DNA from: a virus
Virus record (IMG/VR): IMGVR_UViG_2802429014_000001
Strand: one strand, 5' to 3'
DNA length: 64,000 nucleotides
The first letter of the stretch is position 1, and the number at the start of each line of letters is the position of its first letter. Below are positions 1 through 64,000 of the stretch, in pieces. The notes under the pieces were generated by a model. It did not search any database and had not been told where the DNA came from. It saw only the letters and a program-made list of their open reading frames with translations. The position numbers and the translations under genes were made by a program.

Positions 1-842
1 CGCAACAGCCCGCCCATGGCACACAGATCCCGGACTACCAGACCAACCCCGGATACACCCAAGGCCCCGGTAAGCCGAACCCGGATTACCAAGCACCGCA
101 ACAGCAGTCGCCACAGCAGGCCCAACAGCAGGGGCAGCAGCCGCAACAACAACAACCGACTCAAGCCCCTACGCAGACGCAGGCGCCGACACAGCAGCCA
201 ACGGTGACGACGCAGCCGGGCCAGGAGACGGGCCAGAACAACTCCGAAGACGACCTCCACACTGATGACTTTGACGACACCAGTGAGGTTCCGGACGAGA
301 AGTACCGCATGGATAACGGCACCGACAAGAACATCTGCCAGCAGTCGCAGGCTGAGCTGAGTGCCGGGCAGCCAATATCGAATATCGACTGGTTCACCAT
401 GGTCGGCAACACGCTGAACGGCCCGCAGATGCGTGTTGAAAATGCCACCAAATGGCCCGAGATGGTAAGTAAGGCCGTCGATGAGTGGAAAGGCCTCGGA
501 GTTGACATCTCCTACTTCACGCCAGCTTGGTATCGAAAAGGCCCGTTCAATGCCGACGTGAAAGTCGTGGAGAGTCACGATCCCGATTTCGGGCCATACG
601 GACGCACAGACTGGCAGAACGGCATTATCTATATCAACACCTGGCTCTTCGAGAAAGAGAACGCCTCCGCCGAGCGGATACAGGAGACAATCACGCATGA
701 AATCGGGCACGCACTGGGCCTTATCCATGGGTGTGCAGGAACCATCATGCAGCGCGCACACGAACTGTCAGACCACACGATACGTCCCATCAGCCCGACA
801 GCCCTCGACAAGGCTATCGTCAAGCAGATACACCAGAAATGA
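1..842 (+). CDS. zinc metalloprotease (metzincin-like), 5'-partial, with Gln/Pro-rich N-terminal linker
   Basis: The frame of ORF 204..842 stays open back to position 3, so the gene enters from upstream. The N-terminal part is low-complexity (QQSPQQAQQQGQQPQQQQPTQAPTQ). The C-terminal part carries HEIGHALGLIHG, an HExxHxxGxxH zinc-binding motif, followed by IMQ as a possible Met-turn. Confidence 0.6.
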   Translation, partial: QQPAHGTQIPDYQTNPGYTQGPGKPNPDYQAPQQQSPQQAQQQGQQPQQQQPTQAPTQTQAPTQQPTVTTQPGQETGQNNSEDDLHTDDFDDTSEVPDEKYRMDNGTDKNICQQSQAELSAGQPISNIDWFTMVGNTLNGPQMRVENATKWPEMVSKAVDEWKGLGVDISYFTPAWYRKGPFNADVKVVESHDPDFGPYGRTDWQNGIIYINTWLFEKENASAERIQETITHEIGHALGLIHGCAGTIMQRAHELSDHTIRPISPTALDKAIVKQIHQK

Positions 843-859
843 AGGGCGACAGGAAGATC

Positions 860-1381
860 ATGATGAGAATGCGCGCATTCCTAGCGGTCAGTGCCCTAGT
901 CCTGGGCCTGACTGGATGTTCAGGAGGCAAATCCGAGACGTGCCAACTTGTTCAAGACCCAGCGTTTGATACTACCGATGTTGGGCTCCTGACTGAGAGG
1001 TCTCAGAGCGTTGTCGTGGCGTCTGTCGGCAACTCGACTGGCACGGTTGAGAGCCCTAGTGATCCACGGACATTGTTTCCAGCCACGGTGATCAAGGCGC
1101 TCAAAGGCGAACCTCCAAGTACTTTCACGATTGCGCAAGAGGGCACCGAAAAATGCGAGGTTCTAGGCACCGGAAGCAAGCCGATTACACCCGGCGACTA
1201 CATACTGTTTGTGGGCAACAAAAGCGTCAAGGCTGACTGGTACCACCTGTGGAACAGCATTCATCTGAGTTCCGCCGACCTCAAATCGGTTGAGTCTGGG
1301 GCCTTCGCGCCAGGGCAGGAGAAGCTACAGAAGGCTATGAAGATCATTTCGGACAGATCGAAGAATCAGCCTCCTAGGTAG
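860..1381 (+). CDS. lipoprotein
   Basis: ATG at 860 preceded by AGGAAG. The N-terminus MMRMRAFLAVSALVLGLTGCSGG is a signal peptide with lipobox LTGC. Confidence 0.55.
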   Translation: MMRMRAFLAVSALVLGLTGCSGGKSETCQLVQDPAFDTTDVGLLTERSQSVVVASVGNSTGTVESPSDPRTLFPATVIKALKGEPPSTFTIAQEGTEKCEVLGTGSKPITPGDYILFVGNKSVKADWYHLWNSIHLSSADLKSVESGAFAPGQEKLQKAMKIISDRSKNQPPR

Positions 1382-1418
1382 CGGTACGCCCCGGGGCCGA
1401 CAACACGCTGTGTCCGGC

Positions 1419-1784
1419 CTACAGCCGCCCCTCCAGCTGTGCAGGAAGCGGCGGCACGTTGCCGTGGGCGCCACCCTGAATCCACCGCCGAAGCTCGCGC
1501 AGGTGAGCTAGGGCAATGCCTAGAACCTTCTGCTCTTCGGTCAGCCGGTCCTCAAGCGCTTGGACGCGGCCACCAAGTGCGCCGATGGCGGCGTTGTGGG
1601 CTTCGCGCTGCTCGGCCATGGCGGCGGCGAAGGTCTCGCGCTGCTCAGTGGCGAAGGCTTTCCAGTCGGCAGAGCTGTTGGCGTCCTTGGCGTTCCAGCG
1701 GTCTACTAGCGACTTGATGGCGGTGCCGATGACGCCGCCTGCAAGCAGGCTGACGGCGAGTTCAAGCCACTGGTCGAGGGTCAC
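1419..1784 (-). CDS. membrane protein at the end of the lysis cassette (holin-like or lysis accessory)
   Basis: N-terminal TM segment (LELAVSLLAGGVIGTAI) followed by a coiled-coil-like region. Lies directly downstream of the holin and overlaps it at start/stop. Confidence 0.4.
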   Translation of the reverse strand: MTLDQWLELAVSLLAGGVIGTAIKSLVDRWNAKDANSSADWKAFATEQRETFAAAMAEQREAHNAAIGALGGRVQALEDRLTEEQKVLGIALAHLRELRRWIQGGAHGNVPPLPAQLEGRL

Positions 1785-2011
1785 CGGTTGGTCTCGTCAC
1801 TCTTGGGCGAGCCCCCGCGCGGAATGTGGGCCGTTGCGATGGCCTGACCGCCGACGACGAACACGGTCGAAATGAGGTTCAGCCACAGCGGGGCTGCTTG
1901 TTCGTCTACGACGTTGTAGTAGAGCATGAGCGAAAACAGCGCCACGGCAACGGCATACAGCCAGAGCCTTACTTTCGGCGTGAGCAGTTGTCTCAACTTC
2001 TCAATCATCAT
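1781..2011 (-). CDS. holin-like two-TM protein
   Basis: 76 aa with two hydrophobic helices (LWLYAVAVALFSLMLYY and LISTVFVVGGQAIATA). Directly downstream of lysin B. Confidence 0.45.
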   Translation of the reverse strand: MMIEKLRQLLTPKVRLWLYAVAVALFSLMLYYNVVDEQAAPLWLNLISTVFVVGGQAIATAHIPRGGSPKSDETNR

Positions 2012-2018
2012 CCAAACC

Positions 2019-3023
2019 TCAATCTTGCAGTAGATATTCGACGGCGGGTGCGGTGTCGTAGTTCAGGTGCGGCCCTGTGCGTTTGACGAAGAACAGACCG
2101 GCGTCCAGTACGGCTTTGGTGAGGGCGAATAGCTCGATGGCTGGACGCTGCACAATCTCAACGATTTGCGCCAGGATGGAATCGGGGCCGGTGAAGACCC
2201 GTTGACCGATGACCACCTTGTAGATGGACGTTTTCATCTCGCCGGAGTCGCCTTCGACATCGGTGTACATGTCGCCTTGGTGGGCGTAGTTACGCCACCA
2301 ATGCGGGGTATCGACCATCAGCTGATCGGCGATGCCGTGTGACTCGGGTCCGGGTGCCTGGCCGTTGGCGTCGCCATAGGCTTTACCCTTCTCACGCATG
2401 GGGTTACCCCATGCCACAGCCTTTTTGATCTTGCCGTATGCCCAATGCAGGCGTCCGGTGAGCGGCCTAATATCGAGCTCCCATACCAGCGCGATGATGA
2501 TGGCGCCTTGTGAGAAGCCGCCGACCGCGCCGCCGAAGCGCTCCACCTGTAGGCGGTGGATGGTGAGCTGGTTGACCAGCTCTTCGCGGCCTTCATCGAT
2601 GGATGTGCCCATGGGGAACGGGGCTGCACGGTAGCCGATGGGCTGCCATCGGTACTTGCGCTCCACGGCCCGTGCGGTGTCGGCGTCGGGGCCAACCCAC
2701 CAGGGCACGCCGGTTCCGCAGACCGTGAACAGTACGGGCCGCTTATCTTCGGGCACAGGGCGTTTCAGGTAGCCCATGGCGTATTTGGTTTCCAGGTTGA
2801 TCACGCCGGGTGTGAAACTTCCTGGGGCGAGCTTGCCTTCGCTGACGTAGATCCCTTGTAGCTCGGTGATGATCGCCGTCAGCTCGGGGGTGAACCTGGT
2901 GGTGCCGGGCGTGAGCAGGTCATCGAATCGGTCCCACTTGACCCGGATGAAGTCGATGATCTTGCCGACCTCGGGGGAGTCGTCGCCCTCGCCGAGGCCG
3001 ACGTATTGGCCGCTCAGGTACAT
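2019..3023 (-). CDS. lysB: lysin B (mycolylarabinogalactan esterase-type lipolytic enzyme)
   Basis: GFSQGA matches the GxSxG serine-esterase motif. Start placed at MYLSGQYVGLG so it does not overlap lysin A. Position directly after lysin A. Confidence 0.7.
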   Translation of the reverse strand: MYLSGQYVGLGEGDDSPEVGKIIDFIRVKWDRFDDLLTPGTTRFTPELTAIITELQGIYVSEGKLAPGSFTPGVINLETKYAMGYLKRPVPEDKRPVLFTVCGTGVPWWVGPDADTARAVERKYRWQPIGYRAAPFPMGTSIDEGREELVNQLTIHRLQVERFGGAVGGFSQGAIIIALVWELDIRPLTGRLHWAYGKIKKAVAWGNPMREKGKAYGDANGQAPGPESHGIADQLMVDTPHWWRNYAHQGDMYTDVEGDSGEMKTSIYKVVIGQRVFTGPDSILAQIVEIVQRPAIELFALTKAVLDAGLFFVKRTGPHLNYDTAPAVEYLLQD

Positions 3024-3025
3024 GG

Positions 3026-4327
3026 TTACGCCGCCTTCTTCTTGATGAGTTCGGCGATGGCATCGACCAGGGTCTTGCCGCCGAGCTGTGGCCAGCCGTT
3101 GCCGCCAGGGCCGCGCAGTTGGTCCCAAATCTCTTCGAGAAGCTGGCGGTCAGTGCGGGGGTTAGCGGGGCCGGGCAGAACCGGGGGAGGCACCACCACG
3201 GGCGGTGTGGGCGGGGTCGCCGGGTCGAATTCACCGCGCATGTCCTTGGCGATTTCGCCTCGGAACCAGTTCATATCGATGTTTCCGGGGTCCCACTTGC
3301 CTTGTGCGGCACCGGCATATTCCTTGTGGCCGATGTTGTGGCTGACATCGACGCCGAGCTTTGTCGTTAGCGCTGCGGCCACATCGCGCATGGCAATGAT
3401 CTGCGCGTCGGGCCAGCGCTGGCCGGGATCGTAGGAGCCGTCCGACTTGATGTCGGGCCAGGCGCATTCGATGCCGATCATGTGCCAGTTGGCGTTGTTG
3501 GTCGGCAGCCACGGGTAGGAGCCTTGGCCCGCATGCCAGCAGACGCCGACCGCGACGATCGTGACCGTGCCGTCCGGCGCGATGTGAATATTGGACAGCG
3601 GCCCCGGCAGGTCGGGGCGCCCGTTGCGAATCGACTGTGCCGACTCGCGGGAATTGCCGGTGTGGTGCCACATGAGGCCACGAATGTCTTTGAAGTCGCC
3701 GTGTCCGGCGTTCTGCCAGCCGGGTAGCGTCTTGAGCCGATCGCCGAGCGCCGGGCGTAGAACGTCCTCAAGCCAGATCGGGTCGCCTGTCCATGCCATG
3801 CTGTTGCCTCCGGGTGGTGTTGGTTCGTCGTCGGATAGGGCGCGGCGCAGCACTTCCCAGGCCTCGGCCCACTTCTGCGCGTAGCGGTCGGGATAGGAGC
3901 TGCGCTGGACGCGCTGTGCCATTTGGCCGGCAAGGGCGGGGTTGTCTGCGGCTCTTCGGTAGTCGTCGGGGAGCCGGTCAAAGAACATGCCCACTGAGCG
4001 GGCCAGGGTCATGCGGTCGTAGGCGGTGCCCCACCACGGCTCGCCGTTGGGGCCCGGCTGCTGCTGTAGGTACCCCGATGAGCGGCTGTCGTCCGAGGTG
4101 GAGTCGTGCGGATAGTTCATAGTCTCTTCGTCACGTGACGGGTTGGCCGGGCACCACCACTGACGTTCGCCGTTGTCGTCGTTGGCGCCGACCTCGGTGG
4201 AGATGGTCATGAGCGCGATGGCGCTGGCCAGCTCATCGAGACCCTTGTCGAGTGCGACGGCGTGCACTTCGCGTGCCACCTGCTCGCGGGTGCGCAGCGG
4301 CTTGGCGTCGAACTCTACGAAGCTCAC
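3026..4327 (-). CDS. lysA: lysin A, N-acetylmuramoyl-L-alanine amidase (amidase_2/PGRP-like)
   Basis: MWHHTGN, IHIAPDGTVTIV, CWHAG and NWHMIGIECAW match amidase_2 hallmarks. Pro-rich C-terminal linker. Confidence 0.7.
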   Translation of the reverse strand: MSFVEFDAKPLRTREQVAREVHAVALDKGLDELASAIALMTISTEVGANDDNGERQWWCPANPSRDEETMNYPHDSTSDDSRSSGYLQQQPGPNGEPWWGTAYDRMTLARSVGMFFDRLPDDYRRAADNPALAGQMAQRVQRSSYPDRYAQKWAEAWEVLRRALSDDEPTPPGGNSMAWTGDPIWLEDVLRPALGDRLKTLPGWQNAGHGDFKDIRGLMWHHTGNSRESAQSIRNGRPDLPGPLSNIHIAPDGTVTIVAVGVCWHAGQGSYPWLPTNNANWHMIGIECAWPDIKSDGSYDPGQRWPDAQIIAMRDVAAALTTKLGVDVSHNIGHKEYAGAAQGKWDPGNIDMNWFRGEIAKDMRGEFDPATPPTPPVVVPPPVLPGPANPRTDRQLLEEIWDQLRGPGGNGWPQLGGKTLVDAIAELIKKKAA

Positions 4328-4569
4328 AGGCTCAGTCCCAGCCTGCGGGCCATCTCGGCAGCCCTGGCGACCAACGGGTCGATGATCCGGTCATCGACAT
4401 CGCCAGGTATCGCGTCGGTGATCTTGTCGACCCCAGAAGTAGCAGTGTTGCCGACCGTTTCGGCGATGGCGATGACTACCGCCTTGATGATCACCGGGAT
4501 CTGTTGGCGAATCTCGTCAACGACTGCGTGGCGAATTGGGTCGGTGATGTGCGTCTTGATGAAACCCAT
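4324..4569 (-). CDS. small phage protein
   Basis: ORF 4324..4602 with start placed at MGFIKTH. Translationally coupled to its neighbours. Confidence 0.3.
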   Translation of the reverse strand: MGFIKTHITDPIRHAVVDEIRQQIPVIIKAVVIAIAETVGNTATSGVDKITDAIPGDVDDRIIDPLVARAAEMARRLGLSL

Positions 4570-4586
4570 AGTTGTTGCCTCTCTTG

Positions 4587-5249
4587 TTAGTACGAGCGCC
4601 ACCGAAGCCAGATACGCGCTGGACCGCCTGTGCCGCCTTTGGTGAAGCTGCCGAAGATGCCGCCGTTGCCTCCGGCGCCGCCTGCGCCGATCCCGCCCGT
4701 ACCGGCGTTGCCGGTGCCTCCGCTGCCTGCGGCGAATGTCTCTCCGAAAGCCGATAGCGTTTGGGGGCTGATGGTTTTGCCGTTCTGGCCGCTGCCGCCG
4801 GAGTTGGCGCCTTCGCCGCCCAGGCCTCCTGGGGCGGATGCGATGAGCCCGCCGGGTCCGTTGATTGATGTTGTGCCGCCGGAGCTTCCGGGTGCGCCTT
4901 TGCCGCCGCCCTCGGTTTGACCGCCGATACCTCCGGCGCCCAAGGTCAGGGCTAGCGAGCTACTGGGGGCGATGAATGTGCCGGTGAGCCATGTGCCGGT
5001 GTAGCCGCCTATTCCAGATCGGCTGAGACCGCCTTCACCGGCACCACCGCCGCCGCCTGCGGGCAGGATCACGTAGTCGGCCCAGTAGGCCCACGTGGGC
5101 GGTAGGACGGACTGTGATTCGGCGAACAGGTCGGTGCGGGGGTCGCTGGCCCACACCTGCACATCGCCGAGACTGATGCCGTTGATGTACTTGTTCACGG
5201 GCCCGTCGACGCCGCCGATGAGCAACGTATCGCCAATGCTGATGGGCAT
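4587..5249 (-). CDS. glycine-rich minor tail protein
   Basis: Long Gly-rich segments (GGGGGAGEGG, GAGGIGGQTEGGGKGAPGSSGG). Sits in the tail gene block. Confidence 0.5.
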   Translation of the reverse strand: MPISIGDTLLIGGVDGPVNKYINGISLGDVQVWASDPRTDLFAESQSVLPPTWAYWADYVILPAGGGGGAGEGGLSRSGIGGYTGTWLTGTFIAPSSSLALTLGAGGIGGQTEGGGKGAPGSSGGTTSINGPGGLIASAPGGLGGEGANSGGSGQNGKTISPQTLSAFGETFAAGSGGTGNAGTGGIGAGGAGGNGGIFGSFTKGGTGGPARIWLRWRSY

Positions 5250-5588
5250 TTACGTCGCCCAGATGTAGATGGTGTTGCCGTCCCGTGGGGTCGGCAGCAT
5301 GTCATATTGAGCCCTGGTGCCCGCCCACACCGTCAGGGAGGTGGCGGTGCCGTTGACGGACCCGACGACTCTGCCGGTGCCGAGCTTGGACACGTCGATG
5401 GCTGCGTTCGCCGCGACCTTGGCATTGGTCACTGAGCTGTCCGTGGGTACGCGAGTATCGCCCAGGCGAGCATCGTTTCCGGCGCAGGCAGTGGCGGCGG
5501 TTGTGCCGGTGGTCGGCGGGAAGGTGGACGGCTTGCCGATGATTGCCGACCAGGCGACTGCCAGTGCCGACTTGGTTACCCATCCCAT
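5250..5588 (-). CDS. minor tail protein
   Basis: Compact ORF in the tail block with high third-position GC. Confidence 0.4.
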   Translation of the reverse strand: MGWVTKSALAVAWSAIIGKPSTFPPTTGTTAATACAGNDARLGDTRVPTDSSVTNAKVAANAAIDVSKLGTGRVVGSVNGTATSLTVWAGTRAQYDMLPTPRDGNTIYIWAT

Positions 5589-5591
5589 CGG

Positions 5592-6227
5592 CTACTGCAA
5601 TTCGTAGATGACGCCGGATGTCAGGTCGAGATAGGAGTCCCCGACCTGCTGTCCGGTGATGGTTCCCGGCGCACCGTTTCCGGTGGTGATGCGTGCCCCG
5701 CGTGGGCCGGTCGCCCCGGTGGCGCCTGTCTGGCCTGCGGGCCCCTGATTACCGGCTGGACCGGCAGGCCCTTGCGCCCCGGTGGCACCGGTATCGCCCT
5801 TGACACCTTGAATGCCCTGGGGGCCGGTGTCGCCCGTATCACCCTTGTCGCCCTTGGGACCTTGAGTGCCCTGTGCGCCGGTAGGTCCCTGCGGGCCGCG
5901 AATCGATACACCCGCACCATTGGCCGGGAAGGCTGTGCCGTTCCAGATGTACAGCCTGCCGTCTGCTTCAACGAAGTAGCCTTGGCCGTCGTTGTCCGGG
6001 GTGAGGTCGGTGGGCAGAGCCGCGTAGTTGGCGACGGTGCCCGCAATGCTGATACCGCGTCCGTCTTCACCCTGGGGGCCTTGCGAGCCGGTGGGGCCCT
6101 GAGCCCCTTGCGGTCCAGCCGGTCCCTGAACGCCGGTGTCGCCCTTGGGGCCTTGAATACCCTGCGGCCCTTCGGGTCCAACGTCACCCTTAGGACCCTT
6201 GATGCTTCCGCGCTGCTCCCATGCCAT
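5592..6227 (-). CDS. collagen-like (G-X-Y repeat) minor tail/fibre protein
   Basis: GPKGDVGPEGPQGIQGPKGDTGVQGPAGPQGAQGPTGSQGPQGEDG plus a second G-X-Y block. Start placed at MAWEQRG with GGGAGA upstream. Ends in the motif DLTSGVIYELQ. Confidence 0.55.
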   Translation of the reverse strand: MAWEQRGSIKGPKGDVGPEGPQGIQGPKGDTGVQGPAGPQGAQGPTGSQGPQGEDGRGISIAGTVANYAALPTDLTPDNDGQGYFVEADGRLYIWNGTAFPANGAGVSIRGPQGPTGAQGTQGPKGDKGDTGDTGPQGIQGVKGDTGATGAQGPAGPAGNQGPAGQTGATGATGPRGARITTGNGAPGTITGQQVGDSYLDLTSGVIYELQ

Positions 6228-6243
6228 AGTGTTGTCTCCCTTG

Positions 6244-6540
6244 CTATTTGAGTTCGTAGGTGATGCCGGTGCTGACATCGATGTAGAGGTCGCCGGGTTT
6301 GGCGCCAACGATCACGTCCGGTTCGCCTGTGCCGTACCAGGTGGCTACGCCGGAGAAGGCTGGGCCGGGTTCGCCCTGTGCGCCTTGCTCTCCGCGTGGT
6401 CCTGGTGGGCCGGGCACTGGTGTGGCTATCTGCTCGGATGGCTTTGGCGCGGCCAGTGTGAGCTTGGGGCGGCTTGGTGCGGTCAGTTCGATGACCGGCA
6501 CCGGCTCGGTATCGATGACTAGGCGGGGAAGCTCAGTCAT
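6244..6540 (-). CDS. collagen-like minor tail/fibre protein (paralog of 5592..6227)
   Basis: GPPGPRGEQGAQGEPGP repeats. C-terminal YIDVSTGITYELK parallels the C-terminus of the neighbouring gene. Confidence 0.5.
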   Translation of the reverse strand: MTELPRLVIDTEPVPVIELTAPSRPKLTLAAPKPSEQIATPVPGPPGPRGEQGAQGEPGPAFSGVATWYGTGEPDVIVGAKPGDLYIDVSTGITYELK

Positions 6541-6901
6541 CGCGCGCCACCCGGCATTTGGCCCATGGCAGGTTGTCGCCGTTGGGGTAGCTCGACGGGT
6601 AGGTGACGGTCAGCCGCGCCTCGGCTTTGGCTGGAATCTTGTCGGCGATGGGCGACTCAATGCGGATGAATACACCGTCATCGGTGATGGTCGGTTGTAT
6701 TGCTGTGCCGTCTATTTCGGTACCGGCACGCACCGCCGCCATGTCCGGGTAGAACCGCAGATCGATGGTGGTGCCTGCCGGAAAGATGTCATGAATGTTC
6801 GGCGCGGTGCCGTCATCGTCAGCCTTGAGGCGCAGCAGCAAGATGAAGTCCTGCCGGACCGATAGTGTGATATTCAGGTCGGGGTCGTAGCCGCCAATCA
6901 T
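6533..6901 (-). CDS. phage structural hypothetical protein
   Basis: ORF in the tail block that overlaps its neighbours at start/stop. Confidence 0.35.
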   Translation of the reverse strand: MIGGYDPDLNITLSVRQDFILLLRLKADDDGTAPNIHDIFPAGTTIDLRFYPDMAAVRAGTEIDGTAIQPTITDDGVFIRIESPIADKIPAKAEARLTVTYPSSYPNGDNLPWAKCRVARDD

Positions 6902-7188
6902 TGATCTGCCTCTATCTGCGCTATCGCTTCGTCGTGTGTTGTGCCGGGCGCAAACTCGTGCAGCCGTTCAAGACTGGTGGCGCAGGCGTTTTCATCGACC
7001 GCGATAGCCACCGTGGGGCGTGGGGTGTAGGTGTATTCGGCGCCGCGCGTTATCTGGTCGACATGGCGGTCGTGGCGCTCATCGGGTGTGTCGACGTCAA
7101 TGACCACATGCGTGCCATCTGCCAGCCGAAAATGCTTGCAGCCAGCGGGCCAGGCGCTCATATCGGTTTGTAGCTCAACAGCATTCAC
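6898..7188 (-). CDS. hypothetical protein
   Basis: ORF in the tail block; no motif recognised. Confidence 0.3.
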   Translation of the reverse strand: MNAVELQTDMSAWPAGCKHFRLADGTHVVIDVDTPDERHDRHVDQITRGAEYTYTPRPTVAIAVDENACATSLERLHEFAPGTTHDEAIAQIEADQ

Positions 7189-7203
7189 GTTGCGTGCCTT
7201 CTT

Positions 7204-8601
7204 CTATTTCCAGATGATGATGGCTGCCCCATTGGGCGCTGGACCGGGTTGGCCGGGGGTTTGGGTGGCGAAGGTGCCGCCGCCGACTGCTGAGCCGCCG
7301 CCCCCAGACCCGCCACCGGGGTAGCCGCCCGCGCCGCCATCACCGCCTCGGCGCGTACCGGTCGAGGACGTGGACCCGGCGCCACCCCCGCCGCCGCCAC
7401 CTCCGCCACCGGCTTTCGTGGGTGCGGTCAGCGAGGCTGCGGCGCCTGCGGTTCCGGCGTCGGCTGTTCCGGTCGAGTTGCGGCCCGCCCCGCCGACACC
7501 GCCTGCCGCCAGCGGGGTAGCGCCGCCGTCTTGACCGGCACTGCCCCCGGACCCGGTGGCTTGCCCGCCATTGCCCCCGCGCCCCGGCGTGGAGGCCGCT
7601 GGGGTGAAACCGGCGAGTGTGGAGATGCCGGAGCCGTTCGGGGATGAGGACACCAGATTGCCGATAGAGGTGATGCCGCCGTCAGTGCCGTTGGTGCTCG
7701 CCCCTGGCCCGACCGTGACGGACAAGGTGGCGGGGATGTCAGCGGGGGCGATCTGCTGGCCGATGTAGCCACCCGAGGACCCACCTAGACCGCCCGGCCG
7801 TACGTCGGCGTTGGTCCCCGAGGTGGTGCCGGGCATACCTTTTCCGCCGCCGCCGATCACGATCAACCAGCACTCGCGCAGATTGGTTGGTTTGGTCCAT
7901 GTGCCGTTGGATGTGAAGGTGTCGACGGTGTAGTCGCCGATGGTCGCCTGTTTGATGGCGGCGATTGTTTGTTGCACCTCTGCGGCGGTCCCGGTGGCGG
8001 CAGTGCCGCCGAACCAGGTGTCGAACATGTTCTTGAAGCCGTCGACAACACTGCCCAGTGCGTCATTGGCGTTGGTGTTCGCGGCCTGCGCAGTGGTGTT
8101 GGCTGCCGCTGCGGTGTTGCGTACTCCGGTGATGGCGTTGAACAGGTTGGTGATGAAGTTGTCGTTACTGCCGGGGTTGGTGCCGCCCTGGCTGCCGTGC
8201 AGGATGGCGTCGAAGGCGTTGCGTATCCACGTACCGGCATCGTTGGGGTCTGAATCTGGTCTACCGGTGATGATTTCGAAGAAGTCACCCAGAACTGGGA
8301 TGTCCTCTACCCTGTCTTGCAGACTGGTGATGGCCGACTGAATGTTGGCGATGGCGCCCTGCACCGTGGACACCGCGCCCTGTAGGCCCTCCAGGATGTT
8401 CCACTTGCCGGTCAGAATTCCCGCCAGCGCGGCCAGGTCGATGCCGAACAGACGCTTGATGCCCTCGACAATCATTTCGATGAAGCGGTCAACGCTGTCG
8501 CCTGCTCCCTTGGTGAAGGCCATCGGATTGTCGAACGCCAGCTTGGTGTTTGGATTGTGGGTCAGCGGTGGCCCGACTTGGCGCCGGTCGAAGACGGCCA
8601 T
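7204..8601 (-). CDS. glycine-rich minor tail protein
   Basis: Start placed at MAVFDRRQ so it abuts the upstream gene end at 8601. Contains GGGGGGGGGGAGS and GGGSGGGGSAVGGG stretches. Confidence 0.5.
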   Translation of the reverse strand: MAVFDRRQVGPPLTHNPNTKLAFDNPMAFTKGAGDSVDRFIEMIVEGIKRLFGIDLAALAGILTGKWNILEGLQGAVSTVQGAIANIQSAITSLQDRVEDIPVLGDFFEIITGRPDSDPNDAGTWIRNAFDAILHGSQGGTNPGSNDNFITNLFNAITGVRNTAAAANTTAQAANTNANDALGSVVDGFKNMFDTWFGGTAATGTAAEVQQTIAAIKQATIGDYTVDTFTSNGTWTKPTNLRECWLIVIGGGGKGMPGTTSGTNADVRPGGLGGSSGGYIGQQIAPADIPATLSVTVGPGASTNGTDGGITSIGNLVSSSPNGSGISTLAGFTPAASTPGRGGNGGQATGSGGSAGQDGGATPLAAGGVGGAGRNSTGTADAGTAGAAASLTAPTKAGGGGGGGGGGAGSTSSTGTRRGGDGGAGGYPGGGSGGGGSAVGGGTFATQTPGQPGPAPNGAAIIIWK

Positions 8602-9710
8602 TAGACCGGGATCACCTGTATCGCCAGCTGGGCGTCGCGTGGCTGAAAGTTGTAGACGCCGAACAGGCCGTCTGTGTACAAGAACACCGTCAGGATGCGC
8701 TTTTGGCCCTGCGGGAATCTGCCGTACACGCCATCGGGGGAGATGGCATCTGAAGGTGTTTGTGGTGTCGAAGCGTGCGGGCTGATATGCAACATCTGCG
8801 AGGAGTTGCCGAAGCCGCGGGCCACCAAGATGCCGCCCTTGGGATCGGTGTTCGGCTCGGAAATGCGGACCTCGCAACCGATCTGGAACGGATCGAAGTC
8901 AAGGTCAACACCGTTGGTACGCAGGTGCCCCTGCACCCACAGGTTATATTCCTGCGTCTGTTCGGGAATCTCGCGTGAGCCGATCGGGACCTTGGTACCC
9001 ACGGCCAGCGGCACCGACTGAAACGCGGCCTCCGGCATCGTGTACATGCGTGTGGCGAACGGGTTGGGGTCGGCCAGGACGAACTTGCTCTTGGTGGCAT
9101 CCCAGGTGACGACCTGGCCTCCTGTGGGTGGCAGGGTGTCATCGAAGTCGAGCGCGTCGGCGATGGTGGCGTTATCGCCCTTGGGGCCCTGCGGGGCTGC
9201 AATCTCGAAATGCCAGCCAGGGTTGTTGGCGGTGCCGCTCACGGTGATCTTGGACTTGCGGCCCGCCAGCTGCTCGGCCCACGGGATCGACTCAATGGTG
9301 GGGGAGATGTTCGGCACAGGCCCGGCCGGACCGGCGGTGCCCATGGCCTTGACCTTGAATCCGGTGCCGTCCCACATGTAGACCTGGTTGCCGATCCACC
9401 AGGCCTTGCCGATGTCGTCGGGGGTGTCGGTCAGGGTGTTGGCCAGCTCTTCAAGCTCTTGCAAGCTGTCGATGGGGGAGCCGTATTGCATGCGGACAAT
9501 GGGCGCCATCTCGCCGTCATTGCCTTTGGGGCCGACCAGGGCGTCCATGGTGACCACCGCGTCGTCGCCAACCATTTCCATGGTGGCCGTGGTGGCGCCG
9601 GGTGTGTCGATGTCGGACACGTCGCCGTAGAAGTGCACATTGGCCAGCCGGGTGCCCAGATATACCCGGTCGCCAAGCTGTGCCTGTACCGGGTCGGCGG
9701 GTGCAGTCAT
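8601..9710 (-). CDS. minor tail protein
   Basis: 369-aa ORF in the tail block. Confidence 0.45.
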   Translation of the reverse strand: MTAPADPVQAQLGDRVYLGTRLANVHFYGDVSDIDTPGATTATMEMVGDDAVVTMDALVGPKGNDGEMAPIVRMQYGSPIDSLQELEELANTLTDTPDDIGKAWWIGNQVYMWDGTGFKVKAMGTAGPAGPVPNISPTIESIPWAEQLAGRKSKITVSGTANNPGWHFEIAAPQGPKGDNATIADALDFDDTLPPTGGQVVTWDATKSKFVLADPNPFATRMYTMPEAAFQSVPLAVGTKVPIGSREIPEQTQEYNLWVQGHLRTNGVDLDFDPFQIGCEVRISEPNTDPKGGILVARGFGNSSQMLHISPHASTPQTPSDAISPDGVYGRFPQGQKRILTVFLYTDGLFGVYNFQPRDAQLAIQVIPV

Positions 9711-10192
9711 AGTGGAGCCTCCGTCTGCTCGTCGTCTTGGAAAGTGATGCGGGTCTTCTGTCGCCAGCCCTCGGGCACGTCATCGACGGGCACACCGCCG
9801 AGCTGGCGAATCCAAAAGGCCTTGGCGTTGCCGGACAGGTTTTCGATGTCCTGCGGCGTGGTGGCGGTGTCGATTTCCTCGCGCACGTCATCGGATGCAT
9901 TGATGCCCACCCACTCCAAAGCGCCCTGGTGTTGGGCGCCTTCGACACGGCGGCTCTTGATCAGCGCCTCATCCTGGTGAAGCCGGAAGCCGCGCAGCGC
10001 AAGGTGATAGGCGATCATCGGCGCCAGATAGGACAGGTCCAATGTCTTGCCGTCGCGCATGCCGACCGCCACCAATGCGCTGGCTATCTGATGCATGGCC
10101 ACGTTGGCGTTATGCAGGTGTTCGGCGGGAGCGTCGGTGACCCGTGGGTCGGTGCCCATGGCCGCGCCTTCGTGAGTGCCGTTGACGTACAT
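9707..10192 (-). CDS. minor tail protein
   Basis: Start placed at MYVNGTHE; TAATG stop/start overlap with the upstream gene at 10192. Confidence 0.4.
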   Translation of the reverse strand: MYVNGTHEGAAMGTDPRVTDAPAEHLHNANVAMHQIASALVAVGMRDGKTLDLSYLAPMIAYHLALRGFRLHQDEALIKSRRVEGAQHQGALEWVGINASDDVREEIDTATTPQDIENLSGNAKAFWIRQLGGVPVDDVPEGWRQKTRITFQDDEQTEAPL

Positions 10193-11913
10193 TAGAATTC
10201 GTCTCCACTTCCCATGAGCATTCCGACGACCGACCAGGCCGCTTGCAGTGTTCGCATCCCCTTGGCGGCGGGATCTTCTTCTTCGCCGTCCATGCCGATT
10301 GACAGCCCGTATTGCAGCGGCGTGGTCTCGTCGTAGGCCATCCGAATCGCCGAGCACTGGTCGGCGTGGATGACATCGACCAACTCAAAGCCCAGGCGGT
10401 CGCCGAGAGTGAAGTCGTAATGAACCAGCCAGGGGTAGCCGTTGACGACGTTTGTCTTAAAGCTGGTGTAAGGCCGCGTTTTCCAGTGGCCATCGCGTAG
10501 CGATTTGATACCGGATACGGTGTATGCCGAGCCTGATCCCGCTTCCCAGTGTTCAAGGAAAGCGTGTGTGCCCATTTGGAATACACGCTTGATGTCCGTA
10601 AACCGTTGGTATGCAAGCAGACTGTTGTCCAATTGGCCCTGATAGAGCTCTTCTAAGCCCGGTGTGCCGGGAACCTGTGCGGCAAATGGGCCTTGAGATA
10701 TCAGCGCTGAGAGCTCTGATAGGGCGTATTTGATGCCAAATGTCTGGAGCTGGTTCACAATTGCCGGTGACTTAGAACCGGTCATGATGGTTCGGGCCTT
10801 GGCCTTGTGCACCGCTCTAACGGCGTCGATGATCGCCGAATGCTCTGTGTCGCGGAAGATCACCTTTGGCGGCGCCGGGGCGACCTTGAGCCACTTACGA
10901 AATAGCGGATCGGTCTTGCCATCGTGGTCGGCGTCGACCGGAATAATGGTCTCGGTGATCATGTCGTCGGCCAGGGAGCCGACCAGGTTGATCACACCGT
11001 CGATGGCGGTGCCGGTTGGGCCGGTGACACCCGACTTGTCTTCTACCGCAAGGACAACGCAGTTGCGGGTGGGCCGGGTCAGAATGTTGTTGCCAAGCAG
11101 TTCGGACAGCTCGGTGTGTGGCGAGTCCTCATCCTCGGTCAGCCAGGTGTAGGCGCGGATGATGCACCCGGCGTCCTTGAGGATCGGATCGAAGACACTG
11201 TGCGCGTCGGTCCACCGTGAGGTGACAAAGCTCAGCCGCGACTGATCCAGGAACGGATTGACGAAAGCGACCTGCACCGGCCAGTCAAGCGGGCTGATGT
11301 TGGTGAGCTTGGTGCCCAGCCACACCGCCGGGTTGGCGATGTTGGTGATGATGTTGAAACCCGGCATGTACTGGCGGGCCAGGTTCACGAACAGTGTGGT
11401 GGCGCAGATGGTGCGGGTGTTTCCCGGCAGCAGCCACATCTTCGGCTGCTGGACCTCGGGCGGAAAAAACGGATTTGCGCCTAGCAGAATGTGTTCTAGG
11501 TGCTTGCGGTTGTGGATGAGCTGTAGTTCGACCAGGTGGATGCCGTCAGCGGTCCGCTTGATGTTGACCGATTCGACCTTGCCGCCCCAGCGGGTGCGCC
11601 ACGAGCGCTTGGTCGGGTTGGGGTCGATGGTGATGTGCAAGTCCTCTTCGGCGCGCACATCGCGGGTAATGAACTCGGTCAGCCAGTCGTTGGCCAGCAG
11701 CGTGATTGAGCCCTGCCCGGCCGCGTGAATCATCTCTTCGGCGTCAAGTTTTTGTTCAGCGGCAACAACGCCGATGAACTTCATGTCCTTGTCCCACAGG
11801 CGGATTAGTGGGCGCTGACGGGCCGATTCGATGATGACCTGGCGGCGCCGATGCATGTAGCGGTACGCCTCACTAGGGCTGCGCACAGGATCGGGCTCAG
11901 CCAAAGTTGCCAT
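10192..11913 (-). CDS. minor tail protein
   Basis: 573-aa ORF in the tail block. Confidence 0.45.
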   Translation of the reverse strand: MATLAEPDPVRSPSEAYRYMHRRRQVIIESARQRPLIRLWDKDMKFIGVVAAEQKLDAEEMIHAAGQGSITLLANDWLTEFITRDVRAEEDLHITIDPNPTKRSWRTRWGGKVESVNIKRTADGIHLVELQLIHNRKHLEHILLGANPFFPPEVQQPKMWLLPGNTRTICATTLFVNLARQYMPGFNIITNIANPAVWLGTKLTNISPLDWPVQVAFVNPFLDQSRLSFVTSRWTDAHSVFDPILKDAGCIIRAYTWLTEDEDSPHTELSELLGNNILTRPTRNCVVLAVEDKSGVTGPTGTAIDGVINLVGSLADDMITETIIPVDADHDGKTDPLFRKWLKVAPAPPKVIFRDTEHSAIIDAVRAVHKAKARTIMTGSKSPAIVNQLQTFGIKYALSELSALISQGPFAAQVPGTPGLEELYQGQLDNSLLAYQRFTDIKRVFQMGTHAFLEHWEAGSGSAYTVSGIKSLRDGHWKTRPYTSFKTNVVNGYPWLVHYDFTLGDRLGFELVDVIHADQCSAIRMAYDETTPLQYGLSIGMDGEEEDPAAKGMRTLQAAWSVVGMLMGSGDEF

Positions 11914-13143
11914 CTAGAAAGCGGTCTCGTACTTCTGTGGCATGAAAGCGGTCACCTTTGCCTCGGGGTTGGTGTGGTAGACGGCGGTCGTAACCGCCGT
12001 CTCACGCGGGATGATGGATGCGAACCGCTGGCCACGGGTGCGGCGCCACGCGGGCAGCCCTTGGTCGCCCAGGTCATGCAGCAGCGGCAGGTAGTCGAGG
12101 ATTTCGGCCTGGCGCGCGAACCGGTAGAACACGTTGTCTACGGGTTCCTTGCTGGTGGTGAAGGTGCGGGCAGTCGGGTCGGTGTCGACCATGAGAAAGC
12201 CATCGCCGCTGTAGATTTCGGGACAGCGCACCAAGTTCTGTGTGAGGCCGTCCTGTATCCATGCCGTGCCGGTGCCGCTGATGATGAACTTCGGCCAGTC
12301 ATCGATCTGGCCTTTGTTGACGTATTGGACGTGGGTCAGCCAGGCCTGCATGGGCAGTGCTTCGATGCCGTCAGTCAGGAAGTCTTCAAGGGTGGTGAAC
12401 AGTGAGCCCTCACCGCCGACTGTAACCTTGGGCTTGGTGGCGTCGAAGCCAACGGTCTTGGAGCGGAACATCTTTTTGTAGGCGTAGGGGTCCGGGCTGA
12501 CGACGTTCATCGTCACCTGGCGCATGTTGTTGCCGAACGCCACCGGGTCCTTTTTCATGGTCTCTGGGGTGGCGCCGCCGTCCAAAATGACTTTGAGCCA
12601 GCGCCATCCGGTCGAGCGGGTGAAGTAGCCCAACCATCCGTGCTGCGTCTTGGACCATGCGCGCTGCCACCTAGCCTCGGTGTTGCGGTAGATGGTCTCG
12701 GTCGAAATATTCAGGCGGGCCCGCACATTGGCGTTGGGGTTCAAGATGACGCCGAATGACTGCGTGCGCCGTTTGATGTCGGTGCGCTCCAGCCGTGAGC
12801 CGATCAGGTAGGGCCCTTCCGAGAACCGGTGATCGAACGGGACCGACATCGCGCCCATCAGTTCGGACTCCAGCACCGCCCCTTCGCGGCCGCGATGGTT
12901 ACCGGCAAGATGCCACTTGCTGCCATCGACACCGATGTACAGCAGGTTGGTTTCCATGTTCTTAAGCTCTTCGGGCAGCCATTCCCAGCGGGTGAATTGC
13001 TCCCAGCCGGGGAACTTGACAGCGGCAAACACCGCTCCTGCAAGCTCATTGGCGTTTCCGCCCCAGCGGTAGAAGGGCGGTTGAATCTGGTTGTCGGCCG
13101 CGTTCTCGCCCCAATGATCTGGCGCGGTGGCTGATTCGGTCAT
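11914..13143 (-). CDS. minor tail protein (distal-tail-like, directly downstream of the tape measure gene)
   Basis: Start placed at MTESATAPDHW, giving an ATGA overlap with the tape measure stop at 13140. Confidence 0.45.
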   Translation of the reverse strand: MTESATAPDHWGENAADNQIQPPFYRWGGNANELAGAVFAAVKFPGWEQFTRWEWLPEELKNMETNLLYIGVDGSKWHLAGNHRGREGAVLESELMGAMSVPFDHRFSEGPYLIGSRLERTDIKRRTQSFGVILNPNANVRARLNISTETIYRNTEARWQRAWSKTQHGWLGYFTRSTGWRWLKVILDGGATPETMKKDPVAFGNNMRQVTMNVVSPDPYAYKKMFRSKTVGFDATKPKVTVGGEGSLFTTLEDFLTDGIEALPMQAWLTHVQYVNKGQIDDWPKFIISGTGTAWIQDGLTQNLVRCPEIYSGDGFLMVDTDPTARTFTTSKEPVDNVFYRFARQAEILDYLPLLHDLGDQGLPAWRRTRGQRFASIIPRETAVTTAVYHTNPEAKVTAFMPQKYETAF

Positions 13144-16100
13144 GCTCCCAGTCCTGCCGTCGCGTAGGTGCGCGTCCGTTCGTTTTGCTTCTTCTGGATG
13201 GACGTTTGAACGGCCTGCGGGTCCATGCCCTGATTGCCGTTGAGGTTGATTGAGTTGTCGATGGTGGTCGGGGCCGACATGCCTTGCTGGAAAGCGTTGG
13301 TGGCGATATCGCCAATGCCCGCGATAAGGCCACCGGGCCCGCCGCCAGGCATCACATTTTCTGCGGTCACCGTCGATGTCTGGCCCTGCGAGAACAACCC
13401 GGTAAGGCTCGGCAGGCCCATGCTGTTCAACATGCCGCCGCCGCCCTGGCCCGGCCCACCAGCGCCGCCGCCACCGAGTAGGCCGGTGAACATCTTCACC
13501 AGACCCCACTGCCTCGGATCGGAGAACAGTGAACCGTCAAACCCGAGGCCCTGAAACAAACCGTCGATCAGCCCTTGGCCGAGGTCACTGCCCGCCGCGC
13601 TGCCACCACCGCCGCCAAACGGTGAGTTCGCCATGGCGGCGTTGTATTCGTTTTGCGTCGCCGTCAGGTCGTCGGTGGCTTGGGCCTGCTCACGCTTGGC
13701 CTTGGCCAGCCGGTATTCGGCGGCGTCGCGCTGCTTCTGCGTGACCTTGCTGGGGTCCTTGGCGTTGAGTTCGTCCAGCGAGGCCTGCGCCTGCTGCACG
13801 GCAAAGTCACGATCAGACACACGGTCCTGCGCCTCACGGACCCGGCGCGCGCCTGCGGCGCCACCGCCGCGACCGGATGACGAACCACCGCCGAAGAGGC
13901 TGCCGCCGCCGGACATCCCGGACGCCGAGGGCAGCGAAATGCTGCTGGTGGGTAGGCCTACAGCCGCCGCGCCAGCGCCACGGCCCTTGCCGAGCATGAC
14001 GTGAAGGTGGTCCATGTGGTTCTGCGTCGGCGAACCACGGTCATTCATGGCCTTGCCGTCTGTGAAAGACCCGCCGTAGCCGTAGCTGGTTTGGCGCCAG
14101 ATGAATCCGTCCAGGCCGAGTTGTTCGCGGTTCTTGACCAGGAAGCCTGCGACCTGATTGCCGAGCATCATGCCCTGAGGGGTGTCCCAACCGGGGACCA
14201 TCACGTCAATGGCGTTGCCGCTGGAGTGCTCGCCGTAGCCGTCCTCGGCGCGTCGCCCGCCGATGTCATCGATCTGCGGCCACTGGCGCATGATCGTGGT
14301 GCGCAGGAAGTCGGCGCCAGGGTTGAGACCCTGGGCGAAGCCAGGGATCATGGCGTGCAGCATTTCCGCCGGTGGCACCCACCCGGCGTTGAGCGCGGCC
14401 AGGATTGGGGCGCCGCCATTGCGCATGGCCGCCGCTGTCATGACACCTTCGCCATTGGACAGCCACGCCAAGATAGAGTCGCTGGTGCCGGTGCCCCGTC
14501 CGCTAACCTTGCCGCCTCCGGCGTAGCCCGGCGCGTTGCCGATCGGGCCACCGTCTTTGTGGCCGAAGATGCCGCCGAGGCCAGGCACCTTGGACAGGAA
14601 GCCGCTGGCCTTATCGACGATGCCGTTCAAGCCACCAGCAACCCCGCCGATGACATCGGCCAGCGCCTTGAATCCGCTGATCATGGGCTTGATCACCACG
14701 TCAACGATGGGAGTGAGGATCTTGACCAGCCCGGTGAACAGTGGCGCCACAACCTTGATCGCCGCCGCAATGGCGGGAATGGCGGCGGTGCCCAGCTCGG
14801 CCAGCGGCGGTAGAAGGGGAATCGCCGTCTTGAGTAGATCGCCCATTGCGCCCAGAAGCGGGGGCAGCAGCGGCGTGACCTGCTGGAGGGCGCCTGCGAA
14901 GGCGTTGGCGAATGTGCCTGCGACCTCGGCCAGTACGGGCGCCAGCTGGTCGATGACCGGCTTGAGTGCGTTCGCGAGCGCCGATACGACCGGTGCCAGG
15001 GCCTTGTATAGCGTCGACAGGGCTGGGGCGAGCGCACCGACCACCGCGCCGACCAGCTGCCCAAGCACAGGCAGGATCGGGGCCGCACCAGCCACCAGGT
15101 CGGCGAAGGCCTGCGCCAACGGCGCAATCGCCGGGGCGAGCGCTTGAATGGTTTGGACTACGGCCGGTCCGATGGCGCCCAGCAGGGTCGAGATAGGGCC
15201 CGCCAGCGAGGTCACCACGGGGGCAAGGGTCTTCATGACCTCGGCCAGGTTGGTAAACACCGCCTGTAGCGCAGGCGCGGCGGCAGTGCCCAGGCCGGTG
15301 AATGCGGGAATGATGGTGCCGAGCAGGCTTTGGCCGACTGTCTTGAGGATCGGCGACAGAGCGGCAAGGGCTTCCTTGGCTCCAGAGAAGAAGGCGCCCA
15401 AAGCATCTTGGCCCTCGGCGGAGTTCACGAAGTCGCGCATCGTCTGCGTCACGGTCTGCAACGAAGCCAGGAATCCGCCGCCCACGTCGTTGCCTGCGCG
15501 GAACACCCCGCCGAGGATCGACCCCAGATTGCCTGTGATATCGGCGAGCTGGCCCATGGCATGAATGCCGGTCTGAATCCACTCAGTCATGCGGCCGCTT
15601 TCGCGCGCATTGCTGACGAACCGGGCGAAGGAATTGGCGGCGTTGGTGGCGCCCTGCGCCAGCTGCGGCATGAAGGTGGAGCCGACAGTGCCGATATCCA
15701 GCAGAGATTTGACGACCGGTGAAAGGGCCTGCGACAAGGTGTTGAATGCCGTCGCGCTGTTTCCGGTCAGTGTTGCCATGTCCGAAACGGATTGCGGTGC
15801 TTGCAGAAGCGCCGAAACGCTCTTGAGCGCGCTGTTTGCACTGCCCGCAATGTCGGCCATGGCGCCTTGCATCATCGGCAGATAGGTGGCGCCCAGGGCC
15901 TTCACTTCGGAGGCGAATCCGTCAAAGAATCGGTCCTGTACCGCGTTTTTCAAGTCCTTGAGCTGCGGCAGCATGGACTGGATAGCGGTCGCGGTCTCGC
16001 GGGCGTTCGGTGACAGGTCGGCGATAGCCTTAGCGAACTTTTCGGGGTCGCCAATGTCCTTCATGGCGTCGCCGAAGCCGAGGGTGGCGACCTTGAGCGC

Positions 16101-16487
16101 GCCGATAGCTGTCGCCGCGCCGCCAGCGGCGGCCGGCAAAAGTCCAAACGCGCCGCTAGCGGACATGATGGCGCCGGTAAGGGCTGTCAGTCCACCAGCG
16201 GCGCCTGTGATAGCTAGACCGCCCAGGGCGCCTGCCATCGCCCCGCCGAGGGTCTTGGAGATGAAGGACGCGGCCTCGGTGACCTGCTTGCGGTCGATGT
16301 CGATCCTGTAGGGCCGCGCCTTGCTCAGTTCGCGGTCCAGCCGCTTGATTTGCAGGCGCGCCTTGCCGGTGTCGGCGTCAATGTCGACCGTCAGGTCAAT
16401 GCCGTCGACGGCGCGACGGGTCTCGCGTACCAGTCGGGAGGTGTCGGGCACGATCGAAACCCAAAGGGCCATTAGCTCATTGCTCAT
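13140..16487 (-). CDS. tape measure protein
   Basis: 1115 aa, Ala/Gly-rich and helical, immediately after the G-T chaperones. Contains an HMDHLHV (HxH) peptidase-M23-like motif near residue 800. Confidence 0.8.
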   Translation of the reverse strand: MSNELMALWVSIVPDTSRLVRETRRAVDGIDLTVDIDADTGKARLQIKRLDRELSKARPYRIDIDRKQVTEAASFISKTLGGAMAGALGGLAITGAAGGLTALTGAIMSASGAFGLLPAAAGGAATAIGALKVATLGFGDAMKDIGDPEKFAKAIADLSPNARETATAIQSMLPQLKDLKNAVQDRFFDGFASEVKALGATYLPMMQGAMADIAGSANSALKSVSALLQAPQSVSDMATLTGNSATAFNTLSQALSPVVKSLLDIGTVGSTFMPQLAQGATNAANSFARFVSNARESGRMTEWIQTGIHAMGQLADITGNLGSILGGVFRAGNDVGGGFLASLQTVTQTMRDFVNSAEGQDALGAFFSGAKEALAALSPILKTVGQSLLGTIIPAFTGLGTAAAPALQAVFTNLAEVMKTLAPVVTSLAGPISTLLGAIGPAVVQTIQALAPAIAPLAQAFADLVAGAAPILPVLGQLVGAVVGALAPALSTLYKALAPVVSALANALKPVIDQLAPVLAEVAGTFANAFAGALQQVTPLLPPLLGAMGDLLKTAIPLLPPLAELGTAAIPAIAAAIKVVAPLFTGLVKILTPIVDVVIKPMISGFKALADVIGGVAGGLNGIVDKASGFLSKVPGLGGIFGHKDGGPIGNAPGYAGGGKVSGRGTGTSDSILAWLSNGEGVMTAAAMRNGGAPILAALNAGWVPPAEMLHAMIPGFAQGLNPGADFLRTTIMRQWPQIDDIGGRRAEDGYGEHSSGNAIDVMVPGWDTPQGMMLGNQVAGFLVKNREQLGLDGFIWRQTSYGYGGSFTDGKAMNDRGSPTQNHMDHLHVMLGKGRGAGAAAVGLPTSSISLPSASGMSGGGSLFGGGSSSGRGGGAAGARRVREAQDRVSDRDFAVQQAQASLDELNAKDPSKVTQKQRDAAEYRLAKAKREQAQATDDLTATQNEYNAAMANSPFGGGGGSAAGSDLGQGLIDGLFQGLGFDGSLFSDPRQWGLVKMFTGLLGGGGAGGPGQGGGGMLNSMGLPSLTGLFSQGQTSTVTAENVMPGGGPGGLIAGIGDIATNAFQQGMSAPTTIDNSINLNGNQGMDPQAVQTSIQKKQNERTRTYATAGLGA

Positions 16488-17372
16488 CGCTAACTCCCTT
16501 CTGTCGTTTCCATCGGGCCCGTGCCTCGCGCCACATGGATGTGAATGCGGCCATCGGGACGACCTGCTGTGTGCGGCCCCCGAGAGCTGCCGTCAGCGCG
16601 TTTGCGCGCTCACGCACGCCGGGGCGTGGGATCTGTTTTGGCCGGTTCCGTGGCGGCTTGCGCTGCGCATCCTTGGTGTGCAGCCACAGCCAGTCGTTAA
16701 GGCGCTCAAGGATTCCGGCGAGAAGATGTGAGTCGAGCGGCCACCCTTCGGCCAGCTCGTAATGAATGGCAGTCCCCGGTGGTGAGGCCACGGTGAACGC
16801 ATGCAAGTCTTCCCAGCTGCACGCCGGGCGGTCGAAACGCAACCCGGCGTGCAGCAGGTCTAGGCGGAATGCCGCCTCGTGCTTGCGTGCGAAGTCACGG
16901 ACCTCGCCAATTAGTTTGGGAGTTTGGCCCCTGACCAGAACGTCAGCAGGCTCTTGATATCAGCCAGCTTGCCGCCGCCACGGAAGGCCGCGGTGATCGC
17001 CGCGATACCTTCGGCGTAGTCGACAGCGTGATCACGCATGGCCTGACGGAAGAGCTTGATCAGCATCACGTGATCTGGAATGTCCTCCAGCAGATCAGCG
17101 AAGATGTCGCCCGCGTCCGGCGTCGGGAACGGCGGCAGCGCCACCACCGTGCCCGAGGGGTCTTCGTAGCGTTTCAGCTCGGTGCCCTCGACGTAGATAG
17201 GCGCCCAATCGAACTCGGGATCGCCCGGCTCCGGTTCCGGCTTCGCGGGGGTCTCGGTGCTCTGCTCGCCCTCTGCTATGTCGAGGTTGTCCTCGTACTC
17301 ACGGACATCGTCATCGTCATCGTCAACTTCGACAGCGGGGGCGGTCTTTTTTGTGGTTGCCTTGGTGGCCAT
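16477..17372 (-). CDS. tail assembly chaperone G-T fusion via -1 programmed frameshift
   Basis: The downstream ORF (to 16477) is open in the -1 frame from the slippery heptamer onward (PKLIGEVRDFARKHEAAF...). Its frame offset fits a -1 slip. Confidence 0.5.
16911..17372 (-). CDS. tail assembly chaperone (G-like)
   Basis: Acidic 153-aa protein between the major tail and tape measure genes. Ends with the CCCAAAC slippery site just before its stop. Confidence 0.55.
   Translation of the reverse strand: MATKATTKKTAPAVEVDDDDDDVREYEDNLDIAEGEQSTETPAKPEPEPGDPEFDWAPIYVEGTELKRYEDPSGTVVALPPFPTPDAGDIFADLLEDIPDHVMLIKLFRQAMRDHAVDYAEGIAAITAAFRGGGKLADIKSLLTFWSGAKLPN
16914..16920 (-). promoter_or_regulatory. 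slippery heptamer C_CCA_AAC (X_XXY_YYZ) for the G-T -1 frameshift
   Basis: The minus strand reads ..CTC CCA AAC TAA. Plus-strand gtttggg at 16914..16920. Confidence 0.5.
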
Positions 17373-17570
17373 GTGATTGTTCCTTTGCAGGTGAGTTGCC
17401 TTGGAGTGCCTTGGGTCCCGCCCGCCTGTCCCAAGGCAAAACGGACGGGCGGGACAGCATGGTGAATCGGTGGGCGGCTGGTTTTCGCCTCTCCTAAGCC
17501 CCGTCGCCGCTTGGCTCGGGGTCAGGCTCCGGCTCCGGTTCCGGGTCAGGTTCCGGGGCCGGGGGAGGCG

Positions 17571-18248
17571 CTAAGGGGTTTCGCCACCGCCTGCGGGCAG
17601 GGGCACAACCTGGCCGTCGTCCAGGTAGATGTAGGCGTTGTTGCCCTGTGAATCGGGCAGTAGCTTGAGCGTCAGGTCATGGCCCGACAACTCGCTGTGC
17701 GCGGTCTTAAAATCGCCCTTCTCGGACACCTGGGCCAGCGGTGCGACCCACCGCATCGCCTTGAGACCTTCGGAGCCATCGGAGTAGAAGCTGTCAATCC
17801 AGACAGTCTTTTTCGGCAGCATCAGCTTGTTGACCTTGATGGCCAGCCAGTTGCCATGCGCCTGCGTCGCCTGCGTGTAGGCCACGTTGTCGTCGCCGTA
17901 CGCCAGCTTGGCAATCTCTCGATTCATGATCTGTAGCAGCACCATCTGCCACGACACCGAAAACGATTCCTGTAGAAACGCAACGATATCGCCGCCCCAG
18001 GCCGCAATCTCATTGATCGATCGATCTTCGGTGCCGGTCACGCCGTCTTCGGAGACGAAGCCGACATTTTTCAGGTCAGGGCTGTGCTCGGTGGCGGGGA
18101 TAAAGATGTCATCGGCCGGGGGTAGGGCAATGCCCGGCTTACCGATGAATACACCGCCAGTGATTCCCGGCGCGGTCGGCGAGCCGGAGAACAGTTCTTT
18201 GATATCGCCCGCTGCGCCACCGGGGCCAGCGACAATGGGTCCGGTCAT
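17571..18248 (-). CDS. major tail subunit
   Basis: Start placed at MTGPIVAGPG. Position upstream of the tail chaperones. Confidence 0.5.
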   Translation of the reverse strand: MTGPIVAGPGGAAGDIKELFSGSPTAPGITGGVFIGKPGIALPPADDIFIPATEHSPDLKNVGFVSEDGVTGTEDRSINEIAAWGGDIVAFLQESFSVSWQMVLLQIMNREIAKLAYGDDNVAYTQATQAHGNWLAIKVNKLMLPKKTVWIDSFYSDGSEGLKAMRWVAPLAQVSEKGDFKTAHSELSGHDLTLKLLPDSQGNNAYIYLDDGQVVPLPAGGGETP

Positions 18249-18306
18249 GGTGAATACACCTCTCTGCCCAACGCGGGCAATGGGATTGGTAAAGATGCCT
18301 TGAGAC

Positions 18307-18714
18307 TCAGTGCTTGGCTCTGACGAGCCATTCGAGGACGACTTGATAGCGGACGTGCGTCTTGACATCCGGGTCATCCAGATCGGTTGGGCCACCGAGT
18401 TTTTTGGCCCTAGCCACGTAGGGGTAGCCGTCGAACAGGAAGCCAACGGCTGCCTTGCCTAGTGCTGCCACCAGGTTCGCGGTCTGAGCGCATCGAGGGC
18501 CGTCAATGTCGTAGAGCTGGGCGACTACCTGCGCCCGCGTGGCGATCAGCGATTCGTCGGGCCCGCCGTTGGAATAGACGCGCATGAAACGATCTGGGCG
18601 ATTCTTGGCCGGTACTTTCTTGCCGACATGCTGCGTGTGGCCCTGTGCGGCAAGGGTGTTGGCGAAATAGGTGACGGCGAGCTGATCAACGTCCGGGTGG
18701 ACGATGAGCGTCAT
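18307..18714 (-). CDS. tail terminator / head-tail connector protein
   Basis: Positional call only. Confidence 0.35.
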   Translation of the reverse strand: MTLIVHPDVDQLAVTYFANTLAAQGHTQHVGKKVPAKNRPDRFMRVYSNGGPDESLIATRAQVVAQLYDIDGPRCAQTANLVAALGKAAVGFLFDGYPYVARAKKLGGPTDLDDPDVKTHVRYQVVLEWLVRAKH

Positions 18715-19007
18715 CGGCGTGCGGCTGCCCGCAGAAGCGAGGATGTGCGGCGCTCGTGCCCCATGGCGCGACCGGTCGCGGTCACTACCGAGACACGGGC
18801 GCGGTTCTTGCCGACGTGCAGGTCTGCGGTGTAGCTTGGCCCGTCATCGACGGGACCGTTCTGCGCCACGTCAGCGGTCACTTGGTGATCCAGGTTGGCA
18901 TCTTGGGCGACAACCTCGCCGACCTCAAGCAGCTTGGCCTGCACCGCCGCCGACTTGCGCAGCTCACGGAAGGCGCGTTTGTTCACGCGGACCTTGGTAA
19001 CGGTCAT
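18711..19007 (-). CDS. head-tail connector protein
   Basis: Start placed at MTVTKVRVNK. Positional call. Confidence 0.35.
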   Translation of the reverse strand: MTVTKVRVNKRAFRELRKSAAVQAKLLEVGEVVAQDANLDHQVTADVAQNGPVDDGPSYTADLHVGKNRARVSVVTATGRAMGHERRTSSLLRAAARR

Positions 19008-19351
19008 CCCTGGACCCTTCGCAGGTTGACGACAGCGCCGAAGTGCTTGCCGAATGGATTGAATTCGGTGGACTCGGGATAGCCTAGGCATTCAAAGACG
19101 TTGCCCGCCAGTGTCACCCGATCACGCGGGCCGTAGACCTGGCCGGGCGGCACGAGCAGCACCACGTCAACAATGACGCGATCTTGGCCGACCAACTTCG
19201 GCTCATTCGACATTGCCGGGCCAGCGCCATACACGGATCGTGCGGTTGCGTGTGCCCACTTGTCGATCGGATCGCCATGTGCGTTCAGGGCGTCAGGAAT
19301 GAAGGCCTCGTGCGCGACGACGAACGGTGTGGGAAAGCTCGGCGCGGTCAT
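19004..19351 (-). CDS. head-tail connector protein
   Basis: Positional call. Confidence 0.35.
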   Translation of the reverse strand: MTAPSFPTPFVVAHEAFIPDALNAHGDPIDKWAHATARSVYGAGPAMSNEPKLVGQDRVIVDVVLLVPPGQVYGPRDRVTLAGNVFECLGYPESTEFNPFGKHFGAVVNLRRVQG

Positions 19352-19764
19352 CGACCCGAGATGTCGACAGAGAAGGCCTTACCCGACACGGCCCAGCGGT
19401 GCAGGGCGAGTTTGTCGGCCTTGGTGAGCCACACGCCGCCGTTGGCGGCGTCGGCATTGAGAGTCACGGTCTGTGAGAAGACGTGCGCTGCATTGGTGAC
19501 AGCAGTGGCCGAGTCAGTTCGGCCAGTCAGGGCGCGCGCCGCAACCCGTGAGGTCACGATGCGCACCCTGTCCGGTACCGGGTCGAACGCGCGGTCACCG
19601 CAGTAGGCAGAAACCAGGGCAGAGGACTCATCGAGCACGCCCGGAAGCCACTCAACCTCGTCGGCGGTTAGGTCGCGGCGTAGCCGCGCCTCAACGTCGG
19701 CCTGGTTAGCGAGCGCGGCCACTTGAGCGCTTCCGGGTCCGGCTCGTGGCCGGGCGGGGTGCAA
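19348..19764 (-). CDS. head-tail adaptor
   Basis: Contains VAALANQADVEARL; positional call. Confidence 0.35.
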   Translation of the reverse strand: MHPARPRAGPGSAQVAALANQADVEARLRRDLTADEVEWLPGVLDESSALVSAYCGDRAFDPVPDRVRIVTSRVAARALTGRTDSATAVTNAAHVFSQTVTLNADAANGGVWLTKADKLALHRWAVSGKAFSVDISGR

Positions 19765-20008
19765 CCGGCTCGGGTGCCGAAGCTGCCGCTTCGGCGGGCT
19801 CGGGCTGCGCCTCTGTCACTTCTTCGGCTGTCGCGTCGGTGGTATCGGTTGGCGCCCCGGTGGGCTCCGGCTCTGCGCCGTCGACCTCGCCGTCTTCGAT
19901 CAGGTGAGCGCCCACCACCTCACCCGGTGGGACGGGATCGCCTGCGGACAGGCGCGCCCCACCGGGCAGGTAGATGACACCGACCAAATCGGATCGGATG
20001 AGAGCCAT
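19706..20008 (-). CDS. small head-associated protein
   Basis: Start placed at MALIRSDLVGV directly after the capsid gene. Acidic Pro/Ala/Glu-rich tail. Confidence 0.3.
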   Translation of the reverse strand: MALIRSDLVGVIYLPGGARLSAGDPVPPGEVVGAHLIEDGEVDGAEPEPTGAPTDTTDATAEEVTEAQPEPAEAAASAPEPVAPRPATSRTRKRSSGRAR

Positions 20009-20010
20009 TG

Positions 20011-21069
20011 CTACTGTTCCGGATCTGGATCCGGCAGCACCTTTGCAGCCATGGACAGGTTGGCGTTGGCCAACACCGGTAGGCCGATGGCGGCGCCGTG
20101 GACCCACACACCGATCGGGTCGCGGGTCTTGAAAGCGCCCATCGCGATGCCGGGGCGGTCAACCTCGGCAATCTCGTAATCCGGCTCGGAGGACTCCAGG
20201 GTGGTGCCCCAGACGGTCGCACCGAGGTCGGTGCCGTCCTCTGCATACGCATCGACCGGCGCGGGCAGCAGGTACAGCTTGTTCTCCGGCAGGATGCGGA
20301 CAGTCGTGCCCGCCACCTTGGCGCGGCGGTCGAACACCGCGATCGGGGGAAGGCCGTACGCGGACAAGGTGGCCTGTACAAAGGCTTCGGTCACCAGTCC
20401 CGGCGCGGTAGCCGAGTTGGTGGCCAAGGCCTTGAGTTCAGCAGACAGCATGAGCGCGTTGAGCACCCGGCGCGAAGTCAGGATGACGCCCGGCTCGTCG
20501 CCGTTCTCTTCGACGTAGGCATCACGCCACAGCCGAAGGTCGGTCAGCGGCTTGGAGGCCGGATCGGACCACAGGGTTGCGGCGGTGACGGCGAAGGCAG
20601 CGCCGCGACCGAAGTCGGCAGTGGCGATGAAGCCGTTCTCATTGATTGCGGCCTTGCCGCTGTCAATGACCTTGCCGCGCATCACTTCGAGCTTGTCGCT
20701 GATGGCGTAGGCGAGGCGCTTGGCCTCCTTGAGTACCGTCGACAGCACTGTGTCAGAGTCGACGTTGCCACGCAGGCGCAGCTGGTCGTATTCGGACACG
20801 CGCACCTTGCGGCCCAGCGGGGGCAGCTCGATGGTGACGCGCTCAGCGCCGGGAGTCTCCCCGATGCTGACCTCTGCGTCGTACGAGCGGTACTCAGCCG
20901 CGTCCAGAAGGCCGTTGTCGCCCTTGACAAAGCGGGCAACGATGTCCGGCACGGTGCGGTTCGGCAGGAACGCGGCAAGAGAACCCTTGCGGCGTTCGCG
21001 GTCGGCCAGCGCTTCGCGGGCATACCCGGTCAGTGCGGCCGGGGTGATGACATCAGTCCATAGAGTCAT
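20011..21069 (-). CDS. major capsid protein (HK97-fold type)
   Basis: 352 aa, downstream of the scaffold gene. Sequence texture typical of a capsid protein. Confidence 0.6.
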   Translation of the reverse strand: MTLWTDVITPAALTGYAREALADRERRKGSLAAFLPNRTVPDIVARFVKGDNGLLDAAEYRSYDAEVSIGETPGAERVTIELPPLGRKVRVSEYDQLRLRGNVDSDTVLSTVLKEAKRLAYAISDKLEVMRGKVIDSGKAAINENGFIATADFGRGAAFAVTAATLWSDPASKPLTDLRLWRDAYVEENGDEPGVILTSRRVLNALMLSAELKALATNSATAPGLVTEAFVQATLSAYGLPPIAVFDRRAKVAGTTVRILPENKLYLLPAPVDAYAEDGTDLGATVWGTTLESSEPDYEIAEVDRPGIAMGAFKTRDPIGVWVHGAAIGLPVLANANLSMAAKVLPDPDPEQ

Positions 21070-21083
21070 TGTTCAGCCCTTCC

Positions 21084-21458
21084 TTAGACGAAAACGAACA
21101 GGCCAGTGGTGTCCGCGTCAGCGGCGACCGTGGCGGGGAGCTTGGACAGGATCACGCGGCCGTGGTCAAGCAGCGGGGCAACGATGTCGCCGCCGCCATC
21201 ACGGACCGACTGGTCGGTGAACAGGAAACCGGCAAGTACGCCAGCACCATTGGCGCCGCCAGCGGCGTACGGCACATAGGTGTCGCCCACCTTGGCCAGC
21301 GGCAGGCCGGACTTGAGCCGACCGTCCGGGTAGTGGGTTTCCTTGACCAGGGCTTCGCGGTCGATGGTGACGGTCCGGCATGCGTCGGTACCGTGCTTGG
21401 AGCCAAGCCAGGACTGGTTGCCTGCACCAAAGGTCTCAGTGCGAACAGTGAGGTCCAT
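21084..21458 (-). CDS. putative head decoration/accessory protein
   Basis: 124-aa Gly/Ala-rich protein between the scaffold and capsid genes. Confidence 0.3.
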   Translation of the reverse strand: MDLTVRTETFGAGNQSWLGSKHGTDACRTVTIDREALVKETHYPDGRLKSGLPLAKVGDTYVPYAAGGANGAGVLAGFLFTDQSVRDGGGDIVAPLLDHGRVILSKLPATVAADADTTGLFVFV

Positions 21459-21502
21459 TTTTCCTCCTTATGGGAGTTGAGGTAGCGCAGGCGAATCCTG
21501 TG

Positions 21503-22138
21503 CTACGCGTTCGGTTTCGGGTGTGACTTCGTGTACAGCTCTGCGCCAGCGGACACCGAGGACGGCTTGGTGCTCTTGCCGCCAGGGGGTTGGCCCTGGT
21601 GCTGATTGGGCGCCGGGGGCCGTGGACCGCCATCGGTGGTAGCCACAAAGGGCTTGAGTTCGCCGATTTCGGCGTCAAGCTCGGCGTCGGTGGTCCCGAC
21701 CAGCTTCTTGGCGAGCGCCAGCGGCAGCCCCTTGTCGACGCCGTACTGTGTGCGCTCAGCCGCCGCCGCCTTCGCTTCGGCCTTGGTGCGTGCCTCGGCC
21801 TCGGCAGCCAATTTGGTTTGCAGATCGGCGATTTGATCCTGAACCTTGTCAGCGTCCGTCTTGTCGCGATCCTTGATCGCTTGCAGCTCGGTATGGCTGG
21901 ACTTGAGTACATCCAGGTCGCCGTATTTGTTGGCGACCTCGGCGCGCTCACGGGTCAGGCGCTCACCGATGATGCGCTCCACATCGGCCTGAGTGAACTT
22001 GGCGTCACCAGCTCCCTTGTCGCCGTTGTCCTGATCGTGATCGGACGAAGCCCCAGCCACGGGCCAGATCGGGCCGCGCTTGCCAATAGCAAGTGCAGTC
22101 AATCCAGTTCGGGGATGGGTCGGCAGAACTGTAGTCAT
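21503..22138 (-). CDS. scaffolding protein
   Basis: Charged coiled-coil sequence (DKVQDQIADLQTKLAAEAEARTKAEAKAAAAERTQ). Confidence 0.55.
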   Translation of the reverse strand: MTTVLPTHPRTGLTALAIGKRGPIWPVAGASSDHDQDNGDKGAGDAKFTQADVERIIGERLTRERAEVANKYGDLDVLKSSHTELQAIKDRDKTDADKVQDQIADLQTKLAAEAEARTKAEAKAAAAERTQYGVDKGLPLALAKKLVGTTDAELDAEIGELKPFVATTDGGPRPPAPNQHQGQPPGGKSTKPSSVSAGAELYTKSHPKPNA

Positions 22139-22205
22139 GAAAATCTCCGTAGCTCGTCAGCATTACCCGGCCGATTTGACGCTGGCCGTCCGCGCTCACG
22201 CCCCG

Positions 22206-23111
22206 CTATGGGGTGGAGGTCTGTTCGCGCTGTTGCGCATCCATGTGGCGCAGTACCGCTTTGAAGTCGATGGCGCCGTATTTGCCCTTGGTTTGGCCCG
22301 CCTCGCGAGTGGCGGTTACCGCTGCGGCGTATTGCTTGTCCCACTGCTCGACGTACGACGGCGGCTCGTAGGAACCGCCTGGGCGCACCGCCACCGCGAT
22401 ACAGTGGCACCAGTCGTGATATTTGTCGCCGTACTGCTGTGAGCCGCGTAGCGCACCGACGCGGGTATCGCCGACCTGCCGTCCGCGCTTGCCCGCCTCG
22501 CGCGCCGAGCGGAACGTAGAGCGTTGGGCCAGGGCTTCGTCGCGGGTCATCTGTCCGGCTGCGATAGCGCGCCGGTCCGATGTCTCCAAGTTCACGCTGC
22601 GACCAGTGACCCCCAGGGCCGACGCCTCGGACGTGTACACCGCGCCGCGCGTGGCGAGCATCTTGCAGAAGTTGCACGCGTTCGCCGAGGCGTAGCGGGC
22701 CCACCGGGCGCCGGTCTCGCGCTCCACATTGTCGGAGATGGTGCGCCGCGACTGATCGAACACCGAGCGCGTCGCCGAGCCCTGTAAAGCCTCGATGGGC
22801 TTGCCCTGCGTCAGTGACCAGCGTCCCGAAATGGCCAGCGCCTCAACATCGAGCAGGGGAGCGGCCACCGTTTCAAACGCGGGCGCTGACGGCGCCGCGA
22901 CCACCGGCTGAGCTTCGTACCAGGCCTGCGTCAGGTCATTGGACGCGGCCAGGTACGGCGTCACCACTTCCGGGTAGGCGGCGGTGATGTACGCCATCTG
23001 CTCCACCGGCTGCATTCCGGCGATGCGGGCCAGTAGGTCTGCGATTTCCCCGCCCAGCTCGACGGTGAGCCGCGTCAGGAGTAGCTGAAACTCAGCTGCC
23101 TCGGTTGGCAT
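22206..23111 (-). CDS. MuF-like minor capsid / head morphogenesis protein
   Basis: Position between portal and scaffold; 301 aa. Confidence 0.4.
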   Translation of the reverse strand: MPTEAAEFQLLLTRLTVELGGEIADLLARIAGMQPVEQMAYITAAYPEVVTPYLAASNDLTQAWYEAQPVVAAPSAPAFETVAAPLLDVEALAISGRWSLTQGKPIEALQGSATRSVFDQSRRTISDNVERETGARWARYASANACNFCKMLATRGAVYTSEASALGVTGRSVNLETSDRRAIAAGQMTRDEALAQRSTFRSAREAGKRGRQVGDTRVGALRGSQQYGDKYHDWCHCIAVAVRPGGSYEPPSYVEQWDKQYAAAVTATREAGQTKGKYGAIDFKAVLRHMDAQQREQTSTP

Positions 23112-24570
23112 CCACCAACTCCGGCGTCACGCCCTGCGGCGGTGGGGGAACCTCTTGCACAGGCGAATTCGACAACCGGTCGACCAGCTTGGCGACCGTG
23201 TTCTGTCGGCGTTCCTGCCCCAGGATCTTCTGGTCCGCCTCGGAAATACCGACCTCGCGGTACGTCACCTTGGAATTGGGCTCCAGGACATCGGATGCGA
23301 TCAGCTTGGAAACCCGGTCGGCATCCGATGCGGGTGTGGGCGTGGCAGGGTTGAGCCAGTTCGGTGCGACGCCGCTGACAGCGGCCATCGTCGCCTGCGG
23401 GTCACGATGCTTGACGATCAGGTAAGCCACCTGGCGCCATGCCCGCGACCACATACGCTGGCGCAGCAAGGCGCGCTTGACTAGCCGCGACTCCAGCACG
23501 CGCACCGCGTCCGCAGACGGCGGGTTGTCGGTGGCAAAGCCAAGGTAGTTCCACGGGATCGCCGACTCAGCCGAGACGTGTTGTAGGTAGTGCTTGATCT
23601 GCTCGATATACGGCGTCGGCGGCGCCGGAGTGAACTGGCCGACCTCCGGCATGGGGTCGCCTAGCTCTGGCGGCGGAATGAAGTTCATCCGCGACATGGC
23701 CACGTTCCACTGCTTGACCAGCTTCTCGCCCGCCGGGGTGTTCTCGTCAATGCCGAACTGGGCCGGGTCAACTCCGAGGCCGTACCGCTGTGGCGCGGTG
23801 TAGAACTCGCGGTTGATTTCCATGCCGAGCAAGGTGCGACCGATAGCCTCGGTCGCATACCGCACAGGCGGGGTTATCTCAGAGCGGCCCCGAATATCGG
23901 AGGGGCGTTCACGGTTCGGGAACTGGACAATAGGCACCACGCCGAGGTTGTGGTCATCGCGCTGAACCTCGGTGACGCGGCTATCGCCGCCGCGCGGCAA
24001 CGTCACCGTTGCCTGCGGGGTGTACAGCACTTCGGTAGTCACGGCGGCGGTCAGTGGGTCCCGGCGCTGGATCAGGCCAGCAGCCTCGATACGGCGCCGG
24101 GAATCCCACAGCACAGTCGTTTCCATAGGGGACTCAGCACCGACCACCACAGCTGGCTCATTCAGCTCTTGATCGCCGGTACCGACACTGACAAAGCCCA
24201 TGCCGCAGATCAGCGAATCGACCGCCTGCCGGGCCTGCTCAACCTCAAGGGCGTTGTCCCGGTATGCCTCATCCAAGACGGTGCTGTCGCCGTCGAGCAC
24301 CGACCAGCCGTCCCACTCGACGCGCTCAGCGAGCACGTCGACCACAATGCCGGGCGTGCCGACAAACACCTCAAGGTCAGCAAGGTGCGGCGGCACCGCG
24401 ATATCCAGATTGCGCGCCTTGTGCTTGCCCTCGTACAGCGTGTACTTCTTCTCGTTGGCGCGGCGAGCCTGAGCCAACTGGCTGCGCAGCCGTCCGAGGT
24501 ACTGGACTTCCTGACCGGACAACTCGCCGGTGTCCATGAAGCGGGCCAGGTCTGCGGGCGGTGCAACCAT
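23092..24570 (-). CDS. portal protein
   Basis: 492 aa, directly downstream of the large terminase. Confidence 0.6.
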   Translation of the reverse strand: MVAPPADLARFMDTGELSGQEVQYLGRLRSQLAQARRANEKKYTLYEGKHKARNLDIAVPPHLADLEVFVGTPGIVVDVLAERVEWDGWSVLDGDSTVLDEAYRDNALEVEQARQAVDSLICGMGFVSVGTGDQELNEPAVVVGAESPMETTVLWDSRRRIEAAGLIQRRDPLTAAVTTEVLYTPQATVTLPRGGDSRVTEVQRDDHNLGVVPIVQFPNRERPSDIRGRSEITPPVRYATEAIGRTLLGMEINREFYTAPQRYGLGVDPAQFGIDENTPAGEKLVKQWNVAMSRMNFIPPPELGDPMPEVGQFTPAPPTPYIEQIKHYLQHVSAESAIPWNYLGFATDNPPSADAVRVLESRLVKRALLRQRMWSRAWRQVAYLIVKHRDPQATMAAVSGVAPNWLNPATPTPASDADRVSKLIASDVLEPNSKVTYREVGISEADQKILGQERRQNTVAKLVDRLSNSPVQEVPPPPQGVTPELVDANRGS

Positions 24571-26418
24571 CTAGTACACCGCCTTTCTGGTGGTCCGTTT
24601 CCGAGGTCCGTTAGTGGTTGCGCCAAGTAGCGCAAGGCTTCCCGACACCAGAGGCGCAATGTTCACGGCGTCGTCCGATCGATCCCAGCCGAAGCCGCCT
24701 GCGTCGCGGATGGGCCGCTTCTGAGCCCCAGCGACTGCCTTGGTGAGTGCTTCCTGACCGCCATGGGTCAGCAGTGGTAGGCCGTCGTCCAAAAGTTCGG
24801 AGTCGATCGCATCCATCCAGGCGCCGCAGGCTTTGGCCATGTCCTGCGCTGTGGTTTGGCGAGCCCGGCACCGCCTGGCCAGCAGATCGGGCAGTAGCGC
24901 CGACGCGGGCGAAGCTGAATCGATCAGGATGTCAATGCGTTTCGATGTCTCGACCAACCAGTTTTTGCCGGCCGAAATGTCGAAGCCGCTCCACACCTCT
25001 TCGACGTGGACGCGCCCACCTTCGAGCACCCACGCTGCCGAAATGGACAGCTCGCGCCCATGTGACATGTCGACACCGATCGCCGAGGGCGTCGCATCGC
25101 TGTCTGGGCCAATGTCGATCGCCGAGGCCCACAGGCGCTTTGAAATGATGCGCTTGGTCCTGACGATCTTGTCCCAGATGCCGAGACCTTCCCGAAGGAA
25201 TGAGGCCTCGCCCAGGATTTTGCGCATGCGGCGTACCGCACGCTCACTGACGCGGTTCGGGAACGCTGGAATGGCCTTGCGCCACTGAGTCTTGTCACTC
25301 GGGTCGCATCCACGGTCCGCCGAGAACTCGACGTACAGCGACTCACGCGGCACATCGTCGTCATCGTCATCGAGCCCGGCATAGTCTTCGTCGTCGGCCT
25401 CGATACCAGCGTCGAGGCGCTGAGTGGCGAAAAACTCGCTCGGGTCCTCCGGCTTGGGCGGTGTGCCCATCGTCAAAATGAGCGGGTTCTTCGCAACGTT
25501 CGTAGATGGCGTCATGTCATCGAGCGCCTTCGACGTAAGGATCTGTGCCTCATCGAAAATCAGCACGCCGATGTTCGGGAAGCCGCGACCAAAGCCGCGC
25601 TCGCGGGCGCCGAACATGATCACCGAACCATTGGTGAACAGGATCTTTTCGTCACCCGAGCCGCTGTAAATCCGCTTGATGTACGGCTTTACGCTCGGCA
25701 TGTCGGCCAAGCCCTGCATCGACTCGAAAGTCTCGCGCGCCGTCTTGAACAGGTGCGCGGTCCAGATGCACCGCAGGCCCGGGTATTTGATGCACAGCGC
25801 GAACACAATTGCGCCGATCAGGTAGGTCTTACCTGACTGGCGCGGTATCGAGATGGCCGTCGTGTCCGAGGCGTACAGGCCGTCCGGCCGCTTCGCCAAG
25901 ATCAGGCGACCCAAGTCGTCTTGCCAGTCATCAAATTCGATGCCCAGCACACGGCATATCTCGCAGATCGATGGCCACTCGGTAGTGACCATGTTCTCTG
26001 GCGGCACCACATAGCGGGCCTTGGCGTACAGTGCCGGGGCTTCGACGTTCGTATCGTCGGGAACCTTCACCGCGTGCGCGATCGGGTCCGTTTCACCCGA
26101 CAGCTGATCCAAAATGGCGATGTCTTCGGCGATATCCAGCAGACGCCGCGACAGCGCCGCCAAGTCGCGAATCGGGGTGTCAGCACGTTCGACGGCGGTC
26201 GCCACCCGAACGCGCATCTTGCCCAGAAGCTCGCGGCGTTCCTTGCGGGACTCGGGGCCGTCGTCAAGGTCGCGCAGAATCTCCAGGAGCCGCTGCGACA
26301 GCGACGCCAGCTCGCGGGTATTGGTCTCCGGGTCAAGCACAACCGGCGAAAGGCGGTCGCGCATCGACTCCAGCAGGTCGGTCTGGTCACCCTCGCGAGC
26401 GGCCAGCATCACCGACAT
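24571..26418 (-). CDS. terminase large subunit
   Basis: Walker A IPRQSGKTY, 615 aa, ATPase and nuclease halves. Confidence 0.8.
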   Translation of the reverse strand: MSVMLAAREGDQTDLLESMRDRLSPVVLDPETNTRELASLSQRLLEILRDLDDGPESRKERRELLGKMRVRVATAVERADTPIRDLAALSRRLLDIAEDIAILDQLSGETDPIAHAVKVPDDTNVEAPALYAKARYVVPPENMVTTEWPSICEICRVLGIEFDDWQDDLGRLILAKRPDGLYASDTTAISIPRQSGKTYLIGAIVFALCIKYPGLRCIWTAHLFKTARETFESMQGLADMPSVKPYIKRIYSGSGDEKILFTNGSVIMFGARERGFGRGFPNIGVLIFDEAQILTSKALDDMTPSTNVAKNPLILTMGTPPKPEDPSEFFATQRLDAGIEADDEDYAGLDDDDDDVPRESLYVEFSADRGCDPSDKTQWRKAIPAFPNRVSERAVRRMRKILGEASFLREGLGIWDKIVRTKRIISKRLWASAIDIGPDSDATPSAIGVDMSHGRELSISAAWVLEGGRVHVEEVWSGFDISAGKNWLVETSKRIDILIDSASPASALLPDLLARRCRARQTTAQDMAKACGAWMDAIDSELLDDGLPLLTHGGQEALTKAVAGAQKRPIRDAGGFGWDRSDDAVNIAPLVSGSLALLGATTNGPRKRTTRKAVY

Positions 26419-26425
26419 TGGTCGG

Positions 26426-26677
26426 CTATCCCTCGACCCAGCGAATCGACGGCTCGCCGCCAGCGATAGTCACCTCGGCGATACGCGCGCCATAGCCCTG
26501 ATTGCGATACCGGGTCCGCTGAGACTTGGCAGCGGCGAACGTGTTGTACGACCGGCACGCAGGCTTGTGCCGATAGCTACCGGTGTAGCTGCCCGTGTCC
26601 AGGCCGTCGTCAGCGTCGAACTTGAGCACCAAAAACAGCCCGTCACCCTGGGCATTCACGTACATCGGCACCGCCAT
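26426..26677 (-). CDS. small protein immediately upstream of the large terminase (possible small terminase subunit)
   Basis: Position only; 83 aa. Confidence 0.25.
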   Translation of the reverse strand: MAVPMYVNAQGDGLFLVLKFDADDGLDTGSYTGSYRHKPACRSYNTFAAAKSQRTRYRNQGYGARIAEVTIAGGEPSIRWVEG

Positions 26678-27039
26678 TTCGTCGTCAGTAACCGCACCGG
26701 GGTTTGGTGGAAAATGTGGTATGTAAATGCCCGCCTATGCCACGAGGGGCAACTAGGCGGCAGGGGAGGGGAAACCCCCTGGTCAGAGGCTTTGCGCGAC
26801 ACAGCCAGCGGCAGCGGCAATGCCTGCGACCTGTGAATATGCTCGAGGTCGGCTAACTTTGACGACCAATGCAGCAACCTTCGGATGGTTGAAGCATTCG
26901 CGTAGAACGTCGACAAGGGCATCGCCCGCGACGTTGCCTGAGTTGTCGGCTTCGCCATGACGTGCGTCTGCTAGCCGTGCCTCGTCGTACTCGCCGATCA
27001 TCTGTCGCACTCGCTCAGCACTGACTGGATCGAAAGCGA

Positions 27040-27318
27040 TCACCACCAGCGCCTTTCGGTGACGAAGTTGGCGCCGATGTCTTCGGGCAGCTTGTCGCTC
27101 TTGTCCCGGTTGCACTGTCGGTGCGATGGCACCTTGTTGTCCAGTGTGTCTGTGCCGCCCTTGGATAAGGGGATGAGGTGGTCAACCTGATAGCTCAGTG
27201 GCTCAAGGTGATTGGCCTCGTAGTCGATGGGCTCGCCGCAGTGGTGGCATGGTGGTCGTCCACGGGCGAGGTAGCGCCTGTGCTTGTCTCGTAGCGTGGT
27301 GTTGCGCCGCACTGTCAT
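27040..27318 (-). CDS. HNH endonuclease
   Basis: CHHCGEPIDYEANHLEPLSYQVDHLIPLSKGG...HRQCNRDKSDK is a classic HNH motif. HNH next to the terminase is a common cos-phage arrangement. Confidence 0.7.
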   Translation of the reverse strand: MTVRRNTTLRDKHRRYLARGRPPCHHCGEPIDYEANHLEPLSYQVDHLIPLSKGGTDTLDNKVPSHRQCNRDKSDKLPEDIGANFVTERRWW

Positions 27319-27645
27319 TGCGGTACAGCCACACTCACGTTGCCGCTGGCGTCGACGGTGAATCTGTAGCCGAGCTGTGCAACAACTGCGCGCAAGATCT
27401 TGTTGAGCCGGTCCGCTTCTCGTAGCGCCTGCTCTGCCTTCCTGAGTGCATCACTGGCAGCCGCATTGGCGTAGTCGGCGGTAGCGCCTGGGGAGTGGTC
27501 CACGGCTGCTACCGGGCCCTTTCTAGGGCCTCGGTGATGCGGTCTATTTCGTCGTTGGCCCAGTCTTGGCCAGCGGTGTCGTCTTCGATGATTGCCTGTG
27601 CCCGTATGCGTTCTGCGTCGCGCAGTGCTCGCATTAGGCCAGCGC

Positions 27646-27882
27646 TCATCTGCGGGCGAGTGCCCTTGTTGCGTGCTCAGCCTTGGCGACATCGAGCAGC
27701 CGGTAGAGCTTGCGGCCGCGATCGTCTATGCCGCACTGTGGCAGCCTGGTCTTGCACTTGGCGGGGCCGTAGCCGCGCGAGGCCCATTGGCGGACAGTGA
27801 CGGACCGGACACCGCAGATGGTGGCCGCTTCTTCGGCAGTGACGAGGGATTCGGCGCCATCCGGCGCGAGTACCGCAGTCAT
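27646..27882 (-). CDS. MerR/excisionase-like HTH DNA-binding protein
   Basis: Start placed at MTAVLAPDG. AEEAATICGVRSVTVRQWASRGYG reads as an HTH. Confidence 0.4.
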   Translation of the reverse strand: MTAVLAPDGAESLVTAEEAATICGVRSVTVRQWASRGYGPAKCKTRLPQCGIDDRGRKLYRLLDVAKAEHATRALARR

Positions 27883-28009
27883 GAACTCCCCTGAAATGCG
27901 AAAACCCCTCCGCGCGGGCGAAGGGGTCCGGTGTTTGGGTATAGCTCTGTCAGTCGCACCCATAGTACATGTAACACAGGACATTCCGCATCTCGCATTG
28001 GCGGGCGTG

Positions 28010-28696
28010 TCAGGGCTGGCCCTGCGCCTCGGTCACAAGCTCTTCGAGCACGATCGATGTCCACAGCGGGTAGTGCTCGCTGCGTATCTGCGTCTGGCAG
28101 TTGCCGCACTCAATCCAGTCGCGTTGCACGTCGATGTAGCGCGTCAGGGTCCGCATGTCGCAGTCGGGGCATGGTGTTGGCAGGGCGATACGTGGCCGCG
28201 TCAGGCCGAGCTGGCTGCGGACTTTCGAGTGCAGCCCATGCCATTCGGCGATGATGTCCGGCGCCCATTCCTGACGGCACAGCTTGTCGATGCGCACCGA
28301 CAGGTAGGTGTGTGCGGCGATGACGGCGGCGCGCTCACTGGGGTAGTCCTCGCCAGGGGCCTCGTGCCCCTGCTCGGCCAGCGTGCTTGCGAGGTTGTCA
28401 TGCGCTGCCCGTAGGCATATGGCGATCTTCGTGAGCATGTCCGAAGCCCATTCGGCCGGGTGGCCGTAGTCCTTGACCTTGGCGCCGCGCATCTTGTCGC
28501 CCTTGTTGGGTGCGGGGAGCTGGTGCAGCTGAACCCAATCGAGCACAACGCGCTCCAGTGCGGTGGCGACGCGGCGCTGGCAGCTCGGGCACATGCCGTC
28601 CGGCGTGTGTGCTGGTTTGCCGTTGTCGCGCTTGCAATCCGGGTGCGCGCACAGTTCGACGGTGCTGCCCTTGGCGATGGTGGTCATGTCATGCAA
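28010..28696 (-). CDS. Cys-rich hypothetical protein
   Basis: CxxC pairs (CAHPDC, CPSCQ, CPDCD, CGNCQ). Confidence 0.35.
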   Translation of the reverse strand: MHDMTTIAKGSTVELCAHPDCKRDNGKPAHTPDGMCPSCQRRVATALERVVLDWVQLHQLPAPNKGDKMRGAKVKDYGHPAEWASDMLTKIAICLRAAHDNLASTLAEQGHEAPGEDYPSERAAVIAAHTYLSVRIDKLCRQEWAPDIIAEWHGLHSKVRSQLGLTRPRIALPTPCPDCDMRTLTRYIDVQRDWIECGNCQTQIRSEHYPLWTSIVLEELVTEAQGQP

Positions 28697-29102
28697 TCCC
28701 TTCGGCTCGTGCTCGGATCTGGGTCACGGTGTCGTAGATGGTTTTCCGGACGGCCATTTCGTCGGTTCCGATCACCTTGACGAATCGGTCGGTGGCTTCG
28801 ACCACGGTGGCCTTGCCGGGGTGGGCGCCTTCGTATGTCCAGCCGTCAATGTCGTAGACCTGCTCAAAGGCGCCAACCGGTGTCCACTCGTAGCCGTAGA
28901 GAAGGACTTCACTCTGCACCCACTGGCGGGCCAGGGTGTCCGTCTGCTCGTCTGTCTCCCACTCCGTGACCTGGGCATCACCGCCGTAGTAGGCGGTGTT
29001 ATTCCATGCGGTGGCAAGCTTTTCGGCCCGTTCCTTGTCGGTGAGCACCCGTTGAATCTGGTAGTCCGAATAGCTGCCGGTGGTGACGATGTAGACCTTC
29101 AT
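28689..29102 (-). CDS. hypothetical protein
   Basis: ORF in the early block. Confidence 0.3.
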   Translation of the reverse strand: MKVYIVTTGSYSDYQIQRVLTDKERAEKLATAWNNTAYYGGDAQVTEWETDEQTDTLARQWVQSEVLLYGYEWTPVGAFEQVYDIDGWTYEGAHPGKATVVEATDRFVKVIGTDEMAVRKTIYDTVTQIRARAEGIA

Positions 29103-29602
29103 CGGTCGACTCGCATGGACTCGATGACCCGCACGGTGTCATCAGCGCTGTCCGGCCTGAAGCTGAACTCGATGGATTGTGTTCCGTCGCCGTGGGTGTG
29201 GGTGCTGATCGATCGGACTTCACCGGTCAGGACTACGCCGTTGATCCACAGCGTGCGACGCGTGGGTGGCGGGGCGACGGGCGACGGCGGTAGGGCGTCG
29301 ATCGCGGCGTACAGCCTAGCCGCTTCGTCAGATTCGAACCGTATGGGGCCCGATGATGCGGCGAGTAGCGCCGAGGCGTCGCGAATGGTGGTGATCGCAT
29401 CGGCCACCCTTCGGTCCTGCAGGCCTGCCCAGTGGGCCTCGGCGTATGCCTGGCCATTGGGATGCCCCAGCCCTATTGGGCACCAACCGCCTTGATCGTC
29501 CTCCCTGTACCAGACGAGACCACCAGCGTTGGCGTACCGCCATTGACCTTCGACGGTGCCCTTAAGGAATCCGGCGCTGCTGTCCCAGGCGATCGCGCTC
29601 AT
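29099..29602 (-). CDS. hypothetical protein
   Basis: Start placed at MSAIAWDSS. Confidence 0.3.
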   Translation of the reverse strand: MSAIAWDSSAGFLKGTVEGQWRYANAGGLVWYREDDQGGWCPIGLGHPNGQAYAEAHWAGLQDRRVADAITTIRDASALLAASSGPIRFESDEAARLYAAIDALPPSPVAPPPTRRTLWINGVVLTGEVRSISTHTHGDGTQSIEFSFRPDSADDTVRVIESMRVDR

Positions 29603-30090
29603 GCTGACACCTCGGCGGCTGCCGGGGCCTTGTCCTCGGTGCGAGCCACATGGGCAGCTGGCGCGGTGGCGAGAACTCGCCGCGCCGGAGGATCTGCCAG
29701 GTAGTCGATGGCCCGTCGCAACGCCTCGGGTCCGTATCGGCCAATGACGACGTGGTTGCATGTCGTGCACAGCAGGCCGCGCACAGCTTCGCGTGTGTTC
29801 CCGAGCTTGTGGTCATGGTCGACGGCTAGCCGCTTCGTGATGCCCTTGGCCCGTCCGCAGATGGCGCAGGCGCCGCCCTGCACGGCCAGAATCGCTTCGT
29901 ATTCGGTCTCCGTGATGCCGTAGGTGTTCTCGACCATCCGGCCATGGTTCTTGCGGCGGACGGCCTTCTGGCGGGCCCTGCGGTGCGTTTCGCAGCGGGG
30001 GCCGGGCCATGGGGCAGGCCGCAGTGTTGTGACGCCCTCGGCAAGGCAGTCCTTGCATTTGGGCTTCGGCTTGGACTTCGTGGTGGTCAT
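29599..30090 (-). CDS. endonuclease VII-like Holliday junction resolvase
   Basis: Start placed at MTTTKSKPK. GGACAICGR...LAVDHDH...RGLLCTTCN follows the T4 endonuclease VII pattern. Confidence 0.55.
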   Translation of the reverse strand: MTTTKSKPKPKCKDCLAEGVTTLRPAPWPGPRCETHRRARQKAVRRKNHGRMVENTYGITETEYEAILAVQGGACAICGRAKGITKRLAVDHDHKLGNTREAVRGLLCTTCNHVVIGRYGPEALRRAIDYLADPPARRVLATAPAAHVARTEDKAPAAAEVSA

Positions 30091-30352
30091 CTCAATCCCT
30101 TCGATGGTGGTTGTTAACTGACTTCTGGGCTTTGCAGGGGTGGAGGTGGTGGAGGCGCCTCCACCCTGTCGACGCCCCTCCGATTCGTCTGACCTGGGCG
30201 GGGGCCTATACACGTGAATGAGTGTTATATGCATGTTTATATATATGACCAGTTAGAGACGTTTATTAGGGTGACCTTGGCGGGGGCAAGTGGAGGCGGC
30301 GGGGGCAGTGATGTGGTGGAGGCGCCTCCACCACCTCCGGTGTTTGCTGGAG

Positions 30353-32020
30353 TCATGACCAGGCCCACCGATCAGCACGACCATTGGCGGCAATGACATG
30401 GGCCTTGCTGTCGTGCTGTAGGAACACGAGCGCCTGCTCCGTGAACGGCTGTAGCCGCTTGGTGAGCTTGTGGCGTATCTCGCGGGCGGTGTAGCCGTCA
30501 TCCCCGGCCTTCTCCAGCAGCTCGGACACCTTCGCGATGCACCGAGCCATCAGCGCCCCGTCTTCGACCGCCTTCTCGATGTCAGCCGCCGACTTGGCCA
30601 CACCTTGCAGGCGCCCTTTCTGGCGCGCCTCTTCGGCTTCGGAAGCCGCCAGCTGGTCGAGCACCCATTGGCGCACCGCGTCGGACACCGCCGCCGCGAC
30701 CCCGGATAGACGCCAGTCCTGCGAATCCATCGCCGATCGGCCGTCTAGGATGGCCAAGGCGTAGGCGAACTTCTCGCGGGCGAATAAGGCATGCGAATTG
30801 AGTGCCGCCGTCTCACCGCGCGCCTGGGAGGCCCGCGTGGTCACAATCAGGCCCTCGCACTCCGATGGCACCCGCAGGGTGGTCGGATACTGCCAATCGG
30901 TCAGCCGTGGCAGATGCAAGGCCCCGTTGAATGTGGGCCGCACCGCCGCGATACGCGGGTCGGTCGCCGGGAACCACATAAACCGCTGCGGTGTCCCGCC
31001 ATCGGCGTCGGCGAACATGGCCCGCGTCCGGCCCGGCTGGGCGGCACACACCAGCGTCATCCGATACGAGTGCGCCGGAAGCACCGGCAGCCGATTGCCT
31101 TTCCGGTACGCAAAGCCCAGCGAGCCGCCCGTGAACGCCGACCGCAGGATCGGCATCACCGTCGAACCGCTGCGCCCGGCCACCGCCGAATACGAGTCAA
31201 TCTCATCGACAGAGAACAGAATCGAGCGGTGACCCGCCGCCGGGTCCTTGACCGTGCCGTCGTCGTTGCGCTCGCCGAAGGCCTCGATAAGGCCCTCGCC
31301 GCTGCCCAGGTTCAGCGTCTTGACCTGATGCGGTATCAGCTCTTCGGCGATTTCCATCGCCGTTGACTTGCCGCCGCCGGATTCAGCGGCCAGCATCGCG
31401 AACCAGTTCAGTGAGCCGCCACGGGAACCGATGATGGCGGGCAGCTTGATATGTGGATCGACCAGCGCCAGAGCCCGTGCCGCGCAGCAGGCCAGCACTG
31501 CCCACGGTGAACACATGCCGGCAAGGGCAGCGGTATACACCGTGCTCAGCGACGTGCGGGACTGCCAAAAGTCGCCCTCGTAGTCGCGTACGTCAATCCG
31601 CGGTGGTTCGGTCGGAGGCGGCACGTCGACCGGCGCCGTCATCGCATAGCTGGTGTTCTCGGCGTACCGGGGCTGCTGCTTACCCGACTCCAAGCCGCTG
31701 CGGATGGTGCGCTCAATCTCGCGGTCCGTCATCGGCGTTCCCGCCGTCGACCGCGCCGCCGCCGTCAACGAGTCGATTACCTCGAGTTCGTCAAGCCCGT
31801 GCGGCACGAGCTGGCCGAGGTTGAACGCCGAAATGTTCAGCTGGTCATTGCGTCTGCCTTCCCCGGTGGAGGCCATCTCCACCATTTCCTGCTCAAGAGC
31901 CGCCCGATAGTAGGGGGCGGTGTCGCGGGTCGTGGTCGCCGTGCGGGGCATCGGGCGGCGCTCCGGCTTGAGCCCGATACCAAGGCGTTCCATGTTCTCG
32001 AATAGGTCATCACCGCTCAC
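30353..32020 (-). CDS. P-loop NTPase (helicase/primase-associated)
   Basis: Walker A ESGGGKST; 555 aa in the replication module. Confidence 0.45.
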   Translation of the reverse strand: MSGDDLFENMERLGIGLKPERRPMPRTATTTRDTAPYYRAALEQEMVEMASTGEGRRNDQLNISAFNLGQLVPHGLDELEVIDSLTAAARSTAGTPMTDREIERTIRSGLESGKQQPRYAENTSYAMTAPVDVPPPTEPPRIDVRDYEGDFWQSRTSLSTVYTAALAGMCSPWAVLACCAARALALVDPHIKLPAIIGSRGGSLNWFAMLAAESGGGKSTAMEIAEELIPHQVKTLNLGSGEGLIEAFGERNDDGTVKDPAAGHRSILFSVDEIDSYSAVAGRSGSTVMPILRSAFTGGSLGFAYRKGNRLPVLPAHSYRMTLVCAAQPGRTRAMFADADGGTPQRFMWFPATDPRIAAVRPTFNGALHLPRLTDWQYPTTLRVPSECEGLIVTTRASQARGETAALNSHALFAREKFAYALAILDGRSAMDSQDWRLSGVAAAVSDAVRQWVLDQLAASEAEEARQKGRLQGVAKSAADIEKAVEDGALMARCIAKVSELLEKAGDDGYTAREIRHKLTKRLQPFTEQALVFLQHDSKAHVIAANGRADRWAWS

Positions 32021-32586
32021 AGGCCTTCAACCCCGCGAATCGCATCGACCAGCCACTCCGGATGCACGTCGGCGCCGCGCTGCGGCACTTGCACCGGCAG
32101 ATCCGGATTACTGCCAGCCCATCGGCTGAGCATCTCGCGCTGCCACGGCTGTAACTCTGGTGCGCCGTCCCATATCCCTAACTCGATAAGGGCGTTGTAG
32201 GTGTTGGCGATGCTGCGGTACGCCCGTCTCATCGGGTCACTAAGTCTCGCAAACGAATCCGCCACACGGCCGCGACCCATCGAGTACCGCATCGGCCAGC
32301 GATACCGGTCGTGCCAGCGGTACCGGATGCGTTGCGGCCCTGTGGCGAACGCGCCGGGGCAGCGCAGTGAGCGCCCATGGTGGTGCTGGTCATATTCGCC
32401 GAGGTGCTCATAGTCGATGCCAGTCCACGGGGAGCCGTGCCAGGCGCCTCTACATAGGGCGCACCGGTCCAGGGCGCCGACTGCCGCCTCGGTGCGCTCG
32501 ATGGCGGCGCATTCGCCGCCCGCCATCTGCTCATCGACCAGCGCGTCGATAGCGTCCAGCACCGACTGTTCCGGCTTCGCGCTCAT
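32017..32586 (-). CDS. hypothetical protein
   Basis: Start placed at MSAKPEQS. Confidence 0.3.
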   Translation of the reverse strand: MSAKPEQSVLDAIDALVDEQMAGGECAAIERTEAAVGALDRCALCRGAWHGSPWTGIDYEHLGEYDQHHHGRSLRCPGAFATGPQRIRYRWHDRYRWPMRYSMGRGRVADSFARLSDPMRRAYRSIANTYNALIELGIWDGAPELQPWQREMLSRWAGSNPDLPVQVPQRGADVHPEWLVDAIRGVEGL

Positions 32587-32852
32587 CGCTCCAATTCCTC
32601 TGTCGTGTAGATGTGTTCGGCTGTCGCGCAGGGAAAGTCCCGCCAGTAGTAGCCGCTGGAGCACTCAACGCACTTTCGCCAATCTGGCGATAGCCCGGCG
32701 TCGGCCAGCTCGCTCGGGGTCATCGGCCGGTGCAGTTTGCGAATCGACTTAGCCATCTCACGGGCAGCGGCGATTCCGACTTTCCATGCGATTTTGGAAC
32801 CCCGCCTGTCTCCCCACGCCCGTTGTGCGGCTTCGACTGCTGGATCGGTCAT
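32583..32852 (-). CDS. small protein, paralog A (DPAVEAAQRAW...AAAREMAKS...CxxC)
   Basis: Shares N-terminal DPAVEAAQR and central AAAREMAK with 32971..33249. Confidence 0.35.
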   Translation of the reverse strand: MTDPAVEAAQRAWGDRRGSKIAWKVGIAAAREMAKSIRKLHRPMTPSELADAGLSPDWRKCVECSSGYYWRDFPCATAEHIYTTEELER

Positions 32853-32970
32853 CGTTCTGGCTCCGCTCGCAACTCGCAGCTCTGTTCACATGACGACCAG
32901 TGGATATACGCACAGCTCTGGTCGGACCAGAAGACTTCCCGCCCGCAGTTGCGGCATTTGTAGTGCTGGC

Positions 32971-33249
32971 TCATAGTCCTAGTTCCTCACTTGGGTAGAC
33001 CCGTTTAGCGGTCTCACAGGGCCACATGATGTTCAGGTCGGCATGCTTCGAACATCCTCCGCAGAACTTCCTGCCACCCTTCAAGATCTGGAAAGGTGTG
33101 TGTAGTTCCTGTACCGTCTTAGCCATCTCACGGGCAGCAGCAACGAAGAAGTTCTCGTTTCCGTCATGGGCCACAGCGCTCCATGACGGGCCGAGCGGGA
33201 ACATTGCTGCCCACACCCGTTGTGCGGCTTCGACTGCTGGATCAGACAC
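32971..33249 (-). CDS. small protein, paralog B
   Basis: GTG start at VSDPAVEAAQRVW; abuts the upstream gene end. Confidence 0.35.
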   Translation of the reverse strand: MSDPAVEAAQRVWAAMFPLGPSWSAVAHDGNENFFVAAAREMAKTVQELHTPFQILKGGRKFCGGCSKHADLNIMWPCETAKRVYPSEELGL

Positions 33250-33673
33250 GTCGACCGTCCTCCCACCCCGCCAGATACGCCTTGCGCATCGCATCGTTAC
33301 CCCACTCGGGATACTTATCGTTGGGGTCGTATCCGTGGATGGAAAGCACTAGCTCGGCGTCAATCTCGGCTATACGCTCGCTGAGCGCCGATGCGTTGGT
33401 GACCCTTTCGTAGGCCTCGGCGAATACGTCCGCTCGGCACGGATGGAAACCCTTGTTATCCTTGACTATCCAAGTGGAGTCTGGGACACCCACGTAGTGC
33501 GAGTAGGTGGCTAGCTGCCCTGTGTGGTCGGGATCATCGGTGCGGTCTTCCGGTTCGATCGGCCAGAAGTCGGCGCCCCATGCGCGGATTTCGGCGTCGT
33601 TGGTGCCGTCCCACTGCACGGCCTCGACTTCGACGGGACGCTTGCGGAACCGCTGCGGTTCGGTCATCGCCAT
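33242..33673 (-). CDS. hypothetical protein
   Basis: Start placed at MAMTEPQRF. Confidence 0.3.
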   Translation of the reverse strand: MAMTEPQRFRKRPVEVEAVQWDGTNDAEIRAWGADFWPIEPEDRTDDPDHTGQLATYSHYVGVPDSTWIVKDNKGFHPCRADVFAEAYERVTNASALSERIAEIDAELVLSIHGYDPNDKYPEWGNDAMRKAYLAGWEDGRRV

Positions 33674-34161
33674 GACACCACCTCTGCGGCGAAGGCTGGA
33701 TTGCAAAGCACTGCGGGCGAACGTGTCTCGCGAAGCTGCTCGACTATTTCGGCGCCCGGCATGCCGTCGCTGAGATAGAGAGCACGCGCGACGATGAGCG
33801 AGGACCGATTCAGACCTGCCTGGCAATGCACCAGCACCGGCCCCGAATCACGGCACTCATTGACCCAACGGGCCAGCCGATCGACCTGGTCCAAGCCCTG
33901 GTCCTCGGCGTCGAACATGCGCACATACAGCTCAGAGTCGACAATGCTGTCAATGCGGTACCGCTCCCACGGATACAGCGACACAACATGTTTGATGTCC
34001 TTCGGCAGTACCAGGCCGCGTGCGCAGCCTCCCTGCCACAGGTTCGGCGTCACCTCGGTCATGTAGGGGACATCGAAGTCAATCCACCCGTGTGCCGTGG
34101 TGCCGTAGAGTCGCCGCTTACGCGGATCGGTGACTACGTCGATGCGTGTCGGATCGGTCAC
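33664..34161 (-). CDS. dual-specificity protein phosphatase
   Basis: Catalytic P-loop VHCQAGLNRS (HCxxGxxRS). Confidence 0.6.
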   Translation of the reverse strand: MTDPTRIDVVTDPRKRRLYGTTAHGWIDFDVPYMTEVTPNLWQGGCARGLVLPKDIKHVVSLYPWERYRIDSIVDSELYVRMFDAEDQGLDQVDRLARWVNECRDSGPVLVHCQAGLNRSSLIVARALYLSDGMPGAEIVEQLRETRSPAVLCNPAFAAEVVSWR

Positions 34162-34538
34162 GGCTGCACCACCGGTCCCTCAAAGACATGCCACACCAAC
34201 CCGCATGGGGTGACGACGGTTCCGATGAAGTTCCGCCACGGCTTCGGGTCTTCTTCCATGATGAAGACGTCGTTAGTGAATCCCGGGCTGTGGCGGTGCT
34301 CGTCGCGGCGGTATCTGGTATTGGCCGCGTCCCGCAGCTGCTCGGGCATCGGATTGCCCGTGCCCACAATGTAAATTCCCTTGGTCCAGCCCTCGCCATA
34401 CTCGAAGTCAAGCGACCAGAGGTCGATGAGTTGGTTGCGGTCGGTGCGCGACTGGGCCACCGACAGCAGGTCGCCGTCGTGGGGCAGCATCACCGTCTGA
34501 TAGTCGGTGATGTCGAGACTGTGCCGAATGATCCTCAT
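34158..34538 (-). CDS. hypothetical protein
   Basis: ORF translationally coupled to its neighbours. Confidence 0.3.
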   Translation of the reverse strand: MRIIRHSLDITDYQTVMLPHDGDLLSVAQSRTDRNQLIDLWSLDFEYGEGWTKGIYIVGTGNPMPEQLRDAANTRYRRDEHRHSPGFTNDVFIMEEDPKPWRNFIGTVVTPCGLVWHVFEGPVVQP

Positions 34539-35245
34539 GCCACTTTCCTTTCAGTGATGTTGTGGGCCTTGATGTCCGGTGACGGCGGCATGAGCCATTG
34601 CCAGCTCTGGTGGTCGCCGAGGGTGGACGGGGCGCCGACGACATAGCCACCCGCCCCGCGATAGTCGATGCCGGGCAGGAAGCCAGCTCGGTTGCCGCGT
34701 CCGGTGGCTTTGACGTAGAGGTGAATGCCAGCTGGTCGGCCCTCGGCGCGGTTGCCTGCGGTCACCACATAGCCGTGAACGTCGGGCAGGCTGCCCGCCT
34801 GCTCCAGCCGTGCCAGCGACTCGCGGCCACCCGGACCGGGGTCGATGTCCACCACATCGAAGGCGTGGCCGGTAGCAAGCCCAATGTTGTAGTCGGGGTT
34901 TGTGTTCCACCAGGTTTCGATGCGGCGACGGTTCGTGGTGGCGTCCTTGAATCCCTTGAGCGTGGCCGGTTCCTTGCTCCCGGCTTTGAGCGGGAACACG
35001 GGCCAGCCGAGGGCCTGGCTGTAGTACAGGGCTGAGCCGCGCAGGGTGGGCCGTTCGGCGGCGTCGATGGTCGCGGCCAGCTCGTCGGCGCGTGCGTCGT
35101 CACCGGCCTGCACAGCGGCCAGGAACTCGGTGCACTGAATGTCGACGGCGGTCGGCTTCGGCTCGCACGTCGGATGCACCGTGTCGTCAATGCTGGTGAC
35201 TAACATGGCCTCACCGCAGTCGCGGCATGTGCTGAACAACCTCAT
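34535..35245 (-). CDS. primase-polymerase (Prim-Pol) domain protein
   Basis: ALGWPVFPLKAGSKEP, KGFKDATTN, DVVDIDP and IDYRGAGGYVVGAPS match the bifunctional primase/polymerase N-terminal domain. Confidence 0.6.
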   Translation of the reverse strand: MRLFSTCRDCGEAMLVTSIDDTVHPTCEPKPTAVDIQCTEFLAAVQAGDDARADELAATIDAAERPTLRGSALYYSQALGWPVFPLKAGSKEPATLKGFKDATTNRRRIETWWNTNPDYNIGLATGHAFDVVDIDPGPGGRESLARLEQAGSLPDVHGYVVTAGNRAEGRPAGIHLYVKATGRGNRAGFLPGIDYRGAGGYVVGAPSTLGDHQSWQWLMPPSPDIKAHNITERKVA

Positions 35246-35520
35246 GCGACGGCCTCGACGCGAAACTGGCCGTCGATGTTGTAGCCGATACGCCACGTGC
35301 GGCCCAGCGGCGTGACGCGCACCACGGGGCGGTCGATGGTGGCCACGCGGTCGTTGCGATGGGACACAGGCGACCGCACGACACCCAACGCGCCCTCGGG
35401 GGGGATCACATCACCGCCGGGTGAGCCGTTCCACGACACCCGGTAGAAGGCGCCATCTATCTTGCGGGCGACGCACCGATTCTCGGATGGGTCGCGCATC
35501 TCGTGCTGTGCCATGGTCAC
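35242..35520 (-). CDS. hypothetical protein
   Basis: ATGA coupling to its neighbours. Confidence 0.3.
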   Translation of the reverse strand: MTMAQHEMRDPSENRCVARKIDGAFYRVSWNGSPGGDVIPPEGALGVVRSPVSHRNDRVATIDRPVVRVTPLGRTWRIGYNIDGQFRVEAVA

Positions 35521-36767
35521 TGTCCCTTCACGTTCATGACCTGGCGCAGCTCGGCGACGACCTCAACCAGCTCGGCGGCGTCGTCCATCACAACGTCAAT
35601 GTCCTTGTACGCCTGCGGAATCTCGTCCACCCACGCCTCACCGTGCCGGTACTCGATACCGACCATGGCCTTGGCCAAGTCGTCGGCGGTGAACAGCTCG
35701 CGGGCCTTGGTACGCGAGAACCGGCGTCCGGCGCCGTGCGGTGCTGAATACAGGCCTGCCGGGTTGCCCTTGCCGCGCACCACATACGAGCGGGTGCCCA
35801 TCGAGCCGGGGATGACGCCCATAACACCCTCATTGGCGTCGATAGCGCCCTTGCGGGTCAGCCACACATCGACGTTCCCGATCTTCTGCCGGGCGGTGTA
35901 GTTGTGGTGGCAGTTGATGCGCTCGACCTCGATACTGGCCATCGCGGCGGCATTGGTCGGGTCGGCGCCCATCCAGTGCGCGAATGCCCGCAGAAAGCGA
36001 TCCATCATTTCGGCGCGGTTGTACAGGGCGAACCGCTGCGCCCAAATCAATTCCTTGATGTACGACTTGAATTCGTCAGTGCCCTCGGCCAGGTAGGCGA
36101 GGTCACGGTTCGGCAGATCGATCCAGTAGCGCTTGCACAAGTCCTGAGCCACCTTGATGTGCTTCTGGGCGATCTTGTTGCCGACACCGCGCGAGCCGGA
36201 GTGCAGGAATAGCCACACCCGCTCGTAGTTGTCGACGCACAGTTCGATGAAATGGTTGCCGCCGCCGAGGCTGCCCAGCTGCTCGCGCCACTTCGGCGAG
36301 TGCGACAGATCAACGTCGTACTTGGCCATGCGCTCAAGATCAGCGATCTTCTCGGCAGTGAAGTCGAACCGGTCCAGGCTCCGGTTGTAGTTGCCTGGGG
36401 ACAGCGGGATGGCCGACTCCACCGAGGCGCGCAGCTTCGATAAGTCGCGGCCGTCGATGTGGGCACGGACGTAGGCGGTGCGCACCGCGATCATGCCGCA
36501 CCCGATGTCTACACCGACCGCTGCCGGGATGACAGCGCCGACTGTGGGGATGACGGTGCCGACCGCCGAGCCCTTGCCGCTGTGTGCATCCGGCATGAGC
36601 GCAACGTGCGGGTGGATGAACGGCATAGAGGCCGTTTCCTTGGCCTGCTCGATGGTGTTGGCGTCGATCTGGCTGGCGAAGTTCAACAGGTTGTGGCCGG
36701 GGATGCGATTCACTGAGGTTGCCTCTCTGGTGGTTTCTGGACGGCTGGCGGCGGGGCAGGGGGACAC
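35517..36767 (-). CDS. rtcB: RtcB-family RNA ligase
   Basis: MPDAHSGKGSAVGTV, GCGM and a C-terminal GSRGVGN; 416 aa. Confidence 0.7.
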   Translation of the reverse strand: MSPCPAASRPETTREATSVNRIPGHNLLNFASQIDANTIEQAKETASMPFIHPHVALMPDAHSGKGSAVGTVIPTVGAVIPAAVGVDIGCGMIAVRTAYVRAHIDGRDLSKLRASVESAIPLSPGNYNRSLDRFDFTAEKIADLERMAKYDVDLSHSPKWREQLGSLGGGNHFIELCVDNYERVWLFLHSGSRGVGNKIAQKHIKVAQDLCKRYWIDLPNRDLAYLAEGTDEFKSYIKELIWAQRFALYNRAEMMDRFLRAFAHWMGADPTNAAAMASIEVERINCHHNYTARQKIGNVDVWLTRKGAIDANEGVMGVIPGSMGTRSYVVRGKGNPAGLYSAPHGAGRRFSRTKARELFTADDLAKAMVGIEYRHGEAWVDEIPQAYKDIDVVMDDAAELVEVVAELRQVMNVKGQ

Positions 36768-36785
36768 CCGCCGCCAGCCGCCGCC

Positions 36786-37646
36786 TTACTTGACGGGGAT
36801 GGTGGGGACGGGGGTTGTGGGCCAGCACAGAAGCGCCAAGCCCTTCTCGCGGGCGATGTCCAAGCACTTCGACACCAAGACGTTGGGGTCGCGCGAGACC
36901 GAAGCAGCCAAGTTGGCGTTGGCTGCCGCCTGCGCCAGGGCCGTCATCTTGGCCTGCTCGGCTACAGCGGTCGCCGCCCGCTCTTGGTTCAGCTGGTTGA
37001 TCTTCTGCTCAGTGCCGTCGTCGTAGTCGATGGTGGGCACCGCGACATCCAGAATCTCGACCTGACTGCCGACCTTCGCGGCCAGAATGTTCTTCGCCTG
37101 CGTCGACAGCTCGGGCAGCGGTGAACGGTCAAGGTTCTTCGGCGCCAGAGGATCGAACGTTGCGAACACCTCATTGAGGGCAACCTGTAGGTTGCGGGTC
37201 ACCAGATTGATGCGCACGTTGTCGAATGTCTTGTATTGCAAGAACAATTCGGGTGCTGCGTCCGGCTTGATCTGCCAGCGCACCGACACGTCAGCGTCCG
37301 CCGTCGAGCTGTTGCCCAGCCGGACCTTGATACGTCCACCGTCCTTGTGCTGGTCGATCTGCACGGCGCCGTCCATCTCGGTCACCGAGGTGACCGGCGA
37401 CTTGAGATGCAGGCCGTTGGTGAGCGTCGTGCCAGTGGGTCGGCCGAACTTCGTCTCGATGCCGATCTGACGCGTGCCAACGACGGTCGTCGCGGCGAAC
37501 GCGAAGAACACCAGGCCGACAACTCCGGCGACAATCGCGCCTGCGAAGCTCACCGCGCGCTCTTCATTGCGGGCGAATAGGCCGATGATCACGCCAATGA
37601 CGGCGAGCACCGCCAGGACGATGAAAATCCACATGGATACGGGCAT
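36786..37646 (-). CDS. SPFH/band-7 (prohibitin-like) membrane protein
   Basis: N-terminal TM followed by an SPFH-like body (GIETKFGRPTG...VRWQIKPDAAPELFLQYK). Confidence 0.5.
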   Translation of the reverse strand: MPVSMWIFIVLAVLAVIGVIIGLFARNEERAVSFAGAIVAGVVGLVFFAFAATTVVGTRQIGIETKFGRPTGTTLTNGLHLKSPVTSVTEMDGAVQIDQHKDGGRIKVRLGNSSTADADVSVRWQIKPDAAPELFLQYKTFDNVRINLVTRNLQVALNEVFATFDPLAPKNLDRSPLPELSTQAKNILAAKVGSQVEILDVAVPTIDYDDGTEQKINQLNQERAATAVAEQAKMTALAQAAANANLAASVSRDPNVLVSKCLDIAREKGLALLCWPTTPVPTIPVK

Positions 37647-37774
37647 TGGTTAAATCCTTTCTATGCCTTGGAATTTGGGAGTGCTGGTGACATGGGCCAA
37701 TCTGAAGGTCCGCGCCCAATGCCTGCATTAGCGCGCTGGCCCATGTCCTCACCGCAGGCGCGACCAGCGGTCGA

Positions 37775-38242
37775 TCAGAACGGCGGGGTGGAATCGTCGG
37801 CGGTGCCACCGAATCCAGCACTGGCGGTCGCAGGCGCAGCCACGGGTCCACCGGCACCGCGCTTGATCTTGATGCCGTATTCCTTGAGGGTGTTGCCGTT
37901 GTTGGGCAGCACCCGAACGTCCACCAGCACAATGCGGATCAGGTCGCCCGGTGCCGGATCAGTGGCCTTAATGCCGCGCTTCAACTGCACCTGGCTGCAC
38001 GTCAGCGATACCAGCTCACCAGCCGGGTAGTCGGTGCGCTTGCCCAGCTTGTCAAATGATGCTGCCGGTTCGATCAGTTCGATGGTGACCTGTGGGCAGG
38101 CGTTGCCCTTGGTGTCTTCGCCTGCGGCGTCGCCGTACTCGATGACTTTGCCGGTGACGTGCTGGCCCTTTTCGTTACCCCACCCGATGAATGCGCCCTT
38201 CGGGATTTCAATATCTTCGGCGGCGTCCCAGTTCTCGGACAT
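37775..38242 (-). CDS. hypothetical protein
   Basis: Start placed at MSENWDAAED. Confidence 0.3.
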   Translation of the reverse strand: MSENWDAAEDIEIPKGAFIGWGNEKGQHVTGKVIEYGDAAGEDTKGNACPQVTIELIEPAASFDKLGKRTDYPAGELVSLTCSQVQLKRGIKATDPAPGDLIRIVLVDVRVLPNNGNTLKEYGIKIKRGAGGPVAAPATASAGFGGTADDSTPPF

Positions 38243-38261
38243 GTATGTGTATTCCCTTCTG

Positions 38262-39317
38262 TTACTTACTGGTTGGTGCCAACAACTGTTGGCGTTCAAG
38301 GCATGCCGCCTTGAGGTCTTCGGTTAACTCGCCGCGCTCGACGGCTTCTTTCCAGAGGTCGCGCAGGGCATCGAGGTTGGCGCACAAGCCAACCCGGTCC
38401 ATGAGCGGCACCTCGGGGCCAAGCTCGATGAGTCGCCCCAGGGTCGCCAGCTTGCGGCGCAAACCCTTCTGATGCTTGTCGCGGGCCACCTTGCAGTCGG
38501 CCCAGCCCTTAGTCAGGTCAGCCCAAAACAGTTCGCACCTGGCTTGTTTCATCGGCAGGTGGATGACGATGCCGCGCTTCTGGTCAACCGGTTCGCCGTC
38601 CAATCTCACCTCGGCCTGCGGGTCGTAGGGTTGGCTGCGCGAGTACATCGCTAGCTGCGCCTCGACCATCCGGGGATGCAGGGTGCCCGTCTTGAGGTCG
38701 ACAATCTTCGGTCGGCCCTGACGCTTACCGTTGGCGCTGTAGCTCGACACCCGGTCCGGCGTGCCCGCCACCCGGTAGGGGTCGAAGACGTGCATCTGCT
38801 CGGCTGCGTGATGGGTGAGGCAGCGCGTAGCCATCCGATAGGCCTCCACGTCGCGGTTCACCTCGGCGACCGGAACCGGCTCCAGCTGCTTGGTGTTTTC
38901 GTTCCACCACTGGCGGGGCATCATGTCGCCCTTGTCGATGGCGTCGGTGATCTGGTGGAGCATCGAGCCCCATTCCTGCTTCTCGTCGCGGCCCGCCAGC
39001 CGTGCTGCGCGCCGGGCGATGTCGGACAGTTCGCGCGGCTCACCCATCCACGCCATCAGCTCTTTACGTAGCTCCGGCGACATCACCAGACCGGCCAAGG
39101 TGAGGCGTTCGGTCCAGATGCGCAGGCCTTCGCCGCCGTCCTCCAGCTGGTCAATGAAGTTGGTGGTGCGCTGGTACGGGTAGCGCTTGCTGCCGTCCTC
39201 GGCCATGATCAACGGCTGGTTGTTGCCGTTGCGGTACACGCCGAAGTAGTCCCGCTCCGGGCCGGGCTCAACGTCCGGTACCGAGTCCCAATCGATTTCG
39301 GCGGTCATCAGAAGCAC
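38262..39317 (-). CDS. RecB-family PD-(D/E)xK exonuclease (Cas4-like)
   Basis: AGTPDRV (motif II) and IVDLKTG (motif III, hhDxKTG). Confidence 0.5.
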   Translation of the reverse strand: MLLMTAEIDWDSVPDVEPGPERDYFGVYRNGNNQPLIMAEDGSKRYPYQRTTNFIDQLEDGGEGLRIWTERLTLAGLVMSPELRKELMAWMGEPRELSDIARRAARLAGRDEKQEWGSMLHQITDAIDKGDMMPRQWWNENTKQLEPVPVAEVNRDVEAYRMATRCLTHHAAEQMHVFDPYRVAGTPDRVSSYSANGKRQGRPKIVDLKTGTLHPRMVEAQLAMYSRSQPYDPQAEVRLDGEPVDQKRGIVIHLPMKQARCELFWADLTKGWADCKVARDKHQKGLRRKLATLGRLIELGPEVPLMDRVGLCANLDALRDLWKEAVERGELTEDLKAACLERQQLLAPTSK

Positions 39318-39541
39318 CCGCCAGCGTGTTCAAGGCGGCGGTCGGGGCACACCGATACCAGCGCCGCGTCGGCCTCGGCGTCGACATCGATATCGCACTT
39401 GACGTGCTCGTAGTGACCGCCGACAGCCCGGCGGATGCGCTCGCCAGGGAAGATGTCTTCGCCGCACTTGCCGCAGACGCCACGGTGTGCCGCCCTGAAT
39501 CCGTCATCGAACTCGACGGTTTCCCAATCGATTCCGCTCAC
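39308..39541 (-). CDS. small zinc-ribbon protein
   Basis: CGKCGE...HYEHVKC. Confidence 0.3.
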   Translation of the reverse strand: MSGIDWETVEFDDGFRAAHRGVCGKCGEDIFPGERIRRAVGGHYEHVKCDIDVDAEADAALVSVCPDRRLEHAGGCF

Positions 39542-39710
39542 TCCGTGCCCCCCTCAAATTTGATGCACTCGCACGGCTCAAAGATTTGGAAGTCGTCGCC
39601 GCGTGGGACCTCCGCTGTTGTCACCCAAGCCCCCTCCTTGCAGAATGGATTTGATTCCGTGGAGTTGTGATCGCTGCGATGGTGTCCGCAGGCGCATGTC
39701 AGGTTGTCGC

Positions 39711-40166
39711 TCACCGCGACCGCCTCGAATTCTGTAGATGGACGCGAAAGAAGTTGGCCGACTGCAACTCAAGGGCAACGCTGTTGCCGCCCTGAATCTC
39801 GATTCCCCCGTCACGGATGGCGACGCCGATCTGATCGAACGCGCTGCCACTTCCTGAAGGGGAGAAGTAGACGGTCTGGTATCCGTCCTTGTCGTCAATG
39901 TAGATCGGATTGGTGTAGTCGCCGTACCAGATTCGCGACTTGGTGATCGTGGCCAGGTGGGCGTTGAGCTTGTCTTCGGCGGCGACGCGGCCTATCCGAG
40001 CCTTCGCCAATTGCTCACGTGCCCAGGCGGGTAGCTTCGCCTCGCGAGGATCGATGTCACTCACAATCAGCTGCCTTTCTTGATGAATCGACCATTCGGA
40101 CCACGGTCGGGAGTAATGATGAAGTGGTCCCATTTCTGGAATGCGGCAATCGTTTCGCCGCCCCAT
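39711..40166 (-). CDS. hypothetical protein (start uncertain)
   Basis: ORF in the early block. Confidence 0.25.
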   Translation of the reverse strand: MGRRNDCRIPEMGPLHHYSRPWSEWSIHQERQLIVSDIDPREAKLPAWAREQLAKARIGRVAAEDKLNAHLATITKSRIWYGDYTNPIYIDDKDGYQTVYFSPSGSGSAFDQIGVAIRDGGIEIQGGNSVALELQSANFFRVHLQNSRRSR

Positions 40167-40300
40167 GACGAGGTTGTGAGAATGAGTCGACCGTCTACGT
40201 CGATCTGATATCCGTTGGCGCGCGGTACTTCAATGTCCTCGGTGGTCTGCGTGGGCAGGATGCCGCTGACGCTGACGATGGCCCGCACCACGGCGCTCAT
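40067..40300 (-). CDS. hypothetical protein
   Basis: Start at MSAVV, which lies inside the 24-bp junction repeat. Confidence 0.3.
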   Translation of the reverse strand: MSAVVRAIVSVSGILPTQTTEDIEVPRANGYQIDVDGRLILTTSSWGGETIAAFQKWDHFIITPDRGPNGRFIKKGS

Positions 40301-40315
40301 GCGTGGGCCTCGGCC
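40292..40315. repeat. 24-bp exact direct repeat, copy 1 (GGCGCTCATGCGTGGGCCTCGGCC)
   Basis: Spans the stop/start overlap of two consecutive minus-strand genes. Confidence 0.6.
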
Positions 40316-40680
40316 AGCTCGATGGCACGGGCGAACCACTGGCGGGCGCGGTCGAGAGTCTTGACGCTGTTGTCGTTGTAGCGAAAGATTGCCCAGGCGA
40401 TGCCCCTGGCATCTGTCGCTTGACTAAGCGCAAAGTTGCTCTGGCGAGCTTGGATAAGCCTGCGAGCTGCCGGAAGAGTCTCGGCAGCAATCCATGTGAA
40501 TTGGTCGGTGTACTCCGGAGCCTTCGTCAGGTCCAACTTGGCGGTGTACGCCAGCGCGCCGAGGGCGCAGGCGGCGCACTCATCGCCCGGCTCTATGTAG
40601 CCGGTGCTTCCGGTGCGGAAGCCATTGCGCTCGATGTAATCCCACGCCGCCCGAAGCTGCTCGGCGTCTGCGGCGCTCAT
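40297..40680 (-). CDS. hypothetical protein
   Basis: Starts with MSA and ends with EAHA, both inside the repeated junction sequence. Confidence 0.35.
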   Translation of the reverse strand: MSAADAEQLRAAWDYIERNGFRTGSTGYIEPGDECAACALGALAYTAKLDLTKAPEYTDQFTWIAAETLPAARRLIQARQSNFALSQATDARGIAWAIFRYNDNSVKTLDRARQWFARAIELAEAHA

Positions 40681-40695
40681 GCGTGGGCCTCGGCC
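40672..40695. repeat. 24-bp exact direct repeat, copy 2
   Basis: Identical 24-mer 380 bp away at the next gene junction. Confidence 0.6.
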
Positions 40696-41024
40696 GGGAT
40701 GACGATCTGTGCGGTCACAATCAAGCGAGTGCCAGCCGGAAAGTCATTTGCCCATGCTTTGAAGCCGGGCCCGGTCAGAAGGCCAGTGTTGCCCCAGAAG
40801 CGGCCATATGTGCGTGCTTCGGATGTGACTTCGTAGGCGATGCGGGGATTGCCCGCCGAAAGCACCTGTTCGGGCTTATCGTGACGAATGCACCTCCACT
40901 GAGTACCCGATTCCCGGCGCATCGCTTCTGCCCAGTCGCGTCGGTACTGGTAGTTGGTTATAGATACCTCGCGGCAACCGCTCTCGGCGCAAGTTCGCAT
41001 TCGGTCGTACCCACGTCTGCTCAT
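40677..41024 (-). CDS. hypothetical Cys-containing protein
   Basis: Ends with EAHA followed by the repeated junction. Confidence 0.35.
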   Translation of the reverse strand: MSRRGYDRMRTCAESGCREVSITNYQYRRDWAEAMRRESGTQWRCIRHDKPEQVLSAGNPRIAYEVTSEARTYGRFWGNTGLLTGPGFKAWANDFPAGTRLIVTAQIVIPAEAHA

Positions 41025-41458
41025 TCCGGTTCCTTAATGTCGAATAGTGCTGCGCCGCCGTTGATTCGGTCGGCGTCGTGATGCTGTTTGCAGAGCTGGC
41101 ACAGCATGCGGATGTTGGTCAGCGACAGATTGGTGTCGTCGCCGTCAAGCGGCACCGCGACCAGGACGACCTTGCCGATGCCGCCGCCCATGTCTTCGCC
41201 TTCGCCCCACTGGCAGGTGCGCGACGCGAAGTGCAGATGGCCGCATTCGCCCCTGCACTCGCAGTGGTTCTTCGCGCGGCGCTTCGCCTCGGCTACGGCG
41301 TCCCGGCGGGCCGCGCGCTGCTCCAGCTGCGCTGCCCGGCCCTGCGCCATTGCCCTGGTGGGGTAGGAGGCTTTCTCGGCGAAGTCCCCATTGCCGAAGC
41401 GCTTCACAACGCGGAAGCGCCCGTTGAAGACCTCGCGCACGCCGTACCGGGCGCTCAT
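41021..41458 (-). CDS. HNH-like endonuclease
   Basis: CECRGECGHLH...NIRMLCQLCKQHHD. Confidence 0.4.
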   Translation of the reverse strand: MSARYGVREVFNGRFRVVKRFGNGDFAEKASYPTRAMAQGRAAQLEQRAARRDAVAEAKRRAKNHCECRGECGHLHFASRTCQWGEGEDMGGGIGKVVLVAVPLDGDDTNLSLTNIRMLCQLCKQHHDADRINGGAALFDIKEPE

Positions 41459-41700
41459 GACCCGCCGCCGCCTGCCTCATAGAGGCGGCCCATGACCTGC
41501 AATGTGCGGTAGGCCTGTTCGAAGTCGACCACCTTGATTGGCTCCAGGTCCTCGGCAATGCCCGTCACGTCAACAACCCACTGCGGGGTCGGCTCGCCGC
41601 CGTACATCTCGGGGTAGGCTGTCGCCAATGGGTCCTCCAGCCCAACGACACGTACATCGAAGGTGTCACCGTTCTGGTCAATCAGGTAGCTCATAGCCAC
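41455..41700 (-). CDS. hypothetical protein
   Basis: Coupled ORF. Confidence 0.25.
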   Translation of the reverse strand: MAMSYLIDQNGDTFDVRVVGLEDPLATAYPEMYGGEPTPQWVVDVTGIAEDLEPIKVVDFEQAYRTLQVMGRLYEAGGGGS

Positions 41701-41872
41701 CCCGCTTCAACCGCGACGATGCCGACGATGAACAGGGTCACGATGATCATCAGCGCGTGAGCCCAGGCGTCAGAGGGCGTCGGCATCTGCCCTTGCCGGC
41801 ATTTTTGGCAGACCTCGCCGCCCATGGGGCGCATGACAACCCGGCCGCACCCGCCGCAGACAGTGGCGGTGT

Positions 41873-42274
41873 TCATGACAGCGCACCTACCATCGCGTTG
41901 GCCATCTGGACCGCTGCGGCCCACGGCTTTCCTTCGTCCTGGTACGCCTGCACCGCCCGGCACCATCCGCGCTGCTTATGGGTGGCCGTGATGCGTAGGT
42001 GGGACATCGCCGTATCGAGGGCGATGCCCTCGGCCTGGATTAGAAGCCCCAGCGGCACGCCGAGATTGGCGAGGGCTCGACCTCCAATGCAGCACGGGCG
42101 ATCATCCTTGCCGACGTACTTACATTCGGCTGTCTGGTCGGGGAACCGCTGCGCAAGCCTGCGAATCTCGGCGACCACCTCGGCTCCCGTGAATTCGAAC
42201 GTCGGAAGCTCGTCGCGCTCAACTGATTCGCGCGGCAAGACCTTGAGTGGGGAGACAGCACCGCTGTAGCTCAT
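41873..42274 (-). CDS. hypothetical protein
   Basis: Coupled ORF. Confidence 0.25.
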   Translation of the reverse strand: MSYSGAVSPLKVLPRESVERDELPTFEFTGAEVVAEIRRLAQRFPDQTAECKYVGKDDRPCCIGGRALANLGVPLGLLIQAEGIALDTAMSHLRITATHKQRGWCRAVQAYQDEGKPWAAAVQMANAMVGALS

Positions 42275-42546
42275 GACTGCACCGCCGTCCGTAGGTCGAG
42301 GTATAGCGCGCCGATTTGGCGTAGAGCGTCGGTTGCTTCGCGACGGTCGTCCAGGATGAAACGGGGCAGGTTCCGAGCTGTCGGCGTCTTGATGTCAATC
42401 GCCCAGTCATCGCCTCGTCTGAATGCCTCGGCGATCATCTGGCCAGCGGCGCGAAGCTCCAGCCGATCAACACCCAAGCTGACCACCTGCACATAGTTGA
42501 CGGTGGCGGGAAGCTCGCCGACTGTGTGAATGACGTTGATACTCAC
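42271..42546 (-). CDS. small protein, paralog of 42543..42833
   Basis: GTG start preceded by AGGGGAA. N-terminus VSINVIHTVGEL...RLELRAAGQ parallels MSTNVIRAIGEL...RIELRAGNQ. Confidence 0.35.
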   Translation of the reverse strand: MSINVIHTVGELPATVNYVQVVSLGVDRLELRAAGQMIAEAFRRGDDWAIDIKTPTARNLPRFILDDRREATDALRQIGALYLDLRTAVQS

Positions 42547-42833
42547 TTGATTTCCCCTGTCTTGGCTGCCACGTAGATGTGCCCGAACTGCGTCAGGGCG
42601 TCGATAACTTCGGACTTGTTGATGACGAGGAAGGCCGGAAAGGGCGGGACGCCGGGAATGTTGGGGTCGACCACCCACGACGGGCCGCCCCTGAATAGGG
42701 TGGCAACACCGATGATTTGGTTCCCGGCACGCAGCTCGATCCGGCTAGCGTGCACCTCTACGACCTGCACCGCGATCGGCTCGGGTGGTGGCGGCGTGAG
42801 TTCGCCGATGGCGCGAATGACGTTTGTGCTCAT
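42543..42833 (-). CDS. small protein, paralog
   Basis: See its partner 42271..42546. Confidence 0.35.
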   Translation of the reverse strand: MSTNVIRAIGELTPPPPEPIAVQVVEVHASRIELRAGNQIIGVATLFRGGPSWVVDPNIPGVPPFPAFLVINKSEVIDALTQFGHIYVAAKTGEIK

Positions 42834-43129
42834 CGCTTCACCTCCACGGTGAGGCTTTCCAGCGCCTTGGCGATCTGCTCGTCGGCGATGGCACGGGCCC
42901 GCTCTGCGGTGACGGGCGCGCCCTCGGCCAGGCCTGCGTCGTATCCGGCGGCGTACGCCTCTGCGACGGCACGCGCGCCATCCAAGGCCTCGGGGCGGTC
43001 TTCCGCATCGAAGTACGGGCCGCGCGTTTTCGGTTCAACGCGTCGGCCGTCGACTGTGGCGATGATCTTGTCGTTGACCTTGAAGACCTGCGCGCCGCCT
43101 TCGTGGGACTGTGTGTATTGAGTGCTCAT
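42830..43129 (-). CDS. hypothetical protein
   Basis: Start placed at MSTQYTQ. Confidence 0.3.
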   Translation of the reverse strand: MSTQYTQSHEGGAQVFKVNDKIIATVDGRRVEPKTRGPYFDAEDRPEALDGARAVAEAYAAGYDAGLAEGAPVTAERARAIADEQIAKALESLTVEVKR

Positions 43130-43480
43130 TGGTTTTCGTGCCTTTCCTTGGTGTTGGTGATGACGACGACGGCGCCGGATTGGACTTGCTGCCAAGCCCA
43201 TTGCGCCGCCGAGACTGTGTTGGCGGTGTCGATGCGTTTCCCGCCGTCCGTGTGACCGCTGATCACGAGCGCGCCCACGGTCGGGGCCTCGTGACTTGCT
43301 CTTGGCGAATTTCAGCGATGAGCTGATTCAGGTCGGATGCAATCTCTTCGGCGGCGCCAACCTCCAGCAGGATGCTTACCGAATGGTCCTGGGTCTCAAT
43401 GGAAATGTTGTATCCGCTGCGCTCGACCCGAAGCCACGAACTGCCGCTTTGCCCAGTCGACACGTGGGCTGGTACGGCGC

Positions 43481-43936
43481 TCATGCGGGCACCCGAATCA
43501 AGGTGTCGGCCGCGTACAGGCGGAATCCATCGACAACGCGCTTCGCCGCATCGGGATGTTTGGCACCAGCAGCGATCCTGACAAGCCCCTTGTCCGGGTC
43601 GATGACCACAACGCGATAGACCTTGCCGCCCTTGCGGATGCGGACCATGTGGCCCTTGCGGAGGGGGCGACGCTGCGCCGACATCTTGCCGCCCTGACGA
43701 CTCGCGCATGGCGCGCACTGTGGCCGGATGTTGCCTCGCCGGTACGTGCCACCGTCAACGCCCGCGACCGGATGCCGGTCCACGGTGATGGTGTCGAAGT
43801 CCAAAACGGTCGGGCAGGTCGAGCACCGGCATGTAGTGCCATCGCCGAACGTGTCGAGCAGCCATTGACGGCGACGCCGCCGACCTTCGGCCGAGCCACG
43901 ATCATTGCGGTTCGTGGTACCGCGCCGGACGGTCAT
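43481..43936 (-). CDS. HNH endonuclease (with C-terminal extension, or two fused small ORFs)
   Basis: RRRRQWLLDTFGDGTTCRCSTCPTVLDFDTITVDRHPVAGVDGGTYRRGNIRPQCAPCASRQGG. Confidence 0.5.
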   Translation of the reverse strand: MTVRRGTTNRNDRGSAEGRRRRRQWLLDTFGDGTTCRCSTCPTVLDFDTITVDRHPVAGVDGGTYRRGNIRPQCAPCASRQGGKMSAQRRPLRKGHMVRIRKGGKVYRVVVIDPDKGLVRIAAGAKHPDAAKRVVDGFRLYAADTLIRVPA

Positions 43937-44199
43937 GATGCCACCGCCTTGAGTCCGGCGATGTAGGTGCGGGCGATGACGGTCAGTGCCAGGCGCGCTG
44001 ACTCGGCGTTAAGGGTCAAGAATCCGTCCATGCTGTCGAATGACGAGTGAACGTAGAAGCGACCGTCACCCCGATTCTTGCCAAGGCTTAGCCAGGCCGA
44101 CGCCACCCACACGTCGTTGACGTAGGTGTTGATATCGCCGTCAGTGCTAGTGGGTCGGCGGTGCTCAATGATGAAGGGGGGAGTGTTGATGGTGCTCAT
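43933..44199 (-). CDS. hypothetical protein
   Basis: Coupled ORF. Confidence 0.3.
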   Translation of the reverse strand: MSTINTPPFIIEHRRPTSTDGDINTYVNDVWVASAWLSLGKNRGDGRFYVHSSFDSMDGFLTLNAESARLALTVIARTYIAGLKAVAS

Positions 44200-45413
44200 T
44201 CAGGTGCCCCTTTCTGGGCGTGGAGTTCGGCGCTGACGCGCCAGAGGTCTTTGAGGACGGTTTTCGCGATGGCGCGCAAAGCCCTTGCGTGCTGATGTCC
44301 CAGCGATAGAGGCGACCCGGCCAATGCGGGCTTGCCCGATGGGCCACACCGGATGCACTCGGCGGCATGAACCGCGTCGGTGTACTTGATGCGGGTGTCG
44401 TCGTACACCTGGCGATACCGGGTACCGGCAGGCTGTTTGACGCACGACGCTGCGATCAGCCAGGCGCGCTTGCGGGCGTCCTCATTCCAGTTGGAACGTT
44501 GTCCGCGTTGGCGTCTGGGGGCCACCCCGGCAGCGGCGGCTGGTGGGGTGTCGCAGCTGGTGTGGCTGCCGGGGTGGAGAACATGAAGCCCGCAGTACGC
44601 CCACAGCTCAGACACAGTGCGGGGTCGACCGTGCAAGTCATTCCAAAACGGGTCGCGCACCACAGCTAGCAGGCGGGCAGCTTGCTTCTCGCCGACGCCG
44701 GGTGCGTCTTTAACCCACTGCCCCAAAGGGTGTTTGCGCATCGCCCGCTGTAGGTTGAGGATGGCGCGGTGCTCGGCAGCTTTCAGGTCATCGACCAGCG
44801 CCGCCAGCCGAGCCATGTCCGGGTGATCGAGCGTTAACCCGAAACCTCGTGCTACACCGTCCGAGTCGACAACGTCGGCGGGCGTGGTGAGCGCTCGTAG
44901 CCGGTTCTCATTGGCGATGCGTACACGTTCCAGGTCGTCGAGAACATCGGCAGCCATGCCCAGTAGCGGGTCAGCGAGGATGGGTCCGAGGGGGGCGCAT
45001 GAGCAATGGGGGTCGACGTTTTTCTGACCCCCCTCGGAGGTTTGATCACCGACAGCGCCCTGAACTTGGGTATCGAACTTCATTTGGCTGCCGGTGGAGT
45101 TTGATCCAGCCAGGGGGACGGCAGGGTGGGTATCGTTAGCACCATGACCCTGGCTGGAAGTTAGATCACCGACAGCGTTTGCGGCATGGGCGTCGCCCAC
45201 TCTTTGGCTGCCGGTGAAGTTTGGTCCAGCCAGGGCGCCTGTGACTTGGGTGGCGTTTCCGCAATGGCCCTGGCTAGAAGTTGGATCACCGACAACGACG
45301 ATCTTCTGGGTGTCGCTGGACAAATGGCTGTCGGTGAAGTTTGGCGCCCCCGGCGGAGCGTGAATGGGTTCCGTACCAGAGCTGGCCGGGGGCAAGTCGA
45401 TGATGGCGGTCAC
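44196..45413 (-). CDS. repeat-containing protein with an IS110-type transposase C-terminal (Transposase_20/HHH)-like region
   Basis: N-terminus has three ~40-aa tandem repeats (GDxTSSQGHxxN.T...AG.N.TGSQ). C-terminus reads KDAPGVGEKQAARLLAVVRDPFWNDLHGRPRTVSELWAYCGLHV, resembling the IS110 helix-hairpin-helix domain. No DEDD N-terminal domain. Confidence 0.35.
   Translation of the reverse strand: MTAIIDLPPASSGTEPIHAPPGAPNFTDSHLSSDTQKIVVVGDPTSSQGHCGNATQVTGALAGPNFTGSQRVGDAHAANAVGDLTSSQGHGANDTHPAVPLAGSNSTGSQMKFDTQVQGAVGDQTSEGGQKNVDPHCSCAPLGPILADPLLGMAADVLDDLERVRIANENRLRALTTPADVVDSDGVARGFGLTLDHPDMARLAALVDDLKAAEHRAILNLQRAMRKHPLGQWVKDAPGVGEKQAARLLAVVRDPFWNDLHGRPRTVSELWAYCGLHVLHPGSHTSCDTPPAAAAGVAPRRQRGQRSNWNEDARKRAWLIAASCVKQPAGTRYRQVYDDTRIKYTDAVHAAECIRCGPSGKPALAGSPLSLGHQHARALRAIAKTVLKDLWRVSAELHAQKGAPE
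45040..45400. repeat. three tandem copies of a 120-bp coding repeat
   Basis: ggctgccggtgRagtttgRtccagccaggg recurs with starts at 45086 and 45206, and a third, more diverged copy at 45326. Confidence 0.6.
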
Positions 45414-45895
45414 TGGACCGCTCCAGAGGGAAGATCGGACACCTTCGCGGCGCCATGCTCAATGACAGCGGCAAGCAACCGTTCATAGCGTGCGACCTGC
45501 CCCTGAATGCGCTCAATCTCAGCACTGCGCTCGCTGATGCAGAAAAGGAGGTCGTCAGCTGTGCAGTCGCCCAACAGTTTCCAGTGCGATCCGCCGACGT
45601 GGACGCGGGCGGCAAGCATTTCGGCCCACCAGTCGCGGACCGCCGACACCTTCGGCGACACCCGAGGGGCACTGGCAACCGCCTGGGCAAGGGCAGTGTT
45701 TCGCTGCTCCCGCAGCAGGTCACGCACCACCGGCACCAAGGCTTCGGTGTAGAACGCCGACACCTGCTCGTCGGTGGTCAGCTTCTCAACACGTGATGCG
45801 ATTTCACGGGGATCGGCGCACGGCATATCCGTGGCGACCTCGCGGATTAGTCCCCGCAAGGTGGGCGGTTCTGGTAGTTGGGTAGCGTCAGGCAT
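45410..45895 (-). CDS. hypothetical protein
   Basis: First gene after the HTH pair. Confidence 0.3.
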   Translation of the reverse strand: MPDATQLPEPPTLRGLIREVATDMPCADPREIASRVEKLTTDEQVSAFYTEALVPVVRDLLREQRNTALAQAVASAPRVSPKVSAVRDWWAEMLAARVHVGGSHWKLLGDCTADDLLFCISERSAEIERIQGQVARYERLLAAVIEHGAAKVSDLPSGAVQ

Positions 45896-45935
45896 GCCGA
45901 AGGCCTTCCTTGAGGTGGGAATTCGGTTCTCGATG

Positions 45936-45978
45936 GCGCTGACGGCGGGGGACTTTGGCGAGTAGACCGCCGTCAGCG
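45936..45978 (-). terminator. 12-bp perfect inverted repeat hairpin (CGCTGACGGCGG..18 nt..CCGCCGTCAGCG)
   Basis: Intergenic between two minus-strand genes. No T-tract. Confidence 0.25.
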
Positions 45979-46008
45979 TTGGGGGTTATTCAGTTGTGGG
46001 AGTTGGGA

Positions 46009-46362
46009 TTATGAAGCTGCCAGGCGCCGCTTCCGGCGCTCGGCCCATGCGCGTAGCTCGGTGGCATCCCACCGGAGCCGACTGCCGACCCGAGTAGGCG
46101 CAGGAAGGTCATAGAGTCCGCGACGGCTCCAGTCGCGCAATGTCTGCGGGTGGATGTCCAAGATCGTGGCGGCGACCTTGGACGTGACCAGGACGGGCGT
46201 TTGCGCCTCGCGCTGGATGCGGAGCAGGGCGCGGAGCGTTTCGTGGGCGGAGAGAGGAGTGAGACCGGTGTCGGCGATAGTTGTTGCAATGCGGGCCATT
46301 TCGACCGGCGAGCTATCGGCGGTCATGCCCGCCTGGGCGGCGAGTTCCTGAAGGTTCATCAC
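46009..46362 (-). CDS. excisionase/AlpA-like HTH DNA-binding protein
   Basis: ATILDIHPQTLRDWSRRGLYDLP...RWDATELRAW. Confidence 0.4.
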   Translation of the reverse strand: MMNLQELAAQAGMTADSSPVEMARIATTIADTGLTPLSAHETLRALLRIQREAQTPVLVTSKVAATILDIHPQTLRDWSRRGLYDLPAPTRVGSRLRWDATELRAWAERRKRRLAAS

Positions 46363-46643
46363 GCGATGCCCCGTACGCTGGCCAGTCGGGGGCGATAAGT
46401 CGTCGTGATGGTGCCAGGCTCCAGGCCGTAGGCGACCTCAATGCCTGCAAGCAACTCCTTGGATGCGCCCCTGAGCCCGCCCTCAATCGCCGAGAGGGCA
46501 CCGACCGTGTAGCGAATGCCGGTCGCGTCTTCTATTAGATCCGCAAGGCCAGTCAGGGTAAGCCCGGCTAGGTGGCGGAGGGCGCGAATGGGAACGTGGG
46601 GCGGCGTGAGCTGCGCCCGCTGGTGGGTCGGTCTCGGTGGCAT
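46359..46643 (-). CDS. Cro-like HTH regulator (early-side partner of the divergent switch)
   Basis: IRALRHLAGLTLTGLADLI reads as an HTH. Divergent from the 46799 gene. Confidence 0.45.
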   Translation of the reverse strand: MPPRPTHQRAQLTPPHVPIRALRHLAGLTLTGLADLIEDATGIRYTVGALSAIEGGLRGASKELLAGIEVAYGLEPGTITTTYRPRLASVRGIA

Positions 46644-46784
46644 GTCGATAACAGTACGGCTTAATTACGGCATGGTCAAGGCGTGATTAAGGAAAAGATT
46701 CGGCAATGCCTCGATTGGCTTTGACCTGCGCAAATTCCTCCCCGCAGTCATGAAGAGTTGTTATTGAGTTTGCCCAAAGTCTTT

Positions 46785-46798
46785 GCCATAGTTATGGC
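46785..46798. promoter_or_regulatory. 14-bp perfect palindrome GCCATAGTTATGGC (candidate operator)
   Basis: Lies immediately 5' of the start codon at 46799 in the divergent intergenic region. Confidence 0.4.
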
Positions 46799-47713
46799 AT
46801 GAGCGCTAACGCCGATACCGATGCCCTCGCCTCGGCGGTTCGGGCGCGTCGGGCTGGCCTGGGACTAACGCACGATGAAGTGCTTGCGCGCGGAGGCCCC
46901 TCCGGCGTGACGCTTACGAAGATTGAGATGGCGAGGGGGCCCGCACCAAGTGCGGCCACTTTGAAGAAGCTTGACTTGGCGCTCGATTGGGCGCAGGGCA
47001 GCGCTTTGGGTGTACTCAACGGCGGGGAACCCGTTCCGCTGGAGCATTCCGGTCCGCATGATGTCGCGGCTCCCTCGGCTGGCGAGCCCGGTTCAGGCGC
47101 TGAGCATTTGACTGCTATGAGTTCAGTTCTTGCGCAAATGGTCGCTGTGACGGCCGATCTGCTAACCGGCGCGAGCTTGCCGCCAAAGGTGCGCGCGCAG
47201 GTTGAGCGGGCTATCGCCGACTTCGATAAGGCGAACGAACTCCTTGGTCCAATGACGCATGTCCCCGAGGTTGCAGTCGCGTACATGAAAGAGGCCGACA
47301 AATTCGCACAGGTCGCAACCGAAGTGATCCGGTCAAGCTTCCCGCCCAATGTCACCAACCTTGCCGACCGCAGGCCGGTGCCACCGCCGCCAGACATTGA
47401 CGACCTCGATGTCGCCGCGTCCCGGCGCGAAAAGCTATCCGATGGCGAACGCGACGACGAGGACGGGCCGCATGAGTTGTCGCTGTCCGACAAAAAGTCT
47501 CGTCGCAAGATCAAGTACGAGTTCAACTCCAGTGCAGAGGCATACGAGTATGCCCGTGAGTTCCTGATCGCAGTAGGTGAAAAGCCGCACCTGGTTGACG
47601 CTGCCCTCGGCGATGCGGGCCGACACATTGCAGACACCAGCGCAAGGGGGTGGGCCGTCCGCATTCGAAAGGTCTCGGGCAGAGCCGCAGCTAGCCATGA
47701 CGACGACAAGTAG
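46799..47713 (+). CDS. XRE-family HTH repressor (cI position) with a long C-terminal domain
   Basis: The N-terminal region LRRARRAGLGLTHDEVLARGGPSGVTLTKIEMARG is HTH_3-like. 304 aa. Transcribed toward the integrase. Confidence 0.55.
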   Translation: MSANADTDALASAVRARRAGLGLTHDEVLARGGPSGVTLTKIEMARGPAPSAATLKKLDLALDWAQGSALGVLNGGEPVPLEHSGPHDVAAPSAGEPGSGAEHLTAMSSVLAQMVAVTADLLTGASLPPKVRAQVERAIADFDKANELLGPMTHVPEVAVAYMKEADKFAQVATEVIRSSFPPNVTNLADRRPVPPPPDIDDLDVAASRREKLSDGERDDEDGPHELSLSDKKSRRKIKYEFNSSAEAYEYAREFLIAVGEKPHLVDAALGDAGRHIADTSARGWAVRIRKVSGRAAASHDDDK

Positions 47714-47768
47714 ACGGACGACGTGACCAACTTTGGCGAAATAGTGCCGCCACTGACGCAAGTGGTGT

Positions 47769-48251
47769 GTGGTGGCCAATCCCAAGGGTAGGAAGCGTAG
47801 GCCAAGGCGCAGAGTGATTGCGGCCCAATATCTTCCAATCGGTAGAGAGCCCTACAACCCCTGCGAACTGCCCGAAGACCAGGTGCTAAAAGACAAGATA
47901 GTGAGCGTTCTCGGCGTCCCCATTGATGGGTACATGTTCGAACTCGTGTATAGGTACACCCTGTTTCAGGGCCTCTGCGTGGATTGGGCGATCATGATCT
48001 ATGCACTGAAAACGGCAGACGGATTAGACGCCGAACGCCTGCGGGTCGAGCGAATCGACATCTGCCACTCGGAGGTTCACAAGCACACATTCGGTCGGAG
48101 CAGCCCAGCCGATGATGACCTTGGCCACCGCACAGTGATCCAGTCGTTATCCGCAGGTGACGAGGCTATAGTGGATCGCGAGTACGATAAACAGCTGGCG
48201 CTAGTGAGCCGCGAATGGCAGTTGCGAGCAAGGAGGTGGCTCGATGGTTGA
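47769..48251 (+). CDS. hypothetical protein with Arg-rich N-terminus
   Basis: KGRKRRPRRR at the N-terminus. No recognised domain. Overlaps the next ORF. Confidence 0.35.
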   Translation: MVANPKGRKRRPRRRVIAAQYLPIGREPYNPCELPEDQVLKDKIVSVLGVPIDGYMFELVYRYTLFQGLCVDWAIMIYALKTADGLDAERLRVERIDICHSEVHKHTFGRSSPADDDLGHRTVIQSLSAGDEAIVDREYDKQLALVSREWQLRARRWLDG

Positions 48252-48651
48252 CGCGCACACCGTCGCGACGTTCGCTTTCGCCCAGCTGCGCCGCGACCCT
48301 GATTTCGCTAAACGGTTCCCTTGGCTGCGGAACACTGTGGTTTGCATCGAATCGGATCGGGTCTCGGTGGTTATGGACGGCCTGATGAGCCACCATTTTC
48401 CAGAGGGTGGCACAGTCGCCTGCTACTACCCACAGGGTCACCGCTTCATGTTCATTAAGTCCCTGCCCGCGCGGCAATCGATCGAACCGGGCACAGTGCC
48501 AGTTGTCGCCAATGATCCAAAGGGCGAACTCACCATGGGCATGATCATTGATGCCATGTACTCCAAGCACGTCGATTGGGACACCGAGGCCCTGCAAATT
48601 GGGGAGGCTTCGACCCTTGAGGTTGAAAAAAGACTCTCCCTCGCCAAATAA
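48244..48651 (+). CDS. hypothetical protein
   Basis: Translationally coupled to 47769..48251. Confidence 0.35.
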   Translation: MVDAHTVATFAFAQLRRDPDFAKRFPWLRNTVVCIESDRVSVVMDGLMSHHFPEGGTVACYYPQGHRFMFIKSLPARQSIEPGTVPVVANDPKGELTMGMIIDAMYSKHVDWDTEALQIGEASTLEVEKRLSLAK

Positions 48652-48712
48652 CAGGCATGTATTTCCTGGTCAGAAGTCCTTTTGTCGGTGGCCTGTTCTA
48701 GCGTCTCGGTCC

Positions 48713-49141
48713 ATGAAGACGCATCACTGGCATCCATGGCGAACGCTCGCCGAGCACTATCCACACATCGCTGTGTCCTGCGATCACGTCCTGCCCCGGG
48801 GAGTGGCCGGACTGATCAAGGGAAACACCATCTGGCTGTGCAAGAGCCTGACGCAGGCTGAGCGCCGGTCGACCTTGACGCATGAGTTGATCCACGTTGA
48901 CCGAGGCATCGCGCCCGTCATCCACCGCGCCCGCGAAGAGCACTATGTGGACGTGCTGGCGGCACGCCGACTCATCCCACTGCCTGCCCTGCTGCGTGGG
49001 CTGCAATGGACCAACGATGATTACGAACTGGCCGAAGAGCTTTGGACCGACGTTCACACCGTGCGGGTACGACGCCAGACCCTAACCACTGCCGAGCGGG
49101 ACTGGCTCGCTGACCGTGTTGAAGACCCGCAACGCCCATGA
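48713..49141 (+). CDS. ImmA/IrrE-family zinc metallopeptidase
   Basis: Start placed at MKTHHW. HEXXH is HELIH (TLTHELIHVDRG). ~140 aa, typical size. Confidence 0.55.
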   Translation: MKTHHWHPWRTLAEHYPHIAVSCDHVLPRGVAGLIKGNTIWLCKSLTQAERRSTLTHELIHVDRGIAPVIHRAREEHYVDVLAARRLIPLPALLRGLQWTNDDYELAEELWTDVHTVRVRRQTLTTAERDWLADRVEDPQRP

Positions 49142-49335
49142 ACACTGTTGAAGCCCTTGATATGGAACGCATTTGGTGGCCTGCATCCGGCGCCAAGGAT
49201 GAAGCAGTACGCGAGCGATTCGGCCTATCGCCGGTCCGCTATTACCAGAAGTTGAACGCCATTATCGAGACGCCAGAGGCGCTGGCCATCGACGCACAGA
49301 CCGTCAACCGACTGCGACGGATAAGGGGGAGGTAG
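49138..49335 (+). CDS. small conserved actinobacterial protein (DUF3263-like, unverified)
   Basis: 65 aa (ERIWWPASGAKDEAVRERFGLSPVRYYQKLN). ATGA overlap with its neighbours. Confidence 0.3.
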   Translation: MNTVEALDMERIWWPASGAKDEAVRERFGLSPVRYYQKLNAIIETPEALAIDAQTVNRLRRIRGR

Positions 49336-49845
49336 ATGGAACTGGCAGGATTCTTGATACAGGTGTTTGGCGCCCTATTTACGGCGGTTGGACTTCTCAT
49401 CGCCTGGGAACGGGTATCGAATCGGTCGACGCAGTGGCGCAAGGGGATTGGCGATTTCATTAACGGGCTACTTATGCGATCCAAGAAGGGCAGTGGTGAC
49501 ATCGTGATTACCCCACAAGGGGCGGTCATAACCGCCGTGGGGGGCACACCAGAGGTGATAGTGGAGCCCGACAGTCCGGAAAGGCGGCTCAGGCAACTTG
49601 AGGATGAGTCGAAGAGCCTGCAAAAGCGGGTCAGGAAGACCGAGAAAGCCGTCAAGCGTATCGATCAGGCGGTCGATGAAGTCGACAGCACTATCAATGC
49701 TGCGCTAGCCAAACTGGTCAACGACGACAACTTAATCAAGGTGAGTGATATCCGTTTGGCGCTAATAGGTCTCGGAATCTCATTTGTAGGGTTTGTCATT
49801 GAACACGGACCCTTGCTGCAACGAGTCTTCTGCGCGGCCCAGTAA
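49336..49845 (+). CDS. membrane protein (TM, coiled coil, TM) immediately upstream of the integrase
   Basis: N-terminal TM LIQVFGALFTAVGLLIA, a central charged coiled coil, and C-terminal TM LALIGLGISFVGFVI. Confidence 0.45.
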   Translation: MELAGFLIQVFGALFTAVGLLIAWERVSNRSTQWRKGIGDFINGLLMRSKKGSGDIVITPQGAVITAVGGTPEVIVEPDSPERRLRQLEDESKSLQKRVRKTEKAVKRIDQAVDEVDSTINAALAKLVNDDNLIKVSDIRLALIGLGISFVGFVIEHGPLLQRVFCAAQ

Positions 49846-49850
49846 GGGAT

Positions 49851-51179
49851 ATGACCATGCGAGGTAGACCGCCGCGACCTATCGGGGTGACCGGCAATGT
49901 AATCCTGACCGAGCTACGCCCCGGCACGTGGCAGGCCATCGTACGTGTGCGTGATGCCAGTGGTAAGTCACGAAAGGTGCTGAGGGTCAGTCCACCGCGC
50001 ACCGACTCTCGCGGGCGCCCTGTGCCAGACAGGGACGGCGTGCGCGCACGCGACGCGGTGCTGGCAGCCGCCTCCGAGCTTTCGGTATCGGTGCTCGATG
50101 CGGAGCTGTCGACAGAGACCACCATCCGAGCGCTGTATTACGAGCACTACCGGCCGTACCTTGTAGATCAGGGGAGGGCGCCCGCCACCCTTGACCGATA
50201 TGACTTTGAGGCCAAGGGATTTGACTCCGCATTCGGCCATAGGCGTCTCATGGAGGCGCCAACTCCGGTGATGGAGAAGTTCCTGACAACGGTCGCTGAC
50301 ACGCGTGGTGCCGGGGCGGCGAAGTCGTCGCGAACAGTGCTGTCCGGGATGTACAACTACGCGATCCGCATGAGCAATGGCGCGATCACGGTCAACCCTC
50401 TGCGCGAAGTGAAGCTGGCGCGACGCAAGGGCGCCAAGCGTGGCGGTGCCAGCCAGCTCACCGTTGACGAGGTGCGCGACATCCTCATCGCGGTACGGAC
50501 TTCGGACCTGCCATGCCCCCGAATTCTGGCCAAGGCGGAGCGCGAGAGGAGCGTCGGAAGCTACACGCCACCAACGGTTGCCGAGTTCTGCGCGGACGCC
50601 GATATTGTCGACTGGATTGTGATGCTGATTGCCACTAGCCACCGCCGCAGCCAATCGCTTGCAACGACCTGGCCCGAGCTGGACCTGAAAGCCGGTGTCA
50701 TGCGTCCCACCCGGAAGCTGATCCGCGTCAAAGGCAAAGGCTTGGTGCTGGTGCCCATTGAGGACGACACCAAGGGCTCTGACAATGAGATTGCGTTGCC
50801 CCAGTTCGCCATCGATGCTCTCAAGCTTCGGAAGCGGCGACTTGCCGAGCGCCGACTAGTTGACCCGCGTCCGGTATCGGCCGACTACGAAGACTTGGTG
50901 TTCCCGTCCGAGAACTGGACGCCCCGAGACCCGAACAACGTCGCGGCGCAGTGGCGTCGCGTGCGGTCGGCGCTGGGGCTGCCCGCCAGCATCACGGCCC
51001 ACAGCTTCCGCAAGGCCGTGGCCACCATTCTCGATGACGCCGGACTGTCTGCCCGCGTTGCTGCTGACGTGCTTGGGCATGCCGATCCGTCCATGACTCA
51101 GCGCTTCTACATGGCGCGCGGACGGGCGCACAGCGAAGCCGCGACTGCGCTGCACCAGGCCATCGCGGGCGAGTCCTGA
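49851..51179 (+). CDS. int: tyrosine integrase
   Basis: C-terminal AHSFRKAVATILDDAGL...LGHADPSMTQRFYMARG matches the R..HxxR..Y catalytic pattern. 442 aa. Confidence 0.8.
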   Translation: MTMRGRPPRPIGVTGNVILTELRPGTWQAIVRVRDASGKSRKVLRVSPPRTDSRGRPVPDRDGVRARDAVLAAASELSVSVLDAELSTETTIRALYYEHYRPYLVDQGRAPATLDRYDFEAKGFDSAFGHRRLMEAPTPVMEKFLTTVADTRGAGAAKSSRTVLSGMYNYAIRMSNGAITVNPLREVKLARRKGAKRGGASQLTVDEVRDILIAVRTSDLPCPRILAKAERERSVGSYTPPTVAEFCADADIVDWIVMLIATSHRRSQSLATTWPELDLKAGVMRPTRKLIRVKGKGLVLVPIEDDTKGSDNEIALPQFAIDALKLRKRRLAERRLVDPRPVSADYEDLVFPSENWTPRDPNNVAAQWRRVRSALGLPASITAHSFRKAVATILDDAGLSARVAADVLGHADPSMTQRFYMARGRAHSEAATALHQAIAGES

Positions 51180-51204
51180 TGCCGTGGACATCGCCCAAGA
51201 TGGT

Positions 51205-51332
51205 GGACACTAAATGGACACTAATTCGCGTGACGTCACGATTATTCGCAACTACGTTCGACTATCGAAGACTATCCAAAATTTGAAGTATCCGCAGGTA
51301 GTTGCACCTTTTTGAGCAACGCTTGACTATCC
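51205..51332. promoter_or_regulatory. candidate integrase arm-type sites (direct repeats)
   Basis: GGACACTAA appears twice (51205, 51216). GACTATCCA(A/T)AAT appears at 51270 and 51325, plus GACTATC at 51260. Confidence 0.4.
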
Positions 51333-51361
51333 ATAATTATCTCTGCTAGCCCATATTTTTG

Positions 51362-51400
51362 CGATTGTGGGGGTCAGGGGTTCGAGTCCCCTTAGCTCCA
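51362..51400 (+). other. tRNA/tmRNA 3'-end fragment (T-arm plus acceptor 3' strand), i.e. the att core
   Basis: aGGGG-TTCGAGT-CCCCt T-arm followed by TAGCTCC and A. The complementary 5' acceptor strand GGAGCTA is absent upstream, so this is not a complete tRNA. Confidence 0.5.
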
Positions 51401-51441
51401 CTTGACATACCACCCGTTCAGCGGGGGTTTTTCTTTAAATC

Positions 51442-51461
51442 GACTTAACTGCCGTCAACAC
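51442..51461. promoter_or_regulatory. direct repeat CCGTCAACA x2 (candidate arm-type sites of the second integrase)
   Basis: gCCGTCAACAcgCCCGTCAACAtc lies between the tRNA fragment and the second integrase start. Confidence 0.3.
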
Positions 51462-51492
51462 GCCCGTCAACATCGGCGTACGCTCCGCAGGT

Positions 51493-52610
51493 ATGGCCAG
51501 CATCCGCAAGCGTGCGCTCAAGGACGGCACCGAGTATTGGTCGGTGCTGTACCGGCGCAATGGCAAACAGACCAGTACCTCATTCGGTGACCCCGACACC
51601 GCCGTGAAGTTCACCAAGCTCGCCGAGACGGTAGGCATTGAGGCAGCGCTGAGAACCGTGGCTGCAGACGGTGGTTCGTCTAGCGCGATGACCGTCCAGG
51701 AATGGCTGACGCATCACATTGACTTGCTCACGGGGACCGACCAAAACACAGTCACGAAATACCACTCGTACCTGCGCAACGACATCGCCAAGCCGCTGGG
51801 TGCTATCCCGTTGTCGGCACTAGAGCGTGATGACGTTGCGCGGTGGGTGCAGACTATGAAGGCGACGACGACCCGGCGCGGCACTCCACCGAGCGCCAAG
51901 ACGATTCGCAACAAGCTCATGTTCCTCTCCGGTGCTCTCAACGATGCGGTGGCTACAGGACGGCTGGTGGCCAATCCCACCAGCGGCATCAGCCTGCCCC
52001 GTGACGACGACCCACACGAGCCGAGGTTCCTTTCCCGTCCTGAGAGTTCGACACCCTCTATGACACGACCACCGAGCCATGGCGGCCGCTCGTGCGCTTC
52101 CTGGTGGTCAGTGGCTGCCGGTTCAACGAGGCGACGGCGTTGACTCCTGCTGACATCAACACCGATGAGGGCACTGTCCGCATTCGTCAGAGCTGGAAGC
52201 ACGGCACAGGCGGGTACAGGCTGGGCGCCACCAAGAGGGACGGCAGCCGACGCACGATCAACGTCCCGGCTTCGATGCTTGACCTACTGGATCTGTCCGG
52301 GGAATTCGTCTTCCTCAACCGCGACAATGGCCCCGTGCGCATCCATGGCTTCATCCGCCGCGTCTGGGAGCCTGCCGTCCTGCGCTCGGAGCTGGGGCCA
52401 AGGCCTACACCGCACGATCTGCGGCACACGTGCGCATCATGGATGATTGTAGCCGGTGTGCCGTTGCCAGTTATCCAGAAACATCTGGGACACAGCGACA
52501 TCAGGACCACCATCAACACTTATGGTCACCTCGACCGCTCCTCCATGCGGGCTGCCGCAGATGCTCTCGAAAAATGTTGGCTTAGTTTTGGCCTTACCCC
52601 AAACCTATAG
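51493..52610 (+). pseudogene. second tyrosine integrase, disrupted by a +2 frameshift (GAG to GAGAG) at about 52042-52046
   Basis: The N-terminal ORF (to 52143) and the catalytic ORF (from 52092; HDLRHTCASW...GHSDIRTTINTY) are in different frames. Removing AG from cctgagAGttcgac joins DDDPHEPRFLSRPE to FDTLYDTTTEPWRPLVRFLVVSG. Confidence 0.55.
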
Positions 52611-52715
52611 AAATCCACCTCAAGACCTATAGTCGCTCTTAGCACATTTATCGAATGAGCTTGTGCCACAAATATTCTCGACGCATACCCACGCAGGCTG
52701 GCGTATTCTTGACGT

Positions 52716-52955
52716 ATGACCAACTACTCCGACGAGGAAGCCGCTGAGCTTATCGGCTGCTCTGTTCGTTGGTTGGTCGAACAGCTGCGTGCCGGTCGGT
52801 TCCCTGGCTACAAGCCGGGACACAGCTGGCGGATGACTCAGGCAGACGTTGAGGCCGCTATCGAGACCCTGCGCCCCACCAAGAGGGAGTTGGACGCTCC
52901 GCTGGCGCTTGGCTTGACCACGACCTCACGCCGTCGCTTGACGCTTGCCGAGTAG
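52716..52955 (+). CDS. excisionase/MerR-like HTH protein
   Basis: AAELIGCSVRWLVEQLRAGRFPGYKPGHSWRMTQADVEAAIE. Confidence 0.5.
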   Translation: MTNYSDEEAAELIGCSVRWLVEQLRAGRFPGYKPGHSWRMTQADVEAAIETLRPTKRELDAPLALGLTTTSRRRLTLAE

Positions 52956-53059
52956 GTGTGCAGATCTGTCTCCTAGACCCGCAGAGTTTGTCAGACCTTG
53001 ACGGCAGAATTCAGACATAGGCCGCTCGACATCTGCAGGGAGGTAGTGGTGAACGGAAG

Positions 53060-53623
53060 TTGGGGCAAGTCGTGGGGTGGGTAAGCGGTCATCCCAGGCG
53101 TCTTCGGAACGGTCGGACCATATGGGTCCGCACGTATCGCCGCAATTCTGGCGGCGCTTCTAGTGGGGGGCTGAGCGCAGTACTCGCGGTGGTCGGGTTG
53201 ATTGCAGTGCTGGGAATCGGTGGAGTTGGCTTTAGCTCGCTTCTGGGCGGGCTGTCGGCACCTTCTTCGGGTGTGTCTGTCGTCCCGGTTGCTGTGACAG
53301 TTTCTGGCGCCGATCGGTACGGGTTCACCAGCTATCCGGGGGCGCGTTGCGTCGGGCCAAATGAAGCAGTCGTTGTTCAACGCACCACTCGCTCGCGCCT
53401 CGTTGTCTGTGCCGACAGTAGCGGCGCGTTGTACTACCGGGGTGTCCGGATGAAGGACGGCGCCTCGATCCAGGTCAACTACGTGCAGGTGGTGTCACCG
53501 GGATACGACGCGGTCAACTCTGCGACTGGCACCCTCTATGAGGTGCGCCCACGTGGGTTGACGATCCGGGACGGCGGCAAGGTTCTGGACTTCGAGCAGG
53601 CTGTCGAGTACTGGGCGCGTTAG
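53060..53623 (+). CDS. membrane-anchored protein (start uncertain, TTG in the track)
   Basis: TM LSAVLAVVGLIAVLGIGGVGF followed by a Ser/Val-rich extracytoplasmic domain. Confidence 0.35.
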   Translation: MGQVVGWVSGHPRRLRNGRTIWVRTYRRNSGGASSGGLSAVLAVVGLIAVLGIGGVGFSSLLGGLSAPSSGVSVVPVAVTVSGADRYGFTSYPGARCVGPNEAVVVQRTTRSRLVVCADSSGALYYRGVRMKDGASIQVNYVQVVSPGYDAVNSATGTLYEVRPRGLTIRDGGKVLDFEQAVEYWAR

Positions 53624-53627
53624 CGGA

Positions 53628-53854
53628 TCAGCCCTCGCAGGCGACGCCGTCGTTATCTCGGTCCAGTTTTGGCCGGTATCCGGGATCGCCCTTCTTGATG
53701 TTGTATGCGCCGTCGGCGTGCGCTTCCTTGCAGCTACCGTAGGGCGAATCAGCCTGTGTCAGTGATGTCGCGCTGGCACTGAAAGGTGTTGTTACGGAGA
53801 TGATTACCCCCGCGAACAGTGCCCCGGTGATTGCGTGAAAACCGTGATCTTCAT
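53628..53854 (-). pseudogene. Excalibur-domain secreted protein, frame broken by a 1-nt loss in an A4/T4 run (53838-53841), or a sequencing error
   Basis: The open frame encodes signal-peptide-like HAITGALFAGVIISVTTPFSASA then ...YGSCKEAHADGAYNIKKGDPGYRPKLDRDNDGVACEG (DxDxDGxxCE). It has no in-frame ATG/GTG/TTG. ATG AAG ATC ACG sits one frame off, and restoring a fifth T gives MKITVFHAITGALF.... Confidence 0.4.
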
Positions 53855-54011
53855 TGCCCCTGCCTCCCCTTGAACTACGTGTGGTCAGCGGAATCTACGA
53901 CATAGTCAAACTGCTTGCGGATGTTTTTCGTGAGAATGTTTGGCACCGTCCGTACTCCAGTCTCGTGCCTGAATTTGCCACAGTCGATCGAGTACTGATG
54001 CAGACTGTGCA

Positions 54012-54983
54012 GTGATGGTTGAACTGAGGCGTCATGGCAGCGAGGTCGGTTCGGTGTTCGATCTCCTGGGTCACAAGGAGAACGACCTGACTGCGGCGCT
54101 GGGCTTTGCCCTGGCGCGGTGCCCGCAGTTGTGCGCTGTGGTCGCGGCTCGCATCGCGCCTAGGGAAGGTGGCTCAATCCATGAGCCCGCAGTGGCGCTA
54201 GAGGTTCGCGACAACGATGGCCGTACAGACCTTGAACTCCGAATAGGCAAGTCTCTATATATATTTGAGGCCAAGCGTGGGTGGCTGCTGCCGGAAGTCG
54301 ATCAGCTTGCCCGGTACGCCCGACGCATTCAAGGAAATAGCGGACGTGGAGGCCTGGTGACGCTATCGCAGGCGTCGCAAGCACTGGCCGCGCATCGACT
54401 TCCCTCAGAAGTTCACGGCGTCAGTGTCATGCACCTGTCATGGCGTGAAGTCCTGGACGATATCGGCAAGGTCGAGCCTAAATGCCGAGGGCGTGAACGG
54501 GTGTGGTTGGACGAGTTGCGCGCGTACTTGAGAGGAGTCATCCGGATGGTGGACGTGGCAGACAGCTGGGCCTACTGTGTCGTGCTCAGCGACGAGAGAC
54601 CGGCTGGTGGAGACATCAGCTTCAAAGAGTTTGTAAGAGAACAGCATTGCTACTTCCATCCCTACGGTGAAGGCGGGTGGCCGCTTGAACCCCCGAATTT
54701 CATGGCGTTTAGATGGGACGGATGGGTACAGCAGATACATCGTGTCATGGAAGCCGACGTGATCCCGGACCTAGCCGAGCGATACCCCTACATGATCGAC
54801 AACCCCGACGCCCGCCGCCCCCACGCGATTTACTCACTCGGGCCACAGCTGAGGTTCGAGCCACTTCGATGCGGCAGGAACTATCGCGCCCGCCGTATAC
54901 GGGTCCTGCTTGACCAACTCCTCTCTGCCCCAACACTGTATGAAGCCCAAGCTGGAACAGGGTGCTTGGTGAAAAACAACTAG
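54012..54983 (+). CDS. PD-(D/E)xK-like nuclease-domain protein, 323 aa
   Basis: N-terminal DGRTDLELRIGKSLYIFEAKRGW fits a D...ExK core. No other domain recognised. Confidence 0.35.
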   Translation: MMVELRRHGSEVGSVFDLLGHKENDLTAALGFALARCPQLCAVVAARIAPREGGSIHEPAVALEVRDNDGRTDLELRIGKSLYIFEAKRGWLLPEVDQLARYARRIQGNSGRGGLVTLSQASQALAAHRLPSEVHGVSVMHLSWREVLDDIGKVEPKCRGRERVWLDELRAYLRGVIRMVDVADSWAYCVVLSDERPAGGDISFKEFVREQHCYFHPYGEGGWPLEPPNFMAFRWDGWVQQIHRVMEADVIPDLAERYPYMIDNPDARRPHAIYSLGPQLRFEPLRCGRNYRARRIRVLLDQLLSAPTLYEAQAGTGCLVKNN

Positions 54984-54997
54984 GTAGGACCTAGGGC

Positions 54998-55619
54998 CTA
55001 CCGCCGACTCCATGCCGAAAAAGCGGTGCGTATTCGGCTGATCAGTCCCATAGGCGATTCGTCTTCCGGCCCCGGGGTTCTGAACGGATCAGGGAGATCT
55101 CCCGCAGTTCGGTTCAGCTGCTTCAGCTCGTCGGACAGTCCATTGATCGCATCATTGGTGCCCTCCAGGCTAGCCATCGAGACTCCGGGAACGCGAAAAG
55201 TCTTCCGCCAGCCCATACTGAAGACCAGCGAGGCGATTCCCAGGAACACAAGTCCAACGAATGCAAACGCTGAGCCGCTGAAAACCTCATGCCGGTGACC
55301 GAATTGGAGCGCAGACATCCACATATAGAGGCAGACGATCAGGAGAAGCGGTGCGGCGGACCACATGATCACCGGATCGCGACGCTGTCTGCTGTCGGCC
55401 ATAATTCGGGCCTTCAGGCGGATGGCGGCGTACCGACGAAGCACCACGGCCTGGTTGGGTAGGTCTGCCTTTGCGTACTTGTCCGCAAGGTCCAGATCCT
55501 CGCCGAGCGAGCCCCATCCTCGATGACGTGCATTGCCTCGCGCGGCCAACAGCCAGCCAGATAGCAGAGTGGCGAACAGGGTGATCAGCGGCAGGACAAC
55601 CTTTTCAGCGATTTCCATG
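54998..55619 (-). CDS. four-TM membrane protein
   Basis: Start placed at MEIAEKVVLPLITLFATLLSGWLLAA. Four hydrophobic helices and a C-terminal cytoplasmic tail. Confidence 0.45.
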
Positions 55620-55719
55620 ACGGGGAATCTACAGCAAACCTTCAGCTGCCTTCCGGGATATGAATAGCACTGCATTTCTTGGTGGTTGGCAGCCTGGGGA
55701 CGCAGCCGGAAACGTAGGT

Positions 55720-56745
55720 TTAGGTGGCGAACAGTTCTGCCGACCACGCAGTGATGGTGCGCTCGAACCGCGCAGGAACGTAGCATTCTTCCCGCCGCGC
55801 GCCACCGGGTGAGCGGGACGCGGCTTCGTACAGGCACGCTGCGCACTCGACCATGTTGAGTGTGACTGTGAGGGCTTCTGCCAGAAGGTTGAATATCGTG
55901 CCGCCCCCGGCGTATTTCGTAATCCATTTGTACCCGTGAATGAAGCTAGACCCGTACGAGTAGAAGGACCTGGCAGCTGCTTCCAGACCGTTCACGGTGA
56001 TCTCCCCGTCGTCATGAGCCGGAGTGTGATCGTCGATCCATTGCGCGGATTCCCGGACCATCTGGGTGAAACCTGGTGGGGCCGAGTACGTGTACTCCTT
56101 TTTCACTGTTGTCAAGATGTCGTTGTAGTTTTCCCGGTAAGCGGCGTTTTCTGCCAGGATTCGCTGCGGGAATCGTTCGGGGCGACGCTTTTCCTCCCAA
56201 TCGCTGGTTGCGAGAAACCGCTTACGCTGTTCTAGCTGCTCCATCTCTTCCGACATGCATCGGTCCCGCCGGACGTTGCTCGATGGGTCTTTGAGTAACC
56301 AGATGGTCAAGGCGGCGGACTCCATCGCTACACGGCACAGCTGCAACACCTCCGAAAAATGAGGCTCTTGATGTGACCTGCGGCGAGTGATCAGTAGCCC
56401 GGCGGTATGCATGCTCTGAGTGGCGCTCACAGCAGGAAAGAGGGCGTGCTCAGTGACGGGGGCTTCTACTGAAAGAGGCAGTATCAAAGGGTACTTGGCG
56501 GTGAAGGCCTCGTCATCGGCGGCGAGCGCACTATCGGGTGCGCCGGAATGAGGGTGCAGGCCCCACTGGTAGAGGTCGTCGCAGCGCTTTCCGCGCTCGT
56601 CAATGCGCGACAACACGCCATTGTGAAGGAAGTCATACATTGCCTCTTGTAGTTCGTGCTCCGAGGGGTTCGAGTTGGCCACTCGGTCAAGGTTATGGAA
56701 TGACTCTAGTGCGCGGGGCTGGAACCTGTAAGGGAGGAGAAGCAT
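55720..56745 (-). CDS. hypothetical cytoplasmic protein (~341 aa), upstream partner of the 4-TM protein
   Basis: Start placed at MLLLPYRF. No motif recognised. Confidence 0.35.
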   Translation of the reverse strand: MLLLPYRFQPRALESFHNLDRVANSNPSEHELQEAMYDFLHNGVLSRIDERGKRCDDLYQWGLHPHSGAPDSALAADDEAFTAKYPLILPLSVEAPVTEHALFPAVSATQSMHTAGLLITRRRSHQEPHFSEVLQLCRVAMESAALTIWLLKDPSSNVRRDRCMSEEMEQLEQRKRFLATSDWEEKRRPERFPQRILAENAAYRENYNDILTTVKKEYTYSAPPGFTQMVRESAQWIDDHTPAHDDGEITVNGLEAAARSFYSYGSSFIHGYKWITKYAGGGTIFNLLAEALTVTLNMVECAACLYEAASRSPGGARREECYVPARFERTITAWSAELFAT

Positions 56746-56910
56746 CTGCACGGCAGCGCTTTTCTCTCTGCTGGAAGCGTTTGACCATGCTCGGGTTGAC
56801 TTGGAACCTACAGAAGAACTCAAGCTACGTCGTGGGTGCAATGTGTTTCACGCACTTGGCTCTCCTGAATATGTGAGGGCGCCTGCCCTCTGTATCGAGA
56901 GGGACAACCC

Positions 56911-57366
56911 GTGCACACACTTGCCGCGCCTCCAACCGCCCCCACCGAAACTTGGCTTCCCATTCCTGGCCACCCCGTGTATTACGCCTCGGATCGCGGT
57001 CGGATCTGGTCTTCGCGCTCGGCGCGGGTGCTCCGGCCTGATTACTCAAGCCGCTACGGTCGTGTCGACCTCGACGGCAGGACCACCAAGTCGATCCACC
57101 ACCTCGTCCTGGAGGCGTTCGTGGGGCCTCGTCCCGACGGGATGCTTGCCCTTCACCGCAACGATGACCCCCATGACAATATTATTGAAAATCTCTACTG
57201 GGGAACTCTTTCTGATAACCAGCACGATGCCGTAGCAAATGGTCGGCATTACGAGGCCAGGCGCACTCATTGCCCTCATGGGCATGAATACTCGTCCGAG
57301 AACACACAGATTCGGCAGAACAAGCGGTCCTGCAGGACCTGCGCTCGTGAGCGGGCGCGTCGATGA
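56911..57366 (+). CDS. HNH homing-type endonuclease (NUMOD4 + HNH_3)
   Basis: ETWLPIPGHPVYYASDRGRIWS (NUMOD4) and HHLVLEAFVGPRPDGMLALHRNDDPHDNIIENLYWGT (HNH_3). Confidence 0.6.
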   Translation: MHTLAAPPTAPTETWLPIPGHPVYYASDRGRIWSSRSARVLRPDYSSRYGRVDLDGRTTKSIHHLVLEAFVGPRPDGMLALHRNDDPHDNIIENLYWGTLSDNQHDAVANGRHYEARRTHCPHGHEYSSENTQIRQNKRSCRTCARERARR

Positions 57367-57831
57367 TGTGTCGTGAGTGTGGACGGGAAATCGAGCGCCT
57401 GGAATGGGCGTCGTGTGCGTACGACGAAGGGAGTCCCCTCGCTGTTCTGATTTTCGGCGCTGTGCAGCGCTGCGGACCGTACGAGATTGCGCCGACCCCC
57501 TGGCCTGCAGGTGACGACGGTTCAGCCTCTTGGACCGTTTCTTGTGGCTTGTCGGAAATTGGTCGGCATCCATCGATTTCGTCCTGCCGGGGAGCTGCTG
57601 ACTCCACCTACACGTCAGTGAGCACCACCCCGCCGCTCCAATTATTTCTCAGAAGCACTGGTGGAAGGGCCGTTTCCAATAATATGACTTTAAAGGTATT
57701 GCAGTGCAACGACTTTAGCTATCTGAATGGCTCAGGTCGGCGTAGAGTGAACTCAGAAAAAAAGAAGAAACCCCCGAAACCGAGGGTTCTTCAAATGTCC
57801 TCAGCAGACACATCGACCGGGAAGGGGCAAC

Positions 57832-59219
57832 GTGGAGAAGAGTAGCACGAAAGCCCCTGAGGCACCACGGTTCCAAAGCCTGTTCGCGAATCCGATCTTT
57901 GAGCAGGACCACGAACACCTGGCCCTCAATGCGAGCGGCGACCAGATCGAGAAGGTGGCACGGATTCTCGACCAGCAACTCCCTGTAGCCGCCGAAGATC
58001 ACCGGTTGGCCCGAGCAGCCGTCGCCCGATCCCTTGTCGCCGCACACAAGCGCGGGCATCGAACGCGATACTCCCGCTCAAAGACTTGGTATGACGGTCG
58101 TCCTGACCGCTACAAGAGTGCACCAGGCCTGGAATCCCACTGGCAGATCACCCGTTCCATGGATGCGTTGGAGCGCTGGGGATTCTCCGATCAAGTCCGG
58201 GGATATCACCGGCTCAACGGTTCAGGACGACAGACAACAGCCTGGCCTACACCGAAACTGCTTGCGCTGATCGAACATCTGATACCCGCAGGGGAACCGG
58301 CTCACCCTGAGATCTCGGAGGCCATCGTTCTACGGACCGCCAACAGGGACGAAGTGGACTACGAGGACACCGCCGACACTCGCCGCATGCGCAACCAGCT
58401 GGCACGAATCAACCAGGCCACCAAGGAACTCGACATTGTTGACGCAGAAGGTAATCGCGTCAGCGTCCCGCCGTACCGGAGGATTTTCAACAGGAGCTTC
58501 GACCGAGGCGGACGACTCTACGCAGCAGGCCCGAGCTACCAGAACGCCCCCAGGCATACCGTAGGACCCTCAAAATCTGGTTCCGGGGCCAATACGAGGA
58601 GCTGGTCGAGGTTGATTTCGCCAACCTGCACCTGGTGATGGCGTACGAAGAAGTGGGAGCGCCGATTCCGTCAGGGGACCTCTACCGCATCAAAGGCTTT
58701 GGCCGCACCCTGGTCAAGATCGCGGCCAACATCGCGATGAACGCGGAGACGCCGACACGGGCGTTGAGGGCGATCTCCCAGGCCATGTGCGAGGAGCGGT
58801 GTATCCAGTATCGGGAAGCCGGTGACACGCTGACCCTGGCCCGGTGGCTACGTAAGCATCTGATCGCCCTAGCGCTCACCCCAGGCGCCGAAGAGGCTTA
58901 CGTGGACATCAAGGCTGCCCTGGACGAATGTCGCCGCCAGATCGACCTACCGGACGACGACATCGTGATTGACCCAGCTCGTGTGCGAGCGGCCAATAGG
59001 TCCGTGATAACCCTGAGTACCATCACCCAGATCGCCAACCGCATTGGGCCACTCGGCAAGGGGCTCAACCGTGACCGGCTGCGGTACTTGACCAAGACCG
59101 GCAAGGTCCGGCCCTGCGGTGAAGACCCCGACACCGGAACGCAGTTCTTCCGCCTGGGCGATGTCCTGCACGGACACAACGACCGGACGAAGCGCAAGCG
59201 CTCGGGTGGGGCTAGCTAG
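57832..59219 (+). pseudogene. single ~462-aa gene split by a -1 frameshift in a C5 run (58547-58551); C-terminal MerR/excisionase-like HTH
   Basis: Frame 1 (...RGGRLYAAGPSYQNAP) and frame 0 (QAYRRTLKIWFRGQYEELVEVDFANLHLVMAYEE...) are both protein-like across the junction. Adding a sixth C fuses them. The frame-1 tail (RHTVGPSKSGSGANTRSW) is junk. Confidence 0.5.
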
Positions 59220-60321
59220 GTCGGCTGGGTAGCTTTGCGGCTATGTCCTTGAGCAGGTTGACGAGATCAGGTGGGAGTGGGGAAACGTGTTCGGTCTTGC
59301 CCTCATCTCCGAATATCGGCTTGGTGAACACCCCGTGACTCAGCTCCAGTATCAACTTCTCGCGCATTCCGGTATCCGAAATCTGTTTTGCGAACGCCGG
59401 AATTGAGTCGATGAGTACGGACGATGCTTCTGCCCAACGGCCAAGAATCTGATGGTATTTCGCGATCCGAGCGGTGTAGGATGCCAGACCGACCAGAGGG
59501 AGAACCAAGACGAGGTGAACCAGCGTCTCGGGAAGGGCTGAGTTTCTGCTCCAATACAGCACTCCAATACCCGTGAGCACTATCGCAAATATCGATCCGA
59601 TTGTCATGCGGGTCCAAAAGTCGCTGTCCTTGGCTGCCTTCGCCGCGACCTTCGAGAAGTGGTCTCCTATCGTCGTCGCGCCTGTCTGACCGGCAGCGGC
59701 CAACGCAGCATCGCGAGCCTCCAGCGTGGCCTGCTTGGCTTGTTCGGTGACATTGAGAGCGTCGATGGCTTCAAGATTCCGGGCATAGGCCCTTCCCAGT
59801 TTGCCCAAGTTAACTTGCCATCGGTGCAAGGCTGCTTGCTCGGAGTCGGTTCTGAGTAGCTTGTCAGTCGTAGTTGGAGGGTAGAGAAGCTCGTCTCTAG
59901 CTCCGACAAGCCAATTCTCCAAGAAATCAGTAAGGCTTTCCACTGGAGGCGGGTTACTATCGGCTGACCGTGAGACGAAGTGGGCGAGAAACTGGCCTAG
60001 TTCGTTAAGACGTCCAGTCGAGAGGTACTCCACCAGGTACAGTGTGCGGACTCTGTCTCCATCGAAAATGTCTTGGCCCTCGTAGAAGAGGATATCGTAG
60101 AGCCCTTGCACGGCAAGCTGAATCGCCTGTAGCTGGCGCGGATCAAATCTATCCAACAGAGGCCTGAAGACGCGAACACTGGTCTCGTTAGGCTGAGTTA
60201 GTTCGGTGAAAAGTCGGTTAGTTTGCTGCAACGTGGCGTGGAGCTCTAGCCGACTCTGCCCGAGTTCGCCTTGAGTCTGCCACGGGTATTGCTGTCCGCT
60301 GCCGTCTGAACGATCTTGCAC
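59212..60321 (-). CDS. membrane-anchored protein (two C-proximal TM helices), convergent with the frameshifted gene
   Basis: MTIGSIFAIVLTGIGVLYW and LVHLVLVLPLVGLASY. Confidence 0.4.
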   Translation of the reverse strand: MQDRSDGSGQQYPWQTQGELGQSRLELHATLQQTNRLFTELTQPNETSVRVFRPLLDRFDPRQLQAIQLAVQGLYDILFYEGQDIFDGDRVRTLYLVEYLSTGRLNELGQFLAHFVSRSADSNPPPVESLTDFLENWLVGARDELLYPPTTTDKLLRTDSEQAALHRWQVNLGKLGRAYARNLEAIDALNVTEQAKQATLEARDAALAAAGQTGATTIGDHFSKVAAKAAKDSDFWTRMTIGSIFAIVLTGIGVLYWSRNSALPETLVHLVLVLPLVGLASYTARIAKYHQILGRWAEASSVLIDSIPAFAKQISDTGMREKLILELSHGVFTKPIFGDEGKTEHVSPLPPDLVNLLKDIAAKLPSRPS

Positions 60322-61212
60322 ACTCGGACCCTATGTGGCGCGGGCCGTTATGGAAGGGCAAATATGGCAGATCGGGCGCAGATTCCGATACCTCTGCGAT
60401 GCGCGCTGGGCGCAGATGTGCTTCTGCCGAACAAACCCCTGACCATCCGCACGCGGTCGGGGGTTCCGTTGTTGTCGGACCTCCGGCGTAGAACCAACAC
60501 ATGGCGCGACCCCCGCGTGACAAGTTCCCCAACGCCTACGTGGGGGACCTTGTGCCAAACGATCGTGGATGGACAAGAGTCAGCCCCCTGTATTGCCCCA
60601 ACCGGCATTCCATTGATGAATCCGGCTGGACTCAACGCTGCCGTCCTTGCGCGTGCGACCGGAACCACCACATCTTCACATGTCACTGTGGCGCAAGCAT
60701 CTACGCTCCGAAGCTCAGGCCAGGCTGCCGAATCCTCAACGGTCCCGAATCTCTCCACGAAGCCGATCAGCGTTGATGCTAGTTTTTCCCATACCCCCGT
60801 GATACGCTTCGCTCGGCGGACTAGTCCGCCCCAATAACCCCAGCCCCGAGCCGAATACGGTCCGGGGTATTTCTTTGCCCAGAATCCATACTCTCGCTCG
60901 TATTCACCAAAATCCTTGGTAGAGACATGTTTCAGCGTTAGCGACCTTGAAAGCCGCAGGGTACAAATCATTCCAGAACACCTCGGAGTCCAACTCGCCC
61001 TCTTCACCGAAGATGAGCTGCTGAATGGAGGCCCGATGATGACCAACACCACCAGGGCCCCTAATCATCCGATCGCCAGGTTGTGGTTGCGCCGATGCAG
61101 GGCCATCGAACGCGGAGATATGGACAGCGCTCAGTCGTTCATGAACGCCATCGACAGCCTGCTTGATGCCCAGCTGCACAAGGAGAATCAACGATGAGCG
61201 TCTCGGGAGCGC

Positions 61213-61629
61213 CTAACCGGAATTCAGGGCCTGCATGCTCAGGCCCGTCATTTTGAGCATTAGGTCCATCGCTTGGGCGAACTCATTGTCACCGGAACCT
61301 GCCGACTGCGTAGTCGTTGACGGCTTGGGTGGCTCCGGTGTGATCGTGCATTCCGTGATCTTGAGTTCTCCCACTGAGAATCCCGGTCCAACGTGTTGAC
61401 ACCACAGTTGTCTGTGTTTCGTGCATTCCGGGCAGTACTGCACGAAGTGCTTTTTGATGTCTCCGGGATCACCCCACACTGTGTAGACCGTGCGCTTGTC
61501 CAGCATCCGGACCGACACCTTCATGTTGGTCCTGTCCTTTCGCAGACTGTTCATCGTGCCCTGCGCGTCGTTCATGGCCTGCTGAGGACCAGTTAGCAAC
61601 ACCATCGCAATATGACTCATGTCGGGCAT
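61213..61629 (-). CDS. Cys-rich small protein, paralog A
   Basis: Start placed at MPDMSH with GGGTGG SD-like sequence upstream. CPEC...C motif. C-terminal ITECTITPEPPKP parallels paralog B. Confidence 0.35.
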   Translation of the reverse strand: MPDMSHIAMVLLTGPQQAMNDAQGTMNSLRKDRTNMKVSVRMLDKRTVYTVWGDPGDIKKHFVQYCPECTKHRQLWCQHVGPGFSVGELKITECTITPEPPKPSTTTQSAGSGDNEFAQAMDLMLKMTGLSMQALNSG

Positions 61630-61668
61630 CTTCCCACCACCCTCTGACAGTCCACGGAAGTCCGCTCG

Positions 61669-61698
61669 TGAGTAAGGCGTGGGCAGGTGGATCGACCA
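61669..61698 (+). repeat. 30-bp repeat copy 1 (29/30 match with 62227..62256), a stub of the HNH 5' end
   Basis: GTGAGTAAGGCGTGGGCAGGTGGATCGACCA reads V S K A W A G G S T, then stops after ~35 codons. Confidence 0.5.
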
Positions 61699-61725
61699 CA
61701 CCTCAACAGCGACAGGGCGCAGTTG

Positions 61726-62178
61726 TCACGACGGAGGGAACTCCGGGAACGACATTGAGGCGAACTTCATGAACAGGTCCATCGCCCGGTCGAAGTCATC
61801 CTGTTGCGGAACCATCACATAGGTCGGCTGTTGTTGCTGCCTAGCGGGTTTGGGTGGTGCCGGCATGATCGAACAGTGCGTGATCTTGAGGCCGTCAAGA
61901 ATCGACTCCGGGATGCTCAACGTGCTGCCCGGACCGAGATGTCCACAGTAAGGACCCTGGTAGCAACACGTACGGCACAGCGACGCCAGTCTCCGATCGA
62001 GCACGTCTTCTGTACCGATCAGAGTGAAGATCGAGCGGTGCTCCGAACCACGGGCAGCGACCTCCAAGCCTTCCCAATTTGTCGACAGTGCACTCACGAT
62101 TCCTGACGTGAAACAAAACGTCCGCCCGCCAACGGTAGACAACACGACCATTGCTTGTTGATCACTCATAACTGCCAT
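61726..62178 (-). CDS. Cys-rich small protein, paralog B
   Basis: Start placed at MAVMSD with GGGCGG upstream. CRTCC...C. C-terminal ITHCSIMPAPPKP. Confidence 0.35.
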   Translation of the reverse strand: MAVMSDQQAMVVLSTVGGRTFCFTSGIVSALSTNWEGLEVAARGSEHRSIFTLIGTEDVLDRRLASLCRTCCYQGPYCGHLGPGSTLSIPESILDGLKITHCSIMPAPPKPARQQQQPTYVMVPQQDDFDRAMDLFMKFASMSFPEFPPS

Positions 62179-62225
62179 CGTCGCACCGCCCTGTGACAGC
62201 CCAGACGGCCAACGGAGGTCTGCGT

Positions 62226-62510
62226 ATGAGTAAGGCATGGGCAGGTGGATCGACCAGCCAGTCCCGAAAGTTCCGGGCCGACATCCTGGACCGAGACCAA
62301 CACCTCTGCCGACTCCGCTACGAACACTGCACCACCGCTGCCACCGAGGTCCATCACCTTGACGGCAAGGCCAACGGCGATGACCCCAACAGAGCAATGG
62401 CCGTCTGCCGTCGATGCCACTCCCGAGAGTCAGGGCAACAGACCATCCAAGCCGTTGCCCAATTCCCAAGGGCCAAGCGCACTCCTGAGCGTCATCCTGG
62501 GCTGCTCTGA
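62226..62510 (+). CDS. HNH endonuclease
   Basis: DRDQHLCRLRYEHCTTAATEVHHLDGKANGDDPNRAMAVCRRCH. The start at 62226 is supported by the GTG at the equivalent position of the stub copy. Confidence 0.5.
   Translation: MSKAWAGGSTSQSRKFRADILDRDQHLCRLRYEHCTTAATEVHHLDGKANGDDPNRAMAVCRRCHSRESGQQTIQAVAQFPRAKRTPERHPGLL
62227..62256 (+). repeat. 30-bp repeat copy 2, the start of the intact HNH gene
   Basis: ATGAGTAAGGCATGGGCAGGTGGATCGACCA reads M S K A W A G G S T. Confidence 0.5.
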
Positions 62511-62830
62511 CCTGGCAGGCGTACCAACATTCCATCCTCCGAAGGATCGAATTCCGAACACTTTCAGCCGCCACGCAACTGCCCATACAGTGAGCCCTAC
62601 ACAGTTCAATCGGCGCAACGCAGTTCAGGGTCTACTGTTCGCGACGAGTCTGCTTCTCTTCTTCGACGAGCAGGCATCGACACTCGCAGCCCAATGACCG
62701 AAGCGCGGCATTCATCGCACGGTGCTGGTGGTGAGGGCTGATCACCGGATTTTGTTTGTGCCCAAGCAGTTCGGCCCCACAATCCGCGCGTAGGTCGCAC
62801 TAACTCTCCCTGCCCTCGCACTAGCAGAGC

Positions 62831-63085
62831 TTGCGGGCAATGACTCCATCTGTCCGAACAAATCGAAAGGACTACTCCACGATGCCCAATGACAATGTGC
62901 GCCTGACTATTCACGCCGCTGCACTGCTGACCTTCATCATCGCAGTGATAGTGCTTGTCGCCCTCGATAAGCTCCAAAGTGGTGATGGCCTGACATGGAT
63001 CGTCACCGGCACCGGTCTGATCACCGCTGGGCTGTCCACCACCAAACTCATTGCCGACCGCCGCAGCACCACGGATACGCAGTGA
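62831..63085 (+). CDS. small membrane protein
   Basis: Two TM helices (LLTFIIAVIVLVAL, WIVTGTGLITAGL). Confidence 0.35.
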   Translation: MRAMTPSVRTNRKDYSTMPNDNVRLTIHAAALLTFIIAVIVLVALDKLQSGDGLTWIVTGTGLITAGLSTTKLIADRRSTTDTQ

Positions 63086-63381
63086 GGTGGTTCTTAGACC
63101 CGGCTGTGTGGAACGGCATCGGCGTCATGTCGCTTCTGATCATGTTCCAGGTGGCGCAGTTGCGCGGCTGGAGCGTGCTGGGTCGGACTCATCGCGCTGA
63201 AATCGCGCAGATGGAACAAACCCATACCGCCGTGCTGAGCCGCATGGACGCCCGCGCCGCCAACGATGCGCGGACCATCGCGTTCCTGCTGCGCGAGAAG
63301 GACCCCAGCCCGGCCGAAGAACTGATACCGATCATCACCTCACTACGCGATGCGGCCACCATGGCAGCAGGTGATAACTGA
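63082..63381 (+). CDS. small protein (GTG start overlapping the upstream stop)
   Basis: GTGA overlap. Sequence VRWFLDPAVWNGIGVMSLLIMFQV.... Confidence 0.3.
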   Translation: MRWFLDPAVWNGIGVMSLLIMFQVAQLRGWSVLGRTHRAEIAQMEQTHTAVLSRMDARAANDARTIAFLLREKDPSPAEELIPIITSLRDAATMAAGDN

Positions 63382-63596
63382 TGTGGCTATGGAAGCGCCG
63401 GGACTCTGCTGACGCCGATGACCGCACGCTCGCTATCAATGATGCTGACCGCAAACTCGCCGAATCGCAGGCCCGCAGCCAAGCCGCTACCGAGGCCATC
63501 GAGCGTGCTCGACGCGCCCAGTTGGTACTGCGCAATGAAGTCACCAAGAACGGATGGACTGAATTGTTCCTGGCCTCCATGCAGAGGGGTAGCTGA
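63381..63596 (+). CDS. small coiled-coil protein
   Basis: TGATG overlap; 71 aa. Confidence 0.3.
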   Translation: MWLWKRRDSADADDRTLAINDADRKLAESQARSQAATEAIERARRAQLVLRNEVTKNGWTELFLASMQRGS

Positions 63597-64000
63597 TGCG
63601 CTGGGTATACCTGACCGGACTGTTGACCATCCTCGGGGTGTTCGTCTCCGATGTTTGGTTCACGATCGACTACCGGCTCGGCGCCAACCTCTCCCTTATC
63701 TTCGAGGCGGTATTCGTCACCGCGTTCACCGTCCTCTACGGGCTGCGTTCGCGGCCATGGACGAACCGGATCGGCAGAGTCTTCTTCGTCAAGAGCGTGG
63801 CACTGGCACTCGTGCTGTGGCAGATCGTTCTGGCCTCATGGTGGGACACCGAATTCCCACTGCGCCAACAAATCCGCTACCTCATCTACACACTTGGTGC
63901 CATCGTCTACATCCCGATGCTGATCAGCCTATGGAGCGAACAACAGCGTGATCGGGCACAGTCGGAAACCACAAGAGAAGACCCGAGCGAGCACGAGTAG
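63596..64000 (+). CDS. multi-TM membrane protein
   Basis: Four hydrophobic segments. Stop at the window end. Confidence 0.4.
   Translation: MRWVYLTGLLTILGVFVSDVWFTIDYRLGANLSLIFEAVFVTAFTVLYGLRSRPWTNRIGRVFFVKSVALALVLWQIVLASWWDTEFPLRQQIRYLIYTLGAIVYIPMLISLWSEQQRDRAQSETTREDPSEHE

Follow-up and report, generated by a model that had tools for sequence, protein, structure and literature searches.

How is lysogeny controlled in a prophage whose XRE-type repressor shares its strand with a putative metallopeptidase, and what are the genes that lie between the two? This question was raised by one segment of the window (the whole 64,000 nt stretch of viral DNA analysed here), for which the original prediction had proposed induction by proteolysis of the repressor rather than by S24 autocleavage, and possible defence or exclusion functions for the intervening genes. 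The segment appears to be the lysogeny module, at the integrase end, of a Mycobacteroides abscessus-type prophage resembling cluster MabD, and the complete mechanism developed below, in which the peptidase would serve as antirepressor and cleave the XRE repressor upon an inducing signal, is in our judgement moderately probable.

Organization of the module and its relatives

All ORFs previously listed were present at their assigned coordinates, including the pairs overlapping by 8 and 4 nt. Downstream of the repressor, the module comprises two cargo genes (here termed X and Y), a peptidase-DUF3263 pair, a variable protein with two transmembrane segments, and finally the integrase and att core. 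The plus-strand genes from repressor to integrase are spaced by 55, −8, 61, −4, 0 and 5 nt and no terminator-like site was found before position 51413, which is compatible with a single operon but does not establish one. The GC content falls to 0.57-0.60 over 47-50 kb.

The nearest annotated relatives are the MabD prophages prophiGD05-1, phiGD17-1 and prophiGD12-2. In all three, the segments that match the window (excise, protease-DUF3263 and integrase) are 80-92% identical to it in DNA, and the gene order is the same, namely repressor, protease, DUF3263, membrane protein or toxin-antitoxin pair, and integrase. However, their immunity specificity differs, the Cro-like protein and the repressor HTH of the window being nearer to those of Gordonia phages, and the window, unlike prophiGD05-1 and phiGD17-1, carries a 1.2 kb insertion (about 47464-48646) with an extra repressor domain and X-Y. 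More widely, divergent xre/xre genes upstream of the protease and a DUF3263 gene immediately 3′ of it recur in many actinobacterial genera (60 genome loci); phages Che9c, CarolAnn, Holliday, Frokostdame and Dorito show the same synteny. The XRE/ImmA pairing is not new to mycolata phages: homologues of the module occur in 252 actinobacteriophage records, frequently labelled ‘metallo-protease’ or ‘IrrE-like’ (Che9c, Sbash, CarolAnn); in the Sbash paper, gene 42 is already ‘IrrE-like’ and is placed among the repressor and integrase genes (40-43) that are expressed in lysogens. A literature search found neither a functional test of these homologues nor, for actinobacteriophages, a report of experimental repressor cleavage.

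Divergent control region

The Cro-like gene (46359-46643, minus strand, 94 aa) and the repressor gene (46799-47713, plus strand, 304 aa) are transcribed divergently from a 155 bp control region (46644-46798). That both encode HTH proteins, as predicted, is borne out by PHROG matches (PHROG 6463, 3e-30, and PHROG 6288, 9e-22, respectively), with Pfam HTH_31 scores of 25.1 and 19.2 bits lying under the threshold of 27. The Cro-like protein shares 62% identity with Frokostdame gp45 and 52% with Dorito gp40, and the HTH region of the repressor (aa 10-61, 46826-46981) shares 52-55% identity with Frokostdame gp44, an annotated repressor, and with Dorito gp39, which occupies the same position and is annotated merely as an HTH DNA-binding protein. 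At its stop, the Cro-like gene overlaps the start of an excisionase-like gene (46009-46362, minus strand, 117 aa) of the HTH_17/MerR type (Pfam HTH_17, 4e-09; PHROG 66, excisionase). At the nucleotide level, this excisionase-like gene shares 96% identity with the genes annotated ‘excise’ in prophiGD12-2 and prophiGD05-1.

A ‘perfect 14 bp palindrome’ had been described at the cI-side start. Its two 7 bp arms are indeed there (TGCCATA-GT-TATGGCA, 46784-46799, the last base being the A of the repressor ATG), but they are separated by a non-palindromic 2 bp spacer, GT. The sequence occurs once within the window; it is suggestive but not compelling, as 4% of intergenic-region shuffles produced a perfect inverted repeat with 7 bp arms and a 0-4 nt spacer. 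The control region also contains repeated GTTTGCC/GGCAA elements, of which the GTTTGCC type is present in the control regions of Frokostdame and Dorito too, and a mini-ORF of 10 codons (46770-46802), its TGA overlapping the ATG of the repressor gene. The repeats may represent a putative operator.

A minimal M78 peptidase coupled to a DUF3263 protein

The 142 aa product of 48713-49141 (plus strand), with HELIH at aa 57-61 (48881-48895), had been assigned to the ImmA/IrrE-type peptidases, and fold and family support its classification as a minimal M78 (ImmA/IrrE/CapP-like) zinc metallopeptidase. Although its own score against Pfam M78 is 13.9 bits, under the threshold of 22, it matches PHROG 87 ‘metallo-protease’ (8e-19), PF06114 is matched by 33 of 44 homologues, and a search with the predicted structure (pLDDT 95) agrees with M78, the best structural match being CapP. 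Across these 44 diverse homologues H57, E58 and H61 are invariant and a downstream glutamate, E76, is about 90% conserved; their conserved columns hold no cysteine that could act as a cysteine switch. The protein is 96-98% identical to the MabD proteases.

The gene immediately downstream (49138-49335, plus strand) encodes a small, NapA-like DNA-binding protein (65 aa) which, as the original prediction had it, belongs to the DUF3263 family (Pfam, 2.9e-24, above threshold). It overlaps the protease gene by 4 nt (ATGA), through which the two are translationally coupled as a conserved pair. NapA (Rv0430), a mycobacterial nucleoid-associated protein which binds DNA, preferring AT-rich segments, belongs to the same Pfam family; the window protein is shorter, is coupled to a protease gene, and scores 77 bits (9e-22) with the NCBIfam NapA model, under the equivalog cut-off of 160. 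A solved homologue is available (9N2G/9N2N, E 1e-31). DUF3263 directly follows the protease in 34 of 67 loci, and in one natural case (P0018) the two are fused. The partner is seemingly not obligatory, since with a locally built profile about half of the genome loci gave no DUF3263 match beside the protease, and none is annotated there in phages Squirty and Dori. This conserved coupling, like the missing sensor domain of the protease, had been overlooked before.

Comparison with known XRE/M78 systems

A functional parallel is ImmR/ImmA of ICEBs1 (Bacillus subtilis), where ImmA cleaves ImmR and the element is thereby induced. As in the window, an XRE repressor and a short, GAF-less HEXXH M78 peptidase are encoded in one operon adjoining a mobile element's integrase gene. 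However, the sequences are very dissimilar, and the Pfam M78 score of the window peptidase is below threshold; cleavage in the window is a proposal by analogy; ICEBs1 moreover has no DUF3263 partner, whereas repressor and protease in the window are separated by cargo genes. In the IrrE(PprI)/DdrO system of Deinococcus and the CBASS-associated CapP/CapH system, IrrE and CapP end in a GAF domain, and ssDNA is bound in the groove which separates this domain from the peptidase domain. In contrast, the window peptidase stops after an HTH-like helical part and has no GAF domain; because the ssDNA-sensing domain is missing, the DUF3263 protein would be the prime candidate to supply signal input or control.

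Genes 46-40 of Gordonia phage CarolAnn reproduce the architecture of the window: a Cro-like gene, the repressor gp45, gp44/gp43, gp42 (46% identical to the window protease), gp41 (43% identical to the DUF3263 protein) and an integrase. gp45 has been shown experimentally to be the repressor and gp43/44 to be a defence system. In both, repressor and protease are separated by two cargo genes, those of CarolAnn being co-transcribed with the repressor; however, the cargo of CarolAnn, a RexAB-like membrane protein paired with a DUF4747 protein, is unrelated to X-Y, the CarolAnn integrase is of the serine type and on the opposite strand, and the DNA-binding parts of the two repressors are unrelated.

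The repressor and its putative cleavage region

The 304 aa repressor has no S24 domain, in line with the original prediction. Beyond the HTH, the protein has a Pro-rich linker (aa about 185-222, 47351-47463) containing DLDVAASRREKLSDGERDDED and an extra C-terminal domain (aa 229-304, 47483-47710), shared among phage records solely with the prophiGD12-2 repressor. Within the gene, only 47351-47463 retains 86-87% nucleotide identity to the repressor genes of prophiGD05-1 and phiGD17-1, where the matching segment forms the C-terminus of the protein. We propose that the peptidase would cut in this flexible Pro-rich/acidic stretch, which follows the HTH and oligomerisation part, at or close to ‘VAAS-RREK…GER-acidic’. 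Such a cut would parallel those of ImmA/ImmR, IrrE/DdrO and CapP/CapH, which fall in the C-terminal part of the repressor, often with Arg at P1′: DdrO is cut at L106|R107, 23 aa from its C-terminus, ImmR at F95|M96 and CapH at F82|R83. Alternatively, the conserved 113 nt segment could mark no more than a recombination joint.

A C-terminal peptide, ‘LAAR…RLRDAQD’, followed by acidic residues, is common to many repressors encoded upstream of the protease; the window repressor has only a weak version of it. An HMM of this tail, trained on eight sequences and run against 11,471 ORFs, retrieved 11 further ORFs, all on the plus strand, ending upstream of the protease and carrying the motif C-terminally; it matched no ORF of other position, and gave no score with the window repressor and its MabD relatives. 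A counter-example is prophiGD11-3 gp4, which likewise ends in ‘LDAAQRE…’ in a cassette lacking the protease. The window repressor and CarolAnn gp45 differ (E = 2.4), in contrast to their proteases and DUF3263 proteins, and their sole notable local alignment is at the tail, VAASRREKLSDGER versus IAARRGDDQTKGER.

That the tail motif is confined to ORFs upstream of the protease argues against the view that the protease-DUF3263 pair is a separate module which does not target its own repressor, and acts instead, for instance, as a stress-responsive regulator of integrase or excisionase, a CapP-like controller of cargo, or a weapon against the repressors or other proteins of incoming phages. In its favour, the pair adjoins the integrase gene, which in Che9c is even overlapped by the DUF3263 gene; CapP, the best structural match, regulates defence operons; repressor and protease may lie as much as 4 kb apart; and the text on CarolAnn RNA-seq lists genes 43-45 as lysogenically expressed and omits 41-42. 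Nevertheless, most loci have an XRE repressor gene upstream in the same orientation and all studied XRE/M78 pairs act on the cognate XRE protein, and we consider this explanation unlikely. Rather improbable, too, is an antirepressor that does not cut at all, the M78-like protein binding repressor monomers and blocking oligomerisation or DNA binding, a mode put forward for Rir/Crh of Streptococcus phage TP-J34. The DdrO paper does state that COG2856/XRE pairs act either by cleavage or by inhibiting oligomerisation, and the window peptidase scores poorly on Pfam M78. Yet conservation of H57, E58, H61 and E76 is what selection for catalysis would be expected to leave, and in Rir, according to the same paper, the extended signature around HEXXH is just partly conserved. 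Cleavage of the repressor by the peptidase is the reading we prefer.

X-Y, an autonomous unit in a cargo slot

X (47769-48251, plus strand, 160 aa) and Y (48244-48651, plus strand, 135 aa) overlap by 8 nt. The Arg-rich N-terminus reported for X is real: it is disordered (MVANPKGRKRRPRRR) and is followed by a β-sheet and a long C-terminal helix. X had no match in Pfam, PHROG, PADLOC or NCBIfam, and its AF2 model (pLDDT 84) no structural neighbour in PDB and BFVD; 15 homologues were found, distant ones occupying the same position in Gordonia phages. Y is invariably paired with X or fused to it. A Y profile search gave 49 representative proteins, 19 of which also match the X profile in their N-terminal half; 17 of these 19 are X-Y fusions of 243-283 aa (16 at E below 0.1). 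Such fusions were found in other actinobacteria, one form bearing an additional domain. No catalytic motif is conserved in common between split and fused forms, and X, Y and the membrane protein matched no known family in defence databases.

The two ORFs had been viewed as part of the cassette. They belong instead to the 1.2 kb insertion relative to prophiGD05-1 and phiGD17-1, and X-Y is absent from these two and from prophiGD12-2. X-Y also occurs without a repressor-protease cassette, at two loci (L007 and L008), at the end of a phiRv1-like element and at a chromosomal site adjoining a DUF4365 gene; its fused form likewise lies outside such a cassette, flanked by a resolvase gene and by DUF5131, GmrSD_N and HNH genes. 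X-Y is thus an autonomous unit, inserted relative to the closest prophages and outside the conserved cassette. The slot from repressor to protease holds CarolAnn gp43/44 (proven defence), PD-Lambda-5 (A and B, E-103 and E-108), DUF3800/PDC-M04A or PDC-M63A in relatives; it is a cargo slot with validated or candidate defence genes, as had been foreseen for the repressor-integrase interval. Because the same slot holds defence genes in relatives, a putative defence role of X-Y is plausible by analogy; together with the membrane protein it would constitute lysogenic-conversion cargo co-transcribed with the repressor, most likely for exclusion of or defence against other phages.

X-Y might otherwise be part of the immunity circuit, for example with the basic tail of X (RKRRPRRR) binding the acidic repressor tail and modulating cleavage; phages of two genera, and also locus L006, have the pair between repressor and protease, and in Frokostdame and Dorito the start of X overlaps the repressor stop. 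However, its existence away from any nearby cassette (phiRv1-like, chromosomal and fused), its absence from the closest prophage relatives and the unrelated defence genes in the same slot of other cassettes make this decidedly improbable. A type II toxin-antitoxin pair is very improbable, despite the small, overlapping genes on mobile elements and the GepA-like toxin-antitoxin pair in a neighbouring slot of prophiGD12-2, as at least 16 representative fusions with both halves detected, one with a further domain, would be unusual for a toxin and its neutraliser and neither X nor Y has a known toxin or antitoxin domain.

Integrase-proximal end and meaning of the module

The 169 aa protein (49336-49845, plus strand) is hydrophobic at aa 3-24 and 138-157, on either side of a charged, coiled-coil-like stretch, in agreement with the predicted TM/coiled-coil/TM layout, the coiled-coil and SLATT-type matches being weak and all below cut-off. 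Far from being unique, it shares 28-30% identity with prophiGD05-1 gp2 and phiGD17-1 gp41, of which it is a fast-diverging positional orthologue. The slot is variable, prophiGD12-2 having its toxin-antitoxin pair there and no 169 aa protein. The tyrosine integrase (49851-51179, plus strand, 442 aa; Pfam Phage_integrase, 1e-14; PHROG 1, 9e-34) is about 91% identical in DNA to those of prophiGD12-2 and prophiGD05-1. The prophage end (51381-51435, plus strand) comprises a tRNA-3′-end-like att core (51381-51403), within which the match to the MabD prophage records breaks off at 51401, and a terminator-like hairpin and T-run (51413-51435); no whole tRNA was found within the window.

The original interpretation is thus partly supported. 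The module is not new; it is an ordinary member of a known regulatory kind, with two useful leads.

Gene organization at the integrase end of the prophage

All the ORFs of the original prediction were found where it had placed them. The minus strand carries a Cro-like HTH gene of 94 amino acids (46359-46643) and, overlapping it, an HTH_17 gene resembling those of excisionases (46009-46362). Seven plus-strand genes lie between positions 46799 and 51179, encoding a 304-aa XRE-type repressor (rep304, 46799-47713), two small proteins designated X and Y, a HELIH peptidase, a DUF3263 protein, a 169-aa membrane protein (49336-49845) and the integrase (49851-51179). The intergenic gaps are 55, -8, 61, -4, 0 and 5 nt, and no terminator-like site was found before position 51413.

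The nearest DNA relatives are the cluster MabD prophages of Mycobacterium abscessus, prophiGD12-2, prophiGD05-1 and phiGD17-1 (the last of which has been propagated lytically), with 80-92% DNA identity across the excisionase gene, the protease-DUF3263 pair and the integrase gene. As this similarity ends at position 51401 within a tRNA-3'-end-like sequence, beyond which come a hairpin and a run of Ts, the 46-51 kb segment represents the integrase end of the prophage. The integrase is a tyrosine recombinase (PF00589, 55 bits with a cut-off of 27.1; PHROG 1, 9e-34). No repeat of at least 14 nt was shared by the integrase flank and positions 1-46000 of the window, and the other prophage end probably lies outside the window.

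At 51493-52610 and 52716-52955 there is a second tyrosine integrase gene, which a frameshift has broken into an N-terminal portion of 216 aa and a catalytic portion of 172 aa (PF00589, 1e-23), with an HTH_17 excisionase-like ORF after it. The arrangement resembles another integrative element, possibly in decay, that adjoins the prophage at the att site derived from a tRNA. The GC content is 0.57-0.60 over positions 47001-50000, compared with 0.62-0.66 for most of the prophage leftward, a compositional dip consistent with horizontal acquisition of cargo at the integrase end.

The perfect 14-bp palindrome proposed at the repressor start is an inverted repeat (TGCCATA-GT-TATGGCA, 46784-46799, occurring once in the window) that consists of two 7-bp arms with a 2-bp spacer; a repeat as good arose in about 4% of control-region shuffles, and no exact copy was present in related loci. 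A mini-ORF of 10 codons (46770-46802; TTG…TGA, encoding LPKVFAIVMA) was also observed, the stop codon of which overlaps the repressor start codon (ATGA). In the annotated Gordonia repressor Frokostdame gp44 and in its counterpart Dorito gp39, the homologous peptide LPKFF is read in frame as part of the N-terminus. Possible readings of the mini-ORF are a leader peptide, an operator or promoter element conserved as DNA, and a mis-called start.

The HELIH protein is an ImmA/IrrE-type peptidase

The predicted ImmA/IrrE identity of the 142-aa protein encoded at 48713-49141 (plus strand) was borne out. The HEXXH motif is present as HELIH at residues 57-61, and Q48, R51, R52, H57, E58 and H61 were invariant in the alignment of 44 homologues. 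E76, at least 90% conserved, is a candidate third zinc ligand, with a spacing (H-x3-H-x14-E) shorter than that of H97, H101 and E128 in CapP. The window peptidase itself scored 13.9 bits against PF06114 (M78), below the cut-off of 22; the same family was matched by 33 of the 44 close homologues (E ≤ 0.01; best 4.5e-10), and the peptidase matched PHROG 87, 'metallo-protease', at 8e-19. Among all 148 homologues, some are labelled 'ImmA/IrrE family metallo-endopeptidase'. The protein shows the M78 arrangement of a peptidase domain followed by an HTH-like helical domain, and as the chain terminates after this helical part, it lacks the GAF domain that forms the ssDNA groove in IrrE and CapP and that occupies residues 182-288 of CapP.

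The repressor gene lies 1 kb upstream of the peptidase gene on the same strand; in prophiGD05-1, as at many genome loci, the two are immediate neighbours. The pairing itself was not a fresh sighting, being already widely annotated in actinobacteriophages: 252 phage records, 207 of them from Gordonia and 38 from Mycobacterium, contain homologues of the protease, variously labelled metallo-protease, peptidase, IrrE-like protein or HTH protein. In Che9c the annotated order is 'metallo-protease', 'DUF3263 domain-containing protein' and integrase, and the Sbash paper named gene 42 'IrrE-like' and grouped it with the lysogenically expressed genes 40-43. No functional study of these actinobacteriophage homologues was found in the literature.

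A DUF3263 protein accompanies the protease

The gene immediately downstream (49138-49335, plus strand), which overlaps the protease gene by 4 nt, encodes a 65-aa DUF3263 protein (PF11662, 85.1 bits with a cut-off of 22.3, E 2.9e-24), a relative of NapA, which is a nucleoid-associated protein. A scan of one genome from each species yielded 60 protease loci, most of which carry a divergent XRE gene pair upstream of the protease. In 34 of 67 loci overall, about half, DUF3263 is found immediately 3' of the protease, and in a 201-aa protein from a metagenomic contig the protease (N-terminal) is fused to DUF3263 (C-terminal), a fusion seen in one assembly and possibly due to a sequencing frameshift. 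This synteny, together with the single natural fusion, suggests that the two genes belong together.

The DUF3263 family profile matched PDB entries 9N2G/9N2N (E 1e-31), so that the family has a solved member. The corresponding chain U is labelled 'Fis family transcriptional regulator', and its chain letter suggests that the protein sits within a large complex; these structures may reveal the binding partner of DUF3263. Literature searches retrieved no publication for 9N2G/9N2N and nothing relevant on DUF3263.

A conserved C-terminal tail on repressors upstream of the protease

The HTH of rep304 is N-terminal and shares 52-55% identity with the HTH regions of Frokostdame gp44, an annotated repressor, and Dorito gp39, which occupies the corresponding position. 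As predicted, the repressor has no S24 peptidase domain of its own, neither a Pfam match at E ≤ 0.1 nor a PDB relative being detected, and S24 autocleavage was rejected on these grounds.

Positions 47351-47463, encoding '…PVPPPPDIDDLDVAASRREKLSDGERDDED', are the sole segment of its gene with nucleotide similarity (86-87%) to the repressor genes of prophiGD05-1 and phiGD17-1, in both of which the counterpart forms the repressor C-terminus. In rep304, the acidic tail segment is followed by an extra 76-aa domain (residues 229-304, 47483-47710), which among phage records was found only in prophiGD12-2, there in two copies, and which gave no family match.

Repressors upstream of the protease at other loci have in common a C-terminal peptide, [FYW]-x-L-A-[AN]-R-x-x-G-P … G-E-R-L-R-D-x-Q-D-x-D-A-E, with acidic residues after it. 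A strict regular expression for this tail, chosen post hoc, matched 16 of 24 repressors as compared with 1.9±1.3 in shuffles. An HMM built from eight tails and run on 11,471 six-frame ORFs found 11 further ORFs, all on the plus strand, ending 37-4108 nt upstream of the protease and carrying the motif C-terminally; none of the 11,471 ORFs matched away from this position. The same HMM gave no significant match to rep304 itself, and a cassette devoid of the protease likewise ends in 'LDAAQRE…'. The experimentally defined repressor CarolAnn gp45 is unrelated to rep304 (E=2.4) save for a short alignment in the tail, and the proteases and DUF3263 proteins of the window and CarolAnn are 46% and 43% identical, respectively.

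The conserved 113-nt segment of the repressor gene could be a mere recombination joint. The distribution of the tail among the scanned ORFs fits a recognition or cleavage element travelling with the protease, and it recalls the cut sites, known within this family, of DdrO (between L106 and R107, 23 residues before its end) and CapH (between F82 and R83).

The repressor-protease interval as an apparent slot for defence genes

The idea of a cargo slot holds among the relatives. [quoted passage not shown] In Actinomyces culturomici (locus L027, 2599-4904) a complete PD-Lambda-5 system, A and B (7e-103 and 4e-108), separates an XRE repressor from a protease homologue, and thus the slot gathers defence systems beyond Mycobacteriales too. 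Phage Dori and two genome loci have DUF3800/PDC-M04A in this interval, phage Holliday has PDC-M63A, and a SocA/Panacea antitoxin domain and a HIRAN-domain protein occur there as well. The position after DUF3263 is also variable, being filled by a diverged two-TM protein in the window, prophiGD05-1 and phiGD17-1 (28-30% identity) and by a GepA-like toxin-antitoxin pair in prophiGD12-2.

X and Y form a split or fused protein family

In the window the slot contains X (160 aa, 47769-48251) and Y (135 aa, 48244-48651), whose genes overlap by 8 nt. Both lie within an insertion of approximately 1.2 kb relative to the closest prophages and are not, as had been supposed, members of the cassette. The initial observation was right and its interpretation partly so: the ImmA/IrrE identity and the cargo slot stand, but the pairing had been annotated before in many actinobacteriophages and X-Y is an insertion. 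X-Y occupies the same slot in the Gordonia phages Frokostdame and Dorito, their relatives and one genome locus (L006), and also occurs with no repressor-protease cassette nearby, in L007 adjoining a DUF4365 gene and in L008. In Mycobacterium sp. 852002-51163 (L008/L009, 6001-6922) it is the terminal unit of a phiRv1-like element of small size (DUF2742, DUF3631, small terminase, S78 prohead protease, capsid) and adjoins host CYTH/CHAD genes.

A search with the Y profile retrieved 49 representative proteins, 19 of which also matched the X profile; 17 of these are X-Y fusions of 243-283 aa (16 with E below 0.1, best 3e-12). These fusions show that the two proteins work as a unit, and this counts against a toxin-antitoxin pair. 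Six longer fusions of 511-528 aa from M. abscessus and Mycolicibacterium (P0185 and P0195-P0199, including a 517-aa form) carry an added C-terminal domain of about 270 aa, which had no Pfam or PADLOC match and could be an effector domain. It contains an R-x6-H stretch (RLSNIDKH); a HEPN assignment based on this stretch was rejected for want of Pfam or PADLOC support. The genomic context of fused forms was recovered at two loci only (L070 and L071), one fused gene being flanked by a resolvase gene and by DUF5131, GmrSD_N and HNH genes; viral contigs and a first metagenome scan gave none, and phage and plasmid sequences searched by tblastn added nothing informative.

The model of X (pLDDT 84) comprises a beta-sheet and a long helix and had no structural neighbours, solved or viral. 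X was also considered as a metal-dependent enzyme, given that the split family keeps the motif ERIDICHSEVHxHxF without change; fused forms have other residues in place of its Cys and His, and the idea of a catalytic site was dropped.

Neither X nor Y matched Pfam, PHROG, NCBIfam or PADLOC. Known defence families were rejected for X, Y and the membrane protein: PADLOC-DB v2 gave no match to X, Y or their fused forms and only coiled-coil-type noise for the membrane protein, which has two hydrophobic segments and scored 18.9 bits against NCBIfam SLATT_fungal, short of the cut-off of 35. Judged by position, a role in defence or exclusion for X-Y and the membrane protein is plausible, at roughly even odds.

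A possible three-part induction switch

Proteolysis has been shown for the family members ImmA and IrrE, and CapP cuts its repressor CapH upon activation by ssDNA; Rir, of the same family, may act without cutting. From the behaviour of the family, the synteny and the conserved repressor tail, inactivation of the repressor by the protease appears the most likely mode of induction; the predicted cut would fall within residues of about 200-225, possibly at VAA|S or immediately ahead of RRE. The DUF3263 protein would then be a candidate signal-input partner standing in for the missing GAF domain.

Taken jointly, these elements might constitute an undescribed three-part induction switch of actinobacteriophages, with X-Y as a new anti-phage family, a combined reading that we advance tentatively and regard as rather unlikely. 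The switch would comprise a minimal M78 peptidase devoid of a sensor domain; a DNA-binding partner of DUF3263/NapA type, coupled to it in translation and occasionally fused, supplying a DNA-damage or DNA-state signal; and, on repressors otherwise unrelated, a portable C-terminal peptide of 35-40 aa ([FYW]-x-L-A-A-R … G-E-R-L-R-D-x-Q-D-x-D-A-E, with acidic residues after it). A cut after LAA or VAA would uncover a C-terminal degron of the ssrA/LexA kind for ClpXP. X-Y, split or fused, would represent a new prophage-borne anti-phage protein family having a fold with no solved neighbour.

Two leads emerge, namely the trio of protease, DUF3263 and tail, and the X-Y family. As the slot appears to gather defence genes (validated RexAB-like, PD-Lambda-5), it is open to systematic mining, and X-Y is a concrete candidate defence unit from it. 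M. abscessus prophages influence the choice of usable therapeutic phages, and their induction is essentially unstudied. Hundreds of phages of Gordonia, Mycobacterium and Rhodococcus carry the repressor-protease-DUF3263 module; should it prove to be the induction switch, it would account for the induction of many temperate actinobacteriophages, a large share of the total, and would provide a handle for obtaining lytic derivatives or stabilised lysogens.

Follow-up and report, generated by a model that had tools for sequence, protein, structure and literature searches.

In M. abscessus, the tandem prophages prophiT36-2a and prophiT36-2b have been described at attB-2, and it was proposed that they originated from Int-mediated recombination of an incoming attP with the junction of a resident element (Amarh et al., 2023, PMC9934374). 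The frequency of tandem prophages in this species was explicitly left open in that study. The tRNA-Ala gene MAB_t5041c constitutes attB-10 and is the site at which MabD prophages insert (Dedrick et al., 2021, PMC8092301, Table S1). Cluster MabD is defined by nucleotide similarity over most of the genome together with integration at tRNA-Ala, either at attB-10 or at attB-3 (Dedrick et al., 2021, PMC8092301). The 64,000-nucleotide stretch analyzed here (the window) contains a further case. Its region from 51180 to 52955 is the right-hand attachment junction of an M. abscessus prophage located in a tRNA-Ala gene beside an older, decayed remnant (element 2).

Positions 1-51401 of the window constitute most of a cluster-MabD-like prophage of ~56.6 kb. 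The prophage body (1..51365, no strand assigned) shows 96-97% identity to prophiGD12-2 and prophiGD05-1, and prophiGD12-2 covers 98% of positions 1-25000 at 96.5% identity, which is the similarity expected for cluster MabD. With these two prophages (PMC8092301) the window prophage shares virion and lysis genes that are 96-97% identical at the nucleotide level, the MAB_t5041c target, the layout of the P arm and a polymorphic toxin cassette at the far end. An intact tyrosine integrase gene, int1 (49851..51179, + strand; Pfam Phage_integrase, 1.1e-14), precedes the junction, and its protein shows 94-97% amino acid identity to the integrases of prophiGD05-1 and prophiGD12-2. The window does not contain the left 5.2 kb of the prophage, where the intact tRNA-Ala and the P' arm are located. 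The left prophage junction was therefore taken from an assembly (L139) which is 100% identical to positions 1-11381 of the window.

The core is found at 51366..51401 (+ strand) and consists of the displaced 3' 36 nt of tRNA-Ala(GGC), which serve as the common core at the prophage junction and also mark the left junction of element 2. No mismatch separates this fragment from tRNA positions 39-73 plus C of the intact tRNA genes in three other assemblies (L004, L133, and L139). It extends from the 3' strand of the anticodon stem through the variable loop and the T arm to the acceptor 3' strand and the discriminator A plus C. It also matches the attB-10 core given in Table S1 of PMC8092301. An earlier note on this DNA had described a 39-nt 3' end of a tRNA or tmRNA lacking the 5' half. 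Such a 3' end is present and the 5' half is absent, but the fragment is 36 nt long and belongs to tRNA-Ala(GGC), not to tmRNA. ARAGORN detected no tRNA in the window, and Rfam searches at the gathering threshold gave no match in the window, a relaxed search yielding only a partial tmRNA/tRNA-like 3' match. The tmRNA match of the fragment reached 17.8 bits compared to a gathering score of 47, and the tmRNA core of M. abscessus differs from the fragment (CGGGTTCAATTCCCGGCAGCTCCAC). An origin from tmRNA (ssrA) was rejected on the identity to positions 39-73 of tRNA-Ala(GGC), which includes a tRNA variable loop.

At the opposite end of the prophage, ~5.2 kb upstream of the window, an intact tRNA-Ala(GGC) with the core was recovered from L139. 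With a 3' fragment at one prophage end and the complete tRNA with the core at the other, the proposed att core at a tRNA target is established. The flank search suggested earlier was successful in this respect, the intact tRNA and the core lying outside the window; it did not yield a second core copy belonging to the remnant. Further copies of the core, the native terminator and the arm repeats were sought within the window and none were found. A search of genome contigs with a 32-nt core returned no M. abscessus locus among the 120 matches listed; this search was too unspecific because the 3' end of tRNA-Ala is conserved across Actinobacteria. The same search showed int2-like integrase fragments at three or more tRNA-Ala-bearing loci of other mycobacteria.

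Alignment to genomes lacking the prophage, as had been proposed, defined the junctions and revealed three occupancy states, in agreement with the suggestion of two stacked elements. An empty site without insertion is present in L133 and consists of the tRNA, the native terminator and a gene for a 346-aa acyltransferase. In L004 and L006 element 2 is present alone, the intact tRNA being followed by sequence identical to the window from 51402 onward (one mismatch in 11.5 kb). Prophage plus element 2, as in the window, is found in L003 and L005, the latter being 100% identical over 8.7 kb. A seemingly different left context of int2 in L007 turned out to be a scaffold gap of Ns. The MabD attP normally matches the empty site over ~75 bp, comprising the tRNA 3' end and the native terminator, but its match to the occupied site is limited to the 36 nt of the tRNA. 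Therefore, we infer that strand exchange took place within those 36 nt. Consistent with this, the integrase-proximal junction of the window and the target have 36 bp in common, in contrast to the published MabD core of ~75 bp, and the native terminator at this junction has been replaced by the resident remnant.

The P arm between int1 and the core contains short repeats, and those listed in the earlier note (TGGACACTAA twice and GACTATC three times, as well as CCGTCAACA twice beyond the core) are all located where it had placed them. The putative arm-type pair TGGACACTAA-A-TGGACACTAA (51204..51224, + strand) has a spacing of 11 bp, and its copies (51204-51213 and 51215-51224) are the sole exact matches to GGACACTAA in the 64-kb window. 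A 27-nt block containing the pair is identical in the other arm of the prophage (L139:3976-4002). In prophiGD05-1 a GTCATCACTAA pair takes the same position in both arms, the corresponding repeat of prophiGD12-2 is GGGACACTAA, and the differences between the integrases of prophiGD05-1 and the window prophage are concentrated in the N-terminal ~50 residues. Because the pair recurs in the other arm and its variants co-vary with the Int1 N-terminus among relatives, the comparison supports the view that the TGGACACTAA pair is an arm-type site of Int1, as the earlier note had suggested for these direct repeats.

Closer to the core, three GACTATC(C) direct repeats and a block AGTATCCGCAGGTA (51260..51337, + strand) are conserved in position in six related P arms. 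The repeats are GACTATC at 51260, GACTATCCAAAAT at 51270-51282 and GACTATCCATAAT at 51325-51337, and the block is located at 51288-51301. Position 5 of the motif is either A or G, uniformly across all three copies within a phage; this concerted change is documented by ~2-3 independent lineages, as the four P arms of the A type are close relatives of one another. The repeats are candidate sites for an accessory protein (RDF or bending factor) or additional Int sites. Binding of Int, RDF or a host bending factor to these repeats is suggested by position, repetition and co-variation. The attP of mycobacteriophage L5 reportedly contains tandem arm-type pairs (P1/P2 and P4/P5) with Xis sites between arm and core. 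L5 and the window prophage both encode a tyrosine integrase and have a core that overlaps the 3' end of a tRNA gene. In either phage each arm contains paired sites of 10-11 bp (putative ones in the window prophage) at a distance of one helical turn, with extra short repeats between pair and core. They differ in their sequence motifs, which are unrelated, and in the target, which is tRNA-Gly for L5 and tRNA-Ala here.

Element 2 starts at 51402, and the sequence departs from that of the empty site immediately past CTCCAC. Its first nucleotides (51402..51434, + strand) comprise a terminator-like hairpin CCCGTTCAGCGGG plus a T run (51413-51434), are conserved in M. chelonae, and probably represent an element-borne replacement of the region downstream of the native tRNA; the TTGACATACCAC following the tRNA may be purely element-borne or may imitate the native allele. 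Next are two copies of CCGTCAACA separated by three nucleotides (51452..51472, + strand; copies at 51452-51460 and 51464-51472), which have no other exact copies in the window and are conserved in M. chelonae. A CCGTCAACA pair ~50 bp from the core also adjoins a 51%-identical integrase at a tmRNA site (L160, L162, and L168), and we infer that the pair functions as arm-type sites of Int2-family integrases.

The second integrase gene, int2 (51493..52610, + strand), contains two indels relative to the intact M. chelonae gene with which it was aligned. As noted earlier, this tyrosine integrase is split by an extra AG, resulting in two open reading frames (51493-52143, 216 aa, and 52092-52610, 172 aa). 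The 2-bp insertion lies within 52041-52046 (CCTGAGAG), the site reading CGTCCTGAGAGTTC compared to CGCCC--AGAGTTC in the M. chelonae homologue, and once the two bases are removed the protein aligns seamlessly with the intact homologue (P0001, 363 aa, 92%). A second lesion, which the earlier note had missed, is the loss of 1 bp in an A6 run (A5 at 52570-52574), changing the C-terminus from EKMLA* to EKCWLSFGLTPNL*. Both lesions are present in all M. abscessus copies examined (L003-L006). Int2 would nevertheless be functional if the GAGAG were a sequencing or assembly error, or if the frames were joined by programmed ribosomal frameshifting: the two frames overlap, the downstream one is -1 relative to the upstream one, as in -1 frameshifting, and the C-terminal frame retains the catalytic residues R, HxxR, H, and Y. 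GAGAG is not a read error, however, because no fewer than four independent assemblies contain it, and the M. chelonae gene, which is 92% identical, lacks the 2 bp and is open throughout in one frame. In addition, the -1 frame opens only at 52044, around which no X XXY YYZ slippery heptamer was seen, and the second indel alters the C-terminus. Since element 2 has no right attachment site, even an active integrase would be without a partner site. We therefore regard a functional Int2 as extremely unlikely. The int2 gene is a pseudogene, its catalytic residues and core-binding domain not being part of one continuous polypeptide. Int1 and Int2 are just remotely related, indicating two independent systems.

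The xis2 gene (52716..52955, + strand) begins 105 bp downstream of int2 and is intact, encoding a 79-aa HTH protein (Pfam HTH_17, 1e-9). The excisionase reported at this place was recovered by TIGR01764 (34.6 bits, cut-off 28.8) and by PHROG 1840 ('excisionase', E = 9e-24), and the HTH profile and the place beside the integrase agree with membership of Xis2 in the excisionase family, as a putative recombination directionality factor. The exact Xis2 protein is encoded in 76 blocks of the assembly collection. The rest of element 2 within the window (52956..64000, no strand assigned) shows patchy M. chelonae homology and comprises hypothetical cargo or early genes, DUF7620 (63381-63596) and a phage holin (63596-64000; PF23778, 2e-28). 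An open reading frame at the end of the window (63418-63951) is probably no real gene, and a look-up gave no record for it. Element 2 has a total length of ~12.7 kb, counted from 51402, and ends ~144 bp past the end of the window; only from approximately position 64145 in window numbering (L008:10765 = L133:12107) is the sequence homologous to the empty site again. It lacks a virion module, the right attachment site and ~690 bp of host DNA, the deletion at its right end reaching into the host acyltransferase gene. No core copy was found downstream within 10 kb beyond the window, nor a right-hand core within 22 kb.

The closest relative of element 2 is an M. chelonae prophage with an Int2-type integrase (GCA_035967955.1 and GCA_041644855.1; L131 and L132). 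The two share the junction sequence, the CCGTCAACA pair, the integrase (92% amino acid identity) and xis, and at tRNA-Ala(GGC) the M. chelonae prophage, too, is stacked behind another element. Patchy homology of 77-87% extends over its pre-terminase region. The M. chelonae integrase is uninterrupted and its prophage continues into terminase and portal genes, whereas the M. abscessus copy jumps to the holin instead and lacks these genes as well as the right end. These comparisons also bear on whether element 2 could be an alternative native allele downstream of tRNA-Ala in one M. abscessus lineage, for which the lack of a right-hand direct repeat and its near-invariance among carrier strains could be cited. 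It starts exactly at the tRNA end with integrase, excisionase and arm repeats, though, and encodes a phage holin and PHROG-matching genes. The M. chelonae element most closely related to it belongs to a complete prophage at the same tRNA. Moreover, when contigs were read for the flanking MFS gene, the most frequent arrangement was one without element 2, in which the acyltransferase gene truncated by the element is intact. We attach next to no probability to a native allele and regard element 2 as a phage remnant, in a state of decay as the earlier note had proposed. The remnant is immobile because int2 is frameshifted and the right attachment site and the virion module have been lost.

Since many assemblies contain identical int2 lesions, whether or not the MabD prophage is present, the frameshift was inherited and the remnant was there first. 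Very probably, an older element 2 occupied tRNA-Ala(GGC) at attB-10 and decayed, after which a MabD-like phage integrated into the same tRNA. The older temperate phage would have entered the tRNA 3' end via Int2, bringing in a new tRNA 3' end and terminator, with the CCGTCAACA pair, int2, and xis2 behind them. It would then have decayed in place, int2 gaining the +2 and -1 frameshifts and the virion-structure module being deleted. A further deletion would have taken away both the right attachment site of the element and the native terminator, and truncated the adjacent acyltransferase gene at its 3' end. The cluster-MabD-like phage would later have entered the same, still functional tRNA, giving the order intact tRNA, phage-borne terminator, P' arm, prophage of ~56.6 kb, int1, P arm, 36-nt tRNA end and remnant. 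[quoted passage not shown] This reverse order is very unlikely, since at least 13 of the 24 contigs read contain element 2 beside the intact tRNA without the prophage, with the same two int2 lesions and one mismatch in 11.5 kb, and a late arrival is impossible for an element whose integrase is dead and whose right attachment site is missing. Furthermore, distinct MabD-like variants (L003 vs. L005, 95-96% identical) adjoin the same remnant, which points to repeated, later acquisitions of prophages.

The remnant is almost invariant across many M. abscessus isolates, xis2 is intact, and ~9 kb of its genes are unannotated; in PADLOC and Pfam searches, no cargo gene was assigned to a defence system or a function, the sole exceptions being the holin and a weak match to DUF5677. 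The remnant also reshapes attB-10, as incoming MabD phages match their target over the 36-nt tRNA segment only. It could be a domesticated island which modulates phage integration or excision at this hotspot, for instance by cross-talk of xis2, or which carries an undescribed defence or fitness function, but we consider this unlikely. Given the restricted match, the MabD crossover and those core-type sites that are essential would lie within the tRNA segment, which is useful for the design of attB-10 integration vectors and for calling prophage boundaries. The 12.7-kb remnant is widespread and unannotated, and automated tools could merge it mistakenly with the adjacent prophage.

The junction in the window is a clear but ordinary new instance, as tandem prophages in M. 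abscessus were already described, and it leaves the current understanding of site-specific recombination unchanged. It represents the second well-resolved case of stacked elements in this species, at attB-10 here and at attB-2 earlier. As in prophiT36-2a/2b, two different phage-derived elements are arranged head-to-tail at one tRNA attB with a central hybrid junction. In contrast to that pair, the two integrases are unrelated here, the second element is a non-excisable remnant instead of an inducible prophage, and there is no integration-dependent immunity.

All motifs named in the earlier note were found at the junction by reading of 49800-53600 and a repeat search, and its observation and interpretation both proved essentially correct. 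Downstream of int1 (49851-51179), the intact tyrosine integrase gene, lie an arm-type candidate pair TGGACACTAA (51204-51213 and 51215-51224, 11-bp spacing), GACTATC-type direct repeats (GACTATC at 51260, GACTATCCAAAAT at 51270-51282 and GACTATCCATAAT at 51325-51337), a tRNA-like T-arm with acceptor 3' strand (51370-51400) and a CCGTCAACA pair (51452-51460 and 51464-51472). The 9-mers GGACACTAA and CCGTCAACA have no further exact copies in the 64-kb window. An ORF of 216 aa (51493-52143) with weak matches to the integrase N-terminal and central domains follows; it overlaps an ORF of 172 aa (52092-52610) with a strong Phage_integrase catalytic-domain match (1.3e-23). The excisionase gene xis2 (52716-52955) encodes a 79-aa HTH_17 protein.

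ARAGORN identified no tRNA or tmRNA in the whole window and Rfam gave no match in it at gathering thresholds; the sole match of a relaxed Rfam scan was a partial tmRNA (17.8 bits) covering the T-arm and acceptor part. The fragment had been described as the 3' end of a tRNA or tmRNA. Its sequence matches without mismatch the tRNA-Ala(GGC) called in related assemblies (positions 39-73, plus C), which upholds the tRNA and rules out a tmRNA origin; the tmRNA likeness arises because the acceptor is of the G3:U70 type (TAGCTCC). The window is 96-97% identical over 1-25000 to the M. abscessus cluster MabD prophages prophiGD12-2 and prophiGD05-1, and ~92% identical to them in the int1 region. MabD phages sit at attB-10, the 3' end of tRNA-Ala MAB_t5041c (Dedrick et al., 2021, PMC8092301). 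The published common core corresponds to TGTGGGGGTCAGGGGTTCGAGTCCCCTTAGCTCCACCATAATCCCAGG...TTTTTGTCTCTG (~75 bp; PMC8092301), and the window fragment is its first 36 nt.

Window position 1 matches about position 47947 of prophiGD12-2 (54,460 bp), so the left end of the prophage lies outside the window. An intact tRNA and the other core copy, expected by the earlier note, were sought in the flanks. Lookup with the metalloprotease-inhibitor protein of the window recovered a locus (L139) that is 100% identical to window 1-11381 and has an intact tRNA-Ala(GGC) at the opposite prophage end, in the order host MFS gene, tRNA, phage-borne terminator copy (CAATAATCCCAGGTCAGACGGCCTGGGATTTTTTGTCTCTGGGAC), GTGGACACTAAATGGACACTAATTCGC and a WXG/GH-E polymorphic toxin/Imm33 cassette. 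This layout places the left junction near window coordinate -5243 and gives a prophage of ~56.6 kb. Prophage cargo between the lysis and toxin cassettes (204-1381) consists of a zinc metallopeptidase (HEIGHALGLIHG; 5' end beyond the window) and an annotated inhibitor/lipoprotein. Upstream of int1 (48548-49335), an ORF of 197 aa carrying HExxH (LTHELIHVDRG) precedes a DUF3263 gene (PF11662, 2.9e-24), and the two may be a protease/regulator pair of the lysogeny module; the prophiGD05-1 annotation lists their counterparts as hypothetical and HTH proteins, respectively.

Directly after CTCCAC (51401) the window departs from native downstream sequence and continues into element 2, with a terminator-like hairpin, the CCGTCAACA pair, the split integrase gene int2 and xis2 in that order. 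Within the assembly collection, 76 index blocks contain the exact xis2 protein, and occupancy states were read in the 24 longest contigs carrying it. About 13 have host genes, an intact tRNA-Ala(GGC) and element 2 without a prophage (e.g., L004, L006), in about 10 a MabD-like prophage separates the tRNA from element 2, the arrangement of the window (e.g., L003, L005), and one is a scaffold gap (L007). Over 11,553 bp, element 2 of L003 and L004 shows a single mismatch to the window copy. An empty site, found via the flanking MFS protein (L133), consists of the tRNA, the native terminator, a 346-aa acyltransferase, a peptidase and WhiB. Comparison with genomes lacking the prophage thus yielded both empty and element-2-only sites, and the proposal of two elements stacked at one target is borne out at tRNA-Ala(GGC), where element 2 occurs alone and together with the prophage.

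Conceptual repair of int2 by removal of 52045-52046 gives a 371-aa product. This product is closest to an intact M. chelonae integrase of 363 aa (P0001, 92% identity), and the two align without a break over the repair point (FLSRPEFDTL). DNA alignment to this intact gene confirmed the suspected extra 2 bp as an insertion (CGTCCTGAGAGTTCGAC in M. abscessus vs. CGCCC--AGAGTTCGAC in M. chelonae). It also revealed a lesion that the earlier note had missed, the loss of one base from a run of A (CTCG-AAAAATG, 52570-52574), which turns the C-terminus EKMLA (stop) into EKCWLSFGLTPNL (stop). Both lesions are present in L004 and, by gene calls and sequence, in L003-L006; because they are common to these loci they are inherited mutations, and read error as the origin of the GAGAG insertion or of the A-run loss is ruled out. 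Programmed frameshifting is unlikely, since the gene of the close homologue is not split, the int2 frameshift lacks a slippery heptamer and the element has no partner site. Judged from these alignments, int2 is a pseudogene with two lesions.

Decay of the second element, also proposed earlier, extends beyond int2. In M. chelonae (L131, L132) an intact int2-xis2 pair is followed by an HNH gene, early genes, terminase and portal. The window shows 77-87% homology to the M. chelonae prophage over 51403-53100, 58786-59228 and 60424-62511, and the counterpart of the last block directly precedes terminase. After this block the window jumps to DUF7620 and a phage holin (63381-64000) where M. chelonae has terminase, and therefore the virion module has been deleted. 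Homology to the empty site returns only at L133:12107 (L008:10765, ~window coordinate 64145). At the right end ~690 bp are gone, comprising any right-hand core, the native terminator and ~394 bp of the acyltransferase 3' end; this gene is called as 253 aa in the remnant-bearing locus vs. 346 aa at the empty site. No core or terminator copy was found within 10 kb beyond the window. On this gene content, element 2 is a grounded prophage remnant.

The host Acyl_transf_3 gene lost its 3' end together with the right end of the element and is fused to element-derived sequence (L008:10650-11411, ~30 bp beyond the window end), with a possible effect on the function of this gene. On the minus strand of element 2, two neighbouring hypothetical genes (61213-61701 and 61726-62586) resemble tandem paralogues with common WSIHLP.PYS.AD and MDL..K motifs; their proteins gave no match to Pfam, PHROG or PADLOC, and their homologues precede terminase in the M. 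chelonae prophage. The holin/membrane-protein block (62863-63945) shares 82-83% identity with the right-hand lysis region of two unrelated prophages, prophiT36-2a (MabN) and prophiGD53-3, a likeness indicative of modules having been exchanged between M. abscessus prophages.

The remnant is older than the MabD-like prophage, because its integrase is dead, it has no right attachment site and it occurs alone with the same lesions. Prophages beside the same remnant vary (L003, 95-96%, and L005, 100% identical to the prophage of the window), and different MabD variants beside one remnant imply that later acquisition happened more than once. The incoming attP and the occupied target have only 36 nt in common, the left junction bears the terminator of the phage and the right junction bears the flank of the remnant, from which we infer that strand exchange took place within the tRNA segment. 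Int1 resembles Int2 only remotely (BLASTP E = 0.009), so two independent integrase lineages converge on one tRNA.

A 27-nt arm block is present in identical copies in the P arm (the int1 side) and the opposite arm of the prophage. P arms were aligned from the window, prophiGD05-1, prophiGD12-2, prophiGD17-1, M. chelonae L131 and M. abscessus L003. The tandem 10-11-mer pair holds a constant position in all six with a phage-dependent sequence (TGGACACTAA, GTCATCACTAA or GGGACACTAA), and the variant pair of prophiGD05-1 recurs in its other arm. Arm-binding domains of integrases are located in the N-terminal ~50 residues. Window Int1 and the prophiGD05-1 integrase differ at 26 of 440 positions, 15 of which fall within the first 50 residues, and the M. 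chelonae integrase combines an N-terminus nearly as in window Int1 with a nearly identical arm repeat. This co-variation supports assignment of the tandem pair as putative arm-type sites.

Across the aligned P arms, each of the three GACTATC copies keeps its position. At motif position 5, four phages have A in every copy, and prophiGD17-1 and M. chelonae have G in every copy, which suggests that a single sequence-specific protein binds all three, with few independent lineages behind this pattern. By analogy with the Xis sites of phage L5, this protein could be the recombination directionality factor. The block AGTATCCGCAGGTA is invariant. The first two GACTATC copies are enclosed by an imperfect inverted repeat of 13 nt (51248-51260/51293-51305, 85% complementary). 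Two copies of the 10-mer TCCGCAGGTA are present, one within this invariant block of the MabD P arm (51291-51300) and one directly before the int2 start codon (51484-51493), possibly by chance.

IMG/VR was scanned for the tandem CCGTCAACA pair. Apart from coding repeats, which were irrelevant, the matches were three isolate-derived prophages, L160 (2338), L162 (1104) and L168 (1104), with CCGTCAACA-N3-CCGTCAACA ~50 bp 3' of the tmRNA gene end. Their core CGGGTTCAATTCCCGGCAGCTCCAC is identical to the published MabM attB-11 core, and the adjoining integrase is 51% identical to Int2. The same arm motif beside a different core would be expected if the conserved N-terminal domain reads CCGTCAACA as a putative arm site.

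In the M. abscessus/chelonae group, tRNA-Ala(GGC) has at least five types of occupant, several in tandem combinations: the MabD-like prophage, a MabL-like prophage (L134/L136; integrase of 372 aa, RecET, junction matching the published MabL core), an ICE-like element (L135; Replic_Relax, T4SS-DNA_transf, resolvase), the element 2 remnant (L004) and an 8-kb AAA_25 element (L132). The MabL-like and ICE-like occupants were found, like the empty site, via the flanking MFS protein. M. chelonae also stacks elements at this tRNA, with the intact int2 relative preceded by a MabD-like prophage (L131) or the AAA_25 element (L132). A 54-bp direct repeat flanks the latter (L132:1700-1830 and 9840-9960) and reaches beyond the tRNA end by 13 bp (CTTGACATACCAC), where the sequence is one otherwise known from the element 2 junction; either element 2 was the first resident there too, or the extension is native M. 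chelonae downstream sequence.

The gain over earlier work is modest: at least five types of occupant at one hotspot, natural bounds on the MabD crossover region, and a widespread remnant not described before. In M. abscessus, two prophages in tandem at a tRNA attB are already known from prophiT36-2a/2b (attB-2), for which an incoming attP recombining with a resident-prophage junction was proposed; the authors considered this arrangement unusual and left open how prevalent it is (PMC9934374). The present tandem is well supported as a further case of this already described phenomenon in M. abscessus.
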